A DNA stretch of 63,242 nucleotides, the filler included, from Folioceros fuciformis (taxonomy: Eukaryota), in the NCBI GenBank assembly GCA_049999805.1. It is 4 parts of 3 records of this genome, joined end to end, with 100 filler letters (N's around TTAATTAATTAA, not from the genome) between each part and the next. Parts side by side here need not be neighbours in the genome. Positions count along the whole stretch, not along the records: positions 20,441 to 39,365 come from JBNGIO010005965.1; 3 more parts are not named here. One strand, written 5' to 3'. Below, one piece after another: positions 1 through 63,242 of the stretch (its first letter is position 1; each line of letters opens with the position of its first letter). The notes under the pieces were generated by a model. The model saw only the letters and a list, made by a program, of their open reading frames with translations. It had not been told where the DNA came from and did no database searches. A program made the translations under genes and the position numbers.

Positions 1-846
1 GGCCTGTGAGCTTTCTAATCCAAAAATTTGGGCATGCATCTACATTAGCAAATCTTCCTGTTGTCAATTGAATTGCCAAAATTTTCCCCTTCTACCTCCC
101 AATCTCTAAGAACTGTGGGCAAATAATTGGCCTCTTCTCTTCCTTTCGTTTTCAAGTCTTCCAACATCTTCCTTGCTTCCTACCAGTTGTATCTATTGAT
201 TAGTACACAACATTCTAGCATCTCACACAAGGGTTCTTTCGTCTCCTACTCATTGCTCTTTTCATTTGTCAGCCCTAAAAATTATGATCAGAGTAGCACT
301 CCGGCAACCTATCAAACGTGTTAACGGAGTGAGTGGGATATTTGTTTTTTTGTGTTGTTTTTTTTTTCATGCAATACTATTTTACTTTGGTAAATCTAGT
401 TTTTTCAAAGTGGAGGGCATGTCGGATCTACATAGGCCATTTGGTGAATGGACTAACGCAGGCCATGATTGTCCCGGATATGCTCTACTTGTCATTATGG
501 AGAGAAGAGAGCGTAATCGTTTCCGGACGATTGCGGGTGTGCCAGCAATGGCAGTGTAAACTCTTACACTGGTGTGCGCTGGCCCTTACGCCTTAGATGC
601 CCCTCCCTCTCCCTCCCACCACCCCGTCTCGGCCTCATGTCAACATCCTCCCTCTCCTCTGTCTTCTCGCCTCCACCTGCTCCCCTCCACGACTGATCCG
701 CATGACACGCAGATTACTAACTCAACTCCACGTCCTCTCTTTCTTTCCCCCTTAGCATCTCCATCGTTCCTCGTAGCGCCAGGCAATTCCTCGAAGCAGG
801 TAGCGTTTGGCGGATTAACGAGGGTCAAATCCAAACGAGGGCATAT

Positions 847-1853
847 ATGAATTTCTCACCTTGGATAGTAGCCGCCAGCGACTTGATGGAGCAGTGGGAG
901 TTGGGGATATTCCAATTCCCTTGGGATATCCAGTCCACAATGGCAGTCCGGGAATTCGCTAGGATGCTTTGGCGCTATGCTCAAGGCAAGCCGGGGTTCT
1001 CTAAGATCCGGGACAACCCTCTTCTTTGGACCATGTACATGATGAGGGAGGTCTATCAGCGACCAGCAACGGAGCGAGGGGGCCTCTACCTGAACTCCCA
1101 ACGGAATAAGGCTTTGATGAAGGAGCTGCTGTAGCACTCTTGATAGAAGGGTCCTTCAAGACCACCAACGGGTGGTTAATCCACAATATTGAAGACCTAC
1201 GAATCAAGGGAGTAGCATGACTCATTGTGAATTGGCTACTAGTCACCAAGGCAGACCATGTCGCAAATGGAGTCTTGCTACTTCTTTACGGGTTAGCCTA
1301 GGGGACACTGGTGGACTATTGGAAAGTTGTGGCACATCAGATCCAACTCAATGTTAGGAAGCTTAGGTAGAAGAAACCTCCTACCTTAGGATTGTCCCCA
1401 TTCTTATTCCATATTCGGGGACATTACTGAGTCTTGATGGATTTGGAAAAAGCGACCATCTCCAGACTACCACCTGCTTCGACACCACCCTCTGCCACTC
1501 CTCCAGTGCCAACTTTGAGGAAGAAGATTGCTGCTCCCTCGACCCAACCCAAGGCAGTTCCCACCACTTCGGTGCCCCTGCTCGTATCAGATAGCTCAGA
1601 AGGTAGTCGTGGAGGTGAACCAGAATCCCCACTGATGACACCTCCTCTGGCCTCCGACTCCCCCACTAGTCCTCCTCTGCAGCGAAAGGCGGTTGCCCCA
1701 TTGACCCTGGCAATGCCTCCACCCAAGCGACGGAATACACGGTCGGCTACCACAATGGCCAAGAGGATCCCATTGCGGAGTGCTCCACCCCCCTACCAGT
1801 TCGGATCCCGAGGACTTCTTAGCTTTGGTTCTAGATTGCCCAAGTATCACTAG
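847..1853 (+). mobile_element. Degenerate TE-like coding remnant (fragmented ORFs)
   Basis: Short ORFs (WELGIFQFPWDIQSTMAVREF..., then a Pro/Ser-rich tract) broken by stops, with no splice structure. No diagnostic domain recognised. Confidence 0.25.
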
Positions 1854-3260
1854 GACTAGGGAGGAAGCGGATCGAATGGAGCTGATCCGGTTGGCGGCCT
1901 AATGAGGAGTTCAGGACCCCAAAACCCTGAGGACCCTTGCTAAGCGGCCACACCTATTGTCATCGTAGGCTTCCCTGGTTTGTCCCCATGAGCGAGTTGC
2001 TGTTTCTGTTGTTAGAAACTATACAACACCATTGGTGAGAAACTTGAAGTGAAGAATGAGTGTGCCAATTTCCTCAGGATCAAGGATTGAATCCTCCAAA
2101 AATTAGCATAGGAAGAGCTCCTTAGTCCAATCCAGAAACGCCACACCAAGCTCTTCCACAACTCCAAAAATCCACAAAGAGATGAGTGATCTTAGCCCAT
2201 CTTATACTCCAAGCCTACTACATTTTCTAGGCAAGGTACCTAGGCGGTGATGTCGTAATTAAAGCAAATTAAAAAGCAATCTGGTAAGTATCCCGTCTAA
2301 CTAGGAGGCAATCGACTATTTCTATATATAGAGATATAATTGTTATTCCAAGCTATCCTCCTCCTCTAGATTTAAAACAACTTCATGCTCACACACAACA
2401 CCTAATTCGGAAAAACTTGTACATTCTGAAACAAGACCATGAAACACTACCGCCTGAAAATGACAAAGTAGTGCTAGACAATTAGAGCAAATATTCCAAT
2501 AAAAAGTGATATAATCTCTTTCGCTGTGAAATGTGTATCCAATACATCATAACCTACGCGGAAATTGAGTCTATAGCATTGTGCGCCAGTTTACTGGTGC
2601 ACACTATCGTAGAGTGCGCCATTATAATGGCGCACAATGAATGACGAATTGAACAACAAACTGGTAGAAACGATAGAAAGATGGTTGTTACAAATAGTTC
2701 AGAATGAAAAAAAGGGTAAATTAAAAACATAGATATAAAAAGGAAAAAGGACATGCCTTAAGAGATGTGATACCTGCTAGATTACTACATTCAGTCATGT
2801 GTAGTTACCGCTGTACACCTGCAATTCTACATACACCGACATAGAACATGATGAATGCATAGCTACACGATACTTTTTTCAGTGATAGTTTCCACTTCCT
2901 TTAATATAAATTGACCTAAGAGTAGATATGTGATACAAAATTTGAATGCCCATTTCAAACAAAGCTCGATAAGGCGAGATCTAACCATTTTGACTAGATT
3001 GTGTTCTCTATTTTTTGTTATGTGTGACCACAAATTCATGTGTCATTTTCCATTTTTTATTTAGTGTTCCTTGTTTTTTCATTTTAGTGACTATGTTTGC
3101 ATGTTTTATTTTCCTCACTATTTTACCAAAACATGTAAATTCACCATTTTTTCAAAAGCTTATATCACTTTTTCCCTTCCAAAGACTGCAGCCCAAGAGC
3201 TATCTCTACTTCAAAAGAGATCTTGTTTTTAGGAGTGCCTCAAAGTGCGTCAAGAGGGCG

Positions 3261-3960
3261 TGTTATGCACGACAAGGTAGTTAGGGAGAAGAGGAAGTAG
3301 AAGACTAAGGAGTTAGAAAGAATAGTTGAGAGTGAAGAGAGGATTTGAGAGGAAAGAGAGGAGAGGAGACAAGAAAGCAAGCAAGCAAGAAGAGATAGTG
3401 AGAGAAGGGAGGACTTTAGCAATTTCATGTCTTATCTAGTGATGAGATAATCTCAACTCTTGGGTGGTGGTAGAGGGATGTTTTGAGGTGAAGGTACACA
3501 ATCATTTTGCAACTGGGCCACAACATTTCCTCATCATCAAGACATGGAGTTATGGGTAAGACCTTCTTTATCAAGTTCTTTAAGGCTTGTGCTAAAGAGA
3601 ATAATGACCACAAGGTGGGTTTGACCTCCCTCTTTTGTGTATTATGATATTCTATATACAAAGAGAGTCATGGACCTACAACTAGCACTAGCTAATTGGT
3701 CCATATGATGACAACAAAAGCAAGGTAAGTAGCATCTTTAATTCCAATAGTAGGTAGGCCTTGTTTATGCAAGACTTTGGACACAAAATTCCACTAGCTG
3801 GAGTAGGAAACAATATGATTAGTGATAAGAACGCTTAGTTCCCCATATTTTACTAGGGTTTATGGGTGTTGCCCTCTTTAGGGTTGTTCCTCAAAACCTT
3901 GGGGTAGATGGGTTACCCACCTTATTTTTGCAATAAAGACTTGTCTTATTTGGGTCTTCA
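3261..3960 (+). mobile_element. Possible LTR remnant
   Basis: Purine tract AAGAGGGCG directly followed by TGTTATG at 3261, then GA-rich sequence, AATAAA near 3932 and ...TCTTCA at 3960. No second copy in the window. Confidence 0.3.
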
Positions 3961-4274
3961 AGATAGAGTTCTCCATAGTTATAGAATGATATAAAATATT
4001 ATAAAAATATTACTAATGATAAATATTGGAAGAATGTTTCAGTAAAGAATTTTAGCTCAAAATAATAGGACTTTGAAAAAGAATTTGTCAATCTTAGAGA
4101 CTTAGCGGCTTCTAATGCTAATAGATTGACCGCTGGTGGCCTGGAGAGGCGCCGGGACCCGGGGGCCTATGCTATTGCAGAGAATTAGGGGTGTCGAGAT
4201 GAGAACGTGTAGCTGACGTCTAAGCCTACGAAGAGGACTGCGGCTACATAGTCCACGGTACGTCCTGGTGCGGA

Positions 4275-7200
4275 TCAAGCAACCTGAGTGCATTCGGCTT
4301 GCAAATGAGGAGCTAGTCCATGGCCAGATGCACTCGCTGATGCAAGCTTCCACTTGTCCAGGCCGCCTGCAGCCAGTTTGGCAGTATCTGACTGAGTTGG
4401 GGATGCCGACAAGTTAGCTCCGTGAGAAGAGTCGCTGGCAGTGGTGTTAGCAGCCGCAGCTTGGCGCTGCGCCATGCTGGAGAGAAAAGAAGCCGCCAGG
4501 CTCTCTGCGGAAGCAACTTGAGCAGCCAGATTTGTAGCCGTCACGTTGCTCCCTGCTCCACCGGCGCCCGAGCCTGGCAGGGAAGTAGACGTGCCGTTAT
4601 ATAACTGCCATACTTGCTGCTGCAGAAAGCGCACGTACTCGAGCGTCTGCCCCAGCATGGAAACCGTGTCTAGCCTCTCTCCGTTGGGAACAAGGCTCTG
4701 CAGAATGCGGATGCGGTCACTGAATCGCTCACGTCGAGTCCGTGCAGCAATGCTCTGAGGATCGGTGGCCGTGCCATGCCGCCTCCGCGCTGCATGCTTG
4801 GCTCCGAGGGATGCTGCGAGGGACGAGTTGGAGGACGGGTTGTCCATCTTGTTACTGCTGCTGTAGAAGCTGTTCTGAAATGCCAACTTGTGGTACTGCG
4901 CGATGGCATTGTTGCCAATATCCGTCTGCGACTTCGTGTAGAGGAGAGCGCTGAGCTGGGCTGCGGCGTCGTCGATTCCCGGCCTGAAGGCGGAGCTTGT
5001 CTTGACATGGGAAGCACCCGCGCCCGCACTGTTGTCGGCTGCGGCGGTCACGTTTCCAAGGTTTGGCAGCGGTAGACCACGGGAACCGGCCCCGGACCCT
5101 GGTCCGGGCCCCGAGNNNNNNNNNNNNNNNNNNNNNNNNNNNNNNNNNNNNNNNNNNNNNNNNNNNNNNNNNNNNNNNNNNNNNNNNNNNNNNNNNNNNN
5201 NNNNNNNNNNNNNNNCTTGGGGCCAGGAGAATGGCAACTCGCATCTTCCGCCCCGGGGCCTTGCATGAAGGACAGCGAACGCTTGACGGAGGGAGGGTGG
5301 CGTGTGGAGACAATGTGAGCCATGGGCCCGCTGTGCACGCTAGAGCTCCCGGTTTTGCTGAAGAGACCCCCGCAGTCGTCGTGGACGCCTGAGTTGCTGA
5401 TTTCGAAAGCGCTGCTGTGTGGTACCCGCTCCGAATGCAGAGCCGATGTGGAAAGAGACCTGGGAAGGTGAGGCGATGCGATGGATCCGGGACCTGCGGG
5501 CGGAGAACTCTGCATGAACGCCACTTGGGACAGGCTGGTTGCGTGAGGTAGCCGCATGCCTGGGCCCAGGGAGGAGCCGGCGCCATGCACCTGACCCATT
5601 TCTCCGGCATTCGCATTGGCATTCACATCGGCAGCCAGGTTGGGACTACTCAGCGATCGAGTGGGCCCCGCCCCAAATAAATGATCCCGGTTGAAATGAA
5701 CATATGCAGATGCTGGCGACGCACATCCGGATCCCAATGTCTGCATGTAATCGCTGGCTGGAAGGCTCATGTGCAGACTTGAACCATACGGCAAGGCCGA
5801 ACAGAAGACTTGCCCATGGCCAACTGACCCGGGCCCTGGAGCGGGACATGTGAGATTGGTGTAATTGCAGCCCGATATGAGCGAACCCGAACCAGATCCA
5901 GGATTGATTGTATTGCTGCTGGCACTCCACTGCAGGTGCGCAGAGTCTGCTGCTGCGGAACCGGAATCATGCACAACCACAGACGGAGAATCGCGGTGAT
6001 GAATCAGGCTGGAACTTAGCTGGGTTGTATGACCTGAATCCATCCACTGCTCCATTTGCATCCACGAGTTGTGGTGGGCTTGGTCTTGGAGGCTCATCAT
6101 GACGTCCGTATCCCCATCTGAGCCGGATGTGCGCAGGTCGAGAGAGCAGGATGTCTGAGGTCCTGGAGCATGCGGAGCGGAAGCGCTAGAGCTTGCGTAG
6201 TGGTTCAGCTCGCTCGTTATGCTCGGCAAGATGTGTCGCTGATCCGAATTGGAGCCGGATACCTGATGCTGGTTGAGATCCACGTTGAGCAAGCTCTCGC
6301 AGAAATCCACGTCTTGCTTAGAACACGATGTTGAAGCGGTACCAGTTGACGTACCACCATCGTTAGTGGAAACACGAGGAGCTTGTGCATGCAGACTCAG
6401 ACTGTGCCCAGACGACATCATGCCTGATCCGTGATTCATGTAGAAGCTAGGCATGACCGGAGTTTGCGCTTGCGCAGACGGAGACGGGAACACAGGCCTC
6501 AAGTCCATGTGGATGGCCTCCAGGAAGGTGGACCTGTGAGCGTGCTGCCTTGCCAAGAAGCTACCTTGATCTGAATTGGAGTGAGCCATTGGTCGACTGG
6601 CAGCGCTAGCGTCGTAGTCGACGTCCTGAATGCCTCCGTGCGGACCGGGATGAGCTATATTGAACCTGGGGTGGTGCACATACGCCATGGTGGATCCGGA
6701 GCTTGGAGAGGCGGAAGCAGACACGAGGAGAGCAGGCACTTGCACGCCATCAGGTGCAGACGAGTTCGGCAGGGGTAGCCTCGAGTCCGCAGTGCCATGG
6801 CTGGAGCATCCGGAGGCTGCTGTGGACATGAGCTGCATTATGTGGTCATCGTCGTTCACGTTGCCAACGGGACTCCAGAGGCCATTCCAGTCGCCATGAG
6901 AATGGTCGTGGTCATGGCCAGGATCACCGACATTGTTGTCGATATAGACAGTAGCATGGCTGGCGGGACCCGGTCTGGAAGCCTGGCCACGCCCTTGAGC
7001 TTCGCCTTCCTCCTGCACTTGCACTTGCTCTTGTCCTTGTCCCCCTTGCCGCCTAGGCCGTTGCCCTTGCCTTCGCAGCCCTTGGCGCCTGTGCGCTTGC
7101 GCCTCTTCCTGACCTTGCCCCTCTTCTTGGCCTTGTCGATGGCCATGATGCGCATGCGCATACACATGCGCCTGCCCCTGGCCTTGGCCCTGTCCCTCCT

Positions 7201-8254
7201 CTCCCTCCTCCTCTCCACAAAGCTTGGCCTGGCATCCACGATGTTCATCATGCTCAACGACAGCAGCGTCATCCGGAACGGGTGCCGAGCCAGCTGAAGT
7301 GGGCGCAGGCGATGCAGAGTGACAGTCGCAAGGAGCGGCAATATGACTTGCTGCAGCGTGGGGGCAGAGGTGGGCATCATTAGCCTTGTCGGCATCCAGA
7401 TCCGGATCACGATCGGGATCGGGGTCGGGATCCGGATCCGGATCCCCCAAGCACGAGCTGGTTGACAGGCATGGGGTGCTTGCCGACGTCGTGGACAGTT
7501 GATCGTTTCCAGGGGAGTAGAGCCCGTGGTTCGCCACGGGCAGCATGATCGTGTGCTGCATGGATCCCTGTGCCTGAGACTGATCTGGCTGATCGGGTCG
7601 CACCGCGGCCACGGAGCCAGCGCTCATGCTCATGAGCGCATGCGCAGATTTTGGCAATTCCTCTCGAGATTGGCTGCCAGATTCGTGCGCAGCAGAGGGC
7701 ATGGACTGTGGCATCATGAGACAGCAGTGCGGTCCGTCATGAATGTTGACGGAATCGAAGGAGTTGTTGCGCACCATGTTGCCTCCTGCGTCGGCCAAGA
7801 GCTGGCGCTGCTGCTGATGATGAAGATGATGATCCGAAAGGGAGGAGGCGGGCGGGGTGCCCTCGAGTCTGGTGCTGTCCGCAAGCTTGTTGCAGGGAGC
7901 AGATCCCGGAGTGGTAACACCTGATTCAGCGCACGAGAGAGTGACCAAGGCAGCGGCATTGTGCATCTGAACGGCCGTGGTGGCCAGCAAGGAGGAGGAG
8001 GGCGACGATGAGTCGAAGGTGGAAAGTGACCTAACCATGGACTCGGACGGGGAGCTGGATTTCTTCACCGACATGTTAGCGGCGGTGGCGGCGGCGGCGG
8101 CAGCGGAGCAGCTGGATGCGCTGGGTGAGGCGGAGGCGGCAGGAGGTAGGGACTTCCTCTTCTTCCGTCGCGGCTCGCGATGGTTGGCGCAGACTTTCGT
8201 AGGCGTGTCATGAATGACGGTGCTGTGTTTGCTCTTCACCTGCCGCAGCGGCAT
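4275..8254 (-). CDS. bHLH transcription factor, subfamily VIII-like (RSL/LAX1/BONOBO-related), with a ~1100-aa low-complexity N-terminus
   Basis: Domain [58 protein letters not shown] lies in ORF 4275..5237. The upstream ORF is open from 8254 (MPLRQ; alternative ATG 8074) to the N gap at 5116-5215. The frame offset coincides with that estimated-size gap. Confidence 0.85.
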
Positions 8255-9136
8255 TGAATCTGGTTGAGGAGCACAGCCTAGCCTAGGTAGGTCTGTAGCG
8301 GCGATACTATTAGGAGAAGGAGCGCCCCGGCCCCGGGGCGGTGGTAGCGCTACAGCATTGAGGACTACGCATGCAGACCCGAAAGCAGAGGGCACGCAGT
8401 CCGGCAAGCATAAACTTGGGTGCGATATGTGCACTAGCTGCCGTCCATCAGTGTCACAGCACGGTGTGCACCCGAAAGAGGTAGGAGGAGGCGCCTCCAA
8501 TACTGAGGTTTTCGAGAGGGGAAAGCGGAGGGAAAGGGGAAGGAGAGGGCGGAGGGAAGAGGAAGGGAACAGGAGAAGAGGAGAAGAAGAGTGAAGCAAC
8601 GCAGGAGTGTAGACGGGNNNNNNNNNNNNNNNNNNNNNNNNNNNNNNNNNNNNNNNNNNNNNNNNNNNNNNNNNNNNNNNNNNNNNNNNNNNNNNNNNNN
8701 NNNNNNNNNNNNNNNNNAGGCTGAGGGGCGGGGACCAACACACTTGTACTAGGCTGGCAGCGAGACGCGGAGTCCGCGACAGAATGACGACAGGCGTGAA
8801 ATAGTCGGGAGCAGAGCTGACGTATGGCTCCTGCAACTAAGGCGAAGGTGTCACGAGGCTGGCCTGGGAGGTGGACCGTAGGCACTGACTACAGGTTGCC
8901 ACAGGCAAGGGCATTCGGATTTGGGGGTGCCAGGCCTGAGGCTGGCAGGGTGTAGGCGCTACAAATGGCATGGCAGGTGGTTGACTTGGAACATCCACGA
9001 TCCTGACAGCCACCCTGCCTATGGGAGTGTCACGACACAATACGGGGGCACTTTGAGACTGTATGTACGTATGTACGTATGCACCCGTGCGCATCGGACT
9101 TGAACATATGTATGTATGCTCGTAACTACATACATA

Positions 9137-9395
9137 CAGTCCACCCTCCCTAAATGTTACCTGTTGGAAGTAAAGCATTGGGTAACATTTAGGGAGGTCT
9201 AAAAATTAGATAATTTAAATATTTATCAATAATAAAATATTAAAAATTATTTAAAATATCGAACTTATAAAATATATTTGATAAGTTCCATAGGAAATAT
9301 GCAGACACAGTACATAGGTATACGTGTAAGGTCAGGGATCCCCATGTATAGAAATATCTAAAATTAGGGATTAGGGAGGGCCCCATGTCTGACTG
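9137..9395. mobile_element. pogo/Tc1-mariner-derived MITE
   Basis: TA|CAGTCCACCCTCCCTAAATGTTACC... at the left end and ...TTAGGGAGGG(ccccatgtct)GACTG|TA at the right end. AT-rich interior. The first ~65 bp are near-identical to the transposon end at 61103. Confidence 0.75.
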
Positions 9396-11438
9396 TACTG
9401 CATACTGTACTTAGTTGGAACATGGTCCACTGTGAATACACATACTGTATGTACATACTTCAACATGTTGGTTATTAGGGTGTGGAGCGTGTGGGTAACG
9501 CCTTATGCTATTTGGGTAGAGAGTTTAAAAATGGGTGGCCCACGCCATAGACGCGGCTGGGCATCGTGAGGCGGCGACCATTGGGCTGGCGCGAGCAATG
9601 GCATGCATGATCAGCTGGAGCCGCCCTGGCCTTGCTTGCTACTGCCGCCCCGGCCCCTGCCCCTGCCCAGAGGAAACGGTGAAGACTTCACACACGGCCC
9701 TTGCAAGGGCCAAGCTATCACTCATGAACCGGTATCACATCTTTGATTCTTGTCCTCTGGCCACGAGTCCAAGTCTCACTGCGCATCGTTGTGGCCACAT
9801 CTCTGCGTTTTAAGTTTTCACTAGCTCTAGTTACACTATGTATGTATGTTCATATCTATGTATGCGGTCACGCATGGCCGTGTGGTATGGTGAGCGGACA
9901 CCGACTCCAGGGTAACTGGGTATTTCGTGCCATGTTGTGCAACATCCGCGGGAGGCACGGCCCACGACTCGGCCGCTTTCCATGTACCTCCTACAATATA
10001 GGGAACAAAACCGGTGAGTGACCCAGTGCTACGGCGTCGCGCCGCCACGCTACACTCGCGCACCGCGCTTGACTAACTCCACTCCACGCCTCGGTGTGTA
10101 ATTGCACAGGGTGGTTAACAACAGTAGGGGCCGCCTGCGGCCTCGGCCAGGGTTGGGCCGGGCCGCCCACGTTGCCATTGCTCTACATAAGTCGAGCCCA
10201 ACCCAGCCCAGGCCACCGAATATTATCTCCGGATACCACCTCGTTTTGATACCACTACATTTCAATTGGCAAGTTTTGGAATGAGGCAGTCCCTTCTTCA
10301 GAGGCATCCACCACCAACTGTCTTCGCAGGTCGGGCCGTCGGGACTTACTGCCGTTGCCATTTGCTGGCCTCATCACACGCGTGTCCGTTACCATCGTGG
10401 TCGCCGGGAATGGCAGGAGCCCACATACTTTCAAAAGGCTAGAGACAAGATCACGGTGCGCGGGCCCAGACCCAGACCCGGACCCTACTCCGTTGCCATT
10501 AATGGCACTTAGATTCCTTCGCTTCTGCCCATAGTAACGGGTCATGTACCTGTCTTGTGACCTGTGCCACCACACCTGGTACTCACACAATTATTACAAC
10601 TTGTATCTCAATTATTTCAGCTTGGCCTCTCCCCAGCCCCTTCTACTGCCCAGTGCCTACTCCCTTCGGTGGGACCAGGCATCATGCCGTATCAACCTGC
10701 CAATGGCCTACACAGGATCCAGGCGCAAGCCCAGCCCACGCGCGGTGCATGTTGCCATTTTACATGGTGATCCTCTGCCTACCATCCGGATCCTTCCCCA
10801 CATCATCAGATGAAGAGTCACGTAGATACAAATTGTCCGAGACCCAAATGTTCTTGAACGATCAGGGTTTCCAATATGGCACTTACGGACGTTCATTGCA
10901 CCAGGATTATGACTGAGTACATTGAATGAATGTCGTTGAGTAAGAGCATTATAGCTAAAACACGATTCGGGTGTTATAGAAAGCAGTCACTTAAACATCA
11001 ACCACAAAGATAGTGATTACCTACCGAGAGAGATGGTAAACACAGCATTGAAGATTATTTTGAATAGTGTTTGATTGGAGCTTCGCTTTATGCCACTCCT
11101 CAATTATCTTGCTAAGATGGCTATAGCTTTTCAAGGTTGAGGACACATGATTTTGAGGACAGTCAACCTTTTGAACATTAGTACCTTTTAGATTTTTTCC
11201 AACTCATTCACACCCATTGGTTTCTACTCTTTTTCAAGCTACTTGTCTCTAACAACATTTCTAACCACTACATCCCCACATCTATGAATAAAGGGAAATA
11301 ACATCTTTTAGTGAAGTATCTATACTATGCTAAATTAACAAAAGGAAACTATGGATATTAACCCTTCTTGCCTTTATTCTCTCACTTGAGGTAGTCCTAG
11401 GAATCTCGAGCATGTCCCTGTTCAAGGATTGGGATAGT

Positions 11439-11502
11439 CCAAGCAGTCCCAACTCCAAGCAGTCCCAACTCCAAGCAGTACCAACTCCAAGCAGTCCCAA
11501 CT
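11439..11502 (+). repeat. 16-bp tandem repeat x4 (CCAAGCAGTCCCAACT)
   Basis: Directly visible; one unit has a mismatch. Confidence 0.9.
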
Positions 11503-11519
11503 CTAGGACTACCATGTTG

Positions 11520-11811
11520 CATGTCTTGACCTCCTTAGCAACCTCTTGTCATGGCAGCTTCAAGCCTAAGCTCAAGATCACGTTCCAGGTTGGAAACTTT
11601 GTCTACTTGCAAAGACAACCCAGGGGACACTTTGGATAGCACTACTCACTTACATGTTTTTCAGGTATACAAAGTCAAGGACAATGGTGTGCTAATATTG
11701 CAAGGATCAAATAGGTGCACCACCAAGAACAACATAAAGAAAAGCATGCCCTATTTTGGCTCTACCATTGTTCCTGACAATTGGGTGCCTCAAGCTACTT
11801 ACTCAAGCTAG
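11520..11811 (+). mobile_element. Ty3/gypsy integrase C-terminal remnant
   Basis: FQVGNFVYLQRQP...TLD...VYKVKDNGVLILQG across a frameshift resembles the GPY/F-region tail of bryophyte gypsy pol. Confidence 0.5.
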
Positions 11812-12413
11812 ATCTACAGGAGGGTGTCATGCCATGCTAGCTATAAAGATGTAATGGTTGATTTGGCACAACCATGCTCAGGTGTTTTTGCTCTGAGCGA
11901 CTCACATGCCTATCTTAACTATGCGCTACTATCAAGAACAAACACAGACACTTGGACACATCACCCCCTATTGAAATTGGGGCGGCCACACTTGAGAGCA
12001 GCATTTGAGGCCCTTTTTCAGTAGCAAATCAATGTCACCAATTGCCTAAACACCACTTATAAAAGTTATCTAGTATTGAACTACGATGCGGTTGTACCTG
12101 TTCTTCATATGCGTCACTCTTCTTGCCTTCAGATTAGGAGTCCAGATGATATGGCTCTAGTGACTAGCCGGACTCCTCCTCACTACTCGATTCCAGCTTT
12201 AGTGAATGCTTGGGCATTGTCACTTGAGAACTACATGCTTGTAGATACTCCTAATATGCCCGGAGCAAACCTTGAAACTGTCCTTGGGTTTTCTCCGTCC
12301 ATAGTAGGTTGCATAGATTCTGAGAAGATTCGTGAGAGCATAAAGTTGATGGGGCCATCCTAGCACATACCTACCTAAAACACATGAATTTTGCAAGATG
12401 GGGATGAAATGGT

Positions 12414-13760
12414 CTAGGTGGCTTGTTGAAAATAATTGTCAAAGGGGGGGTCTAATGGTCTCCATATCCACTTATATGCTTCAGGGATTGGAGAATAGAG
12501 CCAAAACATTGTATAATAAATGCCATTTTTTTGCATTGTAAAGTCGGCTTCATCGACGAAGGGCAAGACAACTTCATAACTTCCCACCAGGGCGGAAACT
12601 AAACCCACTATTAGGACCATCTAGGAAGGTGTTACCCACCTGCAGACTACTTGTCCATGATCGCTGCCCTCTAGGTATTAGGCAACATGATAGCGCCTCC
12701 TGCTGATGAAACCCTCCTAAACAATAGATGGCCACATATCAATGGTGCAAGGATGTAGAAGCTAGTACATTCATATCGCTGAGTGCATGTTTGCACAATA
12801 GGGCAATTCCTTGGGTGTGAGCTGGCCGGTACCCAATCGTAATTTGCTAGTGAATGGTTGGCATGCTTCCCATAATACTGGTGCGATATGCCCTTGACGC
12901 CAACCGTATGGCTCACAACTATGGTTTTGCGGTAAACAATTTGCATAAAAAGCTACAAAACACTCGGGCAAACCATTATCTCTCCTCTATTTTGCACATG
13001 GCGTTGGGAACTGTATTCATCCTTTAAGCAAACACATAGCTTCGGTAAAAGCCAACAAAGGAATAGGAGATTTCATTTACTAAGGGTAGCAGTACAAGGA
13101 TGCAACCCTTCCATGACCAAGGTCACTGGACATTGTCTCTATAATATGACATTCCATTCTAGGGTGCATCGTGTTCCACATGTCATGATGCAGCAGCGCA
13201 AAAGTTTACTCCTCGTCATTTTTGTTTGTTCCGACATTAGTAAGTACTTCAATCACTCCCCACTCAACTCATCAAGCTTATCCCAAATTCCCTTCTTGTC
13301 AGCTGCGTATAAATGTTTCTGTGCAGTAAGGTTGAATCCATAGTCTAGAATAACCATCTCATCTAGGAGCAGCTCTTGAATGTTTTTCGGATAGATTTTC
13401 TTCCCTCCCAATCGGCCTGCCTTGCCTCGTGCTCATGTTTCGTCCCCACGGTAGATGAACTACTCCATGTATCTCCCTTCATACACATCTATATGCTCAG
13501 CTTGATACTAATGGACAAGAATACTTAGCCGCGGCCCATCTCTTCTCACGTCATCCACTTTCCCTATCCAAAAAGGCATGTTGTGTGTTTCAATGCAGCA
13601 AGGCGTTGCTATTAGCATTCGGACATTGATGTCATTAATATCACCGTTCACACGGTCCATCTCCTCCTATTGCCTACTTGCTGGTCTATACCCTCCAAGG
13701 TACATGTCACATCGAGGGAGCTCCCTTAGTAATGTCGTGTCCAAGATAGAGACATAAGGA
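12414..13760 (-). pseudogene. Decayed TE-like coding sequence
   Basis: Fragments such as FTMQKNGIYYTMFW..WIWRPLDPPF and PFWIGKV are interrupted by stops and frameshifts. Family not securely identified. Confidence 0.3.
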
Positions 13761-14043
13761 ACTTGCAGAGGCAAGGCGGTCCCCCCCTTGAGAAAAAGCT
13801 TGACACCGAACCTCCCAACCCTAGATACCCCCCTTCATCCATATGGACCATGCTACTATATTAGTTAGTGCCTGCATTCACTATGAAGGCATGGTGGGCG
13901 ACCCTGGTAACAACATCCAACATCGGCAGTGGGTCGGCGCCGACATCTTGGCAACATTACAGGAAGGAGATGGAATATGAAATCAACGTGCGTAGAAAAA
14001 TATCTCTAAGACCCACTGGACATCCACACACAAATTCATGATC

Positions 14044-16245
14044 TATTAAGATATATACCCAGCCCTATCTAGATAGGGATTGAGATATGAACAGTTATTA
14101 GATAAATACAGTTATTAGATAACATCTACTGGCTAGGCAGAAACTAACATTGTTGCAGCTTGGCATAAGAAAGATAAGAAGGCCAGAAACATCATCCTTT
14201 CAGCTCTCTATAGGAATATGATGCAACATACTCAAGGGCAATCAACGACACATGCAATATGGAAAGTCTTTCAAGACATGTTTGCAGCTAATGATTCCCA
14301 TGTCCCTTATAAATTGAACATGCATTTTCTATACACTTCGAATGAAGGAAAATGAAATTGTCGAACATCACATACACCGATTTCGCACCTTGCAAGCCAG
14401 GTTAGCAGCTGCTGGAGAGACCCTAACAGAATTGAAAGCAGCTACAATACTTTTAACCTCATTACCTTCAAGCTACCGGACATTTGTTAGCTCACAAGCA
14501 ACCTTACTTCGACAAGCGGGAGCAAACATTACCTTGTCTAAAGTAGTTGGAGCACTATTAGAAGAGGAATCCAGCAGAATAGGGACTGGAAGATCTTTTT
14601 CATCTAACCAGCAACATGTTTTGTACACTGCTTGTGGAACCCTACAGCTGGATCTGTCACACTACACCAAGAACATTTCATTCGTAAGATTTTAACCAAG
14701 TTTAATTTACAAGACATCAATCCTGTTGCCACCCCAGTTGCAACTGGCGTGAAATTATCACTTGAAGACTGTCCAGTTACTGATGTGGACAAGGCATAGA
14801 TGGCAGCTATCCCTTATCGAGAAGTCGTGGGTAGTTTACTCTACCTAGCCGGATGGACTAGGCCCGACATATCACAAGCTACAGGCGTTGTTTCTTGTTT
14901 CCTGTCAAATCCTGGAAAACGCCATTGGGTGGCTGTTAAACGAATCTTACGCTACTTGAAGGGCACTAGACACCATTGTCTCACATATACCAAGGAAAGT
15001 GATTTCACCCTTACCTGTTTTCAGATGCTGATTGGGTTGGCGATGTTGACAACAGGAAATTGATAGCAGCATACTGTACACTCTTATGTGGGTTAGCAAT
15101 CAGTTAGCAAAGCAAAAAGCTCTCCACAATCAGTCTCTCTTCAACGGAGGCAGAATACAGTGCACTTTCCCTCGCAGCAAGAGAAATAACTTGGATTAGG
15201 TAGTTCCTAGAAGGTATCCACATGCAGCAGACCATGCCAACTACTTTGCAGTGTGATAACCAATCAGCCATAGACCTCTTAGCGAATCCTATCTTCCATG
15301 CACGCTCAAACATATCGAAATACAGTTCCATTATATTCGACAAGCAGTCGAGCAGAAGGTGATACAGCTGGCCTATGTGCCCACAGCACAGAATGTGGCA
15401 GACCTGCTTACTAAAGGCCTGTCCAAGATGTTGCATGAATAGCACAGGTTTTTGCTGGGTCTGCATGAGGACAAGCCCAAGCAGTGACATCAACAACAAA
15501 GTTCTTAGGTTACCTTGCTTAGCGTTAGTACAACCAATGAGCCTACACCGCTTATGCCACCAGCAATCCATCACCTCATCTACAGAGCACAACTCGTTTA
15601 GTTAAGAACCTCACATCACCCGTGCAGCTATACCTGGATGAAGCATCACTAGACAGCAAATCAGGTTAGCAGCAAGTCACTGACACGTACCTTTTTAGGC
15701 AGTAGCTGGGTGCACTCAGCTCTGAAGGCGAGAAGGAACTCCACATCTGTCATGGATGTTCTGTCATGGAATTCAGGCAGTTCCCTTTTTCCCTGGCTGT
15801 AGCGCGCGCACCTCTCCCCTCACCTGGGTGCTCTCTAGTTTTCACTGATCTGTCACAGTTGGGTGTGTTATGCGCCAAGTTTTTGGAGGTGTCAGGATTA
15901 GGGGAGCAGGTATAACAGCGAGGATAAGCTCAAATACGTGGACAACAAGCTCCAGGTCTGAGCTCCAGGCCATCGCTCGTCTAGATCAGGCACAGCTGTG
16001 AGACTGTGAGTGGACGGGGTTGATTGCTCAACGTCTCTCCGCTCAAATCCACTAGCTTGGATAGCTCACACTTGGCGTTTTACATTTTCTATTCATATGG
16101 TTCTATTTAGCATTACTCAATATTACCGAGTTAGGTCTGAGAGGGGGTATTAAGATATATTTGTTTAAATATATTTACAGCCCTAACTAGATAGGGATTG
16201 AGATATGAACAGTTATTAGATAAATACTTTTAGGGTTCTTCCACA
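14044..16245 (+). mobile_element. Internally deleted Ty1/copia element (copia-A)
   Basis: Matching short LTR-like repeats start TATTAAGATATAT at 14044 and 16148 and share AGATAGGGATTGAGATATGAACAGTTATTAGATAAATAC. PPT GAGAGGGGG precedes 16148. Gag (MKENEIVEHHIHRF..LLTSLPSSY) runs straight into late RT (PYREVVGSLLYL..TRPDI) and RNase H (SLSSTEAEY, ADLLTK). Right end approximate. Confidence 0.85.
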
Positions 16246-17137
16246 CCAAAAACAGTTACAACACTCTTTTGTTTATAAGACACTTTCTTGACTATAAGGC
16301 ATATACTCTTCATGCATTGTTGTCTCCTCTCAACTTGTGTCTGATCGTGTGCAGGTAGATTTGTTTTATGACCCATCATTGCACTGAGGCGCTGGCCAAC
16401 CGGCGCTCATCAGGTACACGACCGGCAGGGTGTGCTTGCTTTTCACACCGTGTAAAATAGCAAAACACCAATCTACATGCAGGTGAGTTTAGGGTTTTGA
16501 CCTCCAACATAACCTATTCAACCCTTGGGGTTGGAAAATGAGGTTTGAGAGAAAAGGTCAGAATCAAATCAGTGAATGAAATCAAATCAATGAAAGAATT
16601 GGAGGGCAAACCACTGGGTTCAAGAAAGCAATCGAATAGGGTAACACCTTTGAGATGAGTGATAACCTTTGGATACTCTTCGTGTTTTGTACCAACTCGC
16701 ATTGTGGACTCTAGAAAACAGCATGTGAATTAAATCAGGTTTGTCCACAAAAATTGACAAATATTGGATTGAACTGGAGTAGATCAATTGCTATATTAAA
16801 CAATTACATTATTGATAAAAGAATATTACAATAAGAGCACTTGTCAAAGGAGGCTAACTGAACTTAAGTTATTATGAACAGACATAACCTTTCACTAAGG
16901 ACATGACTCTTAATGAAGGGGTATTAAAAATGATAATCATAATAACTCTGTACACACATACTATACATGCTAATATTACTGAACCCTAATAAATCAGCAC
17001 CTATTCTCATCACTCCCACTTGCTGATTATTATGGGTTGGTCAGTCTTCTCCTTTGCGAGTAGCTTGTGGAGACTATGAGTTCAGCTAGGCTTCTTGCTT
17101 GAGCGTGTGTGTTTACTCTGTGTGGCGTAAGCTTCCA

Positions 17138-18471
17138 ATGGAGCAGGACAGTGTGAAGTCAACTCTGTACAGGTTTGCTGCTTTAGTAGCTCTTGTTTAT
17201 GCCCCATGCCATATAGCGGCTAGGCTCATAGGGCATAGGCTCAACTCTTCAAAAAACATGGCGTCTTCAGGGTCTGAGGAAAGCACATCTCCTACAAAGC
17301 GGCGCATCTACCAACGGGATCAACTAGGGCGCTTCGCAGCAGCAACAGCTAGAGCAACTGCCTTTGTGGAAAGCGCAGCACATCAACCTGCACAAACAGC
17401 GAGACAGAGTACAAGAAGAGCAAGCAGCTCAGGGCAACCCCAAGGGAGACCCTGAGGCACCACCAGGGCTGTGCTTCAAGCAAGACGATAGGAACCTGCA
17501 TTAGGGACAACGACAGTGGCGGCGGCTGCGTCTTCTCATCATTCCCACTTGACTTCACGCATCAGGACTAGTCAGCCTACAACGACTGCCCCTCAACCTC
17601 GATCCCGCACAACACCGACTACTGCCATGGGAGGTCTGAGGGGCATGTCACGTGAAGACATCCATTCTCGAGCAACAGTAGAATGGCGCCGCTTCAATCG
17701 TGGTGAGTTTGAGTATGCTACTTCTGATCAACGCCCTCATGTTCCGCCCAGGTTCCCAATTCCTGCAAATGTGATGTCAGAAACAAGAATTGTAACCCCT
17801 AGCAATTGGGAGAAGCCCGGAAGTCCTCTCTGGTACAGGTGCACATCTACTGGACTAGTGATGAAACACATTGAGCTACAGCTATGCTGGGAATACAAAG
17901 ATCACATCATAAGTGTCTATAGTAAGTCTTCACACCAACTTACGTCTATTCCTCTGTACTTAAAACAGTTAGTATAGGCAATGTCTTCACACCAACTTAC
18001 GTCTATTCTTCTGTACTTAAAACAGTTAGTATAGGCAATCTGATTGTTTCCTTTGTGTTTGACCTGGAAAGGTCTTAACTCCTTGTTGACCTGTGTCAAT
18101 TGTCTGTGAATCATACTCCCATTGTCTACCAAATAGGATCTGAAGATAGATTGGAAGAAGAGAACAGCCTCGACATAAAGGAGAGAATTTCTTATTAGGA
18201 GAGGAGGAAAAGGTTTTCTCCTCGCAATGAAGATGAAACTTTCTCTTCAAAGTCTGTGGACCGTGACTCCTGGGATAAATATGATGATTCAACAAGCTCT
18301 GAGAGCAAGAGATCTTTCCAATCTCCACCAGGAAATTCAGGCAATGATGACAGTAATGACTGGGGTTGTAACTCGCTTGGTTGGCTAGGTCTTAGACATG
18401 GTAGTGGGGCTGCCTTCATGGCTCCCCATGCCAAGAACTTTCATGTGCTTTTCGTGAAGTTCCCTTCCTAG
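17138..18471 (+). pseudogene. Antisense accessory gene of copia-B (spliced, 3 in-frame stops)
   Basis: One frame from 17138 to 17921 with stops at 17453 and 17489. Intron 17922-18136 (GTAAGT...AATAG). Exon 2 reads RSEDRLEEE with a stop at 18196 and then continues in frame. Homologous to the ORFs at 24390 and 62109. Confidence 0.8.
17926..18039 (+). repeat. 57-bp tandem duplication inside the predicted intron
   Basis: GTCTTCACACCAACTTACGTCTATTC...TAGTATAGGCAAT occurs twice with 1 mismatch. Confidence 0.95.
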
Positions 18472-19690
18472 GGACTTAGTTAAAATGTCTGCTGGGTTTT
18501 CAGCTGTTGGCACATACTCCAGATCAATCTATCCAGATTTGATCAAGTCACTTATGAAGTGGTATTCAACTTCCACATGTTTGGTTCTAGAGTGAAACAC
18601 TGGATTGTGAGCAAGACTCATTGATCCTTGATTGTCTATTTTTATTGTGCTGCAGGTTGGAAGTGGTAATCCAAGCTCCTTGAACATCAACTTACACCAA
18701 GCAATTTCCTTTGCAGCAGCTGTAAGTGCATGATACTCAGCCTCTGTACTTGATAAAGCCACAGTAGGCTGTTTCTTACTAGACCAGCAGATTGGTCCTC
18801 CAGCTATCCTTACTACATAGCCGAAAACTAACTTTCGTGTATCTATGTCCCCAGCATAATCTGAGTCTGTGAAGACATCTAGTTGCAGAGGTACTCCAGG
18901 TATATTTCTATTCCTTATGCTAATGTTATGAGTGCCTTTTAGATATCTGAAAACTCTTTTAACACATGTCCAGTGTGTTTGGCCTGGATTTTCCAGATAC
19001 TGGGAAAGCACACTCGTAGCATAAGCTACTTCTGGTCTTGTAGTATTTGCAGCATACATAAGTTTTCGTACAGCTTGTCTGTAGGGTACTGATCTCATTT
19101 GATCCTGTTGTGTTTGTGTGTCAAGATACATTGACTTGCTCATTTTCCGTCCACAAGGTAAAGGAGTAGCTGATGGTTTGGCATCCTTCAAACCAAGTTG
19201 TTCAGCATTATTTAATAGGTATAGTGGTTGTGTTAAAGTAATAGTCCTTTTTGGCCTGTCATGCTGAATCAATATACCAAGGCAACTTTGTAGAGCACCT
19301 AGGTGTCTCATCTCAAACTTAGTTGATAACACCTTGTTTATGTCTTTGATGAAAGTAGGACTGTTAAAGGCCAATATGAGATCATCTACATATATAGCCA
19401 GGTAACATACTACAACTTTAGATCTGCAAACATATAAGCTTCCATCTGAGACACATTTAACAAAACCTAGGGATCGCAGTTCTTCATCAAAAACAGCATT
19501 CCACTCAAGGGCAAATTGTTTCAACCCGTACAGGGTTTAATCAGGTGTAAGACATAGTCTTCTTTTCCTTTCACCTCCTGCCCAGGTCGTTGTTGCATGT
19601 AAATTTCAATGTCCAGTTTTCCATGTAAGAAAGCTATCTTTACATCAAACATATCTAACTCATAATCGTAGTGTGCTGCAAGTATAGGGT

Positions 19691-20340
19691 TATTATTAAA
19701 GCCCAATGTGTTTAGTCTAAGATTAGTGTTTAGTTAAGTATCATTAGTTTAGATTAGCTTAAGCTAATCTGTAGGAAGCTTCTTGCGCAGCTTCCTGTGC
19801 GCTTCTTGTGAAGCTTTCTAGGGAGCTCTTCTAGAGGGTATAAATACCCTCTTGAGCTCCGTTGCAATGTGAGAGTGTGACCTCTCTTTCTCCTCTCCTC
19901 CTTGTATCCTCCTCTCCTCCTTCACCATGTAGCTCCTAGAGCGATCCTACAAGTGGTATCAGAGCCAAGGTTGTGGAGCTTGGATTATGGAGCAAGGGTG
20001 ATGTCCGTGGTGCTGCGAACAAAGTGGCTAAGAGGGAGACATTGGAGTGCCCGTCTGCGACATCCCGAGTGCAGAGGTCTTCAACCCCATGCTGCGAGGC
20101 GGTAAGACAGCCACAGGCGCCAGGCCCCTGGAGTGGGGCACAAGAGGCGAGGGCGCCCGGGCATAGGTGCCCAGGGTGCCGCAAGGCGCAGAGGCGCCAA
20201 AGCAGCGTGGTCGCCAGGCCGCAGGCGCCAGCGCCCTACTGGCTGCCAGCCTAGGCCTAGCGGGCAGGGGGCTTCAGGCCCCAGTGGGGCCGCCAGGCCC
20301 GCAAGCCGGGGGTGCCCGGCCCGCCCAGGCGCCTAGACCC
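19691..20340 (+). mobile_element. 5' LTR, tRNA-Met PBS and leader of an LTR element inserted in the copia-B RT
   Basis: TATAAATA at ~19839, LTR end ...CCTACA at 19951, PBS TGGTATCAGAGC at 19954-19965. Truncated by the linker at 20341. Confidence 0.8.
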
Positions 20341-20440
20341 NNNNNNNNNNNNNNNNNNNNNNNNNNNNNNNNNNNNNNNNNNNNTTAATTAATTAANNNN
20401 NNNNNNNNNNNNNNNNNNNNNNNNNNNNNNNNNNNNNNNN
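20341..20440. other. Artificial contig linker N44-TTAATTAATTAA-N44
   Basis: Six-frame stop oligomer centred in a 100-nt N spacer; identical at 39366 and 61802. Confidence 0.95.
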
Positions 20441-23400
20441 AAAATGGGAGTCCCGAAAGTTTTTTTCCTCTACAGTAGCCCAGGGAAATTGAGCACATAC
20501 CATCACAGATTGTGCATCTCTTAAAGAGGCCTTGAAGAAGCAGTTCCAACCTGCAAATGCTTCGCGTTTGAGCTGGCAACTGCTTGATAATATAAAGCAG
20601 AAAAGTATGTGGGATAAGTACCATTACCAGATATTTGCCATGCTCTACCTTTAGTGAAGCTGTTATGCATTGTACTTCAATGAGTGAAGTTGACAAACTA
20701 CATCGCTTCATGGTTGGTTAGAAGAAATGGGCTGCTAACAGAATTGAGTTATATAGTCCAATGACCTTGGCAGAGGCCATAATAGCAGCAGATGCTATCC
20801 CAAATACCTTTCATTCTACCACATCCAACTCCTCACGAAGATTTCGAGGTAATACCTGTGGACGGTATATGCAGACTCGGGTTTCTTCTAACAGTGGTGG
20901 CACAGGAACTCCCAACGATAATGAAAGAAGTACAGTTGCAAGAGGCAACTCAAGTGGGAGCTTGTGTGGGAGAAATCGAAGAATGCGTAGGGTGCGCGGA
21001 GCTCAGAGAACTGTGACAATGGGTTCTCGGAAAGGAGTTTTTTTTTCTTGTGGAGAGCCAGGACATTATGCGAATGAATGCCCCAATGCTCAACAAAATT
21101 TGAACGTTGTTCAAGACAACCCACAACCCCAAAGACTCAGGATTACAGAAGTATCCGGATTTGACAATCCCAAGTGACGGGATTGGCCACATGTTGCACA
21201 GGCTACATGTGGTGAGTCTCAAGATGCTGAGGACAGCATTATTCATAGGGCGGGTGGAGAGCTCATGTATATAGAAGGATGTGTGAATCGTGAAGAAGCA
21301 AAGATGTTGCTTGATCTAGCAGCAACACTTAATTTCATTTCTCCTGGCAGAGCAAGTAAGCTTGGTTTGACATTGGTTAGTACTTTAGAGCCATGTACAG
21401 TGAAACAAGCAAAAGGAAAGCTGCAGTTCTTAGGACAGCTGCAAAAAGTGCCTTCGCAGATAGGCAATTGGACAGGAGAAGCAAGCTTCACAATTGTAGA
21501 TATGGATGATCATGAAATCATCTTGGGCTTAGAATGGATGAAGGCCAATAAGGTATGTGTAGACGTGGACTCACACACCATACAAATCTTAGGAGATGAA
21601 AAGCACAAAGTGAGTTGTGCATTTCTTGAGCATCAGCTTGGACACAAGATTGATGAAGTCATCTCTAAGAAAGCTCAAGCGTTGTGTTAGGAATGAAGAG
21701 GAACTTTATATTTTGGTGTTGCAAGGACTAGAAGATGGTCTTGAGATGGAGTCTCAAAAGCAACCAAAGATTCCAAAGGAGATACAAGCTCTCTTATACA
21801 AGTTTAAAGACTTGATGCCTACTGCGTTACCTCCTTTACCTCAGAGGAGAGTTGTAGATCATGAGATTGATCTAAAGCCAAGAAGTGTACCGCCTTCAAG
21901 AGCGCCATACAAATTGTTTCTAGATGAGCTTCAAGAGTTGAAGAGACAAATGTCTAACTTGTTAGCCAAGGGCTATGTTAGAGTCTCGAAATTCCCATTT
22001 GGTGAGTCAGTATTGTTTACGCGTGAGAAGAATGGAGGATTAAGGTTATGCTTGGATTACAGAGCACTCAACCAAATAACAATCAAGAATTCCTATCCAT
22101 TGCCAAGGATGGATGATATGTTTGACAGGTTGAAAGGTGCTAAGTATTTTGCCACACTAGATTTGATGGCTGGTTATTACCAAATTCACATTGCAGAACA
22201 ACATGAATACAAAACTGCTTGTAGGACAAGGTATGGATCTTTTGAATTTCTTGTCATGCCATTTGGACTCACTAACGCACCAGTCACATTTCAGACTCTC
22301 ATAAATACTATATTCAGAGATTTTTTGGATGAGTGTGTTGTGATCTACTTGGATGACATTTTGATATACAGTTCTACTTTAGAGGAGCATGTCCAACACT
22401 TGAGGAAAGTGTTGGAAAGGTTAAGGGCAAATTCCTTGTTCTTAGCTATAACAAAGTGTGACTTTGTTAAGGAAGAGATAGACTTCATTGGATTCATTGT
22501 CTCTGTTGATGCAATCAGAATGGATCCTGATAAGGTAAAAGCTATACAGAGTTGGCTACCGCCAAGCAATGTGCATGAAGTGCCTATGTTTTTGGGATTA
22601 GCTAGCGTGTACAGAAGATTTGTACCGATGTTTGCCAAAATTGCTACCCCATTAACTGATCTCTTGAAGAAGGCAAAGGCTTGGAAGTGGGATGAAAAAT
22701 GTCAAAGGACATTCGAGTTTCTCAAGTTGAAACTCAGCACTACCCCAGTATTAGCAATCTATGATCCAAAGAAAGATATAAAAGTGTATACTGATGCGTC
22801 AGATATAGCTATTGGAGGAGTGCTTATGCAAGAAGGTAGGCCAACAGCTTACGAATCAAGAAAGTTGCATGAACATGAGAGGAAATACCCCACATATGAG
22901 CAAGAGATGACAACCTCAAGATTGTCTCAAGATTTGGAGACACTATCTTCTTGGAAGATCTTTTGTGCTGTACACAGATAATGTAAGTACAAGCTTCTTT
23001 TCTAATCAGCTGCGACTTAATGTAAGACAAGCTAGATGGCAAGATTTCCTAGTGATGTATGATATGGAGATTAAGTATAAGCTAGGGAAGGAGAATCTCG
23101 TGGCAGATGTTCTCAGTCGCAAGCAGGAGTTGAGGTTAATATCTGTTTTTAAGCTAAAGAATCCTAAGCTAGCTGCAACACAGATGGTGATTGAGCCAAG
23201 GGACACTCACACGCAAATTAAGGAGGCTTATCTGCGTGATCCATTAGTGCAAGATTGGATCAATTAAATGGAGCAACCAGGGTCTAAGTTTAAGCTTAGA
23301 AATGGCTTGTTAATGTCCAAGCAAAACAGGATTGTGATTCCTGATTCTCAAGAGTTGAGAAGAAAATTGCTTGCAGAATGTCACAATGTGCCAAGTGCTG

Positions 23401-23921
23401 GTCATCGGGGAATTGACACAACTTATGAGAAGTTGAAGAAGCTGTTTTACTGGCCTGGAATGTACAACCATACTGTAGAGTATGTGAAGTCTTGTGTAGA
23501 CTGTCAGCTGGATAAGGTAGAGCAGACAAATCCACGAGGTTTGTTGCAACCCCTGCCTCTTCCAAGTGGGCCTTGGAAGAGTATATCAATGGATTTTGTT
23601 ATGTCGTTGCCACCCAGTAATGGATACACAGCTATCATGACAGTTGTTGATAGGTTCAGCAAGCAAGCACACTTTATCCCTACGAAGAAGCAAGTGAAGG
23701 CTTCAAAAGTTGCTCAATTGTTTAAGAAGCATATCTATGTGTTACATGGATTACCTATGCAAATTGTGAGTGATAGAGATCCCATATTCCCAGCGGAATT
23801 TTGGCAATAGCTTATGAAGAGCTTGGGAGTGCAACTATGTTTAAGCACAACATATCACCTTGATACAGATGGATCTACATAAAGGGTAAACATAATCCAA
23901 GAGGAATACTTACGACATATG

Positions 23922-24189
23922 TGATGGAAATCATGGGCTAAGCTCTTGAGAAGGAGATTCTTATATGACAATTGATTTAACACAAAATACAAAGTCTATT
24001 TATAGGCAAGGTGGTTAGGAGGTTAGGTGGTTACAACCATAAGTTGTTGTAACCATCAGGTAGTTATAACTACCCTAACCTCTAACTACCTAGAGCAATT
24101 AACCAATAACTACTTAATGCCCAGGTAAATAATAATGTTTAAGTTAGATACCCTAGTGAATAGTGCCCTAACCCTAATATATTTCATTA
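23922..24189 (-). repeat. 3' LTR of copia-C
   Basis: Direct repeat of 31430-31698; reads TAATG...ATCA on the minus strand. Confidence 0.95.
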
Positions 24190-24389
24190 CTCCCACTCAC
24201 TATGAACGTAGGTGAGAGAACTACCTTTAAAATGAGGCCTAAAATGTCAATAGACTCCCACTAAATAACAAGCTATCAGCCTAAGAAAAATAATAAAAAA
24301 CTTAAGCTATGAAAAGGAAGATGGAAATAAGTTTAAGAGCCTAAATAAGTTTTCAAGCCAACTTAAACTAATCAAAAAAAGTTTTTTTA

Positions 24390-25859
24390 ATGAAAATACG
24401 GCTTGGTACAGGGTACGCCCCGTCCACGTTCGTATCGTGGGGGGTACTCTCGGCAGTTATTGCAGCACCGGTCTTCTTCCGTAAAATGCGGAGGCCGAGG
24501 ACGGGACCTCCAAGTTGCTGCAGGATGGTAGGCCGCGACGCAAGGAGCACACACGCGCAGCGCCGTGCCATGGGAGTGCGCCAGAAGGCGCGCCCGCATC
24601 ATGCGAGCGCCCAGCGCCGCGACGCACGCGGTAAGTTTGCCGCGGGTCAGCGAGCCGGGGCGCTGGTGGATGCGCAATCTGCCCTTCGTAAGCAATCCTT
24701 AGGTGCTCCTGGTGTCGGGGAGCAACAGAAACACAGACGTCTTGCCACCTTCCCGGTGAGTGCTAAAGGTCAGTATCCTGCATCCAGACCAAAATAGCTA
24801 TTAAATCGTGATGCCTGTGTTGCCTTAATCTTGTTCTTCTCCTGTGAAGGTAAACGGGAGTTGAGGGGACATAGCCGATCCTCCACTGCCTCCCGTAGCA
24901 GAAGTGAGGACACTGAGAGAGCAAAACAGCCACCACATCTAGCTTCCTTATTCAAGCCTCCACCGATTGTCTGCATGTCGACGGATTTGGAAGAAATGGA
25001 GGTGTCCAGCCGTGCTGCGCATAAACTTGCAAAATCACCAATTGTTGAGCAGCTTGTTGCAGGGGAGCCTATTGCTAAAGGAAGTCCCTCATGGAGGGCG
25101 CGTGCAGTGCGTCGAGAAGTGTTTCTTCATCCTGAGCATACTGAAAAACTTCAAAGCTGCGCCTCAAGTAAGTAGCTCATGTCTGAAATTTCAGTCTGCA
25201 ACATAAAATTGGACTGACATTTCCTTGTGGTTGATGGGATATGAGGAAATCCTTAAGGAAGTAAGGATTGCGGATGGGAGGAAAGTGGACCAAAATAGGG
25301 AAAAGGAAATAGGAAAAGAAAAAACACGTAAGAGTGTTTAGGAAAACAAAAAAAACTCTTACTATACTATCCTATTTATGTGGTTTGGTTTATTAACCTA
25401 TAACTAAGTTGTATTTCCCTTATTTTAGGCTTAGATAAAAGTATTGGGACTAGAGGTGTAAAGGTGGCAGTCCCGGTGAAGCCTAGCTGTGGAAAAAGGA
25501 ACACATATGAGATCCCGGATTCTCTATTGCCTAGAGCTGATCTAGCCAAAAATGTGTATTTAATATGTCTTGGGGATATGGAAAATGCAGAAACCCCGGA
25601 GGAGTATACATGCCAACAAACAGGCATTCATATGGTGTGGCTAGGTTGTAAGCCATGTGAGGAATATGAGGGGCATACAAAACACATCTATTGTGAGTGC
25701 CCTAAGTGCCACAATTAAATTGCATTTAATTAGTACAAAATCTACTTATATGTACTAGGTTCATTTTGGAAACTCAGCGAGGAAGATAGAGAATACTATG
25801 AGGACTGTGTAGAAATAGAGGGAGAACTTAATGAATTGGACATAATACTTGACCCTTAG
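24390..25859 (+). CDS. Antisense accessory gene of copia-C, predicted 4 exons (24390-24768, 24850-25167, 25429-25692, 25759-25859), ~293-353 aa depending on the ATG
   Basis: Three phase-1 GT-AG introns (AAG|GTCAGT, CAA|GTAAGT, ATT|GTGAGT) join the exons into one stop-free frame. AATAAA at 25893. Motifs RRDARGKFA and YTCQQTGIHM..CEEYEGH..Y|CSFWKLSEE are shared with the other two copies. Confidence 0.75.
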
Positions 25860-25908
25860 GAGATCAAGGCACTTTTTTTTTTTTTAATGCCCAATAAAGT
25901 TTTTCTTC

Positions 25909-28900
25909 TTAATCAACCAAGGTTAGGGTGATTTCACATACACTATGCCTAAACTTCTCATGTGTTTGTTTTGTAAATCTTTTCCTAAAGACTTAGTTAG
26001 GATATCAGCTGGGTTCTCATGGGTTTAGACATAACTTATGTTTATTGTCTTACTTTCTAGCATTTCTCAAATGTAGTGATATTCAATGGCTATATGCTTG
26101 GTCCGAGAGTGAAAAACAGGGTTTCTAGCTAAGGCTATGGCTCCCTAGTTATCACTAAATAGAGGAGTGGGATCATTCTGAGGATGACCAAGTTCACTTA
26201 AAGCTAACCTGCTCCAGACAATATCCTTGGAAACTGAGGTCAGTACTCTATACTTGAACTCAATACTTGAGAGGGCAATGGTTGGTTGTTTCTTACTTGA
26301 CCATGATATGGGTTCTCCTCCCAGTAGTAATATGTAACCAGATATGGACTTGCGGGTATCAGGATCGCCAGCATAATCAGCATTAGCAAATGCTGCTAGA
26401 ATTAACTTCGGGATGCCGGGTCGATGCTTAAACATTAATCCAGTGTGCATAGTGCCTTTGAGATATCTGAATATTCGTTTGACAGGTACCCAATGTTCTC
26501 GTCCAGGGTTTTCCAGAAATTGGGAACATGCACTAACTTCAAAGAAGATGTCTGGTCTTGTGAAATTACTTAAATAAATCAAGGTCCCCACGGCATGTCT
26601 ATAAGGGACTGCTGACATTTCTTATTTTTCCGCATCTGTTTGAGGGCTCATAGCTTTAGTGAGCCGAATGCCACTTGCAAATGGTGTAGTGGCTGGCTTA
26701 GCATCTTCAAGTCCAAACTTGGCTAAGCTTTCTTTTATGTACTTAGTTTGTACTAAGATTAAAGTTTTGTTGCCTCTATCCCTTATTATATTTACCCCAA
26801 GGGCATAAGTCATCTCTCCTAAATCGGTCATTTCAAAATGACTTCTTAACCATGCCTTGGTTTCAGCTAAGAGAGAGAGTGAAGATGAGGCCATAAATAA
26901 GTCGTCAACATAGAGCAGGAGATATAAAATATCACTACCTGATTTCAATATGTACATGCTAGCATCTGCCTTACTTTGTATGAAGCCTCAGTTAACTAGC
27001 TTGACATGTATGACGACGTTCCGTTCTTTGCCTGATTGCTTCAGGCCATAAAGGCACTTAATGAGTTTGCATACCCAATCTTCCTTTCCCTTGACCTCAT
27101 AGCCTTCTGGCTATTTCATATAAATTTCTTCTTGTAGACGCCCATGCAGGTATGCTGTTTTGACGTCCATCATATGAAGGTATAGGTCATATTGTGCGGT
27201 TAAGGCGAAGATCATTCTTAGGGAGGCAAACTTGGCAACTGGTGCATAGGTGGCCCAGGGTATGTAATCTAAACCAGGTATCTGGGTAAACCCTCTTGCC
27301 ACTAAGCGTGCCTTATATCTTTCTATGGAACCATCACCCTTTCTTTTTATTTTGAATACCCACTTGCTAGTCACTATCTTTCTTCCCTTAGGTGGTTTCA
27401 CTAATTCCCATGTAGAATTCTTAAGTAATGAGTCGTACTCAGAATCTACAGCTACTTTCCACAAGTCTTTCTCAGGAGAGGAAAATGCTTGTTTTAAGGT
27501 TTGTGGCTCTTCGGGATCAACTGTCGCTTTGTATACAGCTTGATGATAAGGTGAAAAGGGAGAAACTAGATCATCTAGGGTAGCAAGGTATCCAAGGGGT
27601 GGTTCCTTCCATCCTGCAGGTCCTGGAATGTTAGGTCTAGTTCTCAGGTTGTACCTCAAAGCAGGTTGTTGTTGTAGAATATTTTCTTCAATGTCGACTT
27701 CTTCATGAGCTGGCTCTTCTGTTGGTGAGTTAGGCTTATCTTTAGGCTTGTCTTTGAGCTCGTCCTCATGCACAATTCATTCAATCTCGGGGATAATAAA
27801 GTTGTCCTTGAGATGATAGTCATCCTCCAAGTGGAGAGGTTCTTGTCCGTCGGGATCTGGTGTAGTAGGTCGACATGGAATATGTTCTAACAGCTCCTCC
27901 TCCTCCTGCAGAGTAGGTTCAACAAAAGGAACGCTCGTAGCAGGGAGTGGATGAAGGGTGACAAATTCATCATCATCAAAAGATGAGGACTCCGTGTGCA
28001 CTCCGAAGGGAACAGCGAGAGTGGCAGGAGCTCCCACTGAAGGGGAAAGTAAAGAGGACTCATGAAAAGTCACGCTCCTGGCATATGTAATTTTCCTAGT
28101 GGACGGGTGGAATAACTTGTATCCTTTGATGCCTTCCGTATAGCCAATAAAAGTGTACTTGGCTGCCTTATAGTCTAACTTCTTGCGTTGTACTTTGGGT
28201 ATAAAAACATACGCAGGTGACCCAAAAATCCGAAGATGTTCAATGGAGGGCTTTCTATCAGTGAGAGCTTCATAAGGTGTTATACTTGGGACTGCGGAGG
28301 TGGGCAGTCGATTAATAAGATACGTTGCTGTCATAATGGCCTCGGCCCAATAACTCTTGGATAGTTGGGCTTGAGTAAGCAAGCAACTAGTGATCTCTTG
28401 TAGGCGTAAATTCTTATTCTCTGCGACGCCATTTTGTTGAGGAGTGTGTACCACAGTGAGTTGCTGAGCTATACCTTCAACTCGGCAAAAATCAGCAAAA
28501 TTATTGGATGTGAACTCGCCACCATTGTCGGAACACAATGTTTTGAGTTTCTTATCCGTAAGTCTCTGTGCCCACATCATGTAATCCTTGAAAAATTGAA
28601 AGGCCTGGCTTTTGTGTTTCAGGATATAGGTGAGCACAAAACGAGAGTAATCATCAATGAAGGTTAAAAAGTATCTGCAACCACTAAAGGAAGGGGCAGA
28701 AATGGGGCCACAAATGTCTGTATGAACCAACTCAAGAGGTGTTGTGGCCCGCTGTGGAGATGGGTTAAGAAAAGGAGCTTGGTGCCGTTTTGTGACAACA
28801 CAGGCTTCACACCAAGACAGGGGTTCTATCTTGGAGAGGGAGGGTGATCTATAAAAATTTCCCTTAGACATTTGGATCAGCTTTTGGCTATTATGATGAC

Positions 28901-31322
28901 CTAAACGGCAGTGCCAAAGCATAGTATGGGAGGAGGTGGTAGAATTTTGGGAAGCTACATTGATGAGATGTGAGGGACCCACTTGGACTGAGAGTTTATA
29001 TAGTCCATCTTCTAGTGTACTTGAGCAGATGGTGTGCGGCTTACTTGATAGATAAGAAAGAAGACAAATATCTGCTTGGAGGATAATTTGCATGCTATGT
29101 TCTGAACACAAACTAGCAGTTGACACTAGGTTTTTACACATGGATAGTACATGGAGGACATGAGAGAGAGAGAGAACTTGGCCTGAAGAGAATCTGAGAA
29201 CAATTGAACCTACACCAGAGATTGTGAGGTTATGATCATCGCCCACTAGGATAGTTTGATGTCCTGTAGCTGGCAAGTAAGACTCAAAAGAGTTTATGTT
29301 GTGACAGATATGAGATGTAGCACCACTGTCTAAATATCAATATTGGTTGGATGGCTTGGATGATGCCAAGCATACAGTGAGTGCTGCTGGTGTTGCTGAG
29401 GTCTTTTTCTTCACAGCAACATTTGCTCCAGGGTAGCCTCCTTCTTAGGCTCGCCGTTCTTCTTCTTGTAGCAGTCCTTCTCCATATGATTCGGTATCCT
29501 ACACCAATTACAAATAACTCCCGCCTTCTTCTTACCTCTTGCAGGTGTGGAAGAAGCGCATTCTCCATCGAGAGAATTAGGATTTGGCCTAGGAGAAAAG
29601 GGTCTACCGCGGCCTCGGCCACGCCCTCTTCCTCTGCCTCGTCCTGTAAACATCACCTACTGTCTGATAGATCGCGGATTCTCTTGTCGACGACTGGCAT
29701 TCTCCTGTATAATGGCTCCAATTAATTCATCAACGCTGATATCCAGCGTATTGGAGCCAGTTGCATTCATTTCTTTCTGTGCGGCTCTAAGGACAGCATT
29801 TTGTGTTGTCACGAAGGACCTATAGGAGGGTGGTAAGGAGGCAAGGAGAGCAATAAAAGCTGCTTTCTCGGTAAGTTTCTCGTCAAATGATGCTTCGAAA
29901 TTATTCTTGGCAACACGGAAAGCAGTGATATGATGATCAATGGANNNNNNNNNNNNNNNNNNNNNNNNNNNNNNNNNNNNNNNNNNNNNNNNNNNNNNNN
30001 NNNNNNNNNNNNNNNNNNNNNNNNNNNNNNNNNNNNNNNNNNNNGTGATATGATGATCAATGGAGTCATTCTCCTTCATTCTCAGGTTATGGAGATGACG
30101 GGTAGCGGTCAATAAGCTCATCCCGTCTTTAGAAGCATATAATTGAGCTAGACGCTCCCACGTATTATGAGATGTGCCGGCTCCTAAAACTTGGCGTACC
30201 ATGAATTCGGTTAGACCTTGAAGAAGGATATCTCGGGCCCTTAAGTCCTTAGCATCCCATTCTTCTTGTTTATCTTCGTCCTAAAGGTGTTTGGTCTCGG
30301 TTCCTCAATATTCCATAGGCCATGACTACGTAACACTCCTTGTGCACGATCTTGCCATACATCATATCCTCTTCCATTGAATCTATCTTTCTCCTTAAAG
30401 TTATGTGCTTGAATCAAAGTGGTGGACTTTGATTCATAATTAGCCAACTTCTTCTTCTCCTTCTCTTTGAACTTTTCAAGTTCATCTTGTCATTTGGCTC
30501 GCTCTTCTTCGAGCCATAAAGCCTTTTGGGCTTCAATATATCTTGCCTTCTCTTCTGCAATTTCTTTCTCGACGGAGAAGTCTACTCGGTCAGACATTGC
30601 ATGTGTGTTTATTGATGCAGATTACGCCGTCCTTGACACGACGACTTCCCGCTTGTATTAGCAGCAAAGAAGTGTGAAAAATTATAGCATTTCTTCAAAG
30701 GGGAATCATCTGCATGGTCATCAAAATTTGCAGGCTTACAAGAAAGTGAGTTGGATCTATTGGCTCTTGGGAGGACTGGTTCTTGAAGATCGTCGGTGAT
30801 TGAATGTAATTGATCAGTGAGATAATTCAATCTATCATTAGTAGCAGTATGAAGAATTCTGGCTTCTGGTCCAATGGAATCAAGAGATTGCTGCAGATGA
30901 TATGGATTAGGAGTGAAGAACTTTGGCCTATGCTTCATATACTTAAAAATAGTTGACTCAATGGCGCTAGATTGCAAAAGGTCAAAGGAAGTTAGGAGAT
31001 CTTTGCGAGCGTGATTTATGTTACCTACTCTATCTCCAAACTTAGAGATAAGGGCTTCTATGAGACGACATACTTGTGCTTCAACAACATCAATTTCAAG
31101 GGCATTGAAATCAAAGTTTTCCTCTTGAATTGCAAAGAGTCTGGGTTGTTGTTGTCTCTTCTTCTTCGAAGCCTTGATCTTCCTCCTATACTCTTGCTTG
31201 CTGGGATTGATGAAATCCATAGGAGGGGGCAAACAAGAGGTGAATGCACAAAAAGTGCATCCTTAAAGTATTGTGCTCCACTCAAGTTGGTTACTATTCA
31301 AAACGAGGTCTCCATGCTCCAT
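25909..31322 (-). pseudogene. copia-C gag-pol, disrupted
   Basis: Gag knuckle CNWCRIPNHMEKDC, GAG-pre-integrase WHCRLGH, integrase (HTDICGP, SDNGGEF), RT (YKARLVARGF, YVDD) and RNase H, split by several in-frame stops (e.g. 29657, 27777, 27111, 26622, 26145). Confidence 0.9.
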
Positions 31323-31429
31323 GATCTTCGCTGGAAAAGCTAAAAGTGCAAATGTATTGAGGAGAGAAGAGCCATGAGCAAAAGCAAGCAAGAGTGCTCA
31401 AGCACCAAGAGCAGTGTGCTCTAATACCA

Positions 31430-31698
31430 TGATGAAAATCATGGGCTAAGCTCTTGAGAAGGAGATTCTTATATGACAATTGATTTAACACAAAATACAA
31501 AGCGTATTTATAGGCAAGGTGGTTAGGAGGTTAGATGGTTACAACCATGAGTAGTTGTAACCATCAAGTAGTTATAACTACCCTAACCACTAACTACCTA
31601 GAGCAATTAACTAATAACTACTTAATGCCCTAGGTAGATAATAATGTTTAAGTTAGGTACCCTAGTGAATAGTGCCCTAACCCTAATATATTTCATTA
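31430..31698 (-). repeat. 5' LTR of copia-C
   Basis: Direct repeat of 23922-24189, adjacent to the PBS. Confidence 0.95.
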
Positions 31699-33172
31699 AG
31701 ATGGACCAGAGAAACTGGAGTAATCATCTTGAGGATGCAGAGTTTTATTATAACAATATTGTACATAGCTCCATAGGCTATACACCTTTTCAGATGACAG
31801 GTAACGAAGCAATGGACACAACTTCCATGTTGAATGTTGGAGTGTTTGAGACAGCAGCAAGAGAACCACATAAATTTATTAAGCAATTGAGGGCCAGACA
31901 AATTTTGGCCAAAGCTCAAGACAGACAAAAGAAGTTTGCTAATAGGCACAGGAAAGAGGCAGAATTTCAAGTGGGTGACAAGGTTTGGGTAAAGTTGAAG
32001 CACTTCCCAATACCTCAAGGACTGTCCCCAAAGTTAAGGCCTAAGTATGGAGGTCCTTTTGTAGTTTTGAAGCACATTGGAAATGTGGCTTACAAACTAC
32101 AACTGCCTAATTGGATCTTCTCTCATGATGTGTTTCATGTCTCTTTGCTGAAACCATTTGTGATTTCGAAAGAGAATGAAGACATGAACAAGAAAGACTA
32201 TGTTATCCTGGTTCAATATAACCATAGTTTGCAGGAGATTGTTGAATTCCTAGCAGAAAGAGAAGTGCTTTCTGTGCATGGTAATGTTCTAGAGTATCTA
32301 GTAAGGCTTCATGATTTTACAGATCCTGTCTGGGTTTCACTTCAAGATGTGCAACAAGGATCATGGATGATCTCACGTTATACTACAAGTCATTGAGGAC
32401 AATGACATCTTCCTAGTGGGGGAGAGAGTAATGGCACAAGTGAAATAAGGTGAAAGTAAAAAGGTGAAAGCTAAATCTAGAGCTGTCTTGATGAAGAAGC
32501 AAGTATGCTTCTTGTTGCCTTTGGAAACAAGATTTGTGTTCCAGGCAAAACCTCCTAAGAAGGATGGAGTTGTAATGACCACTAGTATTCTGATATGAGT
32601 AGTGTGTATCATTCCCAGCTTTAGCAATGGCTTAGCTGTGGAGTATAAATAGGCTAGTGTTAAGGTCTTAAGGATATACACTAATACACGGATACACAAA
32701 GAGACAAAGAGAGAGGCAGACAATGAGAAGTCTAGCCTTGAGATATAGTTGTGGAGAGCTTGAAGAGCAAGCTTTTCAGATTGAGACTAGAGCAGTAGCT
32801 AGTGGGGAGTAGATCACCAGACTCTTTTGTAAGTATATGAAATAAATAGCAACACCTAGAGGCGGTGGTCTGCGAGTCGTCNNNNNNNNNNNNNNNNNNN
32901 NNNNNNNNNNNNNNNNNNNNNNNNNNNNNNNNNNNNNNNNNNNNNNNNNNNNNNNNNNNNNNNNNNNNNNNNNNNNNNNNNCTTCCTTTTACGCTGCGTA
33001 AGGAAGGGGTGGTACTCTGCCTCCACTTTCGATTAAGATGGGCAAAGACAAAAAATAAGAGAGATCTACCCAGGTGCACCACCTAACGTCTTTGAAATCC
33101 TGTGAACAGCTTCAACTGTTCATAATCTGAGATTTTTTTCACGAAAAAAATCAGACTTTTCAGAAACAACCA

Positions 33173-36100
33173 TCAAGTAACGTCCGGGCGGACACGTTTC
33201 CTCACGCCTTGATCAGGAGACTTCAAGTCCGGGGACACCTTGGTAATTTCACGGGCCTCTACGAGACCTTTCTCTAGGGGCGCTGTTGCAGTATTAATTA
33301 CAACTGCATCATCTGCTTCTGGAGGAAAGCGTTTGCCTGGTACTATGTTCCGCCCTCTGAGAAAGGAAGGCTGTGTCGAGGCATCCATGTCCACAGGATC
33401 CCCTTCTGGAACTTGATTACCGGCTTCACCCAAGGGAACCTTCACGGTAATCTGCCATTGGCATGACACAGCATTTTAGACCCATTCACTCGCTCCGCAA
33501 ACACGGCTGACAACCACGGGAAAGATTAGGGATGATTACCGGCAACTCTGATTGAGGCACTGCATGCCCGACATCCTCATCCTTCTTCACGCCTTTCTGT
33601 TTTAATCTCTCTTGGTTCTTACCATGAAATTTCGCTCGAACTTCCGTAGGCAACAACTCAGGTGGAATGACCGATTCTATACCATGATCTGTGAACTGCT
33701 ATCCCGGGTTTTCTTAGCGGGACTACCCTCCAGACACTGCTATCATAATTCTTCCACATATCGCAACTCAGAAGACATTTGTAGCATAACCCAAGACACA
33801 GGAGAAAACGTACCCTGGAAAACCCTTCAAGATCTTGACGGCAAGAAAACCTCAACCCTTTCCAGCAGTAGACCTTTTTCAGCAAAGTGTCGATGCATGT
33901 GAGAAGAAAACTTCTCACAAAACTTGTGCTAAACGACAATAATAACACCCTGATGATTTACTTTAAATTACAAGACCGTAACCGGGCAAGAACCGATGTG
34001 CACTCACCCGATTCTGCTTCCGGCTGTACTCTGGTTCAATGCCTGCTGCAGGATCGAGCTACCAAGACATCCCGCGCAGAAATAAATTGGGTGTGTACTA
34101 ACAAATCAAGTTTTGAAAAAAAAGAAAAAGAAAAAAGAAACACACGGACAAGTTCCCATAACTTACTTCTTCGGCAAGAGGTTTCCAGTATTCAGAAACA
34201 GGAGGAACTTTTACCCGTTGAATATCTGTCAGTGCATTCTGCCAACACCTCAAACAACGTCAGAGGGCATGGTTTGCTTAGGCACAAGAAACAGCTGTTT
34301 ATGAATGATTTAAAGGCAATAGGTTGACCTATTACCGGGTTCTGTTCAGACCACTTCCAAAGTTGCGAAAGCTCCTTATTCCCAAGCCTCCATCTAGGCC
34401 TGCTGATGCGATACCAAACCTTTCAGCCTTCTTCCAAGAAAGACCTCGCTACCCAACATGCAACCAGGCTGTATATTCAGGAATGGCAAAGTCTGCCTGG
34501 TAGTACTACACAACTTCTCTGAAAGTTCCAACCATACCGCCTCTTGCTAGCATCTGCTGGTGCTTTTTGATCTGGAGTCACTTTCTCGAAAGCAGGACAC
34601 CCATCCCTCTTCCACCAAACCTTCAACGAATGCCACACTGTCCCGCTCAGTCACAGTCAATGCGCTTCGAAATGAAACCAAGCTGTGCAATCTCAGATAT
34701 GCTGTTGGATACACACCCCAAATATTGTGTTTGAGAGACTTACCCAATTCCGTTCGCGTTCGAGAATATGTTCCACACTGGCGAGAAACTCTGTTCCCTT
34801 GGCTGGTGTACTCTCTAGTAACTTCCTCACTCGAGCTTCATGTGCTTTCACTTCGTTCCTCTGAGCAGGCAACCACCACTTACAAACAACTTTGTTTGGG
34901 AAACCTTAAGTCTCTCGGAGAACAAAGCCAAGACTTCTGTATTTAAAGAGAAACCAAGCATACCAAACTTTCTTTAGCACTCTCCTTTTCAGTTTTGCCC
35001 GGGGACTGTACAGCCAAAACATCAAACCATTGGTTACAACTTGGAAGGCTTACAACGTGCTCAAGAACTATGATCGTCCTCGTGGCCTATCCCGAACCAC
35101 CCTATTTGCCAACTGGATGGAAGCACATGAATTTCACCATGCAAGTACTCATGCATGCAAATCGTGAACAAACACACTTGCCAAGAGTTGAAAGGGACCT
35201 GCAGGAAGTCAAAGATGATGAGACACTGCACAAGGACGTGCCGCCTGAAACCTGGGTCTTTGAGCTGTTAGAGACAATGGGAAGTAAGCTAAGAGATGAG
35301 TTAAGGGTAAACTAACATGGAGCTAGTAAGTAAGCAACTCAGAATGAAAGATCAAACCATGGTGGGGAGCCTGACTACTGGCCTCTAAGCTCATAAGATT
35401 ACTGCTGGTGAGGTACTTGATATTGAAGGTCGCATCATCTGCTGCGTTTAAGTGGCTGGAGCTTTCTTCATTGTCCACAAGTGGAAGAGTTTCAAAAGTG
35501 TCCAGGACAGTCTGACATGTTACGAAGAATGTAACTGTCTCAGTTGTTGCAAACATTTTGCTGCCATCCACGACCTTAAGAGGCAAAAAAACCAACTAGT
35601 TCCGGTATCACTTCTCACAGCCCTAAAGGTGCAATAACCAACTCAGGCCAGCTGTGCATTCCTTCCTATCCTTTCCCATCTCGTGACAGGCGAGCTTTCT
35701 AAGTAGCTGAAAATAAGAAACGAGGGAGGCCCCCGGTGGACCCAAATACCAACAGATTGGCAAACAAGCTTCTTATCCTACAGCCAAAATCAAGGCTTCA
35801 GTTTCTGGACACGTGACAGAGGAGGAATTAACTCACAGTAAGACTTGATGAAAAAGCCAGCCACCTTGTCGGATGTTGAATCAAAGGAGCCGGGTTGGAG
35901 AAGTGCTCCTGCAACCTTAAAGAACTCGCTTGAAGTCATGCCCAGAATTACAGAAACCACTGGATTGCCTTTCGACAACAAACCTAGAACTCACCTGAAG
36001 GCTCCAGAATGTCTTGTAGAACTTCAAATCTACGAGGAACCCTGGAGAAGAGTGCAGACAGGTGATACGATAGTCCCATGCTGGGGCATTAAATCCAACT

Positions 36101-37484
36101 TACAACCCCATATGCAAGATTCTCTCACCATCAATAGGCAGCTCCTTTTCATACTTGGTCTCGTTTGAAGTGTTGAAGACCCCCTTGATGTTCACAGCTG
36201 AAACATACACCCAGTTGGTGAATGAAGCTCCCAAAAGAAAACCCTGATGTTGCCATTCAAAGTGTCCTCCTTACCAGACCGCTCCGAGAGCGGGAAAAAA
36301 TGAGCCAAAAACATAAGAATACGACCACAAAATACGACATCATTTGCCTGCATAGGACAGCACAGCACAGGTATTACTCACCACAAGCCTCGGATCAGCA
36401 GACAAGACAGCAATATGACAACCTTTGATAGACGCCTGAGAAGCTGGTTGCAGGTTCTTAACATCACCAGCTTGCCTCGTCCAAAGAGTTCTGCCTACAG
36501 ATACAAGACAACCCTGGAGTTCAAGCTGAACAAGGAAAGCCAAATCTTGCTGCCACATGAATATCGAAATCATTAGCATACCTTGCCAAGAGTCTCCTGC
36601 TTGCTTTCAATATATCCAAAAATTTCTTTGCAATCTTTGATAGTTGAGACCTCAGTCAAATCCTCCAAGAGCTGGAACACCATACCTCCTTCCACGTGAC
36701 CTTTCTCACAGAGATGTAGCACAACGTCTGCAAAGTGTGCCACCGCCAAGGTCAGTAGCATAGTTACACAGGTAGCAACAGTTCATACTCAACCCAAGAA
36801 GAAATTACGTGTAAAACGTTGGCACCTAAAAGCCGAGTGATCGACCCACGTCCATCGTCGCTTGAACCAATGCATCTGCCGTAACCCATCACCGGCTCAC
36901 CTGCTCGTACTGCAGCATCCTGCAGATGCGAGAGGGATCATCGGCTAAGTTGCCAGTAAATAAAGAACACAAGTATGAGGACAAAGGAGGAAGTTTACGA
37001 GCCGAAAGCACCTCACCACAAGATCTTCCAGCAGAGTTCTTAGACCGTTTTCCAGTAACTGATTCTCGTCCTGAACCAGAACCGTTTGCTTCTGGAGAAC
37101 ATCCAGCAGCTCTATTAGAGATCAACACGACATGCACATGCTGAGGAAAGCTTGACCATGGTCTGCCTGAGGAATAATTGGCAAACCTAGACATCAAACC
37201 TGTGGCCTCATCGCCTCTTGCATCGCTGATACAGCAATCATTGACGTGGGAACAGGCTTAGAAATTGCTTGTGAGAAGACATCCTGCCATGCAAAATGCT
37301 GGGTCAGCATGACATTTCTGTAGCACCACAATTCAAGAACTGTGGCCATGGAGAAGTAAACCTCACAAAACTCCGACAAGAAGGATCCAGCGAAAATAAG
37401 GCAAGGACTGAAAGAGCTAACCAGCACACGACCGCGATCCATTTGGCAAGAGGAATAGATGGCATCCCGGGGCATCTCTGCCAT
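33173..37484 (-). CDS. THO1: THO complex subunit 1 (multi-exon; start codon uncertain)
   Basis: Exonic peptides LHLCEKGHVEGGMVFQLLEDLTEVSTIKDCKEIFGYIESKQ, LFGRGKLVMLRTCNQLLRRLSK, FYKTFWSLQ, FNIKYLTSS and DPGFRRHVLVQCLI match plant HPR1/THO1. Confidence 0.9.
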
Positions 37485-39365
37485 CCCAACCCCACACTGT
37501 CCGTTGGTGACGCCTGGGCTCCAAAAGAATTTGACATCAAACGTTCGGGACCTTTAGATACTTTGGCCCGAGGTATAATTTCCTGACGTAGTAAGTCAGT
37601 TGTGACTGCTATGCTGGTTTACGCCCGTTTGTCAGCTTGGTAGGCATGGATGGTTAAGCTAGTGCATATGTTTACTAAATGTTTTTTTAAGAGTTCCTAG
37701 AAAAACAGGCCTCGGAAGATGCTCCCTAGAGGTGAAGGATATACGAGATAAAATTTAAGAGGTAATTACATAAGTTATAGTTGAGGTCACGAAAGATCAT
37801 ATCCAATAATTGTGAACTTGAGTGTAAGGAATTATGAACTTCAGCAGCATAAGGAAGGAGTGTGTTGTTCCATAGAATTCAAAATACAAAAGGAGTTTAA
37901 AAGCATGAGGAAGGTGAGTGGTTTTGCGTTTTTAGATTGTTGGTGGTGAGTAATTAGTGTGGACTTCATATTTCCCAATCATGATATATTTAAAGTCCAC
38001 TTGTTGTCGCATTGCAACAACACTTAAAGCTTGAGAAGTTGTTGTGCCTATATTCCAAATTGGTGGAAATTCTATTAGTGTGGAGGATTTTATCTTAACC
38101 ATTCAATCACATTATCCATTTAAGAATATTGCATTAATGTGACTAATGTTATAATAGGCATAGAAACCATAGTATGCAGCCCTAACTTAAATTACTCTTT
38201 AGTTTATGGGAGCAGAAATACTGTAATTTTTTTGGCTATATATATGGTTATAAACCTTTCTTACATGTGCTATCCATTTGAGTCACATGACATATTCAAT
38301 CTTCTTTCCAATTTTTTATATTTTAAAAAAAGCGATGGAAAATCCCATCTACTTCGAAGATTGGAGGAATATCTCGAGCAAGGCCATAAGGGTACTAACC
38401 TCTTCGAACATCATTCTCAAAAACTATCTATTGTTCACAAAATGTCATGATGTGGAATAACAAAAAGCCTACCTACCACTAGTGCTAAAGAAGCTGCTTA
38501 ACCTACACTTGTTGCTATCCTAAAACCTGTGTTAGCCAATGCTCTTTGCAAAGGAATAGATATGTGCTGTCGAAAGAAGGCCACCATACAGGGGGAAAAG
38601 GGGGACCACCATTCCTATGCCTCTGATAAACCTTGGCTCACTCCTTGATGAACCTTCAAAAGTCCATGCCCATGGCCTCGTGAGTCTCAAGAGCAAGGGG
38701 GATGAAAAATATGCCTATCTTGCAGGGGAGAATACTTATGGACTCTGGTTCCTGCACAACCCTCCACCGCCCGTCCAAGGGGGTTGATAATGACGTGCTC
38801 ACAAATCGAATGCCTAGTGGAATCCGTAAGTACCACATCAACGACACAAACCTATTCCCCGCTAGTGAAAAAAAGGTTGGCTCTAAGTGATACCCCGTCA
38901 CGCAAAGCATATGGACACTTCCTATATAGAAGAAACCCACACTCCCTCGCCATTGAGGGCATGGCATCTCAAACTGCATCATGGGTGACAATGTGGTGAT
39001 CCCCAACAAGACAAAGTGCTAGATGGGACCTTATATCGACAATGACACCCCACAACTCCAGGTAGAGAGAAAAAAAGCCAAGGGGTGGGCCAGATGTGGA
39101 GGCAAAACCCCGGGCACTGATTGCCGACGGGTTCCACCTTTAGTGGCCACACTTATCCCACTGTCGTTGAGACATTGGGTTTCGTTCCCACGAAGGAGCG
39201 ATGGGGTTCCTTGCTGCTGTGGATGGAGGGTCGGACTTGATTGACTCGATGATGGATTCGAGGGCTCCCCTCCAGCTCCGATCAGGCGTAGGACAGGCCT
39301 CGCTGTCCGGCGGTCAGCTGCACCTCTCTCGGTGCCCACAAACTCACTCCAGTCACTACAACGAC

Positions 39366-39465
39366 NNNNNNNNNNNNNNNNNNNNNNNNNNNNNNNNNNN
39401 NNNNNNNNNTTAATTAATTAANNNNNNNNNNNNNNNNNNNNNNNNNNNNNNNNNNNNNNNNNNNN
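39366..39465. other. Artificial contig linker N44-TTAATTAATTAA-N44
   Basis: Same structure as at 20341. Confidence 0.95.
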
Positions 39466-40800
39466 GGCAGACGCAGGGTCCAGGCGCGGGCCCCGCCACT
39501 GCGGCGAGACAGAGCCAGCCAGCCAGCCAAGCGGGACTCCTGGCCTGGGCCAGCATCTCGGGCATTGGACTGTGTGCGGGCCGCGGCCCCAGCCCAGCCC
39601 GGACCCAAGCTCGGGCCCGGCCATGTCCAGTAAACAAACACACCGCCACCTCGTGGCATTTTACGGAAAACAAAAGAAACTCGGGGCCTGGGCTGGGCTG
39701 CATTTCCACCCCTCATCACTGACATGTCTTGCAAGCACGCACCTCTCACAACGGAAACTGCCCGATTCAGGCGTTTGAGGCTGGCTGCCATTCCAAATTC
39801 CCGCCGGCCTCCGCGCGCCCTCGGGTTTCCTGCTCCTGCTCCTTCTCCAACTCCTCCCCCATTTTCAAATCTCGCTTTTGAAGGTGAGACGTTGGGACTG
39901 GGCCCTGGGCCGCTGGGGGAATGAATATCCCCCGTGAAATCGAGTATGTCACCACGGCAGGCAAGGAGAGAGTCACACAATATGGGACAGTTGCATTGCT
40001 CATGATATGTAATTTCTTCATCGTCCTTGACAAGGCCCATCCATCACAAGGATGCTGCCTGTATGTGGGTTTGACAAAGAAGAAACATTACGCCAGGGCC
40101 TAGGTCACGGCTAGGGCCGGGGCCGTGGCCGGAGTCCTAGACTCCATCCCATGTGCGCTATCGTCCTTGCATTCGAATGCACGGTAGGGCCAAACTGGAG
40201 AAACCGGAGGCCCTCACAGGGCATCTTCACAGGCCCTTAGCTGGCCAGCCCTGCTCCGGATGGAAAGGCTACTGCTTGGTCACTGCTGTGGGCGACTGCG
40301 ACTCCACAAGCTCTCATCCATCAGTCAGCCCGCCGCTAAATGCAATCCGTCACCCCAGCTGACACACAGGTGGCATTGTACAAACGGCTCCAAGTCCTCA
40401 GTCGTAGCCTGCTGCACTGTCCAGAAGCAGAACGTGTACCAGCAGACATCAAGTCTGGAAGTCATGGCCGGGAATGCTATTCATGTGTATACATATGTAA
40501 CTTGCATGGGCCGGAGATCGACCGATCCCGAACCCCCACAGAACTACCCGAACACCCGCCTCCTACACTCCCAGGGCCGGGCGGCCCGAGAACCCACCCA
40601 ACCCACCCACCGGGAGAAAGTCCCACCTGCTTGTACTCGTGGTCCCTGTACACTGCAACAATAGGTAGGGCCAGGGACTATATCTATTGCTCTTCTCAGA
40701 AGACGTCACAGCCGTTTCGTCTAGCTCTGCCGACCCCGCATAATCGCTCACCATCCCAACTTCCAATCACCTCAGCAAAAGTATGTACGACCGCGGGCCG

Positions 40801-41256
40801 ATGAGCAGAAGAGATGAAGTCCAAGAGGCATTTCTTGGGCTTCGGACAAGCTCGCTAGCTTTTTGCAAGGCTTTTGACGCCGCTACACGGGACTCTCGAC
40901 TTATGCATGCACTTTTCCAAGCGTTGCCGGGTACAGAAGCCGCAAGTTCCAGGGACCAGACACACACCCAAGCTCCAATTAAGCCCACTCCTGTCCGTCC
41001 AACAAATCGTCTCCAGATGGCTCCCGCCCTTATCGCGCGCTCCCACCTCCATCATGCCAAAACACGAGAGTGGTGGAAACAACTTTTCGAAATACTCTGG
41101 AACGTCGTGCCCGAGGATGACAAGCCCTCCAGTTACTTCCCAAGGGATAGGCTGCGCAGGGACACTTCACGGCAGTCAGTTTACACAGTCAAAATTGAGA
41201 TATGCACTGGCCTGCTGAGGATATCAATCCACAACCTTCTGGAGCCATCATCGTGA
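40801..41256 (+). CDS. Possible small orphan protein (~151 aa)
   Basis: Single ORF MSRRDEVQEAF...WWKQLFEILWNVVP...VYTVKIEI with globular-looking composition, convergent with TAF1B. No family recognised. Confidence 0.3.
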   Translation: MSRRDEVQEAFLGLRTSSLAFCKAFDAATRDSRLMHALFQALPGTEAASSRDQTHTQAPIKPTPVRPTNRLQMAPALIARSHLHHAKTREWWKQLFEILWNVVPEDDKPSSYFPRDRLRRDTSRQSVYTVKIEICTGLLRISIHNLLEPSS

Positions 41257-41377
41257 CCCTCGTACAACATGTTGCATTGCGAACACTGGATTTGAGCATT
41301 GCCGAGAGCTTACGTTACCCTGCTGGCTTGTTCACGGCAAATGCACCCATGAACAGCCGGAATAACTGTGTCTAGAC

Positions 41378-44122
41378 TCACTGCTCCGTGCCGGGTTCCT
41401 TGTTCCCTTCTGTCCTCTCCCGCTCCAACCTTTGCATCGACGTGATGAAGGCCTCCGCTCCAACTTCTACTTTTCGCAAACCCTTTTCAACATGTTGGAC
41501 TGCGACATGGAGTGTTTTGGGGTGGACATTCAGAACCTTGGAGCAAACCTGCAGCACTGTAAAGTAGTCCTTGTGGACACTGAAATGCCCTGTTTTGCAT
41601 TTCACGAAAGAGTATCTCGTGTATCCATCTGAATGAGACCTCCCCAGAAATGGAGATGTGCATTTGAAGCCCATGCGGTCCATTTCTTTGATAACATCAA
41701 CCTTCCATCTCCTACCAACTTCCTCTTCGTCTCCCGGAAAAGCCAAAGATTCTACGTCCGGGTCGTCAGAATCCGATTCAGAAGATATCCGCTCTTCAGG
41801 AGATTCCCGTGCCTCGTTTTTGCCAGTGTCATGCAAACCACGGTTAACATTCACTCTGCTCTCATGGCTGCCCCATGGGCCCTTCGATTCCGATGCCTCA
41901 AGAGCAGCTTCACCTTTATTGCTGCCAGACCTGTCACCATCACCTGCCATATTTTCCCTTGATTTCTGGACAAAACAAGCCAAAACTCAGCCACGCTACA
42001 GGACATTGATTGTCCAGAAGCCTAACAGACTGCACAAATCTGAGACACAAAATCAGCTTAGCAGTTTTTGATGCAATCTTCACCTGCTTAGGCATCATAT
42101 CATTCTCAAAGAGCCGGCGACATCGAGCCTGAAACTTTTGTTCATCAAAACCAAGGTCCATTCGAGGAAATATAACATCCTGACAGTACTTGGTATAAGA
42201 TGCCAGGTCCTTCTCAATATCTGCACAGTCAAGCCAGACTGAACCTCAGTACTAGCATCCTCTCAGTAAACAAAAAAGACAACTGAGGAAAACAAGGGGA
42301 AGGCCACTGCTATGTTGCTACTGAGACTGAACATCCAACAACTCAGGCAAGCAGGAGTATCCCACAGTCAACCCACACATATAAGCATTCTGTTGTATAG
42401 GTTCAAGCTTCCCCAGCATTTGAGGTGCTGACCAGTCATGGCAGCTTTTAGAATCCGACTTACCCTTGGCTTTTCCAGCCTCGTTCAGCCCTGACTTGGA
42501 AGATGTCGGACCATCATGGTGTAACCTGTCTGCCGCCTCATTTGTCATCGCATCCTCTTCAACCCAGCTTCTTCGACCATCAAGGTTGTAAAACACTTTC
42601 AAGATGACAACCAACATGGCCATAACATACACACGTGTGGGAATGACTTCAAATCTTGCGGAGAGCCAAAGTTCCGCAGGAGTGTACCACTGGTGTAGCC
42701 TGTCCCCATAAATCATCAAATTCTGTACTGGAAGCCCTAGTTGAGTTGAAAAGCGTCTAAAGATACCATGGAAGTTAACAGGAGGCACCCGTAATCCAAT
42801 CCTGTCTGCTATGTGGCCGGCCAGGAACTCCACATTCCGCGCACTGGTCATGCTGTTTGGCTGGAACATGACCCGCACATTCAAAGGGAAGTGCATAGCT
42901 TCCTCCACGACGACGCCATTTCGTGTGAGGGGCTTAACCAACTCGGTGAAGGCTGCAAGGTAAGGCAACGACCCTTCGGACGCCCAGCCTGTGATGTCTG
43001 TGGGCAATATAGGCTCTCGAGCCATGTAGCAGGCCAAATAGAGCACGGCAAGAGTAATTTTCAATGGAACCCTCTGCTTAAGAGCTCGCAGCCACACATC
43101 AGTGGCTTTCACATTGAAAGACGTTCGAGGCACCTCTTGTCGAATTGCTACACCTTCCTTCCTCCTCTTTCCCCTCTCACCCCCCTCACAGTGATCCACA
43201 TTTCCATCTTCCTCCGTTTCCTCTACAGTCACTGCAGCACGTAAATACTCAGCACACGCTCCACAGGCTGCAATATCCGACACACTGTCATGCGACGAGC
43301 CTGAGAAGCTAGGTCACCTTTCTTGACTCGGCGCTTGTTGGGCACCCTACTCTTCTCAACCGCCTCAGCAGTATCCATCGCTTCCTGAGCCCAGTCTCGA
43401 TCATAAACGTGAGAAGCAGTCAGAAATCGCGGCCAGACGGAGGCAACGATCCCGCATATGAGAGGATTTACTTTGAACTTCTCCATCAACGTCTCGCACT
43501 GCATTTGCATAATCCGCTCGAGCCCTTGGATGTAGGTCTTCCGCAAGCTGTTGGAGAACTTCTCAAACAAGATGCTCTCCACCTGGGCCTTGAGCTTTGG
43601 GTCAGCCAGGGCGGCCAGATGGTTGCCCTCCAGGGACGCGTCCTGAGAGGAGGGCAGCGAGCCGTCGACAGCGGCCTTGGAGGCGGCCTCGATCTGTGCC
43701 GCCAGGTACCGGGCCGCAAACTTGGAGCCCAGACGCTGGGTGTACTGATACGCCACCTGGTGGGCAAAGTTGGGATACTGCGACCCGAACACGGTGTCCG
43801 GCCCGCAATCGTCCAGGAAGGTGGCAAACGGCGCATCCTCCAACTCGTCCCCGAAGATGGCCTCCAACTGAGACTGCACCTGCGAGGCCAGAGCCTCGTT
43901 GCGGGCCACGTTGTACTCTCTCACGTGGGCGCGGCTGAACGCGCCGTGCTGCTCATCGTCGAAGCACTCCTCCCGGAAGTTCTGCGACTGAGAGGCACAC
44001 ACGGTGCAGTACATGAAGCCATCGGCAGCAAGCTCCAGCTCCGTCCCTCCGCAGGTGCTGCAGATGTTCAGGTCGTCTGCGAAATCCATCCAGCTCTCCA
44101 ATTGCCTGAATTCCTGCTCCAC
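41378..44122 (-). CDS. TAF1B: RNA polymerase I TBP-associated factor B (TAF1B/RRN7, MEE12-like)
   Basis: N-terminal Zn ribbon CSTC..DGFMYCTVC, LAVLYLACYMAREPILPTDI..WASEGSLPY and C-terminal DYFTVLQVCS. An 86-bp phase-1 intron (43232-43317) reconciles the overlapping ORFs; further introns at about 42221-42377 and 41966-42083. Confidence 0.88.
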
Positions 44123-44635
44123 TCTGCCTCAGACAGAATTACTAGCCACAGCGCTGCTCTGCGCTGAGCTATCAGCCCAACCCTTGGCGCCCGTGTCAGA
44201 CTTTTGTGCGATTGGGCAAGAGCCGTGAAAGCAATTTTGGCGTCAGCTCAACGCACGCTCTACGATCGAAGCTCTTCCGTCTCTGGTACCACCTCTGGAC
44301 ACGACGCCAATCGACCCATAACCCTTTGAAATATATATCAAATTTATAAAACGAAAAATCTAGTTACCGCCTGTATATGAATATGGATATGGCGGGCCTA
44401 CTGGCCTGGACATGAGATGGGCAAGGAGGGCCGCAAGTGTGAGAGAATTTGAATGAAGCAGGCGGATGGACTGCAACACATCCTCCTTGCAACCACTTGG
44501 TTATGCTGATATTTGGGTGCGTGTGATAGTAGGTGCACATGACACGCTCGCCCACAATTCCAAGCATATTTGGACTCCAGCTCCGGCTGCCATCCTCAGG
44601 AAGTGAGGTTCGGAGTTCTGCTTGCTCGGACACAA

Positions 44636-47140
44636 ATGAATGGATGCCATTCATGCTGTATTGAACATGCTGTCTCCCCAAGAAGTGCTGGAAACGACCA
44701 TCGGTGGAAGGAGATACCCTGCACGGTTCTCCGACTTGACAAGTTTCACCAAGCAGCTGGAGTGGATTTGAAGCTGGCCATTAGGGACATGCAGGTGGAT
44801 CGTACTGCGTCGTTGGGCACGGGGAGATTGGAGCATGACACGGACCGTCGCAGGGCTGTAGGTGCAGTAACGGGTGAAACTGTGAGCAAGCTATGCGAGC
44901 AGGGCAAGCTCAGCGAGGCCGTTGAGGCTCTGAGTGTGCTGGTGGAGGGAGGCTGTCGTGTTTCCACCTCTCTGTTCTACTGTGCCTTGAAAAGGTGTGC
45001 GGTTGTGAAGGACCTGGTTCTGGGTCGGCGGGTGCATGCTCTCTGCGTGAGAAATGGGTACGAGGCGGACACGTTCCTGTGCAACCACATCCTGCGGATG
45101 TATGTTTCGCATGCCAGGTTGCCTGAAGCGATGGATGTGTTCACCTCAGTTGCTAAACCAGACGCCTTTATGTGGTCTTCCATAATTACTGCTTATGTCA
45201 AGGATGGACAACCTAAGCTGGCAATACAGTTGTACCGTCAGATGCGCAGTTCAGGTGTGAAGCCAGATGGCCATGTGTTTGTAGCAGCCTTGCAGGCTTG
45301 TGCCAGGGGAGCTGACTTGACGACTGGGCAGCTGGTGCATGCTGATGTGTTGGCCACTGGAGTTGAGCCTGATTTGTTTGTTTCTAATTGTTTGGTGGAC
45401 ATGTATGCAAAATGTGGCGGCTGGGAGGAATCTACGAGATTGTTCTACGGGCTTCTCAAGAAAGATGTAGTAACGTGGAATGCCATGATAGCAGGCTGTT
45501 CTCAGCAGGGTAAGGGTCAGGAGGCCCTTGAATTCTACGCTTCCATGCAAAAGGAAGGCTTTGCTGTTCCTAGTTCTGTGACATTTGTTTGCCTCCTGCA
45601 GGCATGTGCAAGCGTGGGTGTTAAGGCTTTAGAAACGGGCAAGCAATTTCATTCACAGATTGAAGAACGAGGACTTCAAGCAGATGTGACTGTAGGCAAC
45701 AACTTGATCAACATGTATGCAAAGTGCGGCAGCATGAAGGCTGCTGAGAGAGTATTTAATGGACTCTGTCAAAAAGATATTGTAACATGGAATACCATGA
45801 TAGCAGGATATGCACAGCAGGACAGGGGTCAGGAAGCTCTATGTCTTTACAGTACTATGCTGCAAGAAAGCACCGATGCGCCAAACTCTGTCACATTTGT
45901 ATGCCTATTGCAGGCATGTGCAAGTATCGGTGCTGCAGCGATGGAGAAGGGGAAGGATCTTCATGCTCAGATCGTGGAACAGGGCCTTCAAGATGGTGTC
46001 ACTGTAGGTAACAACCTAATACACATGTACGCCAAGTGTGGCAGTCTTGAGGATGCGCAGACAGTGTTTGACGGGCTGAGCCAAAAGGATGTGGTGACAT
46101 GGACTACTTTGATAGCAGGATATTCCCAGCACGGGAGGGGTCTGGAATCTCTTCGTCTATACAGTGCAATGCAGCATGATGGCCTAGCTGTCCTCGATAC
46201 TGTGGCATTTGTGTGCCTCCTGCAAGCATGTGCAAATGCCGCAGCTTTGCACATCGGTAGGCAACTTCATGCTGACATTCAAGAACAAGGGCTTGGGGCT
46301 GATTTGACTGTAGCCATCCATTTGATAAAGATGTATGCAAAATCGGGGAGCATGGTGGATGCACAGCGGGTGTTTGATAAATTGCCCCAAAGAGACGTTG
46401 TAGCCTGGACTGCGCTGATCGCAGGGTACACCCAGCAAGGTGACAGTGATGTGGTGTTCGACTTGTTTCAAAAAATGTGTGAGGATGGCGTACAGCCAGG
46501 CAGCACCACCTTACTTAGCCTACTGACAGTCTGCAGTCATGTGGGTCTGGTGGACAAGGGGCGAGACTACTTTGGTGCCATGAGCAGACAATATGGTATC
46601 AGTCCCACCACGGAGCACTACTCATGCATGGTGGACCTCCTGAGTCGTGCAGGCCAACTTGATGAGGCACTAGCGGTAGCGAGGACAATGCCTCTACAGC
46701 CGGATGCTGCAGTTTGGCGCACTCTACTAGGCGCTTGTCAAAGGTGGAGCAATCTGTCTGTGGCACTGTGTGCATTCGATGAAGCAGTGAAGGTAGATGA
46801 GAAAGATGCCGCAGTATATGTGTTGATGTCCAACATATATACCAGTGCTGAAATGTGGGAGGAAGCGCAGGAGATTCGGGTGAGGAGAAAGGGAATCGGG
46901 GCATGGAAGCAGCCAGGCCAGAGCTGGTGGACTGACACAGACGGGCTGGTTCATAGTTTCCTGGTTGGAGAGAAGCAGGAGTCCGATAGTGATGATAGGT
47001 GTCCTGGGGTCGGAAGCAGCCGGAAGAGCTTGGTGTACGTGGGAAGTCCATCAGCAATATCAGGAATGCAAGTTCATCTTTCAATTTACAATATTCTCCC
47101 GCCGTCGTTCTCAGATTTCTGGCCAATCGCGGCCCTGTGA
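44636..47140 (+). CDS. PLS-class PPR protein with E domains and truncated WW-type DYW (organellar RNA-editing factor)
   Basis: Repeated P-L-S triplets (DVVTWNAMIAG, MYAKCG), E motifs (EHYSCMVDLLSRAG, VWRTLLGAC, YVLMSNIY), then KQPGQSWWTD..VHSF with no HxE/CxxC/DYW. Start codon uncertain (44636 or 44789). Confidence 0.93.
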   Translation: MNGCHSCCIEHAVSPRSAGNDHRWKEIPCTVLRLDKFHQAAGVDLKLAIRDMQVDRTASLGTGRLEHDTDRRRAVGAVTGETVSKLCEQGKLSEAVEALSVLVEGGCRVSTSLFYCALKRCAVVKDLVLGRRVHALCVRNGYEADTFLCNHILRMYVSHARLPEAMDVFTSVAKPDAFMWSSIITAYVKDGQPKLAIQLYRQMRSSGVKPDGHVFVAALQACARGADLTTGQLVHADVLATGVEPDLFVSNCLVDMYAKCGGWEESTRLFYGLLKKDVVTWNAMIAGCSQQGKGQEALEFYASMQKEGFAVPSSVTFVCLLQACASVGVKALETGKQFHSQIEERGLQADVTVGNNLINMYAKCGSMKAAERVFNGLCQKDIVTWNTMIAGYAQQDRGQEALCLYSTMLQESTDAPNSVTFVCLLQACASIGAAAMEKGKDLHAQIVEQGLQDGVTVGNNLIHMYAKCGSLEDAQTVFDGLSQKDVVTWTTLIAGYSQHGRGLESLRLYSAMQHDGLAVLDTVAFVCLLQACANAAALHIGRQLHADIQEQGLGADLTVAIHLIKMYAKSGSMVDAQRVFDKLPQRDVVAWTALIAGYTQQGDSDVVFDLFQKMCEDGVQPGSTTLLSLLTVCSHVGLVDKGRDYFGAMSRQYGISPTTEHYSCMVDLLSRAGQLDEALAVARTMPLQPDAAVWRTLLGACQRWSNLSVALCAFDEAVKVDEKDAAVYVLMSNIYTSAEMWEEAQEIRVRRKGIGAWKQPGQSWWTDTDGLVHSFLVGEKQESDSDDRCPGVGSSRKSLVYVGSPSAISGMQVHLSIYNILPPSFSDFWPIAAL

Positions 47141-47437
47141 AAAGAGAGGAGAACCCATTCATTGGTGGGACGGCTGGGCATAGACTGACTGGAAACAAGA
47201 CCGTTTGCTTGTGTCCTGTAGATGAGGACACAGTTCCCCTTCCCGCTTCCGGCTAGAGGAATCAGGAGTGTCCTTCGCCGTGAATTTGAACAGCCGACGT
47301 AGCAGGTACATCCTGTAGGTATGTACTTACTGTGCCGGCCGGATTTGAGTCATGTACCTCATGTAGGGACACGAGGAAGCAGGAGAGAGGGTGGAGCTTG
47401 CCGTGCGGACCACGCTACAAGCTTGGTACGAACGAAT

Positions 47438-47475
47438 GCGTGTGCGTGTGCGTGTGCGTGTGCGTGTGCGTGTGC
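47438..47475 (+). repeat. (GCGTGT)n microsatellite upstream of the P450 ATG
   Basis: About 6 units directly visible. Confidence 0.9.
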
Positions 47476-47557
47476 CAAAGACCCCATGGAGTCGCCTGAA
47501 ATGGATCCTGGTACAGGCTTCGGGTAGGGAATCGGAGGATTTGCGAGGGCTTTGGCG

Positions 47558-49912
47558 ATGGCTGGCTGCCCATTGGCAGCACTGGGATTGCAGTCGAGCT
47601 TGCTGTACCAATGGGTCGTGGGGGCTGTGGTGATCCTGGCACTGGCAGCTCTGGGGCGGAAAATCCGCAAGCCCAGCAACCCGGGGCTAGCTTTGCCCCC
47701 AGGCTCCATGGGCTGGCCCCTGCTGGGGGAGACGCTGGATTTCATGCGGAGTTTCAGCAGTTCCAGAACTGCCTCCACCCCCTCCTTCATGCAGGCTCGC
47801 CGCAAGCTGTGAGCCCCGCAACCGTTGTAGCTGAGCTGCGTTATGTTGCAGACTGTGGACGGTGGCCAGACTTTGGAGATGTGCATTGGTCTTCGATGGC
47901 ATGTTGCAGGCATGGGGACGTCTACAAAACCAATGTGATGGGGACCAACGCTGTGGTTATCGGAGGGCCAGAGGGGCAGAAGTTCTTCGCGTCCTATGAC
48001 GGCAGGCTGCTTGAGACTCCTAATACATTCCGGAGCGTCATAGATCGGTTTGGATCAAACGCTTTGTTTTTGGTGAATGGGGATCATCACAAGCGTCTGC
48101 GTAAGGCGATGCTAGAGCCCTTCGGTTTGGGATCCCTCAAGGCTAGGCTCCCCGCCGTTGAGTGGCTCACACTGGACACGCTCAGAAAGTGGGAGGGGAA
48201 GGAGATTCTTCTGATGACGGAAAGCACGAAGGTACGTCTTTCGTGCTTCGTTTGCTTTCACCGGGGCGTGGGATATGAGAGCTGAATTATTTTTGGCAAA
48301 TCCAATGCAGTTCACCTTCAGCTTGATCCTGGATATGTTTCTTAGCCTGAAGCCTGGTCCCGATGTGGACTACATTTGGGAGCAGTTCCAGATGTTGAGC
48401 GATGGAGGTGTTTCTCTGCCTCTTAAAATTCCTGGAACCACCTATTACAAAATGCTGCAGGTAGTCCTTCCTTCGAGATGCACATGCTGTCTGCATGTCT
48501 GCCAAAGACGATTGAAGGCAGCCATTGATCAATTGGAAGCTTGCTCGTTGTGATTTCTGTCGCAACCAGGCTCGACAATTTTTGGTTCGGTACTTCCAAG
48601 GGGTCATTGACTCAAGGAGGAATTCAGATATCAGTAAGCCAGGCAAGCACTGTGTACATCCCAGCTCCGTGCTTCTTCAGGATCATGTATCATATTGCTG
48701 ACCTTGAGGGGCCTGATGTATGGATTTGTGTGAATTCTGAGTGATTGCACTGTTCTCAGAATCCAATGGGGGAGACATTTTGGACTTTCTGCTGAATCCC
48801 AGTCCTGGCGAAAGTGTGTCAGACGAAGAGATTGTTGACAACATCATCTTTGTGCTTTTTGCTGGGTATGATACTACTGCCCTTGCTCTTACATCGATCA
48901 TCCGCCGTCTTTTCCAAAACCCCGATCAGTGGAGCCTTCTTCAGGTGGGACTCAATAACACAGTTCCTGCCATGACCGTTTAAGAAACTCAATGAATGAG
49001 GACCGCTGAAATCTGCAGAACCTGCCATGCTTACCACTAGCCGCCTTGGTCTGGTCTGGAAACAGCGTGAGCATGACCGCATTAGAGAGAATCTTCAAGG
49101 GGATTCAATAGAGGGAAGATATCTTACTTGGGATTCTCTCAAGCACATGACTTACACGATGCAGGTAACCATATAAGAACGCTCATGTCGTCCGTTCCTT
49201 GCAGTACCTGCTGGTTCTGACGACACTCTTGCAAGCAATCCAGATTGTCTACGAAGTCACTCGAACATCAAGCATAGGGGAGACCTCTGGTCGTAATGTT
49301 TTAGCGGATCTGGAATTTCAAGGTACATCTTTATGCCAATCCAAGTGCTTTCATCAGCATATTAAACTGCAACTTTGTAGGCTGGAGCTGTCTCCTCAGG
49401 AACCCCCGACCTTCTCGCAGGCTACAGAATACCAAAAGGCTGGATGCTGTTCCTCGACCGAGACTCTGCTAATTTTGACAAGCGCACTTTCAACGAGCCT
49501 GAGAAGTTTGATCCTGCGCGATTTCAGGTAAAACGGAAACTTCTCTGCCATGGTGGGAATCTCCATGCTCCTGGCTTAAGTCTTGTGAATTCGCACATGT
49601 CTTTGCAGGATGGATTACCCTCCAACTTCAGCTGGGCTCCATTCGGGATTGGGCCCCACATGTGCCTGGGCATGGAACTTGCAAAGTTGGAGCTTTGTGT
49701 GTTCACCCACCACCTGGTCACAGCCTATACGTGGGTAGCGTTTCTTCGTGTCCTTGTCCTTAGCTGGTCGTGTCGGATACTGAACCACTCGCCTTCGATC
49801 TTTCAGGTGGAAAATGTTAACGGACGATTTCTCGTTGGATTATGGACGAGCCATGCCTCGTTACCGAACCGGGATTCCTATCATATTTGAAAGGAGGATG
49901 CAAGCTCTGTAA
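47558..49912 (+). CDS. Cytochrome P450, CYP85 clan, about 10 exons
   Basis: Membrane anchor, LPPGSMGWPLLGET, I-helix FAGYDTT, ExxR (EVTR), FDPARF and heme motif PFGIGPHMCLG, with short GT-AG introns. Confidence 0.93.
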
Positions 49913-50304
49913 GTGCAGTGAGCTTCTTCACGTGTCTGCATGCCAGCGAATTGAAGGTGGGCAGACGATTGGTGGAACTTCTTTCTGCTGGTGAGAATTT
50001 TCCGTTTGCCCAAAATCCAGTGCTGTCAATTATATTCCAGATGTGATATGAGGCTCATAGAAATTTCCTGGTCAAACGTGATTGTTCGAAGAGGCTGTCA
50101 TAGACTCTGTATTGTAAATCATGCCCTCTAAGCTCTGTAAGCGTGGCTGTCTCGTATAGTGTGGCTGTCTCGTATAAGGATACTTTCTTAGTTGAAATTA
50201 GATGAAAGTTATATCGATTAGTATTCTTTAAAATTAATTTTGATATTTTATTCAATAATGTTAGAAAAATTTATCTACTTTAAATTTAGAGAGATTTTTT
50301 TAAA

Positions 50305-52445
50305 AATTTGCTGCCGTCTCAAACATGCCAATATGGAAGCTGCATGCATCCATTGCTTCTTTACCTGTCATCTGCATCCATTGCTTCCTTACCTGTCATC
50401 TGCATCCATTGCTTNNNNNNNNNNTCATCTGCATCCATTGCTTCCTTACCTGTCATCTGCATCCATTGCTTGTATGCATCCATTGCTTCCTTACCTGTCA
50501 TGTCATCTGCATCCATTGCTTGCATGCATCCATTGCTTCCTTACCTGTCATGTCATCTGCATCCATTGCTTGTATGCATCCATTGCTTCCTTACCTGTCA
50601 TCTGCATCCATTGCTTCCTTACTGTCATATGCATCCATTGCTTCCTTACTGTCATCTGCATCCATTGCTTCTTTACCTGTCATCTGCATCCATTGCTTCC
50701 TTACCTATCATCTGCATCCATTGCTTTCTTACCTGGCATCTGCATCCATTATTTCCTTACTTGTCATCTTACCTATCATCTCAAAAGATCACCTTACCTA
50801 TCATCTCAAAAGGTGTATAGCCTATAGAGTTATGTATAGTGTATAGTCTACCTATCATCTCAAAAGGTGTATAGCCTATAGAGTTATGTATAGTGTATAG
50901 TCTACGCAACTATAGATAGTATTGTGTATAGTTTGTGGAGCTATGTACAAAATTGTTATAACAAAACTCTTGCATCCTCAAGATCAAGATGATTACTCTA
51001 ATTTATTTGGTCCATTTATACATAGTGTTGTAAGTATTCCTCTTATATTGTGTTTATCCTTTATGTGACACTATGTATTCCTCTTGGATTTTATTTACCC
51101 TTTCTGTAGATCCATCTGTATTAGGGTGATATCCTGTACTTAAACATAGTTGCATTCTCAAGCTCCTCATAAGCTATTGCCAAAATTCTGCTATGAATCT
51201 AGGATTCTCTATGAATCACAATTTGCATAGGTAATCCATGTAATACATATATATGTTTCTTAAACAATTGAGCAACTTCTGAAGCCTTTACTTGCTTCTT
51301 CGTGGGGATAAAGTGTGCTTGCTTGTTGAACCAATGAACAACTGTCATAATAGCTCTGTATCCATTACTGGGTGGCAATGACATAACAAAATCCATTAAT
51401 ATACTCTTCCGAGGCCCACTTGAAATAGGCAGGGGTTGCAACAAACCTTATGGATTTAAACCTCATGGATTTGTCTACTCTACCTTATCCTGCTGATAGT
51501 CTACACAAGACTTCACATACTCTATAGTATGTTTGTACATTCCAGGCTAGTAAAACAGCTCCTTCAACTTCTCATAAGTTGTGTCAATTCCCCAATGACC
51601 AACACTTGGCACATCGTAACATTCTGCAAGCAATTTTCTTCTCAACCGGAATCACAATCCAGTTTTGCTTGAACATTAACAAGCCATTTCTAAGCTTAAA
51701 CTTAGACCCCGGTTGCTCCATTTCATTGATCCAATCTTGCACTACTGGATCGTGCAGATAAGCTTGCTCCATTTCATTGATCCAATCTTGCACTACTGGA
51801 TCGTGCAGATAAGCTTGCTCCATTTCATGGATCCAATCTTGCACTACTGGATCGTGCAGATAAGCCTCCTTAATCTGCATGTGAGTGTCCCTTGGCTCAA
51901 TCACCATCTGTGTTGCAGCTAGCTTAGGATTCTTCAGCTTAAAAACAAATATTAAACTCAACTCTTGCTTAAGGATGAGAGTATCTATCACGAGATTCTC
52001 CTTCCTTGGCTTATACTTAATCTCTTGATCTACAACTTTCTTATGAAGTAAAGGATATAACTCAGTAAGTATCAAGTCTTTAAACTTGTCTAAAACAACC
52101 TGTATCTCCTTTGGAATCTTTGGTTGCTTTTGAGACTCTATCTCAAAACCATCTTCTAGAATCTTTGGTAGCTTCAGAGACTCCATCTCAAGAGCATCTT
52201 CTAGAATATTTGGTTGCTTTTGAGATTCCAATCTCAAGACCATCTCCTAGTCTTCTAGAATCTTTGGTTGCTTTTGAGATTCTATCTCAAAACCATCTTC
52301 TAGTCCTCGCAGCAACAACACCTTGCAACACCAACACCACCATCTCCTAGTCTTCTAGAATCTTTGGTTGCTTTTGAGATTCTATCTCAAGACCATCTTC
52401 TAGTCCTCGCAGCAACAACACCTTGCAACACCAACACCAACACCA
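50305..52445 (-). mobile_element. Deleted, rearranged copy of the gypsy family at 20441-32860
   Basis: Near-identical peptides LKNPKLAATQMVIEPRDTH and MDFVMSLPPSNGY. RT and RNase H are missing; several internal tandem duplications. Confidence 0.9.
50341..50810. repeat. Minisatellite, ~28-bp unit TGCATCCATTGCTTCCTTACCTGTCATC
   Basis: More than a dozen full or partial units visible, with a 10-N gap inside. Confidence 0.95.
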
Positions 52446-53275
52446 ACAAATAAAGTTCCAAATTTTATTGTTATCACATTTCAAAGCTTCAAACTTCTCA
52501 TATACAATCATTTCAATATGTAGATATATATCAGAAGTAAAAAAACAATTTATTTATAAGTATTGGCATGGCTCCGTACCCACAGAAACCACGACGAGGC
52601 GGCTAACCAGCCAGAATTCAAGAATTTGGACAATTGTTCAAGCTTAGGATACATAGTCTTCACCTGCTCTCAGACGACCTTGCCGGAACCGAAATCACTT
52701 CGGTTGGAGGCCTGAGGCCTATCTGCGTACTACAAGGGGGAGTGGCAAAGGAAAAAAGAGAGCCTGGACCAGACTTGGATAACGCATCAGGAGGCCTGAT
52801 CTGGCCATGCACAAAAAAACCGCAGATCACCACCTAGGCGGCTGCACAAATTCAAGGGTGACAAGCCTCTTCAAAATCTAGCTCTGGGCAATGATTACAC
52901 TTGCTCGTTTGTCACCCAAGGTCTTGCTTGCATCCGCTGCCTTCACACAAACCCATGGCTTCCTCCACAGCCTCTAATGATTGCTGAATGTGCTATCGAA
53001 TTGGAATAGATAAAATACAGTCCTCCCCACACAAGCAATGTGTTCGCTTAGCCCTGGCGTCGTGTTGAGGTATCTGAGGATTGAGACGCGTTCTGAGAAC
53101 CTGTACCCATTTCTCAGGAAAACAGCATTGCAGTCCAGGGGTTAGTGAAAGGCAACCCATGCTGAGGTTTGCTTGATATATGAACCCATGGCCTGCCAAG
53201 AAAGGAAGTATTTGCTCCCTCTGTGGACAGAACAAGCGTCTACTCCAATGCCCGATAGCACTCTCACATCTCATG

Positions 53276-56200
53276 TCAACCAGCTCTGTTCTCCATGTCC
53301 ATTTGTATGATACGCTCCAGATCTTGGACAACCTCTGTTATGTCAGGCCGGTTGCTCACTTGCGAGTTTGTGCATCTCAATGCTAGCTCTACGAATTTGT
53401 GTAGAGCCAGCTTGTTGTACACGTGGGCCAGTGCAGCATCCACAATTTCCTCGGGTTCTCCCCCTTGCCAGCTTTGGTTCACCTGGAATGAGACAACGAA
53501 GCATTCAGCAACAAAATTTCAAGGCCTGCCCTGCCCTGCCCGGCCTCCTGGATGGATGGTTTAGATGTGAGAACCACTCACCCAGTCAACAATGTGCAAC
53601 CACGCGTTGAAGGGAGGGCAGACCGAGAAGGGCGTCCGGCCACACACCAGCTCAAGCTGTAGCACCCCAAAGCTGTAGACGTCACTCTTTGTCGTCCATG
53701 CTTTGGCGACCACAGAACTGCAAGACAAACACGTTCAATAGAGTGGCGTGGCAAAAAGACACATCCACACTGAGGTGCTGAGGAAGGTGGACTTACTCCG
53801 GGTCAACATAGCCCAGAGTGCCTTTTATTTCCAGGGATTTCTCCGCTTCACCTGCCTCAGCCTTCGTTCCACACCTGTAGTTTCCTATCTTTGCTGTGTT
53901 CTTGCGGTTCAGAAGTATGCTGCTACTCTTCAGGTCCAGGAGGAGGTGCCCACGACTATGAAGATGCTGAAGGCCTGTTTGAAGGAACACGAATGCTCGT
54001 TGGAGACCTTAACCTGGTCTTCCGTTCAAATAAGACGCAACAAAGAACTTTCCAGCTTACCAACTGCTGTATCCAAGGCAATGTTGATCCTCTCCTTCCA
54101 GGTGAGAACCAGAGAATGGTCTGTGATAGGGCCTGGAGCACACTCAGCAGAAGAAAAAACGGAGTGAGAAGCACAACGGCAACCGCAGGCACACCCATAT
54201 CCAGCCTGACCATTCCACATACCGTGCAAGCGCTGGTGAAGGTCCCGCCCTTCCATATATTCATAGACCAGCTTGCTGTGCTTCCCGTTCTCCTTTACAA
54301 CAAATCCCAGCAGTGCGACAAGGTGCTTGTGCTGTAGCTTTGCAAGTTCAGAAACCTGAAGATCATTTAGGCTGGATGGTCAGAACTGTAGGTCGCAAAC
54401 TCATCGCTCTCTTGATGCAATCGCCAACGTTACAGCACAACAGAAAGGGGTGGAAGGGGACATGCCTCTTTAATGAACCCGTGCGTCTCTTGAGAAGAAA
54501 AATCTGACAGGACCTTAACTGCCACCTCTTGATTTCCCTTCGGCAGTTTTCCGTGGAAGACACCCTCAGCAATTTGCGTCCGATAGTCATTGGTGGCCTC
54601 TCTAGCCTCTGCTGCACTCATCCGCCGAACCACTGGGCTGACAAGAACTGGACGGGGACAGGGAGTTAGAGTTACCTACTACAGCTCCTGACATGCACTC
54701 TACGCATCATGTCTCAACCATGTGTCTACCCGCGTATATACTAGAATGCAAGATCGATCTTACCTACTCCAGGGTGTGGGTGGTGTTCGATGTCATTTTG
54801 AGGGATTAATCCATCATTGTCAGAGACAGAGGAATCCAAAAGGACATGAGTTTCTTTTGAAGAACTACTCTTCCCATTACTTCGTTGCCAGATAAGCACG
54901 GCAGCTGTAATCAGGACGAGAACTACAACTGCAACCACAGCTCCAACAATAACTCCCACGTTACTACCCCTGCTGGAAGAGGTTGATTTACTGCCCGGAC
55001 CCGGTCCACCACAAAGATTTGGTGAAGGGATTATTAACCCGATGTTGCCATCATATCTGTAATATGAAGACAGTTAACAGGAGCACTAATCCCGACGAAA
55101 ACACTTGCATTCATTGGACGTGTGTGCTCAAGGTGTGGAGTCGAAAGCTTACACGAAATTTGAATCCAGCCTGTCGACGAGACATGGAGGCACTGTCCCA
55201 GTTATGTTATTATTTGCAATGTTCCTGATCAGCAAACTAGTGTGAGCAGGCAACATGATTTCACAAGCTACTATTACGCTACAAAGAGGCTTCAAAGTCA
55301 ACTTCATACCAATTGGTGACACGGAACATTCACACACCACACACAGTCATACATTCGTTTCCCTAGACTTAACACAGAAAGCACATTCTAGTGCAGGACA
55401 ACAATTATCAGCTCCAAAAGAAGGCTTACAGCTGCGCTAGGTCCTGCAATCCATCCAACCAGCTGGGAAAGTCTCCACTCAGCTGATTGTTTGATAAGTC
55501 CCTGCCACAAAAACCCGATGTGTATGTGATGCCACTTCCTCCTACTCATACACTCGCACAAAACCGTCTGAACATAACTAGCTGAAAATGGCGACAGCAA
55601 TTGTCTCATGTGCTACTCACAGATACTCCAGCAAGAAAAGGGAGGTGAAATCTGGTATGAAGCCTGTAAATCCACTGCTGTTAAGCAACCTGCAAGGGAA
55701 AGGAAAGAGTTGAAGTTACCAGGATGGCGTCATGCACATTCACAAACTTTAGAAGCTCTTTACAGCATGTCGACAACCTACAAAATCCTTAAAGAGGTCA
55801 GCTGTTGTATGGCTTCCGGAATCGGCCCGGACAGATTCCTGCCAGACAAATCCCTGCACGAGAGACGGTAATGTCAGTCCTGAACATTTGAGGAGAGATG
55901 AATTCCAGCTAGAAGTGGGTTCAGGAACACATGCACAAGCAAACCCAATCAATGGAGCACTACCAAAGGCCTTACAAAGACACCACTGTAGGTGGAACGA
56001 CACTGACGTTGCATCCAAGCTCTCTCCATGCAACAGGTAGGCAGGGATCCCCAGCCCACTCTGACATATTCAATTCGTTCTTCACCTGATTCAAGGCTGA
56101 CACTGCGAAGAAAAAATATTTCTAAGAGAACCAAGTGTCCACAGATGAAATCAGCAGACGTCTGCAGCATGTACTTACCTAGCCCCGTGTCTGTTGCCTC

Positions 56201-57659
56201 TCTGGCTGGGATGATGGAGTATACTTCCAGAGCATTCAGCAAGGGTTGGAGAGTGGAATTACTCTCCAGGTTATACTTAATCAAGTTCTCAGTAACCTTG
56301 AAATTGAGCGCCTTATACACAAGCGTCCCACTGCTGTGTTTGCTTGTGGTGCTATTTTCTATGTATGTTAGATTTACAGACTTACTGGAAGTACCATCAA
56401 CTTGAACAGTAATACTGCGAAATTCACTGCTATTCAAGTTGGTTAACTCTGCAAAAAGCAGGGTAGAGTAGACCGGAGTTTCCGACACTGGAAGGGAGAA
56501 GCGAATAGTAGTTGCAGAAATGGCCCCTTCCAACACACTTGCCGGTATTCGGTTAATACCTTGGGCTTTCATGCTACCGTATGTTAGATTAATGGCAGCG
56601 GCAAGGGAGGTGGCGTTCTGTAGCTCAGGAAACGCAGCTTCTCCAACTTCCCAAATGCGATCCCACGGATCTTCCTTGTACCTGGCTCCAGCAAAGCACA
56701 ATGAGTTAGATGCTACCATTAGTGCCAAGAGCAGTGATAAGAGGAACAGATGCAAACGGTCAGATCGAGAAAGACAGCAACTGAAGACCTAGAGAGGTGC
56801 TAGGCATGTGAGACAAAAAGCACCTCAATGGACAAAACAACGTGCTGAAGTCACACGGAAGGACATTGGACTTCATACTCAGAGAGCTGACCATCAACTT
56901 TAGTACCACTTACCGGACTGTGTTGTTCCCAAAGTTCACTCTCTTGAGAATGTGGAGGTGGTTTCCGGCTGAAAGGGGATACGAATCATTAGCCAAAGTC
57001 CGGAGCTCTAGTGCGCTGATGAAGGGAAGGCCTGATGTCTGCCTGATTAAACAGACACTGACCTCCGGCGCATTAGGAGTAAAAATGTTTTCAAAGTACA
57101 GAGGCGTATCAGGGTCAGTAATGTTGACTGTGGTCCACAAGGTTGCATCTAAGGACAAGTCAAATACAGGAAGAGAATCGGCGTTATCATAGTTTCCATA
57201 TAGAAAAGTGGCTCTGACAAGAGACCGATTGCCAGGAGTGACTGGAAGAGTGCAGCAACTCTTGCTTTGATCGCCTTTGAAATATCGCAGTGTCTTCAGC
57301 TGCGTTACATTAGTGTCACGCACCTGTCCCACATCACCTCCCGTGCAAAATACATCACTTTGCCACACAATTTTCGTGGTCTCATCGGTAAAGTTTGTCG
57401 AATTTTGTCTGCCACAATCGATGCTCAGGAAGCCTGCAAAAATCACCACCCGAGTGGGCAATCAGCACCTGACAGTAAGGTGCAAGCCCGAGGGTCCAGC
57501 AACAGGCAATCTATCTTGATGTCTGGCCCAGGCAGGCTGGCAGTCTTGCAAATCCACAGCACCGAGCGGGCAAAAGAAACCTTGTTGCGCTGCCGTCTGC
57601 AGAAAAGCGGATTGCAGACCGAGCAGAACCACAAATAATATCACCCTACTCCGCCACAT
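53276..57659 (-). CDS. Malectin-like/LRR receptor-like kinase (LRR-I type) with degenerate kinase domain
   Basis: Signal peptide MWRSRVILFVVLL, GFLSIDCG, LVRATFLYGNYD, PFISALELR, DPWDRIW, LLNALEVY, short LRR exons, TM GVIVGAVVAVVVLVLITAAVLIW, then VAVK, GTLGYVDPE and KSDVYSFGV. The 3' end may extend to ~52660. Confidence 0.88.
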
Positions 57660-59749
57660 CTTAGAATCTGCCAGCTGCCAGGTCAGACCTTCCACCAGGC
57701 CGGTCTCACCGCAGGAACGCATCGCAATCCTTTCATCAGCCTACTACCCCTCCAGCACACATCCAATGACCAATCTGAGGCCAGATGGAGGCGTACTGAA
57801 AAGCGTCAAAACCATCGCCCACAAATACGAGAGATCCTTCATGAAGGAATCGCGGCGTGAAACATCTCCGACTGCTCGAGCTACCAGCATCCAGGGGGTG
57901 GGAAGTTCTCTGCAAGATAGGAACACACTGATGTCTACCCAGCTGCACCTTCAGAGGTGACACTCTGGAATCCCGACACCAGACAGACTCGCGAATCCCG
58001 AAAACGCTCAGCCAGGAGACATTGAATCTGATGCAAACCCGAGCTCTCGTTCCCTTCGAGCGCCTGCTATGATGCAATCCGTCTCCGCGCCGGAATGAGC
58101 AAGGGGATGGGGATAAAGTGTAGAAAGTGGTTAGGCTGTCATTACTCGGCATGTGAAGCCGGCACAGGTGGGAACCTCTACAGGTCACGAGGAAGCACAC
58201 GCCTGAGGATAGATAAGGGACGCTGGAGCCGGGTCAGAGCAGGCGGTGGTCGGGTGTGCTCGCTGCAGATCTGTAGAGTGTCAGGCAGGCTGGCGACTCT
58301 TTCAACACCGACCGCGTCCAGTCAACATTTCAGCAAGCAAATGCTGGCTCACGCGGCAAAGCGGATTGTCGTGTAAAAAGCCTTCGACCGACCTTTCGTG
58401 CCGAGACACTAACAAAACACTTGTTTCCCCGGCCAGCAAAAGCGATCACAGCGGCGCAGTGACGTCTGACACAGGTTTTCATGGTGTAGCCTGAGCCTGG
58501 GAGGGGCAATCGGCGGAGCAGGAAGCTGGGAGGAAGGTTGACAACTTGTCACCCGTGACCGCATACTTGTGGATGGTCCCATCTTTTCAGCTCTGGCCCA
58601 CTGGCCAGAGCTCTTGTACCATCACTGTGTGCAAATAGCGGATGCCAGGGCCCGCCGTCATATCCCCACTGTGCCAGGAACCACACGAAGAGGACACGGC
58701 TCATGACCCGACCCATAGCGGTCCTCGGACATGGTCCGGTTCACAGGATGGTGATTGCAGAAAGGGTGCTTCCTGGACTAAACAGGAGCAGCCCTCAAGT
58801 ATATACATAAGAATACCTTCTCCTCAACGAGCTCGTGGGCTGTCATGTTCTCTCGATGATCAGAAGCTTGCGGTCATTGTACAAACTTAGGGCCGTCCCT
58901 TCCTCATTCCTGGGACGCTAGGATTAAGCTCCGACCTGCTGGAAAGATTCTCCAACCAAATGTTGACGAAAGTTGAGAAGGCGACAGTCCGCTGGATGTG
59001 GGACGTGATGCCCCGCTCGATGGCAGTCACTGTGAATCTTGTTCAGGCTCACGACACATTTCTCTGGTACGCTAGGTTTAGCCGCAAGCGCACGCCACGA
59101 CCGTACTCATCACAACGATGTGCTTCTTCCTCAGGGCTCGATTTGGCTTTCCAGCTTCTTCATACACCTTGGCTTGAGCTCGGGCCTCAAGATGCAAAAC
59201 CTGCAAGATGTCGACAAGCAGATTTACTAAGGCGTCGTGAACTCCATCCCGGATCGCTCAGAAAGTGAGAGCCACTAATCTGACAGGCCTGCAAACCATA
59301 TCCCCGGACGTTCCGTGAACCGTGCCACTGGCTTCCTTACATCAATGCCCACTCTGTTGACAAATAGATGGACTCCAAACAAAGCCAAAGCCAAAGCACA
59401 GCCAAAGGCATATTTATGTAGTTTGCTAACTCCTAAGACTTGAGAGATGATTCAAAATAAAGTCTTCCCTAACGCAACACCAAAAATTACTTAAGCTCAT
59501 GATTAGAGTACCGGTGTCTTTTTACATGAGTTAAATATTCTTTCTAGCAAATCATAATAACAAATGTACAGCCAAGGATGGAAGCACAAGCTTTGGAATG
59601 CACTCTTGAAGGGACATCCCTTGTTGGTTCTTTGGATAGGTATTCTCTCGAATGCACTCTTGAAGGGGCATCTCTTGTTGCTTCTCTTGAAAGTGTATTA
59701 ATATATTTTTAGTCTTTTATGGAAAAGTAGCTGGTGAAAAACAGGAGGA

Positions 59750-60800
59750 GGTACTAAATGACGACAGCTGTTGCAGCCTGACGCGGAGTCCCTTGCGAGG
59801 GATCCCGACCTCTGGAAGCCTTGCAGGCTGTCTGATCGAGGCCCGTCCCCTGGAGGAGGCCTCGCAGGCCCGGGAGCCCTGCAGTGAGAAGGGAGGCCTC
59901 GAGGGCTGGTCGAGCTCGAGAGGCCTGCGGGTTCGGTAGGACTCATACGAGGCCGCCTCGTCGCCAAGAGGCTCGGCCCTAGCGGCATCATGGCTGTGAG
60001 CCCTCCCATGGCGGACGCCAGGCCGACTGCGAGGTTTTGCACGAGATCTCCTGCGAGGGAGGGCCTGCGAGGAGCGAGCTTTCTTGCGGACTCACCTCGA
60101 GGAGGCGGGCCTCCTCGCAGGCTTGTGGCGAGCCGTTCTCAAGCTCACGGCGAGCTGCCTTGCACGGAGGCTGCCCTCGTCCGCCTCCTTATAGGCCTCC
60201 TCACACGAGGCGAGCTTCTTGTGAGGAGGGCTCAGGCAGATGGTGGCCTCCTCACAGGCCGCCTCAAGCTGTGAGCAGGCGGCCTTCTTTGGCCTTGGTC
60301 CCGGCCTTGGCCTGGTGCAATGCCCCGCCTCCAGCGTGCAAGCTGCACACACGCCTCAGGGGTGCCGAAGTGGATTGTGAGGGATTCTTCAAATTCGAGC
60401 TCTCATTGGATCTTTCCTGCTTTTGCTTTGGCCGCATCCAGACATTGGTGAGGTCATCAGAAAACCATGTGTATCCAGCTTTTAGCGATTGACCCGTGCT
60501 CGCCCTTACTCCTAGGGCCACACTTCGAAGGGAAGGGTGGTGCGAGCATGGGTGTCTCCTCAGATGTCGCACCTTGTCCCAAGGGAAGGGTGGTGCGAGC
60601 ATGGGTGTCTCCTCAGATGTCGCACCTTGTCCCCCCTGGCTGATCTGCCTCTAGGTGCAGGGGCCTCATGACTAGCTTCAAAGCGCAGAGGATCCATGCG
60701 GAGGATATTCCACACCTCCAAACCGAAGAGGATCCATCCGGAGGATACTCCGCACCTCCAACTCAAAGAGGAGCCAACCGGAGTATCCTCGTGTCTCAGT
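59750..60800 (-). mobile_element. GC-rich degenerate TE-like remnant containing a 53-bp tandem duplication (60528-60633)
   Basis: Broken low-complexity ORFs; duplicated AAGGGAAGGGTGGTGCGAGC...CACCTTGTCCC. Family not identified. Confidence 0.35.
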
Positions 60801-61102
60801 AGCGAGACGTGAAAACGAAGTGCAGCATCTTGACGTCCGAGCCGAAGTCAATTTTGAAGACTAAAATAAACAATACTGTAACCAGGTCAAGAGCTCAAAC
60901 TATCCAACAGCTGCACAAAATCTCAAATCTATATGAGATTATTGCGACTACATCTCGAGCTCCGCGCCATTGCAGCAATCCCAGCACATGAGGTAGTGGA
61001 TCCGCAGCGGTTACCAGTCTTTCCAACGAATCCCGCATTCTGCAAGTGTGTCAACGTGACAACCATTGTCAATAAGCTGGGCGATTCCATCCAACCGGAA
61101 TA

Positions 61103-61801
61103 CAGTCCACCCTCCCTAAATGTTACCTGTTGGGAGTAGGGCATTGGGTAACATTTAAGAGGTCTAACATATAGAGAATTTAAGTATTTATAAAAAAAAT
61201 TAAATTTATTGAAATTATTTTTAATATATTATATATCATTATATATTGTTATATATATTGTTATATATTATATTATTATATATAATAAAAATATTGTATG
61301 TTTAATAATAATATAAATTTAGAATAAATAAAATAAAAAATGAACTTCAAAATGGCTTAAAAAAACGGGTTATTTCTACTTGTTTCAAAGAGGACCTAAC
61401 TTGCTTTAAAACTTCTTTCTCGATTTGTTGCCTTTCTTCATAATATTCTTCAAAAGAATTTTCAACGTCGACAACTTCATTTTCGGGTGGAGGTTGAACA
61501 GAAGCCCATATATCATCTGCATCCGAAGTAGAAAAGATAGCATATGCATTTGTCACCTCATAATCAACAAATTCTTCTGTAGACATAGTAGGGGCCAATC
61601 CTGTTGTGCCAAGTCCTAAATCCCTCAGCTGACAAAGAAGCATTTCTATTTCTGCGTAATCTCTATTGAACAAATCTTCACGTGTTACTTGGTTGTCGTC
61701 TCGTTGTTGCTCATCATCACTATTAGCATTCCATGTCTCAAAACTAAGTTGATTCAAGTCTATATCCGACACGCTAGCACTTGCTCTCTCCTGCCATAAC
61801 C
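61103..61801 (-). mobile_element. 3' end of a pogo/Tigger-type DNA transposon with transposase C-terminus (61347-61801)
   Basis: TA|CAGT terminus shared with the MITE at 9137. Acidic tail MSTEEFVDYE...KQVEITRFF is typical of pogo transposases. Cut by the linker. Confidence 0.8.
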
Positions 61802-61901
61802 NNNNNNNNNNNNNNNNNNNNNNNNNNNNNNNNNNNNNNNNNNNNTTAATTAATTAANNNNNNNNNNNNNNNNNNNNNNNNNNNNNNNNNNNNNNNNNNN
61901 N
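61802..61901. other. Artificial contig linker N44-TTAATTAATTAA-N44
   Basis: Same structure as at 20341. Confidence 0.95.
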
Positions 61902-63242
61902 AACTAATCATAACCAGCATATACTAATTAAACATCCTTCATTCAATACTCCCACTTGCTGGTGATGATTCAAACATGTGCTTCAGCTACCCTTCGTACC
62001 CCTGCATCAAACGGCACTTCAACTCTCAGACCTAGTTCTCGATTACTCCCCAACCACTTACGGCCGCCACATGGATCTTGCGGAGCGCACACCGCTGGGC
62101 GTAATAAGATGGTACCACGATGTGCCGCCCTTATATTCTTGGTGTTCTTCATTGTCAGAATCATCTGTGAGCTTCTCGACCTAGAGATCGCCAAGCTGCT
62201 CATCATCACCACCATGTCTGATTCTTCGGATTCTGATCGGATCACTAGGCGCCGCCACCGCCGAGATGCTTTAGGTCGATTCGCGCCAAGGACAGCTACC
62301 ATTGAGAGTGAGCGTAGCGGGAAGATGGGAGCTGTGACTGCAATCACCAAGCCGAAGGTTGGGCGGCCGTTGGGAACCACCAAGGCAGTTCTGGAGAAGC
62401 GCAAACTTGCTGCGCTGAAGACTGAAGCTGAGGCGCCTGGTCCGTCCGACTTGCAGCCGCGCCCTAAGACACTGCCAGAGTCCAGCGAGAGTGACGAAGT
62501 CATGCCCATCATCAGGACTCTGAACCTAGATGTCGCCTACTACCATCATGCTGAAAGCAGTCACCTTCCTGTGAAGTTGCCCAAGCCTGTGAACTGTCAG
62601 ACTGAGACCAAGCTCGTGACCTGTGGCACACTTGCGTATCCTTGCTCTCCTGTCTGATATAAAGTCTGGGTTGGCTTAGAGAACTTGCTAATGAAAAGGG
62701 TGAAGGTGCAGCAAAGCAGGTGCTTCGAAGGCCATGTTGTGAGCTTCTACAGTAAGCCCCTGCCTTTGATTTCTTTTTGTTGTTGCTGTTCCTACAGGTT
62801 TCCTTGTGCTTTGATATTTCTTGACCACTGTCTGCAGGTTTCCGTGATCTTTGGAACCTGCTAACATATCTTCTTGGCTATAAATACAGGGTCTGCCCAG
62901 AGGCTCAGTGAGGAGTGGAGGCTGATAAAAAAAAAAATTAAGAGAAGCCACGAGGACTGAAAATGAGAACACTCCAAGTTCCACTGCCCGAACGACGTCC
63001 CAGCTACACCATCAAAGATGAGTCCACCAACGATATCATCCAGTTGGGGGTCGCAATAGAGATAGAAGAGGTTTCTGACTCTGATGGTTCCATCTCTTCG
63101 GGCTTCTAGTTAGTTTGAGTATTAGTCAGAACTGTCCAGGAGGGCTTCTGCCTCTCCCATGCCCAGACGTTGCATGTGTCTGTGGTGAGCATCTCTGCTC
63201 AAAGACTTTGTAAGTATGTCCGCCGGGTTGTCTTGAGTCGGA
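61902..63242 (-). mobile_element. Ty1/copia element 3' end (copia-D)
   Basis: RNase H end PTQDNPADILTKSLSRDAHHRHMQRLGM at about 63155-63242. PPT AAGTGGGAG at 61949-61957, followed by LTR start TATTGAATG. Confidence 0.85.
62109..62960 (+). pseudogene. Antisense accessory gene of copia-D (spliced, TGA at a Trp position)
   Basis: RRDALGRFA, GRPLGTTKAVL, ETKLVT..SPV*Y..MKRVKVQQSRCFEGHVVSFY. Intron 62752-62889 (GTAAGC..CTAAC..TACAG), then RSAQRLSEE. Confidence 0.8.

Follow-up and report, generated by a model that had tools for sequence, protein, structure and literature searches.

Three diverged Ty1/copia elements in a 63,242-nt stretch of Folioceros fuciformis DNA (hereafter the window, i.e., the whole stretch analyzed) each carry an antisense gene that is interrupted, at the same codon and in the same phase, by what their sequences suggest is probably a real and ancestral intron. 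These elements are likely to represent a Ty1/copia lineage with an antisense accessory gene that has its own convergent, GT-AG-spliced mRNA, and whose introns are kept through replication since they would be unspliceable in the genomic RNA. Relative to the known antisense extra open reading frames (ORFs) of Ty3/gypsy elements, the host (Ty1/copia) and the intron-containing structure of the gene are new. The sample comprises three copies only, located on three separate contig pieces.

Host elements and their antisense genes

The three copies (copia-A, copia-B, and copia-C) are minus-strand elements, all of them old, and the pol proteins of A and B share 44.6% identity over 334 aa. In each copy, a plus-strand gene (A, B, or C) sits opposite gag-pol, between the 3' LTR with its polypurine tract (PPT) and the pol stop. 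For copia-B, Pfam domains on the minus strand follow the order gag-INT-RT that is characteristic of Ty1/copia elements (Table 1), and the best identities of its integrase ORF to longer proteins were 35-47%, none of them providing a lineage name. The LTRs of this copy have TG..CA ends, measure 265 and 266 nt, and are identical at 254 of 265 aligned bases (K2P 0.043); self-BLAST returned the pair as 23922-24189 and 31430-31698 with 95.5% identity. A purine-rich tract complementary to 24189-24200 lies beside the 3' LTR of copia-B, and the motif ACTCCCACT occurs exactly at 17012 (A), 24189 (B), and 61948 (C), each time immediately inside the LTR end. It should be noted that the 13 window-wide matches to this motif at one mismatch or fewer are at chance level, so that it is informative by position alone. 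Directly after the 5' LTR of copia-B, at 31429-31418, stands TGGTATTAGAGC, a putative primer-binding site that we take to resemble initiator tRNA-Met. No 5-bp target-site duplication is visible at the copia-B flanks (..CATATG and TTAAG..), which could be explained by the old age of the copy or by recombination.

Gene B, once its three phase-1 introns are removed, is an intact four-exon ORF of 293 codons, while the pol of the same element is broken. The gene (24570-25859) is flanked by the LTR, which ends at 24186, and by the pol stop at 25923-25925, the position occupied by antisense extra ORFs, and 63 nt separate the pol stop from its own antisense stop. If intron 1 is left in, a stop is met at codon 76. 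The conserved cores of the three genes described in the initial annotation are upheld by the present analysis, but the genes extend further toward the N-terminus than had been recognized, as indicated by the motif RRD.LG+FA that is common to A, B, and C and is found 15-19 residues past an in-frame ATG. Exons of the antisense genes span 34-221 codons, and the introns recognized number three in copy B and one each in A and C. Three in-frame stops are present in gene A, and gene C has one in the core and more in the tail; these two genes are pseudogenes that are incapable of making protein now. Protein identity among the antisense genes is approximately 25-30% versus 44.6% for pol, indicating faster evolution than that of pol. 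Genes A and C share a stretch with GRP that received no Pfam call; it may be AT-hook-like and is treated as a candidate lead only.

Table 1. Positions in the window of the copia elements, their antisense genes, and the mapped transcript contig.
Feature	Position	Strand	Basis or remarks
Gene A upstream exon, motif QRDQLGRFA then core	17258..17921	+	ATG 17258; in-frame stops 17453-17455, 17489-17491
Gene A intron, 215 nt, phase 1	17922..18136	+	TAT A|GTAAGT..ATAG|G; acceptor AG 18135-18136
Gene A downstream exon, to TAG 18196-18198	18137..18198	+	Same frame open to at least 18400
pol of copia-A, RT/RNase H end	18392..19536	-	RVT_2; tail ..NPADILTKSL..; start approximate
3' LTR of copia-B	23922..24186	-	Self-BLAST; TG..CA on plus strand
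Complement of polypurine tract at LTR junction	24189..24197	+	Motif ACTCCCACT; exact matches in A, B, C
X1 contig, 983 nt, depth 23	24501..25564	+	Mapping to window; 0 mismatches; 24769-24849 skipped
Gene B exon 1, motif RRDARGKFA	24570..24768	+	ATG 24570; in-frame ATGs also 24486, 24525
Gene B intron 1, 81 nt, phase 1	24769..24849	+	GT..AG; absent from X1 contig
Gene B exon 2	24850..25167	+	ORF model
Gene B predicted intron 2, 261 nt, phase 1	25168..25428	+	CAA|GTAAGT..TTTTAG|G; GC 0.34; retained in X1 contig
Gene B exon 3, conserved core, ends Tyr + 1 nt	25429..25692	+	Similarity to A, C
Gene B intron 3, 66 nt, phase 1	25693..25758	+	TAT T|GTGAGT..CTAG|G; GC 0.32; AG 25757-25758
Gene B exon 4, acidic tail (12 D/E of 33)	25759..25859	+	Translation; stop TAG 25857-25859
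AATAAA, 34 nt past gene B stop	25893..25898	+	Motif
gag-pol of copia-B, several stops inside	25923..31262	-	Pfam order; C-terminal tail located
RVT_2, copia-B	27111..27776	-	Pfam
rve with gag_pre-integrs, copia-B	27777..29336	-	Pfam
Retrotran_gag_2, copia-B	29657..30280	-	Pfam
5' LTR of copia-B	31430..31695	-	Self-BLAST
Gene C upstream exon, motif RRDALGRFA then core	62214..62751	+	ATG 62214; in-frame TGA 62655-62657
Gene C intron, 138 nt, phase 1	62752..62889	+	TAC A|GTAAGC..ACAG|G; AG 62888-62889
Gene C downstream exon, to TGA 62958-62960	62890..62960	+	Translation; run of 11 A
pol of copia-C, 3' end, runs off window	63123..63242	-	Similarity of pol tail

A probable intron at one codon of three antisense genes

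As had been proposed, the ORF ends in all three copies with a Tyr codon, one further nucleotide, and GT(A/G)AG, which was confirmed both by direct reading of the coordinates and by script. When the AGs originally named are taken as acceptors, the frame and the similarity are restored in A, B, and C (RSEDRLEEE, CSFWKLSEE, and RSAQRLSEE, respectively), with translation from the split codon yielding xSxx[RK]L[SE]EE in every copy. The intron lengths of 215 (A), 66 (B), and 138 nt (C) given in the initial annotation are likewise correct, as is the placement of all three in phase 1 at the same codon. A 57-bp duplication that had been assigned to the copia-B intron does exist but lies inside the intron of the copy at 17.9 kb (A), where 17926-18039 comprises two tandem 57-bp units with 98% matches. 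All three introns have GT-AG ends and acceptors of the form YAG|G (TAG|G, TAG|G, and CAG|G). The last exon base ahead of the donor, usually G, is A, T, and A in A, B, and C, respectively. Plant introns have a typical length range and are U-rich and GC-poor relative to exons; the three introns are plant-like in length and composition, with GC contents of 0.38/0.32/0.41 (A/B/C) versus 0.48/0.43/0.55 for the upstream exons and T contents of 0.36/0.33/0.42 versus 0.24/0.24/0.22. Unspliced read-through meets a stop in each copy, and the donor is kept as nucleotides (xGTRAG) while the residues encoded by read-through differ (SK, CE, and SK). Alignment of the introns of A, B, and C to one another did not rise above shuffles, whereas the flanking exons do align.

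Candidate acceptors were defined as AGs located 50-400 nt downstream and followed by nine codons without a stop (n = 24, 11, and 22 for A, B, and C), and acceptor triples were scored by a three-way BLOSUM62 sum-of-pairs. The top score among all triples was 54 and belonged to exactly the acceptors named earlier. That score was reached by 0 of 500 shuffles (mean 18.4, maximum 42) and by 3 of 400 triples drawn at random from the real sequence of the window, and the two wrong phases scored 15 and 22. Downstream similarity past the first approximately nine residues is not significant, other frames included. On the upstream side, homology stops exactly at the Tyr in each pairwise match; the upstream exon yields E 6e-8 window-wide for A and C and E 0.003-0.005 window-wide (3e-6 pairwise) for A and B, and the comparison of B with C by this exon alone is not significant. 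In the plus frame, the cores contain 0, 0, and 1 stops (A, B, and C), and in each other frame two or more of the three copies have stops. Identities by codon position (A-C 56/69/35%, A-B 44/52/31%, B-C 72/67/28%) are compatible with coding but biased, and were not counted as a test because amino-acid similarity guided the choice of blocks and the wobble position is the same in the -2 frame.

Transcripts, relatives, and competing explanations

Three public runs were listed, one of which (X1) contains 0.49 of the words and is of a type that was guessed ("RNA?"). A contig from this run joins 24768 to 24850 on the plus strand over the 81-nt GT..AG of intron 1, thereby fusing two ORFs in frame; as aligned, the joint falls at 24765/24847 with the cut shifted by +3, and five shared letters flank it. 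Because the contig skips a GT..AG intron and the ORF stays open, it points to a plus-strand spliced mRNA of copy B. Alternatively, the joint may be an 81-bp deletion in DNA, flanked by the five shared letters, rather than a splice. The separate spliced antisense mRNA postulated at the outset is in this way supported for intron 1 of copy B, in a run of guessed type, with the junction of the shared intron falling outside the contig, which ends at 25564, 128 nt upstream of 25693-25758. Among the mapped reads and contigs, none spans 25692/25759, 17921/18137, or 62751/62890. The contig keeps the predicted intron at 25168-25428, leading to a stop 67 codons past the ATG at 24975, and due to this retention the assembled isoform cannot join exon 2 to the core. 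It starts at 24501, 312 nt into the element as counted from the LTR end; cover in the mapped runs is absent over 24003-24406 (the LTR side) and 25565-26700, which is uninformative either way.

Word searches for relatives returned zero candidates with the A core as query and, with the A+B+C alignment, 328 candidates (proteins of 47-307 aa), of which 0 had E<=0.01. Three HMMER matches to a 61-position core profile among 1.84 billion representatives were all tandem-repeat proteins and were judged spurious. Pattern matches to the gene B core in metagenomes numbered 365, scans of viral contigs and of prokaryote genome contigs gave 22 and 11 pattern matches, respectively, and none of these was confirmed. 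The C-terminus of copia-B pol gave 592 matches in metagenomes, including 489 relatives, the best 80 of which share 38-49% identity with it. When pieces of the core and tail were compared by tblastn with these best 80 of 489 copia loci, no match fell below E 0.017, and the match at that value is meaningless, its query having been one base out of frame. The antisense gene is present in 3 of 3 related elements of the window and in 0 of the best 80 of 489 metagenome copia loci, 46 of which have at least 1000 nt downstream. A Pfam search with every piece of A, B, and C at E up to 10 found nothing except a sub-cut-off match to DUF5818 (E 0.14), with Transposase_28 (PF04195), SMC, and bZIP domains absent, and Rfam gave 0 matches in the window. 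The best ESM Atlas score was 0.86, which is under the level treated as more than a lead, and an AlphaFold2 model of the gene B core from a three-row alignment was unusable (mean pLDDT 35.3), providing no confident fold. No paper on an intron-containing antisense gene in plant copia elements was found; the additional files of one study (PMC6317226; papers given by PMC number are cited from excerpts), which were outside that search, may list reverse-oriented ORFs.

In the reading preferred here, the accessory gene would have an mRNA of its own, transcribed convergently to pol and spliced at canonical GT-AG introns. The replicative RNA of the element, as the complement of the gene, would present CT..AC to the spliceosome, blocking removal, and reverse transcriptase would then copy the unspliced introns into each daughter element. 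Of the phase-1 introns, the one that follows the conserved Tyr would be ancestral to A, B, and C, and B has two more. The product of gene B would consist of a basic N-terminal half carrying RRD.LG+FA, the conserved core, and an acidic tail encoded past the shared intron, and the accessory mRNA would be fully complementary to the genomic RNA. Occupation of the same codon in the same phase, despite a pol identity of 44.6%, argues for inheritance through many retrotransposition cycles, and such inheritance would be expected only if the minus-strand genomic RNA cannot splice out an intron with CT..AC ends. The suggestion that the intron survives because it is not spliced from the genomic RNA thus gains partial support. 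Splicing of the shared intron, translation, and any function of the product are what we infer from these patterns, and a nuclear regulator of the element would be a guess as to the product. A broader proposition is that an undescribed plant Ty1/copia lineage depends on a conserved multi-exon antisense gene for a small nuclear regulator (basic N-terminus, new core domain, and acidic tail) that is expressible from DNA copies only since introns make the genomic RNA unreadable, with introns even gained within the element and the gene overlooked by long-ORF surveys given its short exons; taken as a whole, this is tentative and somewhat improbable.

Among the alternatives, a spliced non-coding antisense RNA would pair with the genomic RNA (acting by way of dsRNA, of small RNAs, or of impaired reverse transcription), in which case the ORF likeness is a vestige that is being lost and it is RNA processing that preserves the intron. 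This role has been put forward for LTR-element antisense RNAs (PMC7264820), and it would accommodate the ORF-truncating intron retained in the X1 contig, the stops in A and C, the failure to find a protein family, homolog, or confident fold, and the complementarity of the transcript to the genomic RNA along its whole length. It is nonetheless unlikely, given similarity at the amino-acid level in a single frame despite the 44.6% identity of pol, a conserved phase with the frame resuming past the intron, an in-frame splice in the X1 contig that eliminates a stop, and the 293 open codons that B retains across its four exons. Considerably less probable is that the gene is a passenger, acquired by an ancestral copia element in a single reverse-orientation capture of an intron-bearing host gene and transmitted since then without any benefit to the element. 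Introns would suggest an origin at the level of DNA rather than RNA, LTR elements are documented to capture genes (PMC7264820), and the faster evolution of the protein (approximately 25-30% identity versus 44.6% for pol) is also consistent with a passenger, but neither the 1.84 billion representatives nor the word searches yielded a host homolog. Further, transduced ORFs are described as occurring in one or a few copies (PMC7264820), whereas the gene occupies the same place in three deeply diverged families, a depth at which a useless gene should be decayed beyond recognition. Finally, that there is no intron, the ORFs ending at read-through stops and the nine-residue likeness and GT/AG being coincidence in acidic GA-rich sequence, can scarcely be credited: the downstream match is short and noise past approximately nine residues, 3 of 400 real-sequence triples equal its score, and the X1 contig stops short of the junction, but GTRAG in 3 of 3 copies, a YAG|G acceptor, and the right phase would all have to coincide independently at a single aligned codon, no shuffle of 500 attains the score, composition changes at both boundaries in every copy, and another intron of gene B is removed in the X1 contig.

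Parallels in other retroelements and implications

Antisense extra ORFs have been described in plant Ty3/gypsy elements of the Tat/Retand group, including gene23 of maize Grande, rice RIRE2, Silene Retand, and ORF2 of bean (PMC7264820, PMC11963269, PMC4093653). Like the copia genes, these lie between pol and the 3' LTR in opposite orientation, are kept across families, and lack an assigned function in the excerpts. A promoter of its own lies upstream of Grande gene23, and the X1 contig of copia-B likewise starts inside the element and not in the LTR. The hosts of the former are gypsy elements rather than Ty1/copia, and the Retand/Tat proteins carry Transposase_28 (PF04195), whereas the copia antisense proteins carry neither this domain nor SMC. 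Moreover, the copia gene is split by introns, which the excerpted text of two reviews does not mention for extra ORFs (PMC7264820, PMC11963269). Of 65 copia families in bean, 63 are without an extra ORF and the remaining two have sense env-like ORFs (PMC4093653).

Spliced antisense genes are known from the deltaretroviruses, namely HBZ of HTLV-1, APH of HTLV-2/3/4, and AS1/AS2 of BLV (PMC10186651). As in the copia elements, they are near the 3' end, are carried by RNA complementary to the genome in both spliced and unspliced forms, and have introns that survive replication (PMC10186651). Their transcripts start in the 3' LTR (PMC10186651), whereas the copia-B contig starts at 24501 and cover is absent over 24003-24406, although the latter is no proof of absence. 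HBZ is a bZIP protein (PMC10186651), while no bZIP was found in the copia products. The deltaretroviral hosts are vertebrate retroviruses, and the host here is a plant retrotransposon. HeT-A, a telomeric non-LTR element of Drosophila, reportedly also gives rise to spliced antisense transcripts. The same has been described for Drosophila telomeric TART (PMC1636488). Both resemble the copia genes in having intron-containing antisense transcripts of a retroelement but are non-LTR elements, and the excerpt of the TART study assigns no conserved protein to these transcripts (PMC1636488).

Retrotransposition reporter cassettes rest on the rule that only an intron in sense orientation to the RNA of the element is removed before reverse transcription (PMC12786077). 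They are a mirror case, in which the intron is sense, lost on transposition, and engineered, whereas the copia intron is antisense, kept, and natural. The Ogre elements have a sense spliceosomal intron in the genomic RNA, which survives since a fraction of the transcripts stays unspliced (PMC6317226). Ogre and the copia genes share a spliceosomal intron in an LTR retrotransposon and partial splicing, but the Ogre intron is in the genomic RNA, whereas the strand of the copia intron would make splicing of that RNA impossible.

Copia elements have been called structurally uniform except for the sense ORF of SIRE (PMC6317226, PMC11963269), and surveys of extra ORFs have sought long uninterrupted ORFs of at least 250 codons (PMC6317226) or at least 600 bp (PMC11963269). 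With exons of only 34-221 codons, an antisense gene of the kind reported here would be invisible to such surveys. A 2020 review of extra ORFs asks that antisense and spliced transcripts receive attention (PMC7264820), and the copy B locus, for which one spliced contig is already public, makes that call directly testable. The findings suggest that a retroelement can retain an intron-containing accessory gene over many rounds of reverse transcription, such that "intron-containing" does not rule out "spread by reverse transcription", and they would illustrate, in nature, the strand rule on which engineered reporters rely. An intron held at one codon across such divergence is, at the level of sequence, an argument for the importance of the gene to the element.

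Host elements and their setting in the window

The window is plant nuclear DNA with host genes and nested LTR retrotransposons, and runs of N occur in it at eleven places. Three of these (20341-20440, 39366-39465, and 61802-61901) take the form of 44 N, 12 letters, and 44 N, and the 12 letters at 61846-61857 (TTAATTAATTAA) hold a stop codon in all six frames. This form makes the window look like separate contigs joined together, with adjacency across the gaps being artificial. Because the three minus-strand Ty1/copia elements that carry a plus-strand antisense gene (copies A, B, and C) lie on three different pieces, their closeness in the window is meaningless. A 1262-codon stop-to-stop frame (5048-8836, minus strand, GC 0.55-0.59) without a Pfam family crosses two 100-N gaps and thus may be an artifact of N read as X. 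A common 129-bp stretch (9134-9259 and 61100-61227, 83% identity) occurs on two distant pieces and is adjoined by an extremely AT-rich simple-sequence tract (61180-61340).

The element that contains copy B, copia-B, is complete and runs on the minus strand; its domain order is copia-type gag, integrase, and RVT_2, and TGGTATTAGAGC directly follows its 5' LTR. Several stops interrupt its pol, whose end at 25923-25925 is separated by 63 nt from the antisense stop codon. The copies A and C, cut off where their pieces end, have the same layout as B, and in both a minus-strand pol tail (..NPADILTKSL..HM..LG..) comes after the antisense gene. The pol sequences of A and B are 44.6% identical over 334 residues, and the integrase region of copia-B is only 35-47% identical to the best database polyproteins. 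A, B, and C are deeply diverged families that probably belong to one lineage. Next to the LTR region of A, on its upstream side and in opposite orientation, is another copia pol fragment (14653-15311, plus strand) that shares about 40% identity with pol of A; no homolog of the antisense gene was detected beside it.

Features of the window and of the three copies
Feature	Position	Strand	Detail
bHLH gene	4275-5339	-	
Rrn7/TAF1B-like gene	42318-44128	-	
PPR gene	44543-47140	+	intact, 865 codons, E motif
Malectin-like receptor kinase / malectin-like domain gene	55949-57461	-	at least 2 exons
Plain N runs	5116, 8618, 29945, 32882, 50415		
Split Ty3/gypsy element	20722-23810 and 31638-32396	+	
copia-B LTRs	23922-24186 and 31430-31695	-	254/265 bases identical, K2P 0.043, TG..CA ends
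ACTCCCACT, complement of the polypurine tract	17012, 24189, 61948		at LTR junction of A, B, C
N-terminal block			QRDQLGRFA (A), RRDARGKFA (B), RRDALGRFA (C); starts 15-19 residues past Met
Gene B exons (model)	24570-24768, 24850-25167, 25429-25692, 25759-25859	+	three phase-1 introns
Gene B introns	24769-24849, 25168-25428, 25693-25758	+	81, 261, 66 nt
C intron	62752-62889	+	138 nt
AATAAA	25893		between gene B stop and pol stop

The insertion of copia-B split a Ty3/gypsy element that lies on the plus strand and has zf-CCHC, protease, RVT_1, RNase H, and integrase domains. Contigs of X1, a public sequencing run, match this element at about 92-96% identity, and one from another gypsy copy continues past 23917 with sequence like that from 31700 onward, across the copia-B insertion point. 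A second gypsy fragment of the same family (50924-52159, minus strand) is 79-86% identical, and tandem repeats with periods of roughly 100-230 bp (50341-50769 and 52095-52442) lie in or beside it.

Antisense gene and its probable shared intron

The antisense gene is larger than the initial annotation stated, as tblastx of the three spacers revealed another conserved block close to an in-frame ATG. This N-terminal block is in one frame with the core, the conserved coding block upstream of the shared intron, in both A and C, where the frame is broken by stop codons only, two in A (17453 and 17489) and one in C (62655); these are dead copies. In B, the block sits in an upstream ORF and the core is exon 3, and joining the modeled exons produces an intact 293-codon ORF, basic in its first half and acidic at its end. 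Stops in the plus frame of the core number 0, 0, and 1, versus stops in at least two copies in each other frame, which settles the coding strand despite a shadow match in one minus frame (tblastx). No intron is present in A or C where B has its first two, suggesting intron gain inside a retroelement or intronization of coding sequence. Phase 1 applies to each of the three gene B introns; their lengths and that of the C intron are divisible by three, and an in-frame stop lies inside each of these four introns.

The core was said to end in a Tyr codon, one nucleotide, and a donor in each copy, and this arrangement was seen in all three (GTAAGT at 17922, GTGAGT at 25693, and GTAAGC at 62752), with upstream homology likewise ending at the Tyr in all pairwise alignments. 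The acceptor AGs (18135-36, 25757-58, and 62888-89) are preceded by a pyrimidine and followed by G in 3/3 copies, and translation from the split codon reproduced the three spliced strings reported initially (motif xSxx[RK]L[SE]EE). An AG 50-400 nt downstream counted as a candidate acceptor if the next nine codons were free of stops in the donor-set phase (24, 11, and 22 candidates); among all of these, the originally proposed acceptor triple had the top three-way BLOSUM62 score, 54. None of 500 shuffles reached this score (mean 18.4, maximum 42), and the two wrong phases scored 15 and 22; of 400 triples drawn at random from real sequence of the window, 3 did so, with a maximum of 81 that is presumably due to repeats. 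Upstream similarity had an E-value of 6e-8 for A-C in a window-wide tblastn and of 0.003-0.005 window-wide (3e-6 as a single comparison) for A-B, and was not significant for B-C by itself. All three introns have lower GC and higher T than the preceding exons, and reading through them meets a stop in every copy; compared with each other, they gave no alignment above shuffled controls. The 57-bp tandem duplication previously placed in the copia-B intron does exist (17926-18039), and its seat is the intron of the 17.9-kb copy.

Probable transcript evidence for copy B

The read index lists three runs, only one of which, X1, has part of the stretch; none of the runs listed as containing it is recorded as RNA, and that X1 is RNA is a guess. 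In the region compared (23700-26700), a 983-nt X1 contig (depth 23, 0 mismatches) spans 24501-24765 and 24847-25564. Its joint slides over five shared letters, with canonical GT..AG on the plus strand only at +3, and the skipped sequence is intron 1 of the gene B model; removal of this intron joins two ORFs in frame, and its retention leads to a stop at codon 76. The joint could instead derive from a DNA deletion allele, which is unlikely given its canonical ends, the pyrimidine tract before the acceptor, and cover limited to the gene. The contig is therefore taken as a spliced antisense mRNA from this locus or an identical copy, lending some support, through another intron of the gene, to the separate spliced antisense mRNA initially proposed. 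It ends 128 nt upstream of the shared intron of B and retains predicted intron 2 (GTAAGT..TTTTAG followed by G, GC 0.34), such that the assembled isoform is unable to connect exon 2 with the core.

Known systems and possible roles

In plants, Ty3/gypsy elements of the Tat/Retand group are well known to carry antisense extra ORFs in the interval from pol to the 3' LTR (PMC7264820; PMC11963269; PMC4093653), and two reviews of such ORFs do not contain the word "intron" (PMC7264820; PMC11963269). In bean, one study assigns antisense ORF2 to 15 gypsy families and 0 copia families (PMC4093653). A large survey of plant elements considered only ORFs of at least 250 codons and presents copia elements as uniform save for the sense ORF of SIRE (PMC6317226). 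Spliced antisense RNAs are known from deltaretroviruses (PMC10186651) and TART (PMC1636488). The main-text literature searched describes no plant copia element whose antisense gene has an intron; reverse ORFs in copia may be listed in the supplements of the large survey. Unlike the Transposase_28 group of antisense proteins, the copia antisense product does not have that domain, which places its gene outside that group. We consider the antisense extra ORF to be already known in kind and its intron-bearing form in plant copia to be new.

That the strand of an intron governs its removal before reverse transcription is textbook knowledge, and engineered reporters exploit the mirror image of this rule (PMC12786077). 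Given the divergence of pol, the shared intron is probably older than the split of the three families and thus would have passed through very many cycles of reverse transcription. Such a history is consistent with an intron that the spliceosome meets on the antisense transcript only; in genomic RNA its ends are CT..AC. The proposal that antisense introns survive reverse transcription is in part borne out by conservation across the three families. The data directly show this conservation, the anatomy, and the one spliced contig; that the shared intron is spliced, and that the product is translated and has a function, is inferred. The main weaknesses are that the sole contig stops short of the shared junction and carries a retained intron, that two of the three copies are dead, and that relatives come only from inside the window; with these weighed, it seems fairly likely that the intron is real, ancestral, and spliced, and that the antisense accessory gene holding it is coding.

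Pfam, a protein database, and structure prediction yielded no protein family, homolog, or fold for the antisense product. Its charge layout and an analogy with the nuclear gene23 protein of Grande (PMC7264820) lead to the guess that it may be a nuclear regulator. Since the transcript is complementary to genomic RNA throughout, a role at the RNA level is possible as well.

Follow-up and report, generated by a model that had tools for sequence, protein, structure and literature searches.

Three diverged Ty1/copia elements (copia-B, copia-C and copia-D, hereafter B, C and D) from Folioceros fuciformis very probably carry a conserved coding gene in antisense orientation, as judged by comparison of their sequences. 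In the mechanism that we propose, a Ty1/copia clade would carry an intron-containing, protein-coding accessory gene, antisense to the element, between the pol stop codon and the polypurine tract (PPT); the gene would be transcribed toward pol and away from the 3' LTR, the antisense transcript would be spliced, and the protein would act in trans. Taken as a whole and weighted to the gene, the statement that such a gene exists and that its product is a trans-acting regulator is probable. That the product is a nucleic-acid- or chromatin-binding regulator of element expression or host silencing is a more tentative suggestion, made by analogy with Grande gene23, the TRP28 ORFs of Retand and HTLV-1 HBZ.

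Results

Host elements of the probable antisense gene

The window, by which we mean the whole stretch of 63,242 nucleotides that was analysed, was built from four contigs joined by 44N-TTAATTAATTAA-44N linkers, so that each of B, C and D is on a contig of its own. All three are Ty1/copia elements on the minus strand. Copia-C is a complete element of ~7.8 kb in which two LTRs, a likely target-site duplication, a putative PBS and a PPT were found. Its 268-bp 3' LTR (23922..24189, minus strand) is a direct repeat with 96% identity to the 5' LTR (31430-31698), the alignment extending to 268/269 bp, and the LTRs are flanked by ATATG and AGATG, the likely target-site duplication. The PPT (24190..24201, minus strand; CTCCCACTCACT in the plus-strand reading) adjoins the 3' LTR, and TGGTATTAGAGC, which adjoins the 5' LTR, presumably resembles an initiator tRNA-Met PBS. 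The internal region with gag and pol occupies 25923..31429 on the minus strand, the pol stop being at 25923-25925. Pfam matches to gag_pre-integrs, rve and SH3_retrovirus (27780-29336) lie upstream of RVT_2 (26625-27776) on the minus strand, and this domain order, with integrase before the RVT_2 reverse transcriptase (RT), is that of Ty1/copia. From the protease region onward, pol occupies a single frame, 1138 codons long up to its end, with seven premature stops.

Copia-B is truncated where its contig ends, at 20340, and its pol (part of RT, RNase H and the C-terminal tail; Pfam RVT_2) lies at 18385..19682 on the minus strand. When compared by tblastn, B and C pol were 50% identical over 158 aa of RNase H and 35% identical over 121 aa of RT. 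The pol end of copia-D (PTQDNPADILTKSL..., 63122..63242, minus strand, stop at 63122-63124) continues past the window, which takes in no more than the final ~40 pol codons and ~47 nt of LTR; at the other end of copia-B and copia-D, the window holds just the PPT and the edge of the 3' LTR. The pol C-terminal tail NPADILTKSL is common to all three elements, and the PPT junction motif of copia-C recurs at 17013-17024 in B and 61949-61960 in D (heptamer positions). When the upstream regions of B, C and D were aligned, this PPT/LTR junction was the sole conserved block, and no conserved upstream DNA was detected past it. TATA[AT]A was absent between the PPT and the ATG of the antisense gene.

Order was alike in the three elements: the pol stop is followed by the gene on the opposite (plus) strand and then by the PPT and LTR, so that an antisense coding region was found between the pol stop and the PPT/3' LTR in each of B, C and D. 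The spacers between the pol stop and the PPT measure 1360 nt in B, 1721 nt in C and 1161 nt in D, in agreement with the 1.2-1.7 kb given by a sequence-only reading of this DNA. Within the window, and in this one assembly, the gene was found in 3/3 elements having this PPT/LTR junction; a fourth copia fragment of the same window (14360-15480, plus strand) gave no match to it. Each frame has two candidate start codons. The distance from the PPT is 235-285 nt for the second ATG, and the B, C and D frames stay open to an ATG 96-120 nt further upstream, which is ~115-200 nt from the PPT.

Homology and coding signature

The sequence-only reading had proposed that the opposite strand of the three diverged elements encodes homologous proteins, and most pairs indeed scored above chance. 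B and D gave a BLASTP E value of 6e-15 with 59/205 identical residues, and their local score (z=23.5) was reached by 0/1000 shuffles. B and the C core were likewise related (E=3e-5; z=8.3, 0/1000 shuffles), with the 10/29 identical residues reported earlier for the core pair recovered by hand count, and D and the C N-terminus gave E=0.002 (z=3.4, 4/1000 shuffles). Two comparisons were not significant alone, namely D with the C core (z=-0.2, 573/1000 shuffles) and B with the C N-terminus (z=1.6, 80/1000 shuffles). Every peptide quoted in the sequence-only reading was recovered from the plus-strand frames where it had been placed, motif 1 among them, as QRDQLGRFA in B, RRDARGKFA in C and RRDALGRFA in D, and the pattern [RKQ]D..G[RK]F occurred only at those three places in all six frames of the whole 63 kb window.

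The similarity was confined to one frame and to the protein level. A six-frame comparison of B and D gave 3.6e-15 for the plus frame and 3.8e-4 for the runner-up pair, which is on the minus strand. With blastn, B and D shared just 51 nt at 67% identity, and among regions B, C and D only stretches of 25-64 nt with 67-76% identity were found, which upholds the earlier view that the DNA is dissimilar and that conservation is at the protein level. B and D agree at 68 residues, and at 51 of these the codons differ; nucleotide identity at codon positions 1, 2 and 3 is 0.44, 0.54 and 0.29; third codon positions of the putative antisense gene are saturated between B and D. The gene frame has 0-2 stops per exon, compared with 1-13 in the other five frames. 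Despite diverged pol sequences and saturated third positions, the protein, its frame and an intron position have been kept, which would seem to require prolonged purifying selection on the gene while the elements spread.

Predicted exon-intron structure of the three copies

The same reading had taken the coding regions to be continuous ORFs. This was not borne out, since GT..AG introns split all three. Exon 1 of copy C (24390..24768; this and all following features are on the plus strand) has ATGs at 24390 and 24486 and contains the hydrophobic N-terminal segment and the motif RRDARGKFA; its end is fixed by a contig junction described below. Intron 1 (24769..24849; 81 nt, GT..AG, phase 1) includes an in-frame TAG at 24795-24797. 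Exon 2 (24850..25167), which the same contig covers, encodes a variable linker rich in Ser, Arg, Pro and Glu, with 0 stops in its own frame compared with 2-9 in the five others. Predicted intron 2 (25168..25428; 261 nt, GTAAGT...TTTTAG, phase 1, 34% GC) contains several in-frame stops. Exon 3 (25429..25692), without in-frame stops, encodes the conserved C-terminal core, which is homologous to the B core and ends in ...EYEGHTKHIY. It is followed by intron 3 (25693..25758; 66 nt, GTGAGT..AG, phase 1), whose position is kept in B and D, and by exon 4 (25759..25859), which encodes the acidic tail SFWKLSEEDRE... and ends with a TAG at 25857-25859; an AATAAA lies at 25893, 34 nt past this stop. Without its three introns, copy C is an intact 353-codon ORF free of stops. 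Compared with the broken pol of the same element, ~2.2 stops would be expected in such a frame, and P(0) is ~0.11, so this difference is not significant.

Copies B and D have a simpler structure. In B, exon 1 (17138..17921; ATGs at 17138 and 17258) carries two in-frame stops (TGA 17453-17455 and TAG 17489-17491), the intron (17922-18136, 215 nt) is at the same position as intron 3 of copy C, and exon 2 (18137..18198) encodes SEDRLEEENSLDIKERISY and is followed by a stop. Copy B had earlier been extended to 18471; 18198 is the most likely end, because the sequence running on to 18471 is the antisense shadow of the pol C-terminus. In D, exon 1 (62109..62751; ATGs at 62109 and 62214) has one in-frame TGA (62655-62657), which aligns with a Trp of B, the intron (62752-62889, 138 nt) is again at the position of copy C intron 3, and exon 2 (62890..62960) encodes SAQRLSEEWRLIKKKIKRSHED followed by the stop TGA.

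B, C and D thus share a phase-1 GT..AG intron right after a conserved Tyr, with the donors A|GTAAGT (B), T|GTGAGT (C) and A|GTAAGC (D). The AG|G acceptors bring all three frames into S..[RK]L[SE]EE; when the intron is read through, the tails are unrelated among the copies and stop after 8-36 codons. GC content is 32-42% in introns, 43-66% in the main coding exons and 38-48% in the short last exons. Introns in this orientation can survive retrotransposition because they are antisense to the genomic RNA of the element.

A candidate transcript contig across intron 1

One intron of copy C was seen removed in a public sequencing run, X1, the label of which ('RNA?') is a guess and which contains 0.13 of the sampled words. 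A contig from this run (983 nt, depth 23, no mismatches) joins 24768 to 24850 in frame and skips 81 nt; the junction as listed is 24765 to 24847, 'GT..AG (cut +3)', plus strand. This junction takes out the TAG at 24795, and no other stop interrupts the stretch. The 261-nt predicted intron 2 stays in the contig unspliced, and we infer this intron from its splice signals and GC content. With intron 2 retained, the product of copy C ends at residue 235, short of the conserved core. The contig begins at 24501, and conserved intron 3 lies outside all the X1 contig pieces listed. There was no X1 cover over 25830-29944, which is C pol; such a hole proves nothing.

Predicted protein and searches for relatives

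The predicted product is a basic protein of 237-353 aa with a pI of 9.4-10.3. If the first ATG is used, it starts with a hydrophobic segment, and the upstream extensions of B, C and D each hold a hydrophobic 15-mer (Kyte-Doolittle mean 1.9-2.9). The Arg-rich motif RRDxxG[RK]FA comes after this segment. Next are a further basic motif, GRPxGTTxAVLxxR[RK] (diverged in C), a variable linker rich in Ser, Thr and Pro, and the conserved core near the C-terminus, ~60 aa long. The conserved intron is followed by the sequence for a short, charged tail that begins S..[RK]L[SE]EE. RRDxxGRFA is reminiscent of how the DNA-binding motifs of NF-YA and CCT end (...GRF), and GRP of an AT-hook core; neither likeness is claimed, since Pfam gave no support. 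A zinc site in the core was considered and dropped, the Cys/His pattern not being kept in D.

The sequence-only reading had recognised no domain family in these proteins, and the Pfam, PDB-sequence and protein-database searches were all empty as well. Pfam gave 0 families at E<=10 with the three read-through proteins and 0 at E<=0.01 with exons 1 and 2 of C, and PF04195 (TRP28, Transposase_28) was not matched in either search. The best PDB-sequence match (E=1.2), to a basic loop of a serotonin receptor, was taken as chance. A word-indexed search of 5.8 billion proteins with D residues 1-182 as the query, limited to targets of 136-436 aa, returned 152 candidates and none at E<=0.01. A profile built from B, D and two C exons had 0 matches at E<=0.001 among 1.84 billion representatives. 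The C core pattern matched metagenome contigs 365 times, with none of the matches confirmed, and viral contigs gave no match to the B core or D exon 1.

We also collected 80 metagenomic copia loci with the RNase H of C (38-49% identity), and the antisense gene was found in 0/80 (tblastn best E=0.28; hmmsearch best E=1.9). At least 1200 nt past pol was available in 39/80 loci, and 3/39 had an antisense ORF of at least 150 codons. The longest of these three, at locus L041, was rejected as it lies outside its own 3' LTR. Searches of the literature, covering main-text passages, turned up no copia element described as having an antisense coding gene that is conserved or spliced.

Discussion

Alternative explanations

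The preferred reading, that of a conserved antisense coding gene, has to be weighed against several others. Chance or compositional similarity of unrelated spacers could be argued from the weak D-C core and B-C N-terminus pairs and from the low complexity of the linkers; this explanation is effectively refuted by the B-D and B-C core scores (z=23.5 and z=8.3), which 0/1000 shuffles reached, by the collinear motifs and the shared position, orientation and intron phase, and by the restriction of motif 1 to three places in six frames of 63 kb. The gene might instead be a passenger, that is, a fragment of a host gene or mobile element that was captured in reverse by an ancestor and has been decaying since without service to the element. 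The in-frame stops in B and D would fit this idea, as would the absence of any function from the Pfam, profile and PDB searches, and gene capture by LTR elements is named as a possible origin of such ORFs in the available text of PMC7264820. However, with B and C pol only 35-50% identical, the elements are deeply diverged, and protein, frame and intron position have been kept although third codon positions are saturated; furthermore, no host homologue was present among the 1.84 billion representatives. We regard a mere passenger as unlikely.

A comparably unlikely alternative is a membrane-anchored or secreted product, with a function closer to that of env-like or movement factors than to that of nuclear regulators. 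An upstream in-frame ATG followed by 15-20 hydrophobic residues is present in 3/3 copies, the B and D stretches are weakly alike (RFAALVALVY and RCAALIFLVF; z=3.1, 24/2000 shuffles), and the linker is rich in Ser, Thr and Pro. Nevertheless, the C and D hydrophobic stretches are unlike each other (971/2000 shuffles), a second hydrophobic segment is absent, the remaining protein is strongly basic with Arg clusters, and either ATG may be the start, the X1 contig beginning only at 24501. The antisense RNA itself might also be the functional product, acting through pairing with the genomic RNA over its 3' 1.2-1.7 kb, as dsRNA or siRNA, or through transcriptional interference, with the ORF of minor importance. 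The transcript would be fully complementary to the 3' part of the element RNA and convergent with pol, the sole contig seen retains the segment that truncates the ORF, and both regulatory antisense RNAs in Ty1 and control by dsRNA are treated in the available parts of PMC7264820 and PMC12786077. We give this reading a slightly lower probability still, as it leaves unexplained both the amino-acid conservation in one frame with saturated third positions and the frame-preserving splice sites in three copies. RNA-level and protein-level roles are not exclusive of each other.

Relation to known antisense and accessory ORFs

The available texts of PMC7264820, PMC4093653, PMC11963269 and PMC6317226 fit the earlier statement that antisense ORFs are described mainly in gypsy elements of the Tat/Retand/Grande type and that the env-like ORFs of SIRE are in the sense strand. 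Among the aORF-3R or eORF-3'R of Tat-clade Ty3/gypsy elements are maize Grande gene23, which has its own promoter and encodes a nuclear protein, and the ORFs of rice RIRE2, Silene Retand (with a TRP28 domain) and bean pvRetro13 (ORF2), as given in the parts available of PMC7264820, PMC4093653 and PMC11963269. Like these ORFs, the copia gene lies between pol and the 3' LTR in opposite orientation, occurs, as far as the three elements compared here show, across related families and has no clear homologues elsewhere; a DNA-binding or regulatory role is suspected for both, which for the copia gene is our inference. The differences are that the Tat-clade elements are Ty3/gypsy with spacers of 2.9-6.6 kb, whereas those described here are Ty1/copia with spacers of 1.2-1.7 kb; that, unlike Retand, the copia gene has no TRP28 (PF04195) or SMC match; and that the copia gene is split by introns, one at a conserved position, while the word 'intron' occurs 0 times in the available text of PMC11963269. 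Attention to spliced antisense transcripts is called for in PMC7264820, as far as its available text goes.

A second parallel is HTLV-1 HBZ, a 206-aa regulatory protein from a spliced antisense transcript whose expression need not depend on the sense genes (PMC3185765, available text). HBZ, HTLV-2 APH-2 and the copia gene are alike in being antisense at the 3' end of the element and in having a small basic protein and, putatively for the copia gene, a spliced transcript. HBZ, a bZIP protein, has its start in the 3' LTR, whereas no bZIP or other domain was detected in the copia gene, and the resemblance is an analogy of design, not homology. The env-like ORF of SIRE (eORF-3'F) is, like the copia gene, an extra, fast-evolving ORF between pol and the 3' LTR of a copia element (PMC6317226, PMC4093653, in the available parts). 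It is, however, on the sense strand, and two bean examples in PMC4093653 are in elements of ~10 kb with 1.7-kb LTRs; copia-C is ~7.8 kb long with 268-bp LTRs and its extra gene is antisense, and the sense-strand frames reached E=3.8e-4 at best, against 3.6e-15. Antisense transcription within Ty1/copia-type elements would be shared with yeast Ty1 RTL, Arabidopsis AtRE1 and apple Mdoryco1-1 (PMC7264820, PMC12786077, in the available parts); RTL is described as a regulatory, non-coding RNA, and antisense promoters are reported for the other two, to which the copia gene would add a conserved protein-coding frame.

Implications

In plant LTR retrotransposons, nearly all known antisense accessory genes come from the Tat/Retand branch of gypsy; if the preferred reading is true, the antisense design arose independently in the other superfamily, copia. 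A useful property of the copia example is its conserved intron, which only antisense genes can keep through reverse transcription. It is possible, though rather doubtful, that Ty1/copia here shows its first accessory gene with introns and independent expression in the full sense, defining a clade, without known relatives, selected across diverged families, intact and expressed despite a dead pol, and acting in trans in the manner of HBZ. With a junction-bearing transcript contig (from a run labelled 'RNA?' by guess), an intact copy inside a broken element and a product of only 237-353 aa, the gene is suited to asking what such proteins do.

The case also illustrates how split accessory genes are hidden by ORF-length filters and transposon masking. 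Such genes, if real, would be missed because of the rule of at least 250 codons, the masking of transposons before gene calling and the discarding of antisense assemblies, and they may be common in poorly surveyed land-plant lineages. In the available text of PMC6317226, Neumann 2019 reported that 582 copia elements, from 45 groups, have additional ORFs whose uninterrupted length is 250 codons or more. None of B, C and D has an ORF of this length, and a split gene of this kind would therefore escape the survey: in the 1.5 kb below pol, plus-strand ORFs run without interruption for at most 161 codons in B, 125 in C and 241 in D.

Homology among three antisense copies

Three Ty1/copia elements on the minus strand, B, C and D, each carry a plus-strand gene between the pol stop codon and the polypurine tract (PPT), in spacers of 1360, 1721 and 1161 nt, respectively. 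All the peptides quoted in an earlier sequence-only reading were found on the plus strand, and its observation of related antisense proteins held up, more strongly than first described. When stops were treated as X, the B and D proteins aligned with E=6e-15 (59/205 identical); B and C aligned in the core, the conserved C-terminal ~60 residues (E=3e-5), and collinearly in the first motif (E=0.034), and D and C aligned in the N-terminal motifs (E=0.002). Of 1000 shuffles, none reached the B-D score (z=23.5) or that of the B-C core (z=8.3), 4 reached that of the D-C N-terminus (z=3.4), 80 that of the B-C N-terminus (z=1.6) and 573 that of the D-C core (z=-0.2). Because the last two comparisons are weak, membership of C rests on its core against B, its N-terminus against D, and position and gene structure. 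The pattern [RKQ]D..G[RK]F has three matches in the six frames of the window, all inside the three antisense ORFs, and tblastn with the exon peptides detected no further copy in the window.

When the B and D spacers were compared in six frames, the plus frame gave 3.6e-15 and the runner-up, a minus-strand frame pair, 3.8e-4, whereas only 51 nt of the spacer DNA aligned, at 67% identity; the claim that conservation is at the protein level was thereby borne out. Residues identical between B and D are encoded by different codons in 51 of 68 cases, and nucleotide identity at codon positions 1, 2 and 3 is 0.44, 0.54 and 0.29, the pattern expected of long-lasting purifying selection acting on this frame. 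The gene frame contains 0-2 stops per exon, compared with 1-13 in the other five frames.

Host copia elements

The three copies lie in separate joined parts of a single assembly (B up to 20340, C in 20441-39365, D from 61902 onward). The parts are separated by 100-nt linkers with stops in six frames (20341-20440, 39366-39465 and 61802-61901; 44 N, TTAATTAATTAA and 44 N), so that adjacency across them, such as that of copia-B and a gypsy element, is not genomic. Copia-C is a complete element with LTRs at 23922-24189 and 31430-31698 (268/269 bp, ~96% identity, flanks ATATG/AGATG) and with gag_pre-integrs, rve and SH3_retrovirus upstream of RVT_2 (Pfam). It is inserted in the integrase (halves at 23268-23807 and 31638-32393) of a plus-strand Ty3/gypsy element at 20722-24121 and 31699-32393 (RVT_1, RNase H, Integrase_H2C2, rve, SH3_Tf2-1). 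Its pol (25923-29336, minus strand) stays in one frame over 1138 codons, in which 7 premature stops but no frameshifts occur; its decay consists of point nonsense changes only. Copia-B, cut by a contig end, retains RVT_2 and RNase H (18385-19682, minus strand), and copia-D starts at a contig end, ~47 nt into its 3' LTR, with only the last ~40 pol codons inside the window.

All three elements have the pol tail ...NPADILTKSL... and, next to the LTR end, a common junction motif that represents the PPT in plus-strand orientation, CTCCCACT(T/C)(G/A)CT. Beyond these the elements are far apart, amino-acid identity between B and C being 50% in RNase H (158 aa) and 35% in RT (121 aa). A fourth copia fragment (14360-15480, plus strand, pol tail ...QNVADLLTKGL...) is about as close to C as B is (RNase H, 57% over 63 aa and 44% over 81 aa), and neither a homologue of the antisense gene nor a CTCCCAC-type PPT was detected in the 1.3 kb downstream of it.

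Gene structure

In all three copies the core ends in a conserved Tyr, and a phase-1 consensus donor follows it directly (B, A/GTAAGT at 17922; C, T/GTGAGT at 25693; D, A/GTAAGC at 62752). Read-through tails past the donor are unrelated and reach a stop after 8-36 codons; an AG/G acceptor 215 (B), 66 (C) and 138 nt (D) downstream restores the frame into a common motif (SEDRLEEE, SFWKLSEE and SAQRLSEE), and each copy ends, after this S..[RK]L[SE]EE motif, in a short charged tail closed by a stop codon. The conserved intron and the gene structure are new relative to the first reading. GC content is 32-42% in introns, 43-66% in main coding exons and 38-48% in the short last exons. The predicted intron of B also holds a recent tandem duplication (17926-18039; 57 nt, 2.0 copies, 98% match).

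Copy C has an additional candidate intron, intron 1 (24769-24849, plus strand, 81 nt, GT..AG, phase 1) that is supported by a contig from a public sequencing run, X1, which is labelled "RNA?", its RNA nature being a guess. The contig (983 nt, depth 23, 0 mismatches) spans 24501-24765 and then 24847-25564; the skipped 81 nt, a multiple of three, carry the only in-frame stop of the stretch (TAG, 24795-24797). Because five letters match on either side, the joint fits six placements, and it is listed as GT..AG, cut three places to the right. By our estimate, GT..AG ends in one of the six placements would occur in ~2% of arbitrary deletions; we therefore interpret the joint as a splice junction, either in a plus-strand transcript or in DNA copied from one. 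A second additional candidate intron (25168-25428, plus strand, 261 nt, GTAAGT...TTTTAG, phase 1), with 34% GC and several in-frame stops, has the status of a prediction, as these 261 nt are retained in the contig.

With three introns removed, the C model (exons 24390-24768, 24850-25167, 25429-25692 and 25759-25859) has 353 codons without a stop, from ATG 24390 to TAG 25857-25859; with the 261 nt retained, a stop falls at residue 235, ahead of the core. The B model (17138-17921, 18137-18198) has 281 codons and two in-frame stops, one within the conserved GRPxGTT motif, and the D model (62109-62751, 62890-62960) has 237 codons and one, a TGA opposite a Trp of B.

Protein features and search for relatives

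In B, C and D the open frame extends 96-120 nt beyond the Met ahead of a Ser/Asp-rich start, up to a further ATG, and these upstream ATGs are the starts that the sequence-only reading had assigned. Each N-terminal extension contains a hydrophobic 15-mer, and those of B and D are weakly alike (z=3.1). There follow the first motif, RRDxxG[RK]FA, surrounded by Arg-rich sequence, another basic motif, GRPxGTT(K/R)AVLxxR(K/R), present in B and D and diverged in C, a variable Ser/Thr/Pro/Glu-rich linker of 50-135 residues, the core (P.P.N...ET..VT....SP.WY.C..TG..M......C.EY..H...Y) and the tail. The predicted pI is 9.4-10.3.

The antisense protein had no match in Pfam, in agreement with the earlier remark that no domain family was recognised, or among PDB sequences (best E=1.2). 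No relative was found by a word-indexed search of 5.8 billion proteins or by a full HMMER profile search of 1.84 billion representatives, and neither a metagenome scan with the C core nor a scan of viral contigs with the B core and D exon 1 returned anything. None of 80 metagenomic copia loci (38-49% identity to C RNase H) carries a relative of the gene. At one metagenomic copia locus (L041:833-6451), where the 1423-aa polyprotein is intact and the LTRs measure ~590 bp (~90-675 and ~5073-5661), a very basic 273-codon antisense ORF was rejected as an internal accessory gene because it lies just outside the 3' LTR.

Comparison with known systems and proposed function

By position and orientation the gene is an aORF-3R (eORF-3'R). 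Antisense accessory genes as a kind are already known; what is new here is that this one belongs to Ty1/copia elements, is interrupted by a conserved intron and specifies a protein family for which no relatives were detected. The aORF-3R examples described in the text portions covered are all Ty3/gypsy: Grande, RIRE2 and Retand (PMC7264820, PMC11963269). In the parts of a bean survey considered, antisense ORFs are reported in 15 families, all Ty3/gypsy and including pvRetro13, and 63 of 65 copia families are without an extra ORF, the other two having sense env-like ORFs (PMC4093653). Neumann et al. recorded, in 582 copia elements forming 45 similarity groups, additional ORFs that run uninterrupted for at least 250 codons. 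Their main text singles out only the SIRE ORF, which is sense, unlike the antisense gene described here, and orientation by lineage is given in figures and supplements (PMC6317226); this gene would fail that length criterion, as its longest uninterrupted pieces are 125-241 codons. A moss transposon-expression study, in the portion covered, put antisense assemblies aside (PMC7466625). In the main text and passages covered, no copia element is described with an antisense coding gene that is conserved or spliced. Identity with TRP28 was ruled out, no Pfam match being obtained, and identity with an env-like ORF was ruled out because the conserved frame is on the opposite strand.

The proposal of a selected accessory gene in these copia elements is supported, and has gained a purifying-selection signature and a frame and intron common to B, C and D. 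Directly seen are a conserved coding frame antisense to pol, splice signals that the copies have in common, and a single junction, in a contig that matches copy C exactly. Introns antisense to genomic RNA survive reverse transcription, and those of this gene, being antisense to the reverse-transcribed RNA, would likewise persist. Transcription would start between the 3' LTR and the ATG, where no conserved promoter element was found in B, C and D, and would converge with that of pol, in C probably ending near AATAAA 25893, just short of the pol stop (25923-25925).

The product may bind nucleic acid or chromatin and act in trans on the element or on silencing by the host, a role we favour tentatively because the basic motifs, disordered linker and small C-terminal domain fit it. 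A trans regulatory, DNA- or chromatin-binding role is proposed for Grande gene23 and Retand TRP28 proteins in the text covered (PMC7264820, PMC11963269), and HTLV-1 HBZ, antisense and spliced like the copia gene, is described there as having a known trans-acting role (PMC3185765). The C gene is intact over 353 codons, in which ~2.2 stops would be expected (P~0.11), whereas 7 premature stops interrupt the 1138 codons of pol in that element; this fits trans-action but is statistically not significant. The hydrophobic N-terminus could instead suggest a membrane-anchored product, which we consider improbable, and the mRNA, being complementary to the genomic RNA in its 3' part, may have an RNA-level effect, possibly alongside a protein role.

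Neighbouring genes

The third joined part carries host genes (42321-47137, 49381-49887 and 55952-57461; Pfam), namely Rrn7/TAF1B-like (minus strand), a PPR protein with an E motif (plus strand; open frame of 865 codons), a P450 exon (plus strand) and a malectin-like receptor kinase ectodomain (minus strand). The E-type PPR and the malectin-like kinase indicate a land-plant source. An acidic 150-aa ORF at the contig end (61350-61799, minus strand; C-terminal ...VEITRFFKPF), without a Pfam match, may resemble the C-terminus of pogo/Tigger-type transposases. A minus-strand ORF at 51587-52438 with repeated ...ESQKQPKIPKEIQ... resembles the gypsy polyprotein segment at ~21.8 kb and overlaps a 100-nt direct-repeat family of three copies (61% and 99% identity to the reference copy).
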